From the NCBI GenBank assembly GCA_964016885.1, contig OZ024742.1, positions 218,054,001 to 218,118,000 of the forward strand: a stretch of DNA of 64,000 nucleotides, given 5' to 3'. This document shows, in pieces, positions 1 to 64,000 of this stretch. The stretch is from Eledone cirrhosa (taxonomy: Eukaryota). The notes below the pieces were generated by a model. It ran no database searches. It worked only from the letters and a program-made list of their open reading frames with translations, and was not told the origin of the DNA. Position numbers and translations under genes: made by a program. The stretch's first letter is position 1. The number at the start of each line of letters is the position of its first letter.

Positions 1-71
1 CGTCGAGCAAACTCTACGTGAGCTGATAATCTACTGTGTGTAATATTTATATTACAACACAACGGAAAAAA

Positions 72-105
<34 letters not shown>

Positions 106-163
106 ACAAGATGGCGTAGGACAGAACAAAGGAGTGGCACAAAAACAAAGAAAAGAATCCCCA

Positions 164-206
164 GTCACTGAAGAGGTCACATAATGTGTGACGAAAGAAC
201 TTTGAC
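164..206 (+). ncRNA. Minimal type-I hammerhead ribozyme motif
   Basis: gtca-CTGAAGA-g-gtcaca(taatg)tgtgac-GAAA-gaac-TT-tgac. Stem I gtca/tgac, 6-bp stem II after one extra G, 2-bp stem III, CUU triplet. Lies just after a (TA)n run. Confidence 0.6.
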
Positions 207-289
207 AATATATAAACAACCATCTGGTTGTGGAACCAACCAACCAACCAACCGGAAATTTATAAATTCCTAAATTTATAAATTTATTA

Positions 290-420
290 TAATAAATTGA
301 AGTGAAAGCAACTGGTGCGTGTGTTTCTTATCGGCAACATGACCCTCCCAAAGTATAACAATATCGGTTTCAACACACGTTTTCAGATAAAGAATCTTGC
401 TAAACAAATTCAGAAACAAA
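290..420 (-). repeat. Dispersed repeat abutting (TA)n; second copy at ~14392-14520 on + strand
   Basis: Shared sequence including tatctgaaaacgtgtgttgaaac and gatattgttatactttgggagggtcatg; both translate to LKTCVETDIVILWEGH in the ORF track. Confidence 0.8.
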
Positions 421-437
421 ATATATATATATATGAA

Positions 438-512
<75 letters not shown>

Positions 513-657
513 CCAAATGTTAAACAAGGTTCATTGATTAATCAATGAATATAGTTTTACAATAGATTAAAAGCACTCAACAATTAAGTTTTCTGGAGTT
601 ATTAATATTATTCAAAATATTAATAAATGGATACATTCACATAATCAAAAATATATG

Positions 658-733
658 TTTTATTATATATATTTTATTATATATATTTCGGAGGTACTGT
701 GTTGTTTTTTCAGTACGTCCTCATCAGATAAAA
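658..733 (-). ncRNA. Type-I hammerhead ribozyme (left arm of cassette)
   Basis: Reverse complement reads ttttat-CTGATGA-ggacgtactg...cagtacctcc-GAAA-tatata-TA-ataaaa. Confidence 0.8.
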
Positions 734-852
734 TACATAAATTGATGTATGACATACCTCAACTGTGCTGATGGTTCAATTCCAGTCTTGACTGCCAAGA
801 CTGGAATTGAACCATCAGCACAGTTGAGGTATGTCATACATCAAATTATGTA

Positions 853-927
853 TTTTATCTGATGAGGACGTACTGAAAAAACAGCACAGTACCTCCGAAA
901 TATATATAATAAATATATATAATAAAA
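853..927 (+). ncRNA. Type-I hammerhead ribozyme (right arm of cassette)
   Basis: CTGATGA at 859-865; stem II ggacgtactg/cagtacctcc with G10.1-C11.1; GAAA 897-900; AT-only stem III; AUA triplet; stem I ttttat/ataaaa. Confidence 0.8.
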
Positions 928-971
928 CATATATTTTGATTATGTGGATGTATCCATTTATTAATATTTTG

Positions 972-1097
<126 letters not shown>

Positions 1098-1235
1098 CAG
1101 CGACTGTGTTGATCAATATATCTCTGTTTCCCAACTTACGAACGAGTTCATTGATTTGTTCGTAAATTGGTCGTCTTAACAGTACGTACCAGTAAGCCGA
1201 TAAATGTTACATAAAACTGCAGATTTCCATGATTT

Positions 1236-1303
<68 letters not shown>

Positions 1304-1344
1304 AATATTAACAAATGAAGATATTCACATAATCAAAATATATG

Positions 1345-1406
1345 CTTTATTATATATATTTCGAAGGTACTGTGTTTTTTTTTTAGTACGTCCTCGTCAG
1401 ATAAAA
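1345..1406 (-). ncRNA. Type-I hammerhead ribozyme at Penelope 3' end
   Basis: Reverse complement: ttttat-CTGACGA-ggacgtact...agtaccttc-GAAA-tatata-TA-ataaag. Confidence 0.78.
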
Positions 1407-2590
1407 TATATGATTTGATATATGACATACCCCTACGGTCTTGATATTTCAATTCCTGTATTGGCAGTGATTCATTTAATCAAATCTCAACATTTATATA
1501 CCACAAATAATAATATGAAAACAGAAAGAAGAAAAGGACGTGGAGCGCATTAGAGATATAAGAGAGGGCGTAAAGAGGAGGAAGGCAAGAAAAAAAGAAA
1601 GAAAGAAAAACATAAAAAATAAATAAATACATACATAAATATTTAAATGAATATTTAAATGAATAAAAATAAATAAATGGATGGAGAAAGGAGGAATAAC
1701 GACAAAAGAGAGGGAACATAAAACATATGTGGGGATAGATAGATAAAAACCGTTGTTTTCAAATATTAGGTCAATTGCGGCAACCAATCAATTACCATAA
1801 ACCATTGAATATCTCTTGTATTTGATTATGGTTAAGCTAATTATACTTATATATTATATCAAAATTAATCAATATACATTACTTTTTAAAGCCGTCACAT
1901 AATTGGTTTAATTAAAAATTTATATAATTTAATTTAACTCATTATAGATTATAATTTTTGGTTTAGGTAATATATTCCTTAAGTATTTTGTTACAACTTT
2001 CAAAAAATTTTATCTTTAAAGCAAATTTAAATAATTATTAAACATGCATTTAAAATATATATTAAAATACATGCATATATCACCATCAATATATATAATA
2101 TATTAAGATCATTTTTTAGCCGAATTATTTAATTTAAATAGGATATTCTCTTTATAAAATCATTTCTATTCTTTAATTATCATATAATTACAGGATTAAA
2201 TTGCTGTTATATTTACTCCCAAAAGTTTTATTTCGTTAATTTATATTTACTTCTGTAATTACATATTATAGTTTCCTTTTAAAGATATTCTTATGTTATT
2301 AAACTACATAATTCATGTCAAATATAATTTAGTAAGCTATTCAAACAGAATAAAAATATTTACGAAGAATGTAAACAAAAGGAAGATAACTCATTCACCA
2401 TATGTGAACATTTAACTACTCTGAAATCTAGTGATATTTCTAAACCATAAATCAACAATTGTCAAGTTAAATATTGAACTGTCCTAATCAAAACATAGGA
2501 TACAGAGACTCTTAATGAAATTAATAAAACATCAATAAATTATTACCCCAGTAAGGCAAAAAATTATATATATATTTTTTAAAATTATTA

Positions 2591-3083
2591 TTAATTGTCA
2601 ATATTTTTTCGAAACTTGTACACATCCTGGAATGTTTTACCGAATTTATGTTGGCAGCTGCTGAATAATTCCTTTTTCTTATTAATTAAATTGTCATAAT
2701 TTGTAATTATCAATAGAGTCTCAAGATTGTAAAGATTGCAATTTAGCGAATGGATGCGTTCCGATAGGAATTGGCATTCTTCAACCGAGTCCAAGAGATG
2801 GAATATTTGATATTCTTGTCCTTCAAAGACCATATTAATTGTGAGAGTGAGGTTTAACATTTTTTATCTGGTTTAGAAAAAGAATTTTTATGACTGTACC
2901 AACGAACCTTAAATTTAGATGAAGTGGCACCAATGTAGTTATATATATTATTATTTGTCTTAATGGTACATTTATATAATAGATTCTTGTCGAGGCAGTT
3001 ATTTTGTAAGGGACATTCTGACTTCTTTCTGCAGTTACATTTCTTCTCGATGTTAATTCTATACCATAACCTATTCATATTAT
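2591..3083 (-). pseudogene. GIY-YIG endonuclease domain of Penelope-like element, frameshifted
   Basis: CNCRKKSECPLQNNCL...LLYKC...YIGATSSKFKVRWYSHKNSF, then TSLSQLIWSLKD and CNL...LINKKKELFSSCQH in shifting frames. Confidence 0.88.
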
Positions 3084-3090
3084 TATTATT

Positions 3091-3288
3091 GGTGGATTGG
3101 CAGTATCGGTAGAGGGTCGGACGCCATGCTTTGACGCATAGAGTTACGGCCCTTGCCATTCTGAGTTCAAATCCCGCCGAGGTTAACTTTGCCTTTCATC
3201 CTTACGGGGTCGATAAAATAAAGTACCAGTAATACACTGCGTAATTGCTGGCTTTGTGCCCAAAGTAGAAACAATTATTATTATTATT
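3091..3288 (+). mobile_element. tRNA-derived SINE inserted in (ATT)n of the Penelope ORF
   Basis: A box TGGCAGTATCGG (3098-3109), B box GAGTTCAAATCCC (3163-3175), core cctttcatccttacggggtcgataaaataaagtaccag, (TTA)n tail; further copies elsewhere in the window. Confidence 0.88.
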
Positions 3289-3396
3289 TAAAGGTGTTCT
3301 ACTATTATTCATATTTAAACTATTATTATTGTTATTCCCATTAACTAATGTATTATTATTATTATTGTTATTATTGTTATTATCGCTATTTATATG

Positions 3397-3684
3397 TTAG
3401 TTCAAATTAAGATTTTTACTATTTATTTTTGCTATATTTTGAGCAATATTCATAGTTGTTGAATAAGAGAGTTTCACTGTGTGTCTATTGAAGATAGAGT
3501 AATATTTATGTGATTTAGGGAAGCATTTATCCAAGGCTTTAAAAAATAAGTGTGCTAAAGGTGTTTTAATAGCTAAAAATGCTGGCGGAGTACACCAAAT
3601 TATAGATCTAGTTCTTATTTTTTTCTCCGATTTATTCCTCAAGTTGTTGTTTTTATAGTAAATTTTATTATTATTATTATTATT
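3397..3684 (-). pseudogene. Penelope RT-thumb to endonuclease linker segment
   Basis: RSIIWCTPP...FFKALDKCFPKSHKYYSIFNRHTVKLSYSTTMNI; continues the 8641-9054 ORF across the LINE insertion through the poly-Asn tract. Confidence 0.82.
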
Positions 3685-4140
3685 GAATGCCATGGTTGAC
3701 GGAGGCTCAGCTCTGTAAGGTATAGTAATTTTTAACCGCTATAACAATTGTAAATTGTTTAAAACTTTAACCAAATTGTAGATAAAAACACCCTCCTCCT
3801 CGTGAGAGGGGTCTTTCTGCTCGTTATTTGGCCCTTCGGGGTTAAATAACCGCCTATTGGGGTTTTGTGCCCAATATTCATTTTAACCCCCCCCCCCCCC
3901 CAAAAAAAAAAGGCTACAAAAAAGAATTTTCACAAGTCACTCCCACTCATTCCGTCTTCTTCTTCCTCAATCTCCCCCCCTTCTCTTTCGCAAGCGACGC
4001 CATTAAAGAAAAAGAAAAATATAGTTTCTGAGAGGTTTCAGCAAGAGCACGTGCATACCGTGGAACATTTCTCCACGACGACGACAACGACGAAAAATGT
4101 GTGCGGTAAATACGGAAAGCCATTTCATTCGTCTGACGTC

Positions 4141-4366
4141 ATGAAGAATAGCAGTAGCAGCCGTAATAACAGCAGCAGCAGCAACAGTGACAAGGAAAAC
4201 ACTAGTAGCAGCCGCAACAACATCAGCAGCAGCATAAACAACAACAGCAGCAGCAGCAATAGCAACAACAACAGCAGCAGCAGCAACAACAACAACAGCC
4301 ACAGCAACAGCGGCGGCGGCGGTCGTAGTACCAGCAGCAAAAACAAAAATAACAGCAGCTCTGACG

Positions 4367-4400
<34 letters not shown>

Positions 4401-6003
4401 GAAAGAAACACCAATCTCGTTTGCAGGTATCGCAAAAAACCTGGAAACCATCCTTATAACAAATGAGGAATTACAGGAAGCAAAGAAGATGGTGACGAAA
4501 ACCGGACACCGAGCAATCTGCAAGGCAGCCGAAAATTTTCGAAACCCAACAGCACTGTACGGTCACGTACCGTACAGTAAGCACAAAATCCCGTAGGGTT
4601 GAAAGAGCCACAGAGGCTCAAATACAAAAAGCCTTAGGGTCTGTGTGGCAGCGGAAAACGCATATCACCCGAGGCAAGGAATATGCCACCGTGGACGTGC
4701 TTTTTGCCACACCCCAGGAGGCAAAGGCTCAATCCTTAGTGACCATAAGGAGCGAGGAAATGGTGTTGGTGCCCTCCTACTGCGGGCAAAAAATTGTGAG
4801 GGTCAAACTGCCCCCCAAGAATGGCCCCTTCTTGGCTGGCCGCGTCTGTCTTCGTCGGAATCGAGGACAAAACAACTGTACTGCGAGTACAGAAAAAAGT
4901 ACGAGAAGATTGGGTCGATACCTCCATTGAGATGTTAATCCAAACCAACTAGGAGTGCATCGAAGCTATCCCGGATGTGATAGACTTCTATAACGGCACT
5001 CAACTGCCCATAAGTGTTGAGGGCAAACGCCCGAAATGCTTTCGCTGTGGATCGAAGACTCTGCAATGAGAAGACCCTGGGAAAGGAGAGCCCCCCTCTT
5101 CCGAAACCAGCTCCACTGCTACCAGCAACACGACAGGCGGAAACCAGGAAGGATAGGTCTGTGGCACCCATACCCACGTCACGGAAATCAAGGACAGCAG
5201 CAGCAGTGGAAGTATTAACAACAACAACAGTAATACCAACTGCAGCTGCAACAGAGACTCCACTGCAAACATCACCAACAACAACAAGTGAAAGAGTGGA
5301 GCTGGTACCCCTCCCTGACCTCACAGAATCGGACATGGAGTGTGAGGTGGGCGAGGGATGGCAAAAGGTCGCAAGAAGGCACAAACGTAGAAGCAGCGCA
5401 TCGTCACCTTCAAAAAGGGAGGAAAGAAATGAAAAAGGGTAAAGGCTACTGCAAAGAGACTTACAGCAGAAGCACCACCAACACCATCACCACCCACACT
5501 AGCACCACCTATCACCACCGGCGGCAACCTAACCGCAAACAACAACAACACCTTCAACATCACCACCACAAGCACCAACATCGCAAACACAACAAAACAC
5601 ACCCACCCAGCAACAACGACAAGAAAATAGCAGAACCACACCCCACCCCCAGAAAAACAAATGCATAGCAATAAATACACACAACAAGAAACTAATGACT
5701 TACATAATTGAACACACAGACATTTCACAGCACGACTACATACTACCAGCACCAATCAAAACACCAACGAACATAAGACTGGTAAGAATAGCACAGAAGC
5801 AATACACAAACATTAAAACGAAATCCCCCAACGCAGTTGGTGATTTCAGAGACTTAGGAGGGACACTCAACCGGAGAGTATATTCGGATATACTCACAGA
5901 AGAGCCGACGACCAGCCTAAGGGACGATTCAACGGTCCCTTCACCAGACGATCAAGTGAAAAGGGATGGAGAAACCATCCTTCCTCTACGAGAAGTAAGG
6001 TAA
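4141..6003 (+). pseudogene. ORF1 (gag-like) of the Tx1-type LINE, fragmented
   Basis: Series of + strand ORFs directly upstream of the APE ORF (ISFAGIAK..., HITRGKEYATVDVLF...PSYCGQKIVRVKL, EGWQKV RRHKRR). Assigned by position and composition. Confidence 0.6.
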
Positions 6004-6037
6004 GTGGTCTTTCCCATCTTTTCCACTCCATTCCAAC

Positions 6038-6796
6038 ATGACCTCACTCAGAATAAGCAGCATAAATTCACGTGGCTTGGGGTCGTCATGGAAGCAGGGT
6101 CACCTGCTCAACGACCTCAGGTCACTAAACATAGATGTAGTGGCCATCAGCGAGACCAGAATCTCCGAAGGCGGGCCTTCGCACCGATCTTCGGCGGCTA
6201 CGATGTGTACGCATCTCCCAGCCGTCCTGGATCGGGGGGGAGAAGTTGCTGTGCTTTTTCAGAGAGGTTTGGATCTCTCCATACGGGCCATCTTCCTGGA
6301 CCCAGAAGGTAAGTTGGTGGTGCTGGACGTGACCAGCGGAGACGGGCAAGCTTTCAGGCTAGTGGCCGTCTATGCCCCGACAGGAGCAAGGCGGCCTGAT
6401 TTCTTCCGGCGTCTGGAGACCTTTCTTGGAACGTCCCGCTCTTTAGTGTTAGTGGGCGACTGGAACGGGATCTTAGATGCACGCTGGGACTGTGTGGGAT
6501 TAGCGGATATGGGAGGAGGGTGCAAGAGCCTCACCAACCTGCTCAGGCGTTTTGAACTGTCTGACAGGTACCGATTGGATTTCCCGCATGTGCCAATGTG
6601 GACTTGGACAAACCGCATAGGGTCATCCAGATCATATCTAGATAGGGTATTTTGTAGAGAAATAGATAGGTCTAGTATAGGCTGTCGACAATTCAAGATA
6701 GTCAGTTACACGGACCACAAATTCGTGATCTGTGTGCTTGACTTAGATAGGCTTCATAGACGAGGACCCGGCTACTGGAAGCTAAACGCGTCCTGA
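6038..6796 (+). pseudogene. ORF2 apurinic-like endonuclease domain
   Basis: Motifs SINSRGL, ISET, VYAP, GDWN, YLDRVF, TDH, GPGYWKLN; premature TGA at 6794. Confidence 0.93.
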
Positions 6797-6847
6797 CCAG
6801 CGCGCAAGGCCTACAGAGACCGAATTAGCAAACTAGTTAAGTAGGCG

Positions 6848-8329
6848 TTGACGGGTGCCATCGTCAACAACAAGTGGTGGTTTGCTCTGAAAAGAGCGAT
6901 TAGAATAGAGTCCATTAGGTTTAGTAAGACTTTAACAATAGAGAAAAATAGAGCAGAGGGAGAACTAGTTAGAAAATTACACGAGGCGCTTAGCAAAGGC
7001 ATCGAGACCGACGTTCTTGCGGCGAAATTGGCCCTTGACCAATTCTTCAATGCAAAAACACGAAGGCTGCGTTGTCAGAGCTAGGGTGCGTGCTCTCAGA
7101 CACGAGGGGACGAAAGCCGTTCAATGGGCCCGAGTGGCGGAGGCGCGTCGTGGCAACAAAGCCACGATCCAGTCTTTGGTGGACCACGACGGGCGCATGC
7201 TACTCAATCCCGGGAAAATGTGTGAAGCTTTTCAGCGACACTTCGCTCAGCTGTTCGGGGGCAGCGGCGGGCCGGATCGAGGGATGGAATTTAGTGTCTA
7301 CCTCGACGGACTGCCGCGGCTCTCGGCCACTGAGACGGAGTGTTGCGAAAAGCCGATAACAGGCGCTGAAGTACGGGAGGCAATGACTAGCTGCACAAGG
7401 GGTAAATCACTTGGTTCGGATGGTATGCCCTATGAACTTTACGTACAGATGCCAGACTTGTTCGGAGGCCTCTTGGCGGACGTCTACTGCAACTGGCAAC
7501 AGAACGGGAGAATTCCCAGCTCTGTGAACCGAGGAGTGAGAAAGGATCCCTGAAAGGATCTCTGTGAGCCGCTGCTGAGAAAGGATCCGAACAAGGGGGA
7601 TAACATAGATAATTTCAGGCCCATAACTCTGCTAAACACAGAGTTCAAGATTTTGGCTAAGGTGCTAGCAAAGAGGTTGGCGCTTGTCGTTGGTGGTCTG
7701 GTGGGAGAGGCGCAGACATGCGCCATTCCCGACAGATCCATCCACGACAACCTCCACCTCATGCGATACATCGTAGAGAGGGTAGCTAGGGAACCTGGCA
7801 CGGGTGGGTCCTTGATCAATTTAGATCAGTCGAAAGCTTTCGATAGGGTCGACCATCGTTACCTAGCGGCAGTCCTGAGGGCGGCTGGCTTTGGGCCCGT
7901 CTTCAGAAGCTGGATCGCTGCCATGCACAGCGACATCTGCTCTGTGGTGAGAGTGAACGGTCACCTTTCGGAACCGTTCAACATCATGCGCTCGGTCCGC
8001 CAAGGATGTCCCTTCTCGTCCCTCTTGTACGTATTGACTCTCGAGCCATTACTGCACAAACTGGAGACGTTGAGGGGGTTCCGCGCGAACTAGGATGCGG
8101 AATATCCGTGTCAGCATATGCGGACGATGTCACCGTAGTGGTGTCGAACGCCAAACACATCGAGGCGATCGGCACTACACTAAGAGAATACGAAGCGGTG
8201 ACAGGAGCAATGATCAACCAGGAAAAGAGAGTGGGCCTGCAGCTCGGCACCTGGAGAGGCAGGTCAATGCCGTCCAACAGCGTCGTCGGGCGCTGGACGG
8301 ACGGACCGGTTAAATTGCTAGGGGTCTGG
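6848..8329 (+). pseudogene. ORF2 reverse transcriptase domain (L1/Tx1), frameshifted and C-terminally replaced
   Basis: GKSLGSDGMPYELY, NFRPITLLNTEFKI, LDQSKAFDRVDH, SVRQGCPFS, AYADDV, VKLLGVW. Confidence 0.93.
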
Positions 8330-8621
8330 AAATTAGAAGTAGAAAATAACAATAAAATAGTTAATTTTTTAGATGTAACTCTTAATTTGAACTCAGGCCT
8401 TTATTATCCTTTCCATAAACTCAATGAGAACTTAAATTATGTTAGTTTTTATTCTAATCATCCTAAAAGTGTTAAGAATGCAATAATCAACAGTGTACAA
8501 GAACAAATATCCAGGCTATCTGCTAATAGATCCATATTTAATAGTAAGGCTGTATATTATAATGAAGCGTTACATAAAGCTGGATATAACAATAATATTG
8601 AGTATGTGGAAAAAAATACTG
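8330..8621 (+). repeat. Inverted duplicate of Penelope RT segment 8820-9112 embedded in the LINE
   Basis: KLEVENNNKIVNFLDVTLNLNSGLYYPFHK...EYVEKNT occurs on + here and on - at 8820-9112, with a handful of differences. Confidence 0.92.
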
Positions 8622-8789
8622 TTCTATCATTGTTCTATTGTTATATCCTCTGTTTTTTGTTTTTTTTACACGCAGAAATGCCCTTTTGTACCGTCCAGTA
8701 TTGTCCTGTATTGTCCTTAATGTCTACTTTGTCTAAACCCTTGTGGTTAATAAAGAAAGCAGTATTATTATTATTATTATTATTATTAT

Positions 8790-10199
8790 GAATACTGTGA
8801 TTATAATTAATATTATTTTCAGTATTTTTTTCCACATACTCAATATTATTGTTATATCCAGCTTTATGTAACGCTTCATTATAATATACAGCCTTACTAT
8901 TAAATATGGATCTATTAGCAGATAGCCTGGATATGTGTTGATGCACACTGTTGATTATTGCATTCTTAACACTTTTAGGATGATTAGAATAAAAACTAAC
9001 ATAATTTAACTTCTCATTGAGTTTATGGAAAGGATAATAAAGGCCTGAGTTCAAATTAAGAGTTACATCTAAAAAAATTAACTATTTTATTGTTATTTTC
9101 TACTTCTAATTTCAGGTCGTAATTTTTAAAAAAGTCTATAATTATTTTCTTTACTCTATTTAATTCGCTATTATTACATTTTTCTACAATAAATAATATG
9201 TCGTCTCTATATAAACCACCGGTAATCTTCGGCAGTTTTCTATTTATTATGTTAAGGATGAAAATTCCCACAAGATCGGCAACTTGCGCCGAATCAGACG
9301 AGCCCATAGTAATGTCAAAGTTCTTCTGCCTATCCGATCTAGTCCAAAGATCATTATTAAAATCTATCAATGTTCGCCTTGTTGTTAAAATAATATTTAT
9401 ATCATCACTAGATAGATCCGTGTGTTTATATGCATATGATAGCGCCTTATTTAGTAGGTTAGGAGTTATCGAGGAATAATAACTCGCTATGTCCATTTGA
9501 ATGAACTTATGATTATTCTTATTTTCAATATTATTGAACCAATCTATGACTTCACTAGTACCCTTCCACAGATTTAGCCTTAACCTCAATTTAAGCATTG
9601 GTAAAAATCTACTATGTTTTTACTAATTATTCCGAGATCTGATTCGAAGGTGCAATAAGTCTAACAGGTAAGTCCTCTTCAAAATATCTTTTATGGTCTT
9701 TAAAATTTATCCGCGGTTGCCTTGGTATGAAGGGTTTGGTTTTCCGCTCTATTCCAAGATTGGTGATAATTTCAAATGCATCATTATTAATATCCAATAA
9801 ATCCTCACTTGGAGCCTTTTTGTAATTTTTTTCTCAATTCTTTAAAAATTAAGTCGTTATATTTTGTTCTTTCAATCCCATATAGGTTGTTCGTTTTGTC
9901 TGATTTCACTAATATTTTATTTACTTTCTGTACGTCATTAATTTTTTCTTTTAGACCTCTAAGGTATTCCTGGCCTATATATGTTTTTTTTTTAAATTTT
10001 ATATTCCTTAATATATTTATAATTTCGTTTTCGAAATTAGCCAAGAGTTTGTTGTAAGGAGGATTTTCCTAGATTTAAAAATATGCTCGAAATTGTGGTT
10101 GGTGTTTTTCTTATCCGTTTTCTCTTTATTTTCAAAGTGGAAAGCATGCCACCGTAGTCTTCTTATGTAGGAGTTGGTTTGTCCAATAAGTTTTCTCAT
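8790..10199 (-). pseudogene. Penelope-like reverse transcriptase, frameshifted
   Basis: IRRLRWHAFHF, VKSDKTNNLY, QMDIASYYSSI, FDITMGSSDSAQVADLVG, GLYRDD, YVSFYSNHP. Confidence 0.92.
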
Positions 10200-11545
10200 A
10201 TATTCTTCGTTAGATGAATTATTGATAATTACAAATTATGACAATTTAATTAACAGGAAAAATGAATTATTCAGCAGCTGCCAACATAAATTCGGTAAAA
10301 CATTCCAGGCATTGTACAAGTTTCGAAAAAATATTGACAATTAATACTAATTTAAAAAAAATATATATAATTTTTTTGCCTTACTGGGGTAATAATTTAT
10401 TGATGTTTTATCTATTAGAATAATTTCATTAAGAGTCTCTGTATCCCATGTTTTGATTAGGACAGTTCAATATTTAACATGACAATTGTTGATTTATGGT
10501 TTAGAAATATCACTAGATTTCAGAGTAGTTAAATGTTCACATATGGTGAATGAGTTATCTTCCTTTTGTTTACATTTTTCGTAAATATTTTATTCTGTTT
10601 GAATAGCTTACTAAATTATATTTGACATGAATTATGTAGTTTAATAACATAAGAATATCTTTAAAAGGAAACTATACTAATATGTAATTACAGAAGTAAA
10701 TATAAATTAACGAAATAAAACTTTTGAGAGTAAATATAACAGCAATTTAATCCTGTAATTATATGATAATTAAAGAATAGAAATGATTTTATAAAGAGAA
10801 TATCCTATTTAAATTAAATAATTCGGCTAAAAAATGATCTTAATATATTATATATATTGATGGTGATATATGCATGTATTTTAATATATATTTTAAATGC
10901 ATGTTTAATAATTATTTAAATTTGCTTTAAAGATAACATTTTTTTAAAGTTGTAACAAAATACTTAAGGAATATATTACCTAAACAAAAAATTATAATCT
11001 ATAATGAGTTAAATTAAATTATATAAATTTTTAATTAAACCAATTATGTGACGGCTTTAACAAGTAATGTATATTGATTAATTTTGATATAATATATAAG
11101 TATAATTAGCTTAACCATAATCAAATACAAGAGATATTCAATGGTTTATGGTAATTGATTGGTTGCCGCAATTGACCTAATATTTGAAAACAACGGTTTT
11201 TTCTATCTATCCCCACATATATTTTATGTTCCCTCTTTTTGTCGTTATTCCTCCTTTCTTCTTCCTCTATTCATCCATCCATTTATTTATTTTTATTCAT
11301 TTAAATATTTATGTATGTATTTATTTATTTTTTATGTTTTTCTTTCTTTCTTTCTTTTTTTCTTGCCTTCCTCCTCTTTACGCCCTCTCTTATATCTCTA
11401 ATGCGCTCCATGTCCTTTTCTTCTTTATGTTTATCATATTATTATTTGTGGTATATAAATGTTGAGATTTGATGAAATAAATCATTGCCAATACAGGAAT
11501 TGAAATAGCAAGACCGTAGAGGTATGTCATATATCAAATCATATA

Positions 11546-11607
11546 TTTTATCTGACGAGGACGTACTGAAAAAACAACACAGTACCTTCGAAATATATAT
11601 AATAAAG
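11546..11607 (+). ncRNA. Type-I hammerhead ribozyme in the inverted terminal copy
   Basis: ttttat-CTGACGA-ggacgtactg(aaaaaacaaca)cagtaccttc-GAAA-tatata-TA-ataaag. Confidence 0.8.
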
Positions 11608-11651
11608 CATATATTTTGATTATGTGAATATCTTCATTTGTTAATATTTTG

Positions 11652-11718
<67 letters not shown>

Positions 11719-11720
<2 letters not shown>

Positions 11721-11762
11721 AACAAGTATGACTCCGACGGCAGAGCTCAAGCCGTCTCGACG
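11719..11762 (-). repeat. Single arm of the GGAAC-family cassette
   Basis: ggaacaagtatgactccgacggcagagctcaagccgt matches the starts at 45175, 45941, 47885 and 53683. Confidence 0.8.
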
Positions 11763-11764
11763 TA

Positions 11765-14125
11765 GAATCAAAAGACGAAATTTCTCAGTTCTTGATGGGA
11801 AGATACATTTCGTCCAATATGGCGGCTTGGCGCATTTTGGGGCTTGAAATTCACCGGTGCTCTCCAGCAGTTGTTAACTTGTAAACGCGTTTATTTCACT
11901 GAGCAAACCGCATCGTCTGCTGCCGAACAGCTACATGAGACGGCGTTTACAGCATTTTAAAGCTATGTTCTGTCGATACGTTTGCAGTTACCCTTTTTTA
12001 CGTCGATGTACCTACCTCCTTCACTTGGTCGAACAAAAAATGGCATCGGCGGCGACAAGGGGAAAAAGTTGAGGATTGGGTAGGTGTCTTCAGAAGTAAT
12101 GCCATCGGACGCGTGTACAAGAATGCTTTTTCCTGCGAATGTTGCTGCATCAAATCAAAGGGCCCAAGTCATTCGCCGACCTAAGAATTTTCGATGGCCA
12201 CATTTGTTCCAGTTACAGGGACGTGTGCGTGAAGCGCGGGCTACTCTAGGATGATGCCCACCTGAACGTGGCGTTGACAGAGGCTGCTGAATATAAGATA
12301 CCTCGAGAAATGAGACGTCTGTTTTGCATAATCCTATTGTTCTGCGGCATAGGTGAGCCCCTTAAGCTTTGGGAAACACATAAGGACAACATGTCAGAGG
12401 ACATCTTCCGTAGACTACGAGCAGAAGATCCAGCGGCTGGCTTTGCTTTCAACGATGCGGTGTACAATGAGGCCCTCATCGACATGGACAACCATCTTAA
12501 AGCTCTTGGAGTTGGTGGTGTATCTGATTTCAGTTTGCCACAACCTCGAAACACTCACAGTGCTTTAGATGTCGAGTTCATGCGTGAGTTATATTACAAC
12601 ATTGACGATATGACACATCAGGTAGCTGAGGACGAACCCAGACTTTTGCATGACCAGAGACGGGCATATGACAGAATTCTCTCCAGTGTCAATTCAAATG
12701 AGGGGCGGCTATTTTTCCTGGATGCTCCTGGCGGAACAGGAAAAACTTTTCTCATCAAACTTTTGCTTGCGAAGCTACGAAAAGACAAGCGGATTGCTTT
12801 AGGGGTCGCCTCCAGTGGTATTGCGGCGACACTGTTACATGGCGGTCGTACGGCACACTCCGCATTCAAATTGCCTTTGGACATTGCAAAGAAGGAGAAT
12901 CCTACATGTAGAATAGATCGTGGCGACCCTAAAGCACATCTTCTTTCTGGGTGCTGCCTGATCATATGGGACGAGGCTACCATGAGTCACAGGTGGCCTT
13001 TGAGGCTCTGGATCGAACTCTCAAGGACTTGTGTCGGAACTCAAGAGTTATGGGTGGAACGACAGTACTGCTGGCTGGCGATTTCCGACAGACTCTTTCT
13101 GTTATCACTAGAGGCACTAGAGCTGACGAAGTGAACGCATGCATCAAGTCGTCCTACGTATGGCAGTATGTGCACAAACTACATCTGACTACCAACATGA
13201 GAGTGCATGTGCATGGTGACGCAGACTCCATCGATTTCTCAAAACATCTACTGGAAGTTGGTAATGGAACTACACCTGGAGTGGATGAAGAGCATATCCG
13301 TTTGCCTTTTGGGAACTTTGTGTCAAACATTGACGAATTAATGTCATCTGTATTTCCAAACCTTGAATCACGATTCCATGATCACACCTGGCTGAAAGGG
13401 AGAGCTATTTTGGCACCACACAATGCCACTGTTGACGTGATGAACCAAAAACTACTCGATCAGATTCCCGGAAATGAAGTCTCCTTCAAGTCGATTGACA
13501 CCAAACAAAACGCGAACGACGCCGTCATCTACCCAATTGAATTCCTAAACAGTCAACTACCTCCAGGACTTCCTCCTCATGATCTGAAACTGAAGGTTGG
13601 TGTGCCAGTTATGCTGCTGAGAAACCTGGATGTACCAGAACTATGCAACGGAACGCGTTTAATCATAAAAAAAATAAGGACCCAAATTCTGGAGACAACC
13701 ATTTTGAGCGGAGCCGCTGCTGGCGTGACCAGGTTAATTACCCATATGAGCCTTAGTCCCTCTGACGTCCCCTATGAATTTACGTGACGGCAGTTTGCCA
13801 TAAAACTCTGCTTTGCAATGAGCATTAACAAAGCACAAGGACAATTGCTGCAAGTGGTTGGCCTAAATCTAACACAGCAGGTATTTGCCCATGGTCAACT
13901 ATACGTCGGATGCTCCTGCGTCGGCAGTCCACACAATCTCTTCATTTGTGGTAACCCGGCAACACCAGGAATGTTGTCTACAAAGAAGCTATGCAATAAC
14001 ATCTTTGAACCCTACTCCCCCCAACGTCTCTCTGTCAAACCACTCTCTTCACGTCGCCCCTCAACTTATTAACTTAATAAAAAGTGGCCCCGAGTAGCCC
14101 CGAGTACAACCGGGCTCAGCTGCTA

Positions 14126-14126
<1 letters not shown>
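11765..14126 (+). mobile_element. Helitron, 5'-truncated, with intact 3' terminus
   Basis: YISSNMAAWRILG-type RepHel linker, PIF1-like helicase motifs, subterminal hairpin 14096-14116, CTAG at 14123-14126 followed by T. Confidence 0.9.
12268..14072 (+). pseudogene. PIF1-family SF1 helicase of Helitron RepHel, one frameshift and stops
   Basis: DAPGGTGKT, ASSGIAATLL, GRTAHS, IIWDEA, LAGDFRQ, LTTNMR, MLLRNL...LCNGTRL, MSINKAQGQ, HGQLYV. Confidence 0.93.
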
Positions 14127-14180
<54 letters not shown>

Positions 14181-14347
14181 CAAAGTAAGTGACTGAATAC
14201 ACGTGTATTTTTCTCAACATTTTTTTTCCCGTCTGTCTTCCTCATTCTCTTTCTATTTCATCTTTATTTCTCATTCTATCTTCTGAATATATATTTATTC
14301 ATTGTACTGTTTGATTTGGTTATTTCTGTTTATTTTTTGTCCCCTCT

Positions 14348-14393
<46 letters not shown>

Positions 14394-15149
14394 TTTTTGA
14401 ATTTGTTTTGCAAGATTTCTTATCTGAAAACGTGTGTTGAAACAGATATTGTTATACTTTGGGAGGGTCATGCTACCAATAAAAACACACGTGCCTGTTG
14501 GTTTTCACTTCAATTTCTTATAAATGTCCATGGTAACGAAAGCATTAAAAACTACCAGTTAATTAGAAATCAGTTAATTACAGCAATTAAATATACACCA
14601 CAACTTGAAGTTAAATCTATCAAAATTTACAGGAAGATATAAATATAATAAACTTCTCCAACAAGATGATTTATTCGCGGACAAACCAACTATTTATACA
14701 AGGTTAGTATGTTCGTAGGCAACAGTTTTACATTTAGGTAACTGAAATCCATAGGTGTAACTCTTTTCAAGAGAAACATCATAAAGTATATAGCTTTCCC
14801 AATAAAATTAGTTTCTTTTAGCTTCTGACAGAAAAAAATGAATCATTGGAAAAATTAATTGATTAGAAAAATAAACCATTTATAGTAATTATGTAAAATT
14901 TATCACAGTATTTTGAAAAAGAAGCATGTTCTTTCTACCCCCCCCCCCCCAAATGTAAGTGCAAAACTTTAGATTAGTTTTTTTTTCCTTTTTTGTACAA
15001 CCCGAAGCAGCTTCTGAATTGTTTTGATGCAAAAATTCACATTTCCGGATGAAATGAAGATTATTAACATCTTTTAAAATTAATTTATCCAAAGTATAAT
15101 GAATTTAGGTATTAATAAACCGACTCAAGACCAAGTAGGACTGATATCA

Positions 15150-15790
15150 GCATATGTATATTCTACTACAAGACAGCATAACAAAACCTATAAAAAAAAT
15201 CACAAAACAGCAACACGCTGAAATTGATTATACCTGCAAAACCTAAACAATAAACTGAATCTTCAAAAATATGTCTTCTACAAAGCTGATTACGTAAAAA
15301 AGAGCATTATCGATCTGTACAGATGGGGGTAAACTGATGTAAATGTATAGTCTCGGGCCGCAGACATTTTCCCACCTATCACAATAAAACCTTACAGTTC
15401 GCTCACATTCCGACGAGGTGGAAACTATAACACACGAAGACGAATGCTGGATTAAAGAACCCTGAGGACATATTTATGGGAAGTTACTACGTCATGGAAG
15501 CAGGTGAAGGACTAGATCTATCTCCCCTGACTAAACTAGAGAGCATTTAGACTGATTTAGACTGATTTCCAAAACCGGACTACACGTTTAGGGAAATAAT
15601 CAAAGCCACCTTCAAACAATTTAACCTGGAAATAACAAAAGAAACCAACCAAGCATCTATCAACTACTTAGATACAACGATTAACCGAATAATCAATCAC
15701 CCATGTAAACTCTCATATCTGAAGAAGTGTCGATTAAGAGTCGAGATCCAATCGCATGATCAAACCCGAGCTAATCGATATGGAAACAAT
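15150..15790 (+). pseudogene. Old Penelope-like RT relic
   Basis: Manual translation gives DIFMGSYYVMEAGEGLDL (~15467) and IIKATFKQFNLEITKETNQASINYLDTTIN (~15596), matching DITMGS and FFKNYDLKLEVENNNKIVNFLDVTLN of the larger copy. Confidence 0.65.
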
Positions 15791-15828
15791 TGTAATATTA
15801 TAAAATGAAGTTTACAAAAAAAGCTGCA

Positions 15829-15888
<60 letters not shown>

Positions 15889-15933
15889 CTCTCCCCTCTC
15901 CCCCCTCTCTCTCTATATATATAAATATATAGA

Positions 15934-16828
15934 CGAGGTGTGTCAGAAAAGTTCCAGGACTGATGTCACAAAAGATTTATTTCAAACCCAAACTTCACAC
16001 TAAGAGTTTTCTTCTTCAAAGTAATCCCCCTGGAGTATGTAACTGTAATCTTAGCTCTCTGCTGCGATCAAACTTTTTTCTTCATAATTTTAAATACATG
16101 TCATCTGTTTCAGGTCGTAATGCAATGAGCACAGAGCAACGAACAAACTTGAAAACTCCGTCAGAAGCACTGGGATTGCTGCAGCAAGTGTATGGAGATG
16201 AGACGATGTCACGCTCACGTGTTTTTGAGTGGTGCAAGAGGTTTAAAGAAGGACGAGAGGACGTGGAAGATGACCCCAGCAGCGGAAGGCCCTCAACAAC
16301 CAGGACTGAGGTCAACGTTGAGCGCGTATGGCAGATGGTGCGTAGCGATCCTCGGCTTACTGTTCGACTGATGGCAAATGAGCTGGGCATGAATCAGGAC
16401 AGCGTCTGGAAGACTCTCACTGAAGATTTGGACATGCGGAAAGTCTGCGTGAAGATGGTGCCAAAACTGCTGAAAGATGACCAGAAGGGTCGACGCATGC
16501 AAGTGTGCCAGGACATCCTTGAGCGTCTTGAAACCGAACCAGACTTGCTAGGCACAGTCACAACCGGTGATGAGTCATGGATCTTCGAGTACGACCCGGA
16601 AGGGACCCGCTTTGAAGACGTGGACGACATCAAAAAGGCCGTGACGACGGAACTGCGGAGCATCCCGGAAGAATCCTTCCAGGAGTGCATGCAGGCGTGG
16701 CAGAAAAGGATGGAAAAGTTCATTAGACTCCAGGGAGATTACTTTGAAGGAGAAAACACTTAGTGTGAAGTTTGAGTTTGAAATAAATCTTTTGTGACAT
16801 CAGTCCCGGAACTTTTCTGACCCACCTC

Positions 16829-16829
<1 letters not shown>
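15934..16829 (+). mobile_element. Mariner-like DNA transposon, internally deleted
   Basis: ~71-bp terminal inverted repeats 15934-16004 / 16759-16829 starting CGAGG; TA on the right, GA on the left; inside a (TA)n tract. Confidence 0.93.
16125..16763 (+). CDS. Truncated mariner transposase: HTH domains plus first catalytic Asp only
   Basis: MSRSRVFEWCKRFKEGREDVEDD..SGRP, MVPKLL, TGDESWIFEYDPE fused in frame to GTRFEDVDDIK...W.KR..GDYFEG. ATG at 16125 inferred. Confidence 0.7.
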   Translation: MSTEQRTNLKTPSEALGLLQQVYGDETMSRSRVFEWCKRFKEGREDVEDDPSSGRPSTTRTEVNVERVWQMVRSDPRLTVRLMANELGMNQDSVWKTLTEDLDMRKVCVKMVPKLLKDDQKGRRMQVCQDILERLETEPDLLGTVTTGDESWIFEYDPEGTRFEDVDDIKKAVTTELRSIPEESFQECMQAWQKRMEKFIRLQGDYFEGENT

Positions 16830-16881
<52 letters not shown>

Positions 16882-17003
16882 TAAATATAAATTAGCGAGA
16901 ATCGTATTTCAGCACAGGAATTAAGGAAAATCAACATCCGATATGTGTGGCAAGCGCTCGATGATTCAGTGAATCAGAGCTAGCTACAACATACGTTAAG
17001 GGC

Positions 17004-17131
<128 letters not shown>

Positions 17132-17132
17132 A

Positions 17133-17188
<56 letters not shown>

Positions 17189-17374
17189 CTCATGCAATGA
17201 AGCCACTTTTCACAGAATCAAGGAAAAGAACATCCAGACATTTGCCACTTCAAAAACACAATAGCATATACAACGCTGCCAGAAAAACATGGCCTTCTAG
17301 TAAACGTATGTGGATCAACTTGCCGCTTAGTTTTACTTTTCTTCTTTCTCTTTCTTTGCATTTTCTTTCCGATA

Positions 17375-20300
17375 AAACCACCATCACCAGTGTAAACACT
17401 ACCACTACGACTGTAAACACTACCACCACCACCACCACCACTGTAAACACCACCACCACAGTAAACACTACCACCACCACCTTTGTAAACATCACCACCA
17501 CCATTGTAAGCACTACTACCACCACAGTAAACTCCCCCACCACAACTGTAAACACCATCACAACTGTAAACACCATCACAACTGTAAACAGCACCATCAC
17601 AACTTAAACACCGCCACTGTAAACACCACCACCACTGTAAACACTACCACCACCTTTGTAAACATCACCACCCCCATTGTAAACACTACTACCACCACAG
17701 TAAACTCCCCCACCACAACTGTAAACACTACCACCACCACCAGTGTAAGCACTACCACCACCACTGTAAACGTTACCACCACCACTGTAAACACTACCAC
17801 CACCATTGTAAACACTACCACCACCTTTGTAAACATCACCACCACCACTGTAAACACTACTGCCACCACTGTAAACTCCCCCATCACAAGTTTAAACACT
17901 ACCACCACCACTGTACGCACTACCACCACCACTGTAAACACTACCAACACCACTTTAAACACCACCACCATAAACACTACCGCCACCACTGTAAACACGA
18001 CGACCATTGTAAACACTTCCACCACCATTGTAAACACTACAACCAAAACCACTGTAAACCCCGCCGCCACCACTGTAAACACTACCACCACCACTGTAAA
18101 CACCACCACCACCACTGTAAACACCACCACCCTCACTGTAAACACCACCACTGTAAACACCACCACTGTAAACACAACCATTGTAAACACTACTACCACC
18201 ACTATAAACACCACCACTGTAAACACTACTACCACCACTATAAACACCACCACATCCACCACTGTAAACACAACCACCACCACCACCACTGTAAACACCA
18301 CCAACACCACTGTAAACACTACTACCACCACTATAAACACCACCACCACCACCACCACTGTAAACACTACTACCACCATTGTAAACACTACCACCACCAC
18401 CACCACCACCACCACCACCACCACCACCACCACTGTAAACACTACTACCACCATTGTAAACACTACCACCACCACCACTGTAAACACTACCACCACCATT
18501 GTAAACATCACCACCACCACTGTAAACACGACCACCACCTCTGTAAACACCCCACCACCACTGTAAACAATACCACCACCACTGTAAGCACTACCACCAC
18601 CACTGTAAACACTACCACCATCACTGTAAACACACCATCCCCACCACTGTAAACACCACCTCCTACACTGTAAACACTACCAACACCACTGTAAACACCA
18701 CCACCACCACTGTAAAAACTACCACACCATTGTAAACACTACCACAACCACTGTAAACACTACCAACACCACTGTAAACACTACCCCCACCATCGTAAAC
18801 ACCACCACCACAGTAAACACCACCACCACAACCACCACTGTAAACACTACCACAACCACTGTAAACACTACCACTACCATCACTGTAAACACTACCACCA
18901 CCATTATAAACACTACCAACACCACTGTAAACACTACCCCCCACCATCGTAAACACCACAACCACTGTAAACACTACCACCACCACTGTAAACACCACCA
19001 CTGTAAACACTACCACCACCACTGTAAACACTACCACCACCACTGTAAACACCACTACTGTAAACACTACCACCACCATTGTAAACACTACCACCACCAC
19101 CACAGTAAACACCACCACCACCACTGTAAACACTACCACCACCACTGTAAACACTACCACCACCACTGTAAACACCACCACTGTAGACACTACTACCACC
19201 ACCATAAACACCACCACCACCACTGTAAACAGGACCACCATTGTAAACACTACCACCACCACTGTAAACACTACCACCAACACTACTGTAAACCCCGCCG
19301 CCACCACTGTAAACACTACCACCAACACTGTAAACAGTACCAGCACCAGTGTAAACACCACTGTAAACACTACAACCACCACTGTAAACACTATCACCAC
19401 CACTGTAAACGCTACCACCACCACCACTGTAACCACCATCACCACCACTGTAAACACCACCACCACCACTGTAAACACCACCGCTGTAAACACTACTACC
19501 ACCACCATAAACACCACCACTGTAAACACTACTACCACCACTATAAACAGCACAACCACCACCACTATAAACAGCACAACCACCACCAGCACTATAAACA
19601 CTACCACCACCACTAGTGTAAACACTACCACCACCAATGTAAACATCACCACCACCACTGTAAGCACTACCACCACCACTGTAAACAATACCGCTACCAA
19701 TGTAAACACTACCACCACCAATGTAAACACCACCTCCACTCTAAACACCACCACCACCACTGTAAAGACTACCACCACCTTTGTAAACATCACCACCACC
19801 ATTGTAAACACTACTACCACCACCAGTGTAAGCACTACCACCACCACTGTAAACATTACCGCCACCACTGTAAACACTACCACCCCCACCACAGTAAACA
19901 CCACCACCGCCACTGTAAACACTACCACCACCACTATAAAAACCACAACCACCACTGTAAACACTACCACCACCACTGTAAACAATACAACCACCATAGT
20001 AAACACTACCACCACCACTGTAAACACTACCACACCAATGTAAACACTACTACCACCACAGTAAACATTAACACTACCACTGTAAACACCAGCACCACCA
20101 CTGTAGCACTACAACCACCACTACTGTAAACACCACCACCACTGTAAACACTTCTATCACCACAGTAAACACTACCACCAACACTGTAAACACTTCCACC
20201 CCCACTCAAAACACCAACACCACCACTGTAAACACTACCACCACCACCGTAAACACTATCACGACCACTGTAAACACTACCACTACCATTGTAAACACCA

Positions 20301-23300
20301 CCACGACCACTGTAAACACTACTACCACCACTGTAAACACTACAACCACCACCACTGTAAACACTACCACCACCACTATAAACACCACCACCACCACCAC
20401 CACCACCACTGTAAACACTACCACCAGCACTATAAAGACAACCAACACCACTGTAAACACTACCAACACCACTGTAAACACGACCACCACCACTGTAAAA
20501 CCTACCACCACTGTAAACACTACCAACACCAATGTAAACTCCACCACTGTAAACACTACCACCACCACCACTGTAAACACTACAACCATCACCACTGTAA
20601 ACACCACCAACACCACTGTAAACACTACCACCACCACTATAAACACCACCACTGTAAACACAACCACCAGCACTATAAAGACAACCACCACCACTGTAAA
20701 CACTACCACCTCCACTGTAAACACTACCATCACCACTGTAAATACTACCACCACCACTGTAAACACTACCACCACCACTGTAAACATCACCACTGTAAAC
20801 ACTACCACCACCACCACTGTAAATACTACCACCACCACTGTAAACACTACCACCACCACTGTAAACATCACCACTGTAAGCACTACCACACCACCACTGT
20901 AAACACCTACACCACCACTCTAAGCACTAGCACCACCACTGTGAACACTACCAGCACGACCACTGTAAACACCATCACCATCACTGTAAACACCACCATG
21001 GTAAACACTACCACCACCGCTGTAAATACTATCACCACCACTGTTAACATTACCACCACCACTGTAGACACCACCACCACTGTAAACACTAACAGAACCA
21101 CTGTAAACACTACCACCACAGTTGTACACACTACCACTACCACCACCACTGTAAACACTACCACCACCACTGTAAGTACTACCACAACCACCACTGTAAA
21201 CACCACCACCACCGCAGTAAACCGTAACACCACCACTGTAAACACCACCACCATTGTAAACAATACTACCACCAGTGTAAACACCACCACCCCTATAAAC
21301 ACTACCACCACAACTGTAAACACCACCGCCATTGTAAACACTACCACGACCATTGTAAACACTACCACCACCACTGTAAACACTACTACCAACACTGTAA
21401 ACACTACTACCACCACTGTAAACATTACCACCACCACCACCACCACCACCACCACCACCACCACCACCACCACCACCACTGTAAACACTACTACCACCAT
21501 TGTAAACACTACCACCACCACCACTGTAAACACTACCACCACCATTGTAAACATCACCACCACCACTGTAAACACTACAACCGCCACTGTAAACACCCCA
21601 CCCACACTGTAAAAACCACCACCACCACTGTAAACACTACCACCGCCGCTGCAAACACCACCACCACTGTAAACAATACCACCACGACCACTGTAAACAC
21701 CACCAACACTACTGTAAACACTACCACCACCACTGTAAACACTACCCCACCACCACTGTAAACTCCACCACTATCACTGTAAACACTACCACCCCCACTG
21801 TAAACACAACCACCACCACCACTGTAAACACCACCAACACCACTGTAAACAGTACTACCACCACTATAAACACCACCACCACCACCACCACCACCACCAC
21901 CACCACCACCACCACCACCACCACTGTAAACACTACTACCACCATTGTAAACACTACCACCACCACCACTGTAAACACTACCACCACCATTGTAAACATC
22001 ACCACCACCACTGTAAACACGACCACCGCCTCTGTAAACACCCCACCACCACTGTAAACAATACCACCACCACTGTAAGCACTACCACCACCACTGTAAA
22101 CACTACCACCATCACTGTAAACACACCACCCCCACCACTGTAAACACCACCTCCTACACTGTAAACACTACCAACACCACTGTAAACACCACCACCACCA
22201 CTGTAAAAACTACCACACCATTGTAAACACTACCACAACCACTGTAAACACTACCAACACCACTGTAAACACTACCCCCACCATCGTAAACACCACCACC
22301 ACCGTAAACACCACCACCACAACCACCACTGTAAACACTACCACAACCACTGTAAACACTACCACTACCACCACTGTAAACACTACCCCCCACCATTGTA
22401 AACACTACCAACACCTCTGTAAACACTACCCCCCACCATCGTAAACACCACAACCACTGTAAACACTACCACCACCACTGTAAACACTACCAACATCACT
22501 TTAAACACCACCACCATAAACACCACTGCCACCACTGTAAACACGACGACCATTGTAAACACTTCCACAACCACTGTAAACACTACCACCAAAACCACTG
22601 TAAACCCCGCCGCCACCACTGTAAACACTACCACCAACATTGTAAACACTACCACCACCACTGTAAACACCACCAACACCACTGTAAACACTACCACCAC
22701 CTCTGTAAATATTACCACCACCACTGGAAACACTTTCGCCACCACCACTGTAAACACCACCACCACCACTGTAAACACCACCACCCTCACTGTAAACACC
22801 ACCACTGTAAACACTACTACCACCACTATAAAGAATACCACATCCACCACTGTAAACACTACAACCAGCACTATAAAGACCACCACCACTACTGTAAACA
22901 CTACCACCACCAATGTAAACATCACCACCACCACTGTAAACACTACCACCACAACTGTAAACACCACCACTGTAAACACTAACACCACCAATGTAAACAC
23001 TACGACCACCAATGTAAACACCATCACCACTATTGTAAACACTACCGCCTCCACTGTAAACACTACCACCACCACTGTAAATACTACCACCACCACTGTA
23101 AACACTACCAACAACACTGTAAACATCACCACTGTAAACACTACCACCACCACCATTGTAAATACTACCACCACCACTCTAAGCACTACCACCACCACCA
23201 CCACTGTAAACACTACAACAATCACTATAAAGACCACCACCACTACTGTAAACACTACCACCACCAATGTAAATCTCACCACCACCACTGTAAACACTAC

Positions 23301-26300
23301 CACCACCGCGGTAAACACCACCACCACCACCACTGTAAACACTACCACCACGATTGTAAACACCACCACCACTGTAAACACTACCACCACTGTAAACACC
23401 ACAACCACCACTGTAAACACTACCACCACCATTGTAAACACTACCACCACCACTGTAAACACTACCACCACCACCGAAAACACCACCACCACTGTAAACA
23501 CTACCACCCCCACTGTAAACACCACCACCACTGAAAACACCACCACCACTGTAAACACTAAAACCACCATTGTAAACACTACCACCACCACCACTGTAAA
23601 CACTACCACCACCATTGTAAACATCACCACCACCACTGTAAACACGACCACCACCTCTGTAAACACCCCACCACCACTGTAAACAATACCACCACCACTG
23701 TAAGCACTACCACCACCACTGTAAACACTACCACCATCACTGTAAACACACCATCCCCACCACTGTAAACACCACCTCCTACACTGTAAACACTACCAAC
23801 ACCACTGTAAACACCACCACCACCACTGTAAAAACTACCACACCATTGTAAACACTACCACAACCACTGTAAACACTACGAACACCACTGTAAACACTAC
23901 CCCCACCATCGTAAACACCACCACCACCGTAAACACCACCACCACAACCACCACTGTAAACACTACCACAACCACTGTAAACACTACCACTACCACCACT
24001 GTAAACACTACCACCACCATTGTAAACACTACCAACACCACTGTAAACACTACCCCCCACCATCGTAAACACCACAACCACTGTAAACACTACCACCACC
24101 ACCACCACCACTGCAAATACTAACACTGTAAACACTACCACCACCACTGTAAACACCACCACTGTAAACACTACCACCACCACTGTAAACACCACCACTG
24201 TAAACACTACCACCACCACTGTAAACACCACCACTGTAAACACTACCACCACCACTGTAAACACCACCACTGTAAACACTACCACCACCACTGTAAACAC
24301 CACCACTGTAAACACTACCAGCACCATTGTAAAGACTACCACCACCACCACTGTAAACACCAGCACCACCAATGTAAACACTACCACCACCACTGTAAAC
24401 ACTACCACCACCACTGTAAACACCACCACTGTAGACACTACTACCACCACCATAAACACCACCACCACCACTGTAAACAGGACCACCATTGTAAACACTA
24501 CCACCACCACTGTAAACACTACCACCAACACTGTAAACAGTACCAGCACCAGTGTAAACACCACTGTAAACACTACAACCACCACTGTAAACACTATCAC
24601 CACCACTGTAAACGCTACCACCACCACCAATGTAAACACCATCACCACTATTGTAAACACCACCACCACCACTGTAAACACCACCGCTGTAAACACTACT
24701 ACCACCACCATAAACACCACCACTGTAAACACTACTACCACCACTATAAACAGCACAACCACCACCACTGTAAACACCTCAACCAGCACTATAAAGACCA
24801 CCACCACCACTAGTGTAAACACAACCACCACCACTAGTGTAAACACTACCACCACCAATGTAAACTTCACCACCACCACTGTAAACACTACCACCACCAC
24901 TGTAAACAATACCGCTACCAATGTAAACACTACCACCACCAATGTAAACACCACCACCACTCTAAACACCACCACCACCATTGTAAACACTACCACCACC
25001 TTTGTAAACATCACCACCACCATTGTAAACACTACTACCACCACCAGTGTAAGCACTACCACCACCACTGTAAACATTACCACCACCACTGTAAACACTA
25101 CCACCCCCACCACTGTAAACACCACCACCGCCACTGTAAACACTACCACCACCACTATAAAAACCATCACCACCACTGTAAACACTACCACCACCACTGT
25201 AAACAATACAACCACCATAGTAAACACTACCACCACCACTGTAAACACTACCACCACCACTGTAAACACTACTACCACCACAGTAAACATTAACACTACC
25301 ACTGTAAACACCAGCACCACCACTGTAGCACTACAACCACCACTACCGTAAACAAAACCACCACTGTAAACACTTCTATCACCACAGTAAACACTACCAA
25401 CAACACTGTAAACACTTCCACCCCCACTCAAAACACCAACACCACCACTGTAAACACTACCACCACCACCGTAAACACTACCACGACCACTGTAAACACT
25501 ACCACTACCATTGTAAACACCACCACGACCACTGTAAACACTACCACCACCACTGTAAACACTACCACCAGCACTATAAAGACAACCAACACCACTGTAA
25601 ACACAACCAACACCACTGTAAACACGACCACCACCACTGTAAAACCTACCACCACTGCAAACACTACCAACACCAATGTAAACACCACCACTGTAAACAC
25701 TACCACCATCACCACTGTAAACACCACCAACACCACTGTAAACACTACTACCACCACTATAAACACCACCACCACCACTGTAAACACAACCACCAGCACT
25801 ATAAAGACAACCACCACCACTGTAAACACTACCACCACCACTGTAAACACCACTACCACTGTAAAACCTACCACCACTGTAAACACTACCACCACCACTG
25901 TAAACACCACCACCACTGTAAACACTAACACAACCACTGTAAGTACTACCACCACCACCACTGTAAACACCACCACCACCGCAGTAAACCGTAACACCAC
26001 CACTGTAAACACCACCACCACTGTAAACACTACTACCACCAGTGTAAACACCACCACCTCTATAACAACTACCACCACCACTGTAAACACCACCACCATT
26101 GTAAACACTACCACGACCATTTTAAACACTACCACAACTACTGTAAACACTACTACCAACACTCTAAACACTACTACCACCACTGTAAACATTACCACCA
26201 CCACCTTAAACACTACCACCACCACCACTGTAAACAATACAACCGCCACTGTAAACACCCCACCCCACTGTAAAAACCACCACCACCACTGTAAACACTA

Positions 26301-29300
26301 CCACCTCCGCTGTAAACACCACCACCACTGTAAACAATACCACCACGACCACTGTAAACACCACCAACACTACTGTAAACACTACCACCACCACTGTAAA
26401 CACTACCCCACCACCACTGTAAACACCACCACTATCATTGTAAGCACTACCACCACCACTGTAAACACGACCACCACCACCACTGTAAACACCACCAACA
26501 CCACTGTAAACACTACTACCACCACTATAACCACCACCACCACCACCACCACCACCACCACCACCACCACCACCACCACCACCACCACCACCACCACCAT
26601 CACCACCACCACCACTGTAAACACTACTACCACCATTGTAAACACTACCACCACCACCACTGTAAACACTACCAACACCACTGTAAACACTACCCCCACC
26701 ATCGTAAACACCACCACCACTGTAAACACCACCACAACCACTGTAAACACTACCACCACCATTGTAAACACTACCAACACCACTGTAAACACTACCCCCA
26801 CCATCGTAAACACCACCACCACTGTAAACACTACCACCACTACTGTAAACACCACTACCTCCACACTGTAAACACCACCACCACCACTGTAAACACCACC
26901 ACTGTAAACACTACCACCACCACAGTAAACACCACCACTGTAAACACTACTACCACCACTATAAACACCACAACCACCACCACTGTAAACACCTCAACCA
27001 GCACTATAAAAACCACCACCACCACCACTGTAAACACTAACACCACCACTGTAAACAATACCACCACCAATGTAAACACTACCACCACCACTCTAAACAC
27101 CACCACGCTAAACACCACAACCACTGTAAACACTACCACCACCTTTGTAAACATCACCACCCCCATTGTAAACACTACTACCACCACAGTAAACTCCCCC
27201 ACCACAACTGTAAACACTACCACCACCACCAGTGTAAGCACTACCACCACCACTTTAAACATTACCACCACCATTGTAAACACTACCACCCCACCACTGT
27301 AAAAACCACCACCGCCACTGTAAACACTACCACCACCACTATAAAAACCACCACCACCACTGTAAACACTACCACCACCATTGTAAACACTACCACCACC
27401 ACTATTAAAACCACCAATACCACTGTAAACACTACCACCGCCACTGTAAACACTACCACCACCACTATAAAAACCACCACCACCACTGTAAACACTACCA
27501 CCACCATCGTAAACACTACCACCACCTTTGTAAACATCACCACCACCACTGTAAACACTACTGCCACCACTGTAAGCACTACCACCACCACCACTGTAAA
27601 CAGCACCACCACTGTAAACACTACCAACACCACTTTAAACACCACCACCATAAACACCACTGCCACCACTGTAAACACGACGACCATTGTAAACACTTCC
27701 ACAACCACTGTAAACACTACCACCAAAACCACTGTAAACCCCGCCGCCACCACTGTAAACACTACCACCAACATTGTAAACACTACCACCACCACTGTAA
27801 ACACCACCAACACCACTGTAAACACTACCACCACCTCTGTAAATATTACCACCACCACTGGAAACACTTTCGCCACCACCACTGTATACACCACCACCAC
27901 CACTGTAAACACCACCACCCTCACTGTAAACACCACCACTGTAAACACCACCACTGTAAACACCACCATTGTAAACACTACTACCACCACTATAAACACC
28001 ACCACTCTAAACACTACTACCACCACTATAAACACCACCACATCCACCACTGTAAACACTACAACCAGCACTATAAACACCACCACCACTACTGTAAACA
28101 CTACCACCACCAATGTAAACATCACCACCACCACTGTAAACACTACCACCACAACTGTAAACACCACCACTGTAAACACTAACACCACCATGTAAACACT
28201 ACGACCACCAATGTAAACACCATCACCACTATTGTAAACACTACCAGCTCCACTGTAAACACTACCACCACCACTGTAAATACTACCACCACCACTGTAA
28301 ACACTACCAACAACACTGTAAACATCACCACTCTAAACACTACTACCACCACTGTAAACATTACCACCACCACCTTAAACACTACCACCACCACCACTGT
28401 AAACAATACAACCGCCACTGTAAACACCCCACCCCACTGTAAAAACCACCACCACCACTGTAAACACTACCACCTCCGCTGTAAACACCACCACCACTGT
28501 AAACAATACCACCACGACCACTGTAAACACCACCAACACTACTGTAAACACTACCACCACCACTGTAAACACTACCCCACCACCACTGTAAACACCACCA
28601 CTATCATTGTAAGCACTACCACCACCACTGTAAACACGACCACCACCACCACTGTAAACACCACCAACACCACTGTAAACACTACTACCACCACTATAAC
28701 CACCACCACCACCACCACCACCACCACCACCACCACCACCACCACCACCACCACCACCACCACCACCATCACCACCACCACCACTGTAAACACTACTACC
28801 ACCATTGTAAACACTACCACCACCACCACTGTAAACACTACCAACACCACTGTAAACACTACCCCCACCATCGTAAACACCACCACCACTGTAAACACCA
28901 CCACAACCACTGTAAACACTACCACCACCATTGTAAACACTACCAACACCACTGTAAACACTACCCCCACCATCGTAAACACCACCACCACTGTAAACAC
29001 TACCACCACTACTGTAAACACCACTACCTCCACACTGTAAACACCACCACCACCACTGTAAACACCACCACTGTAAACACTACCACCACCACAGTAAACA
29101 CCACCACTGTAAACACTACTACCACCACTATAAACACCACAACCACCACCACTGTAAACACCTCAACCAGCACTATAAAAACCACCACCACCACCACTGT
29201 AAACACTAACACCACCACTGTAAACAATACCACCACCAATGTAAACACTACCACCACCACTCTAAACACCACCACGCTAAACACCACAACCACTGTAAAC

Positions 29301-32300
29301 ACTACCACCACCTTTGTAAACATCACCACCCCCATTGTAAACACTACTACCACCACAGTAAACTCCCCCACCACAACTGTAAACACTACCACCACCACCA
29401 GTGTAAGCACTACCACCACCACTTTAAACATTACCACCACCATTGTAAACACTACCACCCCACCACTGTAAAAACCACCACCGCCACTGTAAACACTACC
29501 ACCACCACTATAAAAACCACCACCACCACTGTAAACACTACCACCACCATTGTAAACACTACCACCACCACTATTAAAACCACCAATACCACTGTAAACA
29601 CTACCACCGCCACTGTAAACACTACCACCACCACTATAAAAACCACCACCACCACTGTAAACACTACCACCACCATCGTAAACACTACCACCACCTTTGT
29701 AAACATCACCACCACCACTGTAAACACTACTGCCACCACTGTAAGCACTACCACCACCACCACTGTAAACAGCACCACCACTGTAAACACTACCAACACC
29801 ACTTTAAACACCACCACCATAAACACCACTGCCACCACTGTAAACACGACGACCATTGTAAACACTTCCACAACCACTGTAAACACTACCACCAAAACCA
29901 CTGTAAACCCCGCCGCCACCACTGTAAACACTACCACCAACATTGTAAACACTACCACCACCACTGTAAACACCACCAACACCACTGTAAACACTACCAC
30001 CACCTCTGTAAATATTACCACCACCACTGGAAACACTTTCGCCACCACCACTGTATACACCACCACCACCACTGTAAACACCACCACCCTCACTGTAAAC
30101 ACCACCACTGTAAACACCACCACTGTAAACACCACCATTGTAAACACTACTACCACCACTATAAACACCACCACTCTAAACACTACTACCACCACTATAA
30201 ACACCACCACATCCACCACTGTAAACACTACAACCAGCACTATAAACACCACCACCACTACTGTAAACACTACCACCACCAATGTAAACATCACCACCAC
30301 CACTGTAAACACTACCACCACAACTGTAAACACCACCACTGTAAACACTAACACCACCATGTAAACACTACGACCACCAATGTAAACACCATCACCACTA
30401 TTGTAAACACTACCAGCTCCACTGTAAACACTACCACCACCACTGTAAATACTACCACCACCACTGTAAACACTACCAACAACACTGTAAACATCACCAC
30501 TGTAAACACTACCACCACCACCATTGTAAATACTACCATCACCACTCCAAGCACTAACACCACCACCACTGTAAACACTACAACCATCACTATAAAGACC
30601 ACCACCACTACTGTAAACACTACCACCACCAATGTAAATCTCACCACCACCACTGTAAACACTACCACCACCACTGTAAACACCACCACCACCATCACTG
30701 TAAACACTACCACCACGATTGTAAACACCACCACCACTGTAAACACTACCACCACCAGTGTATACACTACCACCACCACCACCACCACTGTAAACACTAC
30801 CACCACCACTGTAAACACCACCACCACTGTAAACACTACCACCACCACTGTAAACACTACCACCACCACTGTAAACACCACCCCCACTACTGTAAACACT
30901 ACCACCACCCCTGTAAACACTACCACCACGACTGTAAACACCACCACCACTGTAAACACTACCACCACCACTGTAAACACCACCACAACTGTAAACACTA
31001 CCAACACCACTGTAAACACTACCACCACCACTGTAAACACCACCACCACTGTAAACACCACCACCACTGTAAACACTACTACCACCACCACCACTGTAAA
31101 CACTACCACCACCACTGTAAACACCACCACCACTATAAACACTAACACAACTGAAATAACCATCACCACTGTAAACACTACCACCACCACTGTAAACACT
31201 ACCACCACCACTGTATACACTACCACCACCACCACCACCACCACCACCACCACCACCACCACTATAAACACCTCCACCACCACTGTAAACACTACCACCA
31301 CCACTCACTGTAAACACTACCACCACCACTGTAAACACCCCCCACTACTGTAAACACTACCACCACCCTTGTAAACACTACCACCACCACCACTGTAAAC
31401 ACCACCACCACTGTAAACACTGCAACCACCACTGTAAACACTACCACCACCACCACTGTAAACACTAACACCACCACTGTAAACACCTCCACCACCACTG
31501 TAAACACTACCACCACCACTGTAAACACTACCACCACCACTGTAAACACCACCACCACTTTAAACACCACCACCACCACCACTGTAAACATTACCACCAC
31601 CACTGTGAACACTACCACCACCACTGTAAACACTAACACCACCACTGTAAACACTACCACCACTACTGTAAACACTACCACCACCACCACTGTAAACACC
31701 ACCACCACTTTAAAGACCACCACCACCACTGTAAACATTACCACCACCACTGTAAACATTACCACCACCACCACTGTAAACACTACCACCGCCACTGTAA
31801 ACACTACCACCACCACCACCACTGTAAACACTACCAACTCCACTGTAAACACTACCACCACCACTGTAAACACCACCACCACTTTAAACACCACCACCAC
31901 CACTGTAAACATTACCACCACCACTGTAAACATTACCACCACCACTGTAAACACTACCACCACCACTGTAAACACCACCACCACTTTAAACAACACCACC
32001 ACCACTGTAAACATTACCACCACCACTGTAAACATTACCACCACCACTGTAAACACTACCACCACCACTGTAAACACCACCACCACTTTAAAGACCACCA
32101 CCACCACTGTAAACACCACCACCACTTTAAAGACCACCACCACCACTGTAAACATTACCACCACCACTGTAAACATTACCACCACCACCACTGTAAACAC
32201 TACCAACTCCACTGTAAACACTACCAACTCCACTGTAAACACTACCACCACCACTGTAAACACCACCACCACTTTAAACACCACCACCACCACTGTAAAC

Positions 32301-35300
32301 ATTACCACCACCACTGTAAACATTACCACCACCACTGTAAACACTACCACCACCACTGTAAACACCACCACCACTTTAAACAACACCACCACCACTGTAA
32401 ACATTACCACCACCACTGTAAACATTACCACCACCACTGTAAACACTACCACCACCACTTTAAACAACACCACCACCACTGTAAACATTACCACCACCAC
32501 TGTAAACATTACCACCACCACTGTAAACATTACCACCACCCCTGTAAACACTACCAACACCACTTTAAACACCACCACCACCACTGTAAACATTACCACC
32601 ACCACTGTAAACATTACCACCACCACTGTAAACACTACCAACTCCACTGTAAACACTACCACCGCCACTGTAACCACCACCACCACTGTAAACACTACCA
32701 CCACCACCACTGTAAACACTACCAACACCACTGTAAACACTACCACCACCACCACTGTAAACACTACCAACACCACTGTAAACACTACCAACACCACTGT
32801 AAACACTACCAACACCACTGTAAACACTACCAACACCACTGTAAACACTACCACCACCACCACTGTAAAAACTACCAACACCACTGTAAACACTACCACC
32901 ACCACTGTAAACACTACCAACACCACTGTAAACACTACCACCACCACCACTGTAAACACTACCAACACCACTGTAAACACTACCACCACCACCACTGTAA
33001 ACACTACCAACACCGCTGTAAACACTACCACCACCACTGTAAACACTACCAACACCACTGTAAACACTACCAACACCACTGTAAACACTACCAACACCAC
33101 TGTAAACACCACCACCACCACTGTAAACACTACCACCACCACCACTGTAAACACTACCAACACCACTGTAAACACTACCACCACCACCACCACTGTAAAC
33201 ACTACCAACACCACTGTAAACACTACCAACACCACTGTAAACACTACCAACACCACTGTAAACACTACCAACACCACTGTAAACACTACCACCACCACCA
33301 CTGTAAAAACTACCAACACCACTGTAAACACTACCACCACCACTGTAAACACTACCAACACCACTGTAAACACTACCACCACCACCACTGTAAACACTAC
33401 CAACACCACTGTAAACACTACCACCACCACTGTAAACACTACCAACACCACTGTAAACACTACCAACACCACTGTAAACACTACCAACACCACTGTAAAC
33501 ACTACCAACACCACTGTAAACACTACCAACACCACTGTAAACACTACCACCACCACTGTAAACACTACCAACACCACTGTAAACACTACCAACACCACTG
33601 TAAACACTACCAACACCACTGTAAACACTACCACCACCACTGTAAACACTACCAACACCACTGTAAACACTACCAACACCACTGTAAACACTACCAACAC
33701 CACTGTAAACACTACCACCACCACTGTAAACACTACCAACACCACTGTAAACACCACCACCACCACTGTAAACACTACCAACACCACTGTAAACACTACC
33801 AACACCACTGTAAACACTACCAACACCACTGTAAACACTACCAACACCACTGTAAACACTACCACCACCACTGTAAACACTACCACCACCACTGTAAACA
33901 CTACCACCACCACTGTAAACACTACCAACACCACTGTAAACACTACCACCACCACCACTGTAAACACTACCAACACCACTGTAAACACAACCACCACCAC
34001 CACTGTAAACACTACCAACACCACTGTAAACACTACCACCACCACTGTAAACACTACCACCACCACTGTAAACACTACCACCACCACTGTAAACACTACC
34101 ACCACCACTGTAAACACTACCAACACCACTGTAAACACTACCAACACCACTGTAAACACTACCAACACCACTGTAAACACCACCACCACCACTGTAAACA
34201 CTACCAACACCACTGTAAACACTACCAACACCACTGTAAACACTACCAACACCACTGTAAACACTACCAACACCACTGTAAACACTACCACCACCACCAC
34301 TGTAAACACTACCAACACCACTGTAAACACTACCAACACCACTGTAAACACTACCAACACCACTGTAAACACTACCACCACCACTGTAAACACTACCACC
34401 ACCACTGTAAACACTACCAACACCACTGTAAACACTACCAACACCACTGTAAACACTACCACCACCACCACTGTAAACACTACCAACACCACTGTAAACA
34501 CTACCAACACCACTGTAAACACTACCAACACCACTGTAAACACTACCACCACCACTGTAAACACTACCACCACCACTGTAAACACTACCAACACCACTGT
34601 AAACACTACCAACACCACTGTAAACACTACCACCACCACCACTGTAAACACTACCAACACCACTGTAAACACTACCAACACCACTGTAAACACTACCAAC
34701 ACCACTGTAAACACTACCAACACCACTGTAAACACTACCAACACCACTGTAAACACTACCAACACCACTGTAAACACCACCACCACCACTGTAAACACTA
34801 CCAACACCACTGTAAACACTACCAACACCACTGTAAACACTACCAACACCACTGTAAACACTACCAACACCACTGTAAACACTACCAACACCACTGTAAA
34901 CACTACCACCACCACCACTGTAAACACTACCAACACCACTGTAAACACTACCAACACCACTGTAAACACTACCAACACCACTGTAAACACTACCAACACC
35001 ACTGTAAACACTACCAACACCACTGTAAACACTACCACCACCACTGTAAACACTACCAACACCACTGTAAACACTACCACCACCACCACTGTAAACACTA
35101 CCAACACCACTGTAAACACAACCACCACCACCACTGTAAACACTACCAACACCACTGTAAACACTACCACCACCACTGTAAACACTACCACCACCACTGT
35201 AAACACTACCACCACCACTGTAAACACTACCACCACCACTGTAAACACTACCACCACCACTGTAAACACTACCAACACCACTGTAAACACTACCAACACC

Positions 35301-35741
35301 ACTGTAAACACCACCACCACCACTGTAAACACTACCAACACCACTGTAAACACTACCAACACCACTGTAAACACTACCAACACCACTGTAAACACTACCA
35401 ACACCACTGTAAACACTACCACCACCACCACTGTAAACACTACCAACACCACTGTAAACACTACCAACACCACTGTAAACACTACCAACACCACTGTAAA
35501 CACTACCACCACCACTGTAAACACTACCACCACCACTGTAAACACTACCACCACCACTGTAAACACTACCACCACCACTGTAAACACTACCAACACCACT
35601 GTAAACACTACCAACACCACTGTAAACACTACCAACACCACTGTAAACACCACCACCACCACTGTAAACACTACCAACACCACTGTAACCACCACCACCA
35701 CCACTGTAAATACCACCACCACTGTAAACACCACCACCACA
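17375..35741. repeat. ~18 kb tandem array of ACTGTAAAC(ACT)(ACC)n units, mostly 12-21 bp
   Basis: Directly visible. Diverged with higher-order duplications at 17.4-31.3 kb; homogeneous 18-bp units at ~32.7-35.7 kb. Confidence 0.97.
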
Positions 35742-35787
35742 AGCTCTGATGCACGTGTCGCCACCTGTATCACATTATAACAACGTT

Positions 35788-35957
35788 AATGATGACGATG
35801 ACGATTATTATGATGATGATGATGACTGTGATGATGATGATGATGATGGTGATGGTGATGATGATGATGGCGGTGGTGGTTGTAGTTGTGGTAATGATAG
35901 TGATGATGATGACTATGATGATGATGATGGTGGTGATGATGGTGACGATTATGACTG

Positions 35958-35989
<32 letters not shown>

Positions 35990-36169
35990 GCGGTGGTGGT
36001 GGTGATGGTGATGACTGTGATGATGCTGATGATGATGGTCCTGATGATGATGATGGTGGTGACGATTATGACTGTAATGATGATGATGATGATGATAGCG
36101 GTGATGGTGGTGATGGTGATGATGATGACTATGATGACGAGGATGATGATCATGATAATGGTGATGTTT

Positions 36170-36200
<31 letters not shown>

Positions 36201-36305
36201 CTCTGATGATGCTGATGATGATGGTGCTGATGATGATGATGGTGGTGGTGGTGATGATGATGATGATGATGATGACTGTGATGATGCTGATGATGATGAC
36301 GATTG

Positions 36306-36336
<31 letters not shown>
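35788..36336. repeat. Imperfect (GAT)n/(GGT)n microsatellite
   Basis: Directly visible. Confidence 0.95.
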
Positions 36337-36337
<1 letters not shown>

Positions 36338-36465
36338 GCAGTGAGGACAGCCTTATGGACGACATCAACTGCACTGCTGTTACTGGTGCAAGTCACTGCA
36401 ATTATGAATGCACTACCACTAGTTGGTTGTTAAATTGCAGTCGGAGTAAACACAGCTGGAGAAAT

Positions 36466-36920
36466 ACCACCAGCACTAGCACCAGCACCACTACCACCGC
36501 CAGCAGCAGCAGCAGCAGCAGCAGCATCACCACCACCACCACCACCACTACCACTACTACCACCACCACCACCACCACCACCACCACCACCACCACCACC
36601 ACCACCACCACCACCACCACTAATGGCAACAACAATTACAAGAACACAACTAATACCATCACTATTAGTACCACCAACACTACCACCACCACCACCACCA
36701 CCACCACCACCACTACCACCACCACTACCACCACCACCACCACCACCACCACCACCACCACCACCACCACCACCACCACCACCACCACGCCCATCACTAA
36801 TGGCAACAACAAAACAACTAATACCATCACTATTAAGACCACAACACTACCAACACGACCACTACCACCATCACTACCACCACCACCACCACCACCACCA
36901 CCACCACCACCACCACCACT
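36466..36920. repeat. (ACC)n-rich microsatellite with a duplicated taatggcaacaac...taataccatcactatta island
   Basis: Directly visible. Confidence 0.9.
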
Positions 36921-36949
36921 ACTGATATTATTTGTGTGACAGGTATCAT

Positions 36950-39210
36950 TGGTGGTGGTAGTGGTTATAGTGATAGTGGTGATGGTGGTAGTGGTTAAAG
37001 TCAAGGTGGTGATTTGATCGTGGTGGTGTTTGTAGTGGTTAAAGTCACAGTGGTGATGTTGATAGTGGTGGTGGTAGTGGTTATAGGGGCAGTGGTAATG
37101 GTGGTGGTGGTGGTAGTGGTTATAGTGGTGTTGGTGTTTGTGGTGGTAGTGGTTATAGGGGCAGTGGTAATGGTGGTGGTGGTGGTGGTAGTGGTTATAG
37201 TGGTGTTGGTGTTTGTGGTGGTAGTGGTTATAGGGGCAGTGGTAATGGTGGTGGTGGTGGTAGTGGTTATAGTGGTGGTGGTGTTTGTGGTGGTAGTGGT
37301 TATAGGGGCAGTGGTAATGGTGGTGGTGGTGGTAGTGGTTATAGTGGTGGTGGTGTTTGTGGTGGTAGTGGTTATAGGGGCAGTGGTAATGGTGGTGGTG
37401 GTGGTAGTGGTTATAGTGGTGGTGGTGTTTGTGGTGGTAGTGGTTATAGGGGCAGTGGTAATGGTGGTGGTGGTGGTAGTGGTTATAGTGGTGGTGGTGT
37501 TTGTGGTGGTAGTGGTTATAGGGGCAGTGGTAATGGTGGTGGTGGTGGTAGTGGTTATAGTGGTGGTGGTGTTTGTGGTGGTAGTGGTTATAGGGGCAGT
37601 GGTAATGGTGGTGGTGTTTGTAGTGGTGGTGGTAGTGGTTACAGTGGCAGTGGTAATGGTGGTGATGGTGGTAGTGGTTATAGTGGTGGTGGTGGTGTTT
37701 GTAGTGGTGGTGGTAGTGGTTAAAGTCACAGTGGTGATGTTGATAGTGGTGGTGGTAGTGGTTATAGAGGCAGTGGTAATGGTGGTGGTGTTTGTAGTGG
37801 TAGTGGTAGTGGTTATAGTAGCAGTGGTAATGGTGGTGGTGTTTGTAGTGGTAGTGGTAGTGGTTATAGAGGCAGTGGTAATGGTGGTGGTGTTTGTAGT
37901 GGTAGTGGTAGTGGTTATAGTAGCAGTGGTAATGGTGGTGGTGTTTGTAGTGGTAGTGGTAGTGGTTATAGAGGCAGTGGTAATGGTGGTGGTGTTTGTA
38001 GTGGTAGTGGTAGTGGTTATAGTAGCAGTGGTAATGGTGGGGGTGTTTGTAGTGGTGGTGGTAGTGGTTACAGTGGCAGTGGTAATGGTGGTGATGGTGG
38101 TAGTGGTTATAGTGGTGGTGGTGTTTGTAGTGGTGGTGGTAGTGGTTATAGTGGCAGTGGTAATGGTGGTGGTGTTTGTAGTGGTGGTGGTAGTGGTTAA
38201 AGTCACAGTGGTGATGTTGATAGTGGTGGTGGTAGTGGTTATAGAGGCAGTGGTAATGGTGGTGGTGTTTGTAGTGGTAGTGGTAGTGGTTATAGTAGCA
38301 GTGGTAATGGTGGTGGTGTTTGTAGTGGTAGTGGTAGTGGTTATAGAGGCAGTGGTAATGGTGGTGGTGTTTGTAGTGGTAGTGGTAGTGGTTATAGTAG
38401 CAGTGGTAATGGTGGTGGTGTTTGTAGTGGTAGTGGTAGTGGTTATAGAGGCAGTGGTAATGGTGGTGGTGTTTGTAGTGGTAGTGGTAGTGGTTATAGT
38501 AGCAGTGGTAATGGTGGGGGTGTTTGTAGTGGTGGTGGTAGTGGTTACAGTGGCAGTGGTAATGGTGGTGATGGTGGTAGTGGTTATAGTGGTGGTGGTG
38601 TTTGTAGTGGTGGTGGTAGTGGTTATAGTGGCAGTGGTAATGGTGGTGGTGTTTGTAGTGGTGGTGGTAGTGGTTAAAGTCACAGTGGTGATGTTGATAG
38701 TGGTGGTGTTTGTAGTGGTGGTGGTACTTGTTATAGTGGCAGTGGTGATGGTGGTAGTGGTTATAGTGGTGTTGGTGTTTGTGGTGGTAGTGGTTATAGT
38801 GGCAGTGGTAATGGTGGTGGTGTTTGCAGTAGTGGTGGTAGTGGTTATAGTGGCAGTGGTAATGGTGGTGGTGTTTGTAGTGGTAGTGGTAGTGGTTATA
38901 GTGGCAGTGGTAATGGTGGTGATGGTGGTAGTGGTTATAGTGGTGGTGGTGTTTGTGGTGGTAGTGGTTATAGTGGCAGTGGTAATGGTGGTGGTGTTTG
39001 TAGTGGTGGTGGTAGTGGTTACAGTGGCAGTGGTAATGGTGGTGGTGTTTGTAGTGGTAGTGGTAGTGGTTATAGTGGCAGTGGTGATGGTGGTGGTGTT
39101 TGTAGTGGTGGTGGTAGTGGTTACAGTGGCAGTGGTAATGGTGGTGGTGTTTGTAGTGGTAGTGGTAGTGGTTATAGTGGCAGTGGTAATGGTGGTAGTG
39201 GTGGTGGTGG
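36950..39210. repeat. GGT-rich minisatellite with 72-bp and 51-bp units and a 477-bp higher-order repeat
   Basis: ttataggggcagtgg recurs every ~72 bp at 37081-37600; ttaaagtcacagtgg occurs at 37720, 38197 and 38674. Confidence 0.92.
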
Positions 39211-39281
39211 TGAAGGTGGAAGTGTTAGTGTCCGTAGTGGTGGCGACAAGTGGTTGTGTTTTTGCTGCTGTGGTCGGTAGC

Positions 39282-39324
<43 letters not shown>

Positions 39325-39436
39325 GTAGTAGTGGTGGTGGTGGTAACACCAGTAGGGTTTCTACATGCTTCTTCTACTCAGGATATGCAACAATCATTGA
39401 CAGAATTTGGTGGAGTGAAGTAGAGTGTTTGGATAC

Positions 39437-40585
39437 CACTACACCGCCACCACTACCGCCACCGCCACCACCGCCACCACTACTCACCCCATCACCAACA
39501 CCATCACCATCACCATCACAGTCACCACCACCTTTACCACCATCATCCCCACCCACCACCACGATCACAGCCAACACCACCACCACCACCACGTCCACTA
39601 CTACCATCACAACTCGTACCACCACCACCGCCCCCAACACCACCAACACCACCACCATCACCACCAACACCACCACCATCACAACTACCACCACCACCAC
39701 CATCAGCCACTCCATCGCCACCACAACCACCACCACCACCACCACCACCAACACCACCATATCATAGCCACCACCACCACCAACACCAACACCACCATAA
39801 CACAGCCACCACCACCACCAACACCACCACCACCATATCACAGCCAACACCACCACCACCACCACCACCACCACCACCACCACCACCACCACCACCACCA
39901 CCACCACCACCACCACCACCACCAACACCACCATAACACAGCCACCGCCACCGCCACCACCACCACCACCATATCACAGCCAACACCAACACCACCACCA
40001 CCAACACCACCATATCACAGCCACCACCACCACCACCAACACCACCAAATCACAGCCACCACCACCATATCACAGCCACCACCACCAACACCACCATATC
40101 ACAGCCACCATCACCACCACAACCACCACCACCATATCACAACCACCACCACCACCACCACCACCACCACCACCACCACCACCACCACCACCACCACCAC
40201 CAACACCACCATATCACAGCCACCACCACCACCACCACCATATCACAACCACCACCACCACCACGACCAACACCACCATATCACAGCCACCACCACCACC
40301 ACCACCATATCACAGCCACCACCACCAACACCACCATATCACAGCCACGACCACCACCATATCACAGCCACCACCACCACCACCACCACCATATCACAAC
40401 CACCACCACCACCACCACCACGACCAACACCACCATATCACAGCCACCACCACCACCACCACCACCATATCACAGCCACCACCACCAACACCACCATATC
40501 ACAGCCACCACCACGACGACGACGACCACCACCACCATCACCACCATCACCACCACCATCATATCACAGACACCACCACCATCAT
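39437..40585. repeat. ACC-rich array punctuated by accatatcacagcc
   Basis: Directly visible. Confidence 0.9.
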
Positions 40586-40589
40586 CAGC

Positions 40590-40660
40590 AATGTTGTGTT
40601 GTGTTCTTTTGTCTTTGTATTGTCCCAAATGTCCTGTGTCCTTGTGGCTAATAAAAGTAA
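40590..40660 (+). mobile_element. Isolated 3' tail of the Tx1-type LINE family
   Basis: tgtattgtcc...ccttgtggctaataaaag resembles 8707-8757 (tgtattgtcc...cccttgtggttaataaag). Confidence 0.65.
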
Positions 40661-40774
40661 TTATCCTTAGCAGTAGTAGTAGTCATAGCATCACAAACAG
40701 TAGTAGTAGTGGTTAGTGTTGTAGTAGTGGACTAACACTGTTACAATTACATATACACAATCAGAGTTATAGCT

Positions 40775-55791: not shown

Positions 55792-56204
55792 ATAAGTAAG
55801 TCAAACATGTAAAATCTGGCTTCGTTTATTATAAATTCTCTGCTATATATATTTCGGTGACAGCTATTATTGGCTGACCTGTCTCTGAAGAATTTCTATA
55901 GACTTTCGACTGGGGAGTGGTATGATAACTGACCAATGGGGTACGAGCATGTCCTCTGACGCTGAAATTCATTTGTTCTAGCCCATATGATTCCAGTTCC
56001 TCGTAGGACTAACAACACACCCAGGAGCTGGACATATCGATGAATTGACAGAGTCGAACACATTTCAACAACATGTTTACCTGTTTTTGCCGCATTAATT
56101 CGTACTGCCTGTAGAGGTCACAGCCAATAATAGCTGTCACCGAAATATATATAGCAGAGAATTTATAATAAACGAAGCCAAATTTTACATGTTTGACTTA
56201 CTTA
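55792..56204 (+). mobile_element. Fold-back cassette with degenerate hammerhead at 56105-56157
   Basis: Arms 55792-55880 / 56115-56204; ctgc-CTGTAGA-ggtcacagc...gctgtcacc-GAAA-tatata-TA-gcag (A6U core change). Confidence 0.72.
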
Positions 56205-56247
56205 ATTTATTTTATTTTATATATATATATATATTAAAGAAGCGAGA

Positions 56248-56392
56248 CAGTTTTAAGTGTACATCCTCTGTTTATTACATAATCCAGTTATACGTATTTC
56301 AAAGACATCCAAATGATTGCTGATATATAATGTCTTTGAAATCCGTATAACAAAATTATATAATAAACAGAGGTTGTACACTTAAAACCGTC
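56248..56392. repeat. Inverted repeat carrying a hammerhead 3' half
   Basis: Arms ~56248-56308 / 56330-56392; minus-strand arm reads GAAA-tacgta-TA (palindromic stem III). Confidence 0.65.
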
Positions 56393-56600
56393 TTTCTTGC
56401 TTATAATATTGACACTCCGTCTAATACTTTATTGATAATAGTTTAAGGAACCTATGTCACGGAATGCTTTACGCCTATTTACTATTACAGTCTGTCGATT
56501 AATTGATCAACCAACGTTGATTATGAGATTTCTGATGATTTCAAACTAATGAAACAGTTCTAGTCCTGTAGAAGTGATTTTTATAATACAAACAGGCACA

Positions 56601-56737
<137 letters not shown>

Positions 56738-56811
56738 GCGTGATTGTTATAAGACTATGTGCTTTTGCATTTCTGTGTTTGCTTTATTTGTTCAACTATA
56801 AATGTATGTCG

Positions 56812-56865
<54 letters not shown>

Positions 56866-56890
56866 ATATATATATATATATATATATATC

Positions 56891-56984
56891 ATAAGAACAG
56901 ATTAAAGTTTAAGCAAAGAATCACTGCTTGCACCCTTAAGGGTGAAAGCAACAATTCTTTGCTTAAACATTAATCTGTTCTTAT
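56891..56984. repeat. ~95-bp imperfect palindrome between (TA)n runs
   Basis: ataagaacagattaaagtttaagcaaagaat...cacccttaagggtg...attctttgcttaaacattaatctgttcttat. Confidence 0.8.
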
Positions 56985-57308
56985 AACAAATATTTGTTCT
57001 ACGGATTTATATATATATATATATATATATATCATAAAACATGTCTATAGAATCACCAGATAAAATATATACCATTTCCTCTCCCAGTTAGCATAATTAA
57101 CCATATAAAAAATCGATTAGACCAAGCTATAAGAATAAAGGCTTCTATGAAGAAATCTCCGACAAATAACCGAAAGCAGCCCTTCGCGTCGGTTGCGACG
57201 GAGTATTTATCGAGTATTTCGACAGCGTGTATAAATCATCCAGATATATAGTCAACTAAACAGAATTAGGTGTAAAATAAACTAGGAGAAAAGTGAACAT
57301 ATTTAGTT

Positions 57309-57386
57309 ACCTCTACCATGGTTTCGTCCACATTTTAAGCTATCCGATAACATCGGACATCTAGAGCACCGGACTCTTCAGGAAGT
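57309..57386 (-). ncRNA. Type-I hammerhead ribozyme with intact core and extended stem II
   Basis: Reverse complement: acttc-CTGAAGA-gtcc...(tccgat gtt atcgga)...ggac-GAAA-ccatgg-TA-gaggt. G10.1-C11.1, palindromic ACCATGGT stem III, GUA triplet. Confidence 0.8.
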
Positions 57387-57575
57387 TAGCTCAAATTTAG
57401 ACAATAAATTTTCCAAAGTGATCGCGCCAAAATGGCTAAGAATCGTGACGTAGCAGCGGTCAGGTTAGAAAGAATGTGATTAGTTGCTTACGGCTGGTGG
57501 CCTTTTGCTAGAAAGCGCAGCACAATACAGCCAAAATTGTATCTCAACCTAACGGGAGATTATTACATATAAAGG

Positions 57576-57742
<167 letters not shown>

Positions 57743-57829
57743 TTTGCAACGGGTCACTTTGTGGCTCAATGAAGAGTTAATAAATTAAATAATCAGAGCT
57801 ATATATCATATAACATGTCTATAGAATAA

Positions 57830-57952
<123 letters not shown>

Positions 57953-58924
57953 TTATTTATATATATATAATCCTTATCGAGCCCTCTTCGGATTTTAGTC
58001 TTCACACTTATTATTACTATATGTATACCTTACTGTTTTGCCCATGGTCATCTTTGAGAAGCTAAACTTAAGCTTAAAAATGTTAAACCGGAGCATAGTC
58101 TATGAAGGACTATGATATCTCTAGTAAGGTTTCTTTTTTAAGATGGTATGGTCAGATTTGATGGAAATTTGATTGCTATTGCAAGCAACCGCACATATTT
58201 TCCTTGTTAGTTCACTCATAATTTTCGTTATTACTATAGACAGAAAACTGGATGAATATATCACTACTAACTGTAATAAAACTACACTGGGCTTGCGAAC
58301 ATCCCGTAATATCTGAAACACGCCAGTTACATAAGAAAGTGTTATCGTCTGCAGAGCGCAATGTCCGAAGTACGAAGTACGTTTGATTATTTTGGATGGA
58401 TGATTCATTTCTCATTCATATCCAACTCAATTCACTTTCAAAGTAATCACTCAGGATCCTCACATCTGATAGGTCAGAGGTTGATAAGAATAAATTATTA
58501 TCGCCAGCTTACATCACAAGAGACATGTTGCTACCACAACAGTACTTTACAAAATACTCACTATCTATGCATCATTGAAACTCAAAATAATTTTATGACT
58601 ACAATGTGAGATCTAGTTGTTTGGCACTAGCATACGTCTTCTCAACAATTGACATCTTGGTCTACAGAATAGAGAAGAGCTTCATACACTCTACTACGAG
58701 TGTAATTTCAGGAAGCTGCAACTGAAAACATCTTACAAACTCCAATGAACAGAAGCATTGTTACTTTGACTCTTGAAAAGACTGTAAAATAGTGATCGGC
58801 CTGTATTAGTTAGACGCATGATATCCGTCTAGATTAAAGACACAAATGTCAGTATTTACATGACGAAATCTCTGCTTAAAAGGCCTTTTATTATATTATA
58901 ATAGGCTTTGTGCCTAAATCTCAA

Positions 58925-59525
58925 AATCCCGCCGAGGTTAACTTTGCCTTTCATCCTTACGGGGTCGATAACATAAAGTACCAGTAATGTACTGGGTAAT
59001 TGCTGGCCTTGTGCCTAAAGTAGAAACAATTATATTATAATAGGAACAAGACGGAATGGGCACAGTTGAAATGCTTTTGATCATACATCGACTGGAGGCT
59101 ATGAAACAAGGACAACAACAAAGTATTTTATTATTAATGTACACACGAGAGCGATAGATTGGTAATAATCGGTAGAGGACAACATTCATTGCGGTATATA
59201 GTTATGGTCTTGTGCGTTCTGAATTCAAATCCCGCTGAGGTTAGCTAGGCCTTCCATCCTTACGAGGTCGATAAAATAAAGTATCAGTAACGCACTGGGG
59301 TCGAAATAATCGACTGCCCCTTCTCTTCAAATTGTTGGTCTTGTGCCAAAAGTAGGAACAATTATATTATAATATATGTAGGGTAGTGGGTTGGCAGTAT
59401 CATTAGAGCATCGGATCAAGGGCTTTAAGGCATCTAGTTATAGTCCTTTATGTTCTGAGTTCAAATCCCACCGTGGTCAATTTTCTTTCCATCCTTCCGG
59501 GTTCGATAAGATAAAGTATTAGTAA
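58925..59525 (+). mobile_element. Cluster of three tRNA-SINE copies (58925-59035, 59157-59365, 59385-59525)
   Basis: Same A/B boxes and cc.tttcatcctt.cgggg tcgataa core as the 3091 copy. Confidence 0.85.
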
Positions 59526-59975
59526 CATATGTGGAATCTTACTATAGATTTATATTTGGAGGAGGGGGTGTGTGTTAATATGATTTTTCGGTGACTGTAA
59601 CCTAACGTTTATAGTACTTATAAGCTTTTTGAGGGGCTGCTTCCTATAGTCTAGATTCTATGTTTTCTATTGGTGCACAGTGAATATTATTAACTACCTA
59701 TACTGCTTAAACTTTACAAATATCAATGATGAAATAACGACAAGATAAAGTATTAGTAACATATGTGGAATCTTACTATAGATTTATATTTGGAGGAGGG
59801 TGTGTGTGTTAATATGATTTTTCGGTGACTGTAACCTAACGTTTATAGTACTTATAAGCTTTTTGAGGGGCTGCTTCCTATAGTCTAGATTCTATGTTTT
59901 CTATTGGTGCACAGTGAATATTATTAACTACCTATACTGCTTAAACTTTACAAATATCAATGATGAAATAACGAC
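59508..59975. repeat. 234-bp tandem duplication
   Basis: 59508-59741 is repeated almost identically at 59742-59975. Confidence 0.93.
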
Positions 59976-60519
59976 ACCATTTTCTCTGAAATTAGCGTGC
60001 CGCTTCGTTGGTGTGTGTTAACAATGCTGAACTCTTGCTTTCCCCTTAATATACAGTAAATGATGATAGCATGAGGTGAAATAAATGCATTTTAATTACG
60101 GCATTTTTTTGCGGTTTACAGTAATAACATCAAGTAAGAATAAACATACATTGAGCAGCGATATAAAAGCGTATTCTACTGTTTTTATATCAATTATTCA
60201 CTAAGTATTATTAAATGCCGCAGAAATAAACTCTTTACGATGCAACAAAGAAAATATTTCTGTCACGAAACATGTATTAACTAAAATTTGTCTTGTTTTT
60301 CCTCCTCTTCAAAACCAAATAACGCTTCATCAACATTTTCAGTCATCATTGGATCGTCAACAGATTCTTAGTCCCCATTTATGACGTCACTGACATTGTC
60401 ACACCACATAAAAAATATATCTTCCGTCCTATCAAGTACATTGGAGATACCACATTTCTTATAGGAACGCACACAAGTTTTAGCGAAGGCAACCAGTTTA
60501 GGAAAGCAGTCATTCTGAA

Positions 60520-61200
60520 TTAAACCTTCTGTATGAAGACGACTTAGTTCTTATAGCCGAATCTGTGGAAAAGCTAGAGAAAAAATTCTGGTTTTGGAAA
60601 TAGAACAGAATCATAACAACTTAGAGTAAAATTGGGAAAAAACCAAAGTTTTAGTAAGTAGAAAGGAAGGCATGACTCTGAACTCACCACTCTGATCTAC
60701 CTACTCCAATTGTATAAAATTGTAGAAAATGTACACAATGTAAATCTTAAGCATACAAAATGTGTTGTGAGATAGTAGGCAGTCTAACAGAAAAGGTAGA
60801 CTTTACATGTGGCAGATGTACAAGGATGGCTGGAGGTGAGATCACCAGTGAAATAAACTTTTTCCAATCCAAGGAAGGATCTATAGAAGAGGTTGATAGC
60901 TTCTGTTACCTAGTGGAGGAGGTTGCTCCAAGAGTATAGTAACTAGAATAAGAATTGGATGGAAAAATGTCGGAAGCTACTCCCTCTGTTGACAACAAAC
61001 AGTTTATTTCTATAAACGAAAGAACGACTGTATGATTCCTTTGTGCGATGTACGATGTCGCATAGTAGTGCGACATGAGCAGGGAAATCAGAGGATATGC
61101 GAAGGATGAAGAGAAATGAAGCGTGCATATTCCGATGGCTGTGCAATATTGATGTGCGTGAACGATGAAACGTTATGGATGATGATTGCTGAATGAAGAA
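60520..61200 (+). pseudogene. Decayed RTE-type RT C-terminal fragment
   Basis: LLYEDDLVLIAESVEKLEKK, KTKVLVS, IEEVDSFCYL, TRIRIGWKKCRKLLPLLT by manual translation. Confidence 0.75.
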
Positions 61201-62543
61201 ATGGTCAAGTAATCTCCGTGGAAGGAAACTGCAATAAAAGGAAACTTGTATAGAATTGTGAGAGCTCATATACAAGTTTGATACATGGCATTAGTAATAT
61301 ATTATAAAACTGCCAGTTTCATAGACATTATTGGATAAAGTGCATATACAGAAATTGTACGTGCATCTTGTCATGCTTAATGATCAGATGAGCAGGCACA
61401 GATTTGTATAATTTGCATGCCATTACATTCATTGACAGTGTGTATTAAATAACTAAAGAACGGAAACAGCACATCTGTGAATAAAGAAGTTCCAGGATGT
61501 ATAGAATGGCTGACAAAACGAAGACGATGTAAAATAAAAGGAAAACCCCGACAAGAAAATGAAACTAAATGATTTTTTTCTTTTCTTCGACTTGTCTCCA
61601 TCTGCATCGCTTTATTAAGTTAATTTTTGGTGGGCAGCAATTGACTGCAAAAAGTTTGCCAAAAATCAGAAATCATTTGGAAAAACCTTTTTCGTAAATA
61701 ACAACGGTTTACTACAAAACATCATATACATTTCATTTCCATTCACTTTCATGTCTCATTGTTTTATACACCTAAACATCGTCAATAAGTTCATATGCGT
61801 ACATTTAGATAAAAATACAATCACAATCGCAATGGTTAGAGAATTTTTATCCTACAAGTGTGTATCTTCTGTGTTTGGGTGGCTGACTTCTCAATTCTCT
61901 AACAATAATATAAAAAATAAAGAAAATAAAGAAAATATAAAATACAAAGAAGAAAGGTAAACGGAATTTTACGAAGAAGAAAACCCCACCAACAAGAAAA
62001 CAAAAAGAGAAAATAAATTAAAATACACAAATAAATAAATAGCCGAAAGTGGAGTACTGATAGGAATGTGAGACACAAACACGCTATTGTTAGAGACGGC
62101 AATAGGGCAGCGACTAAATTTCTGACATTCTCCCCGCCCACCCAGTTCACTGTGTTACCACTCCCATCACAACATATCTCATTTGTCACATGGGGTGAAC
62201 CTACCTAGACAACAGTGAAACAACTTCACTCAACAGAGACAATTGCTGGTGGAGAAGATATTTCACTCGCCTTTTGAAGCTCCAGTGAGGCGTTTAGCTA
62301 TAAGATCGACAGCAACGCAGCAATGGCAATAACAAAACAGCTACTCATACCTCTAGTAAATAACTTTTAATAGTAATCTTCCGTCTTTCTTTTCTATAAT
62401 TAAGAAATCAATTAGAACTCTAATTGAGGGTATCTAATTTGGTAAGGCTTTCATGGTCAAATCAGATTATTTTTGCCTGATTGTATACAATTGTATCAGT
62501 GTGCGCTAGTGTATGTATGTGTGTGTTATCACAAAGTTATGAG

Positions 62544-62612
<69 letters not shown>

Positions 62613-62744
62613 GGCGTTCATATAAGACGTTTAGGGGTCCACACACTAAATAGTAAATTGGGGATCAATGAAATCATTTTGGTGTCAATATATTTTAAGC
62701 CTGAGAGAAAGAAAACAAAAAAAAAAATATACCAGTTATCTTTC

Positions 62745-63340
62745 TCTACCCACAGCAGCGGAAGTGCTAACGATCTTCGATCCGGCCACCTCAGAGTGAG
62801 AATGGTAGAGCAACAAGCAGTGAAAGTGTGTAGGACAACATGTCATCCACGGCAACAGGTTCATTCATGGCGCCTTGGACTCTCATTCCTGAGGCATCTT
62901 CTTTTCAGCCCACCTAATCGTTCTCAGGAAGAAAGATGGTGGAATACGCCCCATCGCAATATGCAAGTTTTCCGTAGGCTTGTAGCCAAAGTCATCTGCA
63001 TGTCTGTCGCATTTGAACTAGGCAAGGAACTCAGCCGTACCCCGTCCGCCTATCTATTGGCCTATATGGTGTGCGGGTCTCTGAGGATGCTCCTCATTGC
63101 GGATAAAGTCATATCATCTTCAACCGGCGTTCAACAGGGCAATCCAGTGGGCCCCCTCCTTTTTGCGCTCGGGGCAGACAACGTTGCCCAGAGCATCACG
63201 GCTCCTCATAACGTCAGGTACACGGACGATGCGATGATAGGAGGCCCCGCAGAGAGTGTCTGCCACGATCTCCGTGGTTCCCGCTCAGGCCAAATGATCA
63301 TCTCGTCCAAATCGGAGGTTGTAAACATTAATTGTTATGC
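62745..63340 (+). pseudogene. CRE-like (early-branching non-LTR) RT fragment
   Basis: LRKKDGGIRPIA (alternate frame), VFRRLVAK, SSTGVQQGNPVGPLLFAL, NVRYTDDAMIGG, SKSE. Confidence 0.72.
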
Positions 63341-64000
63341 AGACAGAGGGCTTCACATCCTCCGTCTTGGATGTGTGAATCATTATTCTATCGGATGCAA
63401 GTGAACGCTAAAGAAGTTGGAGGTAAACATTTCCTAATTACCTAATCTATCTATCTATCTGTGTTTATCCGTTTACTATTCACACACATGCCCACAATAC
63501 ACCCACGCATACACATACATTCATATATATATATATATATATATATATACAAGTGGAAGGTTAGTAAAATCGAAACTTTGGCTGTGGCCAAGCAAAACGA
63601 CCTACAATTAGCAATGAGCAACAAAGCACTCAATAAGGTAGGCCCTCAGAGCAATAAATATACGTTTAGATAGCTTGACAAATTGAAAATTGCGGCAGGC
63701 AGGCCTAGTCACACAATACCAAAAACAACGAAGAAACTAATCAGGTTAGACAACTGACCTGAACATATCGAACTATATTTTGCAATACGTCCGATAGGTT
63801 TCTATAAATCCGAAAGCATCCATCCAGCTTACGTAATATGCAAGCTTGTGGTATTCCATGATCGAGCAGAGGATTCACGTTACCAACAGGAAATTTAGCT
63901 CTATGCCTCAAGCCGGTGTGGACTGAAACACTGAACTGCTATCGTTTGTAGCCCCCAGTGTTTCACTGTCACGTATATTTCCAACAAGGGAAGTAACTCC

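What the first reader, a model, noticed from the sequence alone, without database searches (positions are those of the whole stretch)
35742..39436. Unique islands inside the array spell collinear pieces of two SRCR domains
Seen, all on + and in order: SDARVATC (35745); GSEDSLMDDINCT...ECTTTSWLLNCSRSK with AG one base out of frame (36337-36460); DIICVT followed by G|GTAT, a phase-1 donor-like site (36924-36944); GEGGSVSVRSGGDKWLC (39209); NTSRVSTC...DRIWWSEVECL (39345-39430). Known SRCR pattern: EGRVEV..G.WG.VC...DA.V.C...G.G.IW.DDV.C.G.E..L..C....W...NC.HSEDAGV.C. Inference: a Thr-rich mucin plus SRCR (DMBT1-like) gene has been pulled apart by GAT, ACC and GGT expansions arising inside its exons, so the 26 kb array may be a gene turned into satellite. 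The match is by eye and imperfect.
Basis: partly seen in the sequence, partly recalled or inferred. Interest (0 to 1): 0.75.

Follow-up and report, generated by a model that had tools for sequence, protein, structure and literature searches.

The report
Octopus satellite with faint SRCR echoes
This is a 26-kb single-locus patchwork of triplet-based repeats whose short unique spacers faintly resemble pieces of an immune-receptor (SRCR) domain; the resemblance is likely chance, though a long-dead mucin-SRCR gene overgrown by repeats is not excluded.

Summary
The five peptide strings are at the stated places and in SRCR order, but in frames 0,1,0,2,0 with stops between. Standard searches do not call them SRCR: Pfam, PDB, 1.84 billion proteins, own genome. 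Scrambled decoy profiles reach the same z in about 0-5 of 800 trials, and another way of cutting the islands gives z 1.7. There is no DNA-level match among 160 SRCR exon pieces of this genome and no SRCR exon within 100 kb. Internal spacings do not fit. The 18-kb Thr-reading array has 32 frame changes, several copied by higher-order duplication. Four of five islands sit where repeat polarity flips, and a sixth is a LINE 3' tail. Verdict: non-coding compound satellite with junction leftovers (0.6). A decayed mucin-SRCR gene stays open (0.25), helped by an acceptor-like pyrimidine tract at the array start. The scan has noted similar satellites on other DNA of this genome, but not these islands.

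The parts
17308..17371 (+). Array start: in-frame ATG with a hydrophobic reading, and a pyrimidine tract ending in CCG (acceptor-like but no AG; would be phase 1 into the Thr frame)
   Evidence: Tract 0.94 pyrimidine, highest of 35 ACC-type arrays in 986 kb; ATG at 17308; single copy
17373..35740 (+). 21-bp minisatellite (about 880 units; reads VNTTTTT in one frame), single locus, 32 frame changes, more homogeneous towards the 3' end
   Evidence: all 124 genome matches of a 23-mer lie in the window
26160..30501 (+). Exact 2,173-bp higher-order duplication (offset 2,169) that copies frameshifting variants; may be recent or an assembly artefact
35743..35788 (+). Island 1 (SDARVATC, stop at 35778), at an ACC-to-GAT polarity flip
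35789..36337 (+). GAT/GGT triplet block
36337..36465 (+). Island 2 (MDDINC...W..NC), the most SRCR-like piece; Cys spacing 9-4-9; at a GAT-to-ACC flip
   Evidence: 5.6 bits against 8.2-43.5 for 42 real pieces; ESM lead 0.89 to a cluster with 38% PF00530; single copy
36466..36919 (+). ACC block with a short internal duplication and one frame change
36921..36949 (+). Island 3 (DIICVT, CAG|GTATCA donor-like), at an ACC-to-GGT flip
   Evidence: GTATCA is not among 58 donor hexamers tallied after real C-terminal SRCR exons
36955..39224 (+). GGT-based 51/72-bp minisatellite, opposite polarity to the main array
39209..39278 (+). Island 4; its 5' half is 72-80% like plain GGT repeat; stop at 39278
39345..39433 (+). 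Island 5 (RVSTC...IWWSEVECL), at a GGT-to-ACC flip; Cys-to-Trp distance 14
   Evidence: Real domains 21-29 in 28 of 42 measured; single copy; ESM 0.77, no family
39442..40558 (+). ACC-based block
40592..40665 (+). Island 6 (not in the finding): 3' tail of a dispersed LINE retrotransposon, 5'-truncated, followed by AGT runs
   Evidence: nhmmer E 6e-19
40805..43658 (+). 41-bp minisatellite running into a 200-N assembly gap

Best explanation
The 26-kb block is a single-locus compound satellite that is likely non-coding, and its unique islands are likely leftover junction DNA whose SRCR look is likely a best-of-many chance match. Shown: six repeat blocks of alternating strand polarity, a locus-specific 21-bp unit, 32 frame changes, higher-order duplications, four of five islands at polarity flips, and one further island that is a LINE 3' tail. 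Inferred: the blocks grew from ACC/GGT/GAT seeds by slippage and then by unequal exchange. Slippage cannot homogenise across a switch of polarity, so 25-130 bp of older DNA survives there. TGG/TGT/GGT/GAT-rich DNA reads as Trp, Cys, Gly and Asp, the letters that define SRCR, and a free choice of frame and cut makes a collinear map easy to find.
For: Frame changes and their recurrence; duplications; locus specificity. Polarity flips: 3 flips plus 1 weak flip among the five islands, against 5 flips of 31 gaps elsewhere. LINE tail. No SRCR call in Pfam at E<=10, PDB, 1.84 billion representatives, the 5.8 billion set or the own-genome family search. No DNA match to 160 SRCR exon pieces: shuffles reach the best score in 60, 32, 48, 3 and 27 of 60, and the 3 of 60 is a GGT-repeat match. 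Decoy profiles reach z 3.6-5.6 at the top of 800, against 3.1-4.0 for the true profile. A plain TGTGG satellite 60 kb away scores higher on the raw chain. Wrong internal spacings. No synonymous excess in the array: 29 of 78 third-position variants against 102 of 388 in other ACC runs, a small difference that I did not test. Only transposon and low-complexity domains among 199 of 218 single-copy ORFs in 264 kb.
Against: The five hand-cut islands beat shuffles strongly at low gap cost and beat 4000 random genomic sets (0, 0, 0, 1, 17 of 4000). Islands 4+5 alone score 0-2 of 500 with the outside profile, though 28-150 of 1000 with the own-genome codon model. ESM, unguided, put an SRCR-containing cluster second for island 2, with 9 of its 10 family hits in one family or clan. 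The array starts right after the strongest pyrimidine tract of 35 arrays. Islands 1-5 have no identified source.
Confidence: 0.6

Rival explanations
1. A secreted mucin-plus-SRCR gene died and was overgrown. The 18-kb VNTTTTT array would be its former Thr-rich exon, the CCG-ending tract its lost acceptor, and islands 1-5 the remains of two SRCR domains decayed by about 20-25% and split by in-place triplet expansions.
For: Chain scores above shuffles. Simulated relics at 20-30% decay land near the observed pair of z-scores in 4-10 of 80 runs, against 16 of 10,000 for shuffles, a likelihood ratio near 50. ESM lead. Acceptor-like tract in phase 1 and in-frame ATG. Every unit reads as an N-T-T glycosylation sequon (sequence). 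Unchecked scan notes report live giant mucin exons in this genome.
Against: It needs an 7-15 residue loss inside uninterrupted island 5 and in-frame indels in island 2. No N-terminal third of domain 1, and no acceptor before island 4 (3-7 pyrimidines of 15). No paralogue at DNA level and no orthologue among proteins. No other exon in 264 kb. A mutation-aware codon model does not raise the signal (z 3.51 vs 3.55), which lies between what relics and chance give. Real SRCR pieces caught in repeats in this genome stay obvious, at about 45 bits.
Confidence: 0.25
2. Islands 1-5 are pieces of one transposable element of a family I did not sample, stretched apart by repeats that arose inside it.
For: Island 6 is a LINE tail. 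Islands between triplet blocks in the flanks include two copies of one dispersed repeat. Unchecked scan notes describe satellites inside dead transposons in this genome.
Against: Islands 1, 2 and 5 are single-copy in genome DNA searches. A profile of the 3' 1.3 kb of the island-6 LINE finds only island 6. Best matches of islands 2 and 5 to 20 LINE-tail loci lie outside the element at about 65% identity (3 and 5 of 250 shuffles).
Confidence: 0.1
3. The islands belong to a live gene: either micro-exons spliced out of repeat-filled introns, or the 403-codon Asp/Cys/Thr-rich frame at 35728-36936.
For: The 403-codon frame is open. A phase-compatible GT...AG pair exists around the AGT run (positions; my reading).
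Against: GAT, GGT and ACC runs cannot reach a stop by one change, so long frames are expected (genetic code). The frame slips from Thr to Pro near 36840. Splice sites are weak. No homologues.
Confidence: 0.04

Closest known systems
Single-locus compound minisatellite / VNTR arrays grown from trinucleotide microsatellites (own knowledge)
   Same: Unit lengths mostly multiples of 3, homogeneity gradient, higher-order duplications, unique spacers at block junctions, one locus.
   Different: Large (26 kb or more, ends in a gap), six blocks of alternating polarity, and spacers with a weak collinear likeness to a protein domain.
Microsatellites born at non-LTR retrotransposon tails (PMC3812793; search listing and 12 passages seen)
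   Same: Island 6 is a severely 5'-truncated LINE 3' end followed by short AGT runs; sister copies end in ATT/ATC/AGT runs.
   Different: The passages concern poly(A) tails of human L1 and Alu. Here the tail explains only a few short runs, not the 18-kb array.
SRCR domain, Pfam PF00530 (DMBT1, CD163, neurotrypsin; 135 matches in this genome)
   Same: Short motifs in the right order: a DD-I-N-C word, W-x2-N-C, I-I-C, W-x3-C, I-W-x2-E-V-x-C.
   Different: Far below cut-off, wrong Cys spacing, no G.E..L..C word, pieces in three frames, no exon boundaries of either architecture seen in this genome.
Giant Thr-rich mucin exons of octopods (unchecked scan notes)
   Same: Thr-rich reading, N-glycosylation sequons, tens of kb.
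   Different: Those are reported as stop-free single frames; this array changes frame 32 times and has no AG acceptor.

Membership tests
SRCR domain (PF00530) | Score above the Pfam cut-off (26.1 bits) | tested here: not met
   No hit at E<=10; none in the window in the genome search; joined pieces 8.5 and 2.3 bits on an own profile
SRCR domain (PF00530) | C-terminal Cys spacing about 10-10-10 | tested here: not met
   Island 2 has 9-4-9; 20 of 42 real domains have 10-10-10 and none 9-4-9
SRCR domain (PF00530) | Second Cys to IW/LD motif distance 21-29 residues | tested here: not met
   14 in island 5; 21-29 in 28 of 42 domains measured
SRCR domain (PF00530) | Motifs in collinear order | tested here: inconclusive
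SRCR domain (PF00530) | SRCR fold and disulphides | not testable with these tools
   No continuous unaltered sequence exists to fold
SRCR pseudogene | Nucleotide homology to a parent gene or orthologue | tested here: not met
   None among 160 own-genome exon pieces; other species' genomes not available
SRCR gene of this genome | Exon per domain or split after the CxxLGY word, strong GT-AG sites, clustered exons | tested here: not met
   no SRCR exon in 264 kb
Mucin PTS exon (live) | One maintained reading frame | tested here: not met
   32 frame changes, several repeated by duplication
Mucin PTS exon (dead) | Former splice acceptor or start in the Thr frame | tested here: inconclusive
   Pyrimidine tract ranks 1 of 35 and ends in CCG, phase 1; in-frame ATG at 17308
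Mucin or SRCR gene (live) | Transcription and splicing | not testable with these tools
   No run holding half of the words was served; eight runs laid gave no contig on islands 2 or 5, which is no evidence of absence
Single-locus minisatellite | Tandem units confined to one locus, with higher-order duplication | tested here: met
LINE 3' tail (island 6) | Dispersed copies, lying just after an endonuclease/RT/zf-RVT frame | tested here: met

The most novel reading that the evidence does not exclude
A secreted mucin-SRCR gene was turned into a 26-kb satellite in place: its Thr-rich exon kept expanding after death, and triplet expansions of alternating polarity split two SRCR domains into five islands, leaving a readable fossil of a host gene becoming satellite DNA.
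Probability: 0.25. Interest if true: 0.6.

Novelty: new member of a known kind. Interest (0 to 1): 0.28.

Why it matters
If it is a plain satellite, it is a useful warning: TGG/TGT/GGT/GAT-rich repeat debris in octopod genomes mimics Cys/Trp/Gly-rich domains and mucins. If the relic reading is right, it would be a direct case of a host protein gene converted into satellite DNA, and would link the giant mucin exons noted elsewhere in this genome to the birth of non-coding arrays. My paper searches for such a case (related 43, 58, 66, 84) found none in the library searched; subscription journals are mostly missing from it.

Tried and rejected
Pfam, PDB and protein-collection searches of the islands: nothing significant. 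The only PDB hit for island 2 was a scorpion toxin at E 0.039 through the DD.NC word, read as chance. Sequencing runs: the search ranked runs by repeat words (best share 0.37), and eight runs laid gave no contig on islands 2 or 5; uninformative. LINE origin of islands 1-5: a by-eye likeness of island 5 to the LINE 3' region did not hold. Fold-back origin: inverted arms are only about 70% complementary, which is generic ACC/GGT pairing. Control with real island sets from other arrays: only 4 sets (8 strands) found in 965 kb, max z 1.5, too few to weigh. The first pyrimidine-tract control missed the array's own start and was redone. Of 218 single-copy ORFs, 19 inside the PIF1/Helitron stretch were not sent to Pfam. 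No structure or complex job was run, as there is no continuous sequence to fold.

Full report
Setting. The window is G000:C3:218054001-218118000 of a 3.0-Gb genome. Its repeats look octopod to me, and unchecked scan notes say the same. The finding lies in a 26-kb repeat block (17373-43658) that ends in a 200-N gap. The block is a chain: an 18.4-kb 21-bp array, a GAT block, an ACC block, a GGT-based 51/72-bp array, an AGT run, another ACC block and a 41-bp array. GC skew flips between them.

Observation. All five peptide strings are at the stated coordinates on +. They lie in frames 0, 1, 0, 2, 0, with stops at 35778, 36996 and 39278. Islands 1, 2 and 5 are single-copy by DNA search, and islands 2 and 5 by protein search. 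These searches skip very common words.

Standard searches. Pfam gave no SRCR hit for any island at E up to 10. The PF00530 search of the genome found 135 matches among 150 scored of 193 candidates, none in the window. Island 2 had no hit among 1.84 billion representatives or in two word-indexed searches. PDB searches gave no SRCR chain; island 2 hit a scorpion toxin at E 0.039 through the same DD.NC word. The ESM atlas gave island 2 a second-ranked cluster with 38% PF00530 at score 0.89, below the level the tool calls more than a lead. Island 5 got 0.77 and no family.

Custom tests, for and against. I built SRCR profiles from 30 and then 42 domains of this genome and from 119 outside domains. 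Hand-joined pieces scored 5.5 and 1.0 bits on the first profile (46 and 327 of 2000 shuffles) and 8.5 and 2.3 bits on the second (4 and 101 of 2000). Island 2 alone scored 5.6 bits, below all 42 real pieces of its size (8.2-43.5). On all ten islands with the own profile it was not significant (16-41 of 150 shuffles). With the outside profile, automatic cuts gave 0-11 of 500 for eight islands and 3-32 of 500 for ten; islands 4+5 alone gave 0-2 of 500 and islands 1-3 gave 7-70. A different automatic cut gave z 1.7 and 1.1. Random genomic pieces reached the observed score in 0, 0, 0, 1 and 17 of 4000. So the resemblance is real as a statistic but fragile.

How much is expected from looking at many families. 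Column-scrambled profiles on both strands (800 trials) gave top z of 3.6, 4.4 and 5.6 at costs 3, 4, 6; the true profile gave 4.0, 3.5, 3.1. That is 0, 4 and at least 5 of 800 at or above the true value. Simulated relics at 20-30% decay matched the observed z pair in 4-10 of 80 runs, shuffles in 16 of 10,000. That ratio of about 50 is not enough against a low prior (my estimate). A mutation-aware codon model did not sharpen the signal.

No parent and poor anatomy. Against 160 SRCR exon pieces of this genome, no island matched at DNA level better than shuffles, except island 4 through GGT repeats. At protein level only island 2 did (6 of 300), and best hits came from different genes. Island 2 has Cys spacing 9-4-9 where 20 of 42 real domains have 10-10-10. 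Island 5 has 14 residues from Cys to Trp where 28 measurable domains have 21-29. SRCR genes here have one exon per domain or split after the CxxLGY word, and they cluster. No SRCR exon lies within 100 kb on either side (best 7.8 and 5.5 bits). Of 218 single-copy ORFs, 199 were scanned and gave only transposon or low-complexity domains. Where real SRCR pieces are copied into repeats in this genome they stay near-identical to their exon, at about 45 bits.

The arrays. The 21-bp array reads VNTTTTT without stops, but it changes frame 32 times over 706 marker words, and the same frame-changing words recur through duplications of 1.6-5.1 kb, one exact over 2,173 bases. All 124 genome matches of a 23-mer are in this window. 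Third-position variants are 29 of 78, against 102 of 388 in other ACC runs (not tested further). Islands 1, 3 and 5 sit at clear polarity flips and island 2 at a weaker one; elsewhere 5 of 31 gaps between triplet blocks are flips. The 5' half of island 4 is 72-80% like plain GGT repeat. Island 6 is the 3' end of a dispersed LINE: 61 matches among 40 scored candidates, part of them to the AGT runs, related tails just after RT and zf-RVT frames, nhmmer E 6e-19. That retrotransposon ends seed microsatellites is reviewed in PMC3812793 (listing and 12 passages seen). Islands 1-5 do not belong to the last 1.3 kb of that LINE.

The array begins right after a 35-base tract with 94% pyrimidines, the highest of 35 ACC-type arrays in 986 kb. 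It ends in CCG rather than an AG, in phase 1 of the Thr frame, and an in-frame ATG with a hydrophobic reading lies at 17308. This fits a dead mucin exon. It is one site, found after looking.

Mechanism. Shown: block structure, polarity flips, frame changes, duplications, LINE tail. Inferred: growth from triplet seeds by slippage and unequal exchange; survival of older DNA where polarity switches; an SRCR look arising from composition and free choice of frame. RNA could not be tested: no suitable run was served. No other cephalopod genome was available.

Verdict. Most likely an ordinary single-locus compound satellite (0.6); a decayed mucin-SRCR gene 0.25; pieces of an unsampled transposon 0.1; a live gene 0.04. 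Other papers were seen as search listings only, and no supplements were read. SRCR motif and minisatellite background not tied to a call is from my own knowledge.

Noticed in passing
L041:1500-2450 (G000:C27:22021500-22022450): The 3' part of a real SRCR exon plus its GTAAGT donor is copied four more times head to tail (period about 190 bp) inside an ACT-triplet intron array, near-identical and without the exon's acceptor. A true case of SRCR exon pieces as minisatellite units.
   Followed up: partly
L033:3780-4250 (G000:C9:15583800-15584250): The end of an SRCR exon with its donor is repeated three more times, shrinking, inside a GGT array.
   Followed up: partly
window 48765-48920: A GC-rich single-copy island between ACC/GCC repeats; its minus-strand reading looks protein-like but has no Pfam hit below E 0.15.
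   Followed up: partly
window 11900-13800: Decayed PIF1-like helicase in two frames (PF05970 E 5.7e-36 and 8.2e-25), probably a Helitron (my reading).
   Followed up: partly
window 15940-16830: Mariner-type element with terminal inverted repeats (seen in the sequence) and an internally deleted transposase (HTH_32, HTH_48).
   Followed up: partly
window 3850-9620: A LINE-like copy on + (about 4000-8400) and Penelope-like frames on - (8644-9619), judged from translations only; three of these frames had no Pfam hit.
   Followed up: no
L067:120-5930 (about 60 kb beyond the array): A 5-kb ACCAC/TGTGG satellite followed by a 21-bp array; it outscores the islands on the raw SRCR chain by composition alone.
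   Followed up: partly
window 59504-59976: Exact 234-bp tandem duplication of otherwise unique-looking DNA.
   Followed up: no
L035 (G000:C9:15600000-15603000) and L036 (G000:C5:46535000-46538000): SRCR domains inside long single open frames (875 and 633 codons), a third exon architecture for this family in the genome.
   Followed up: no
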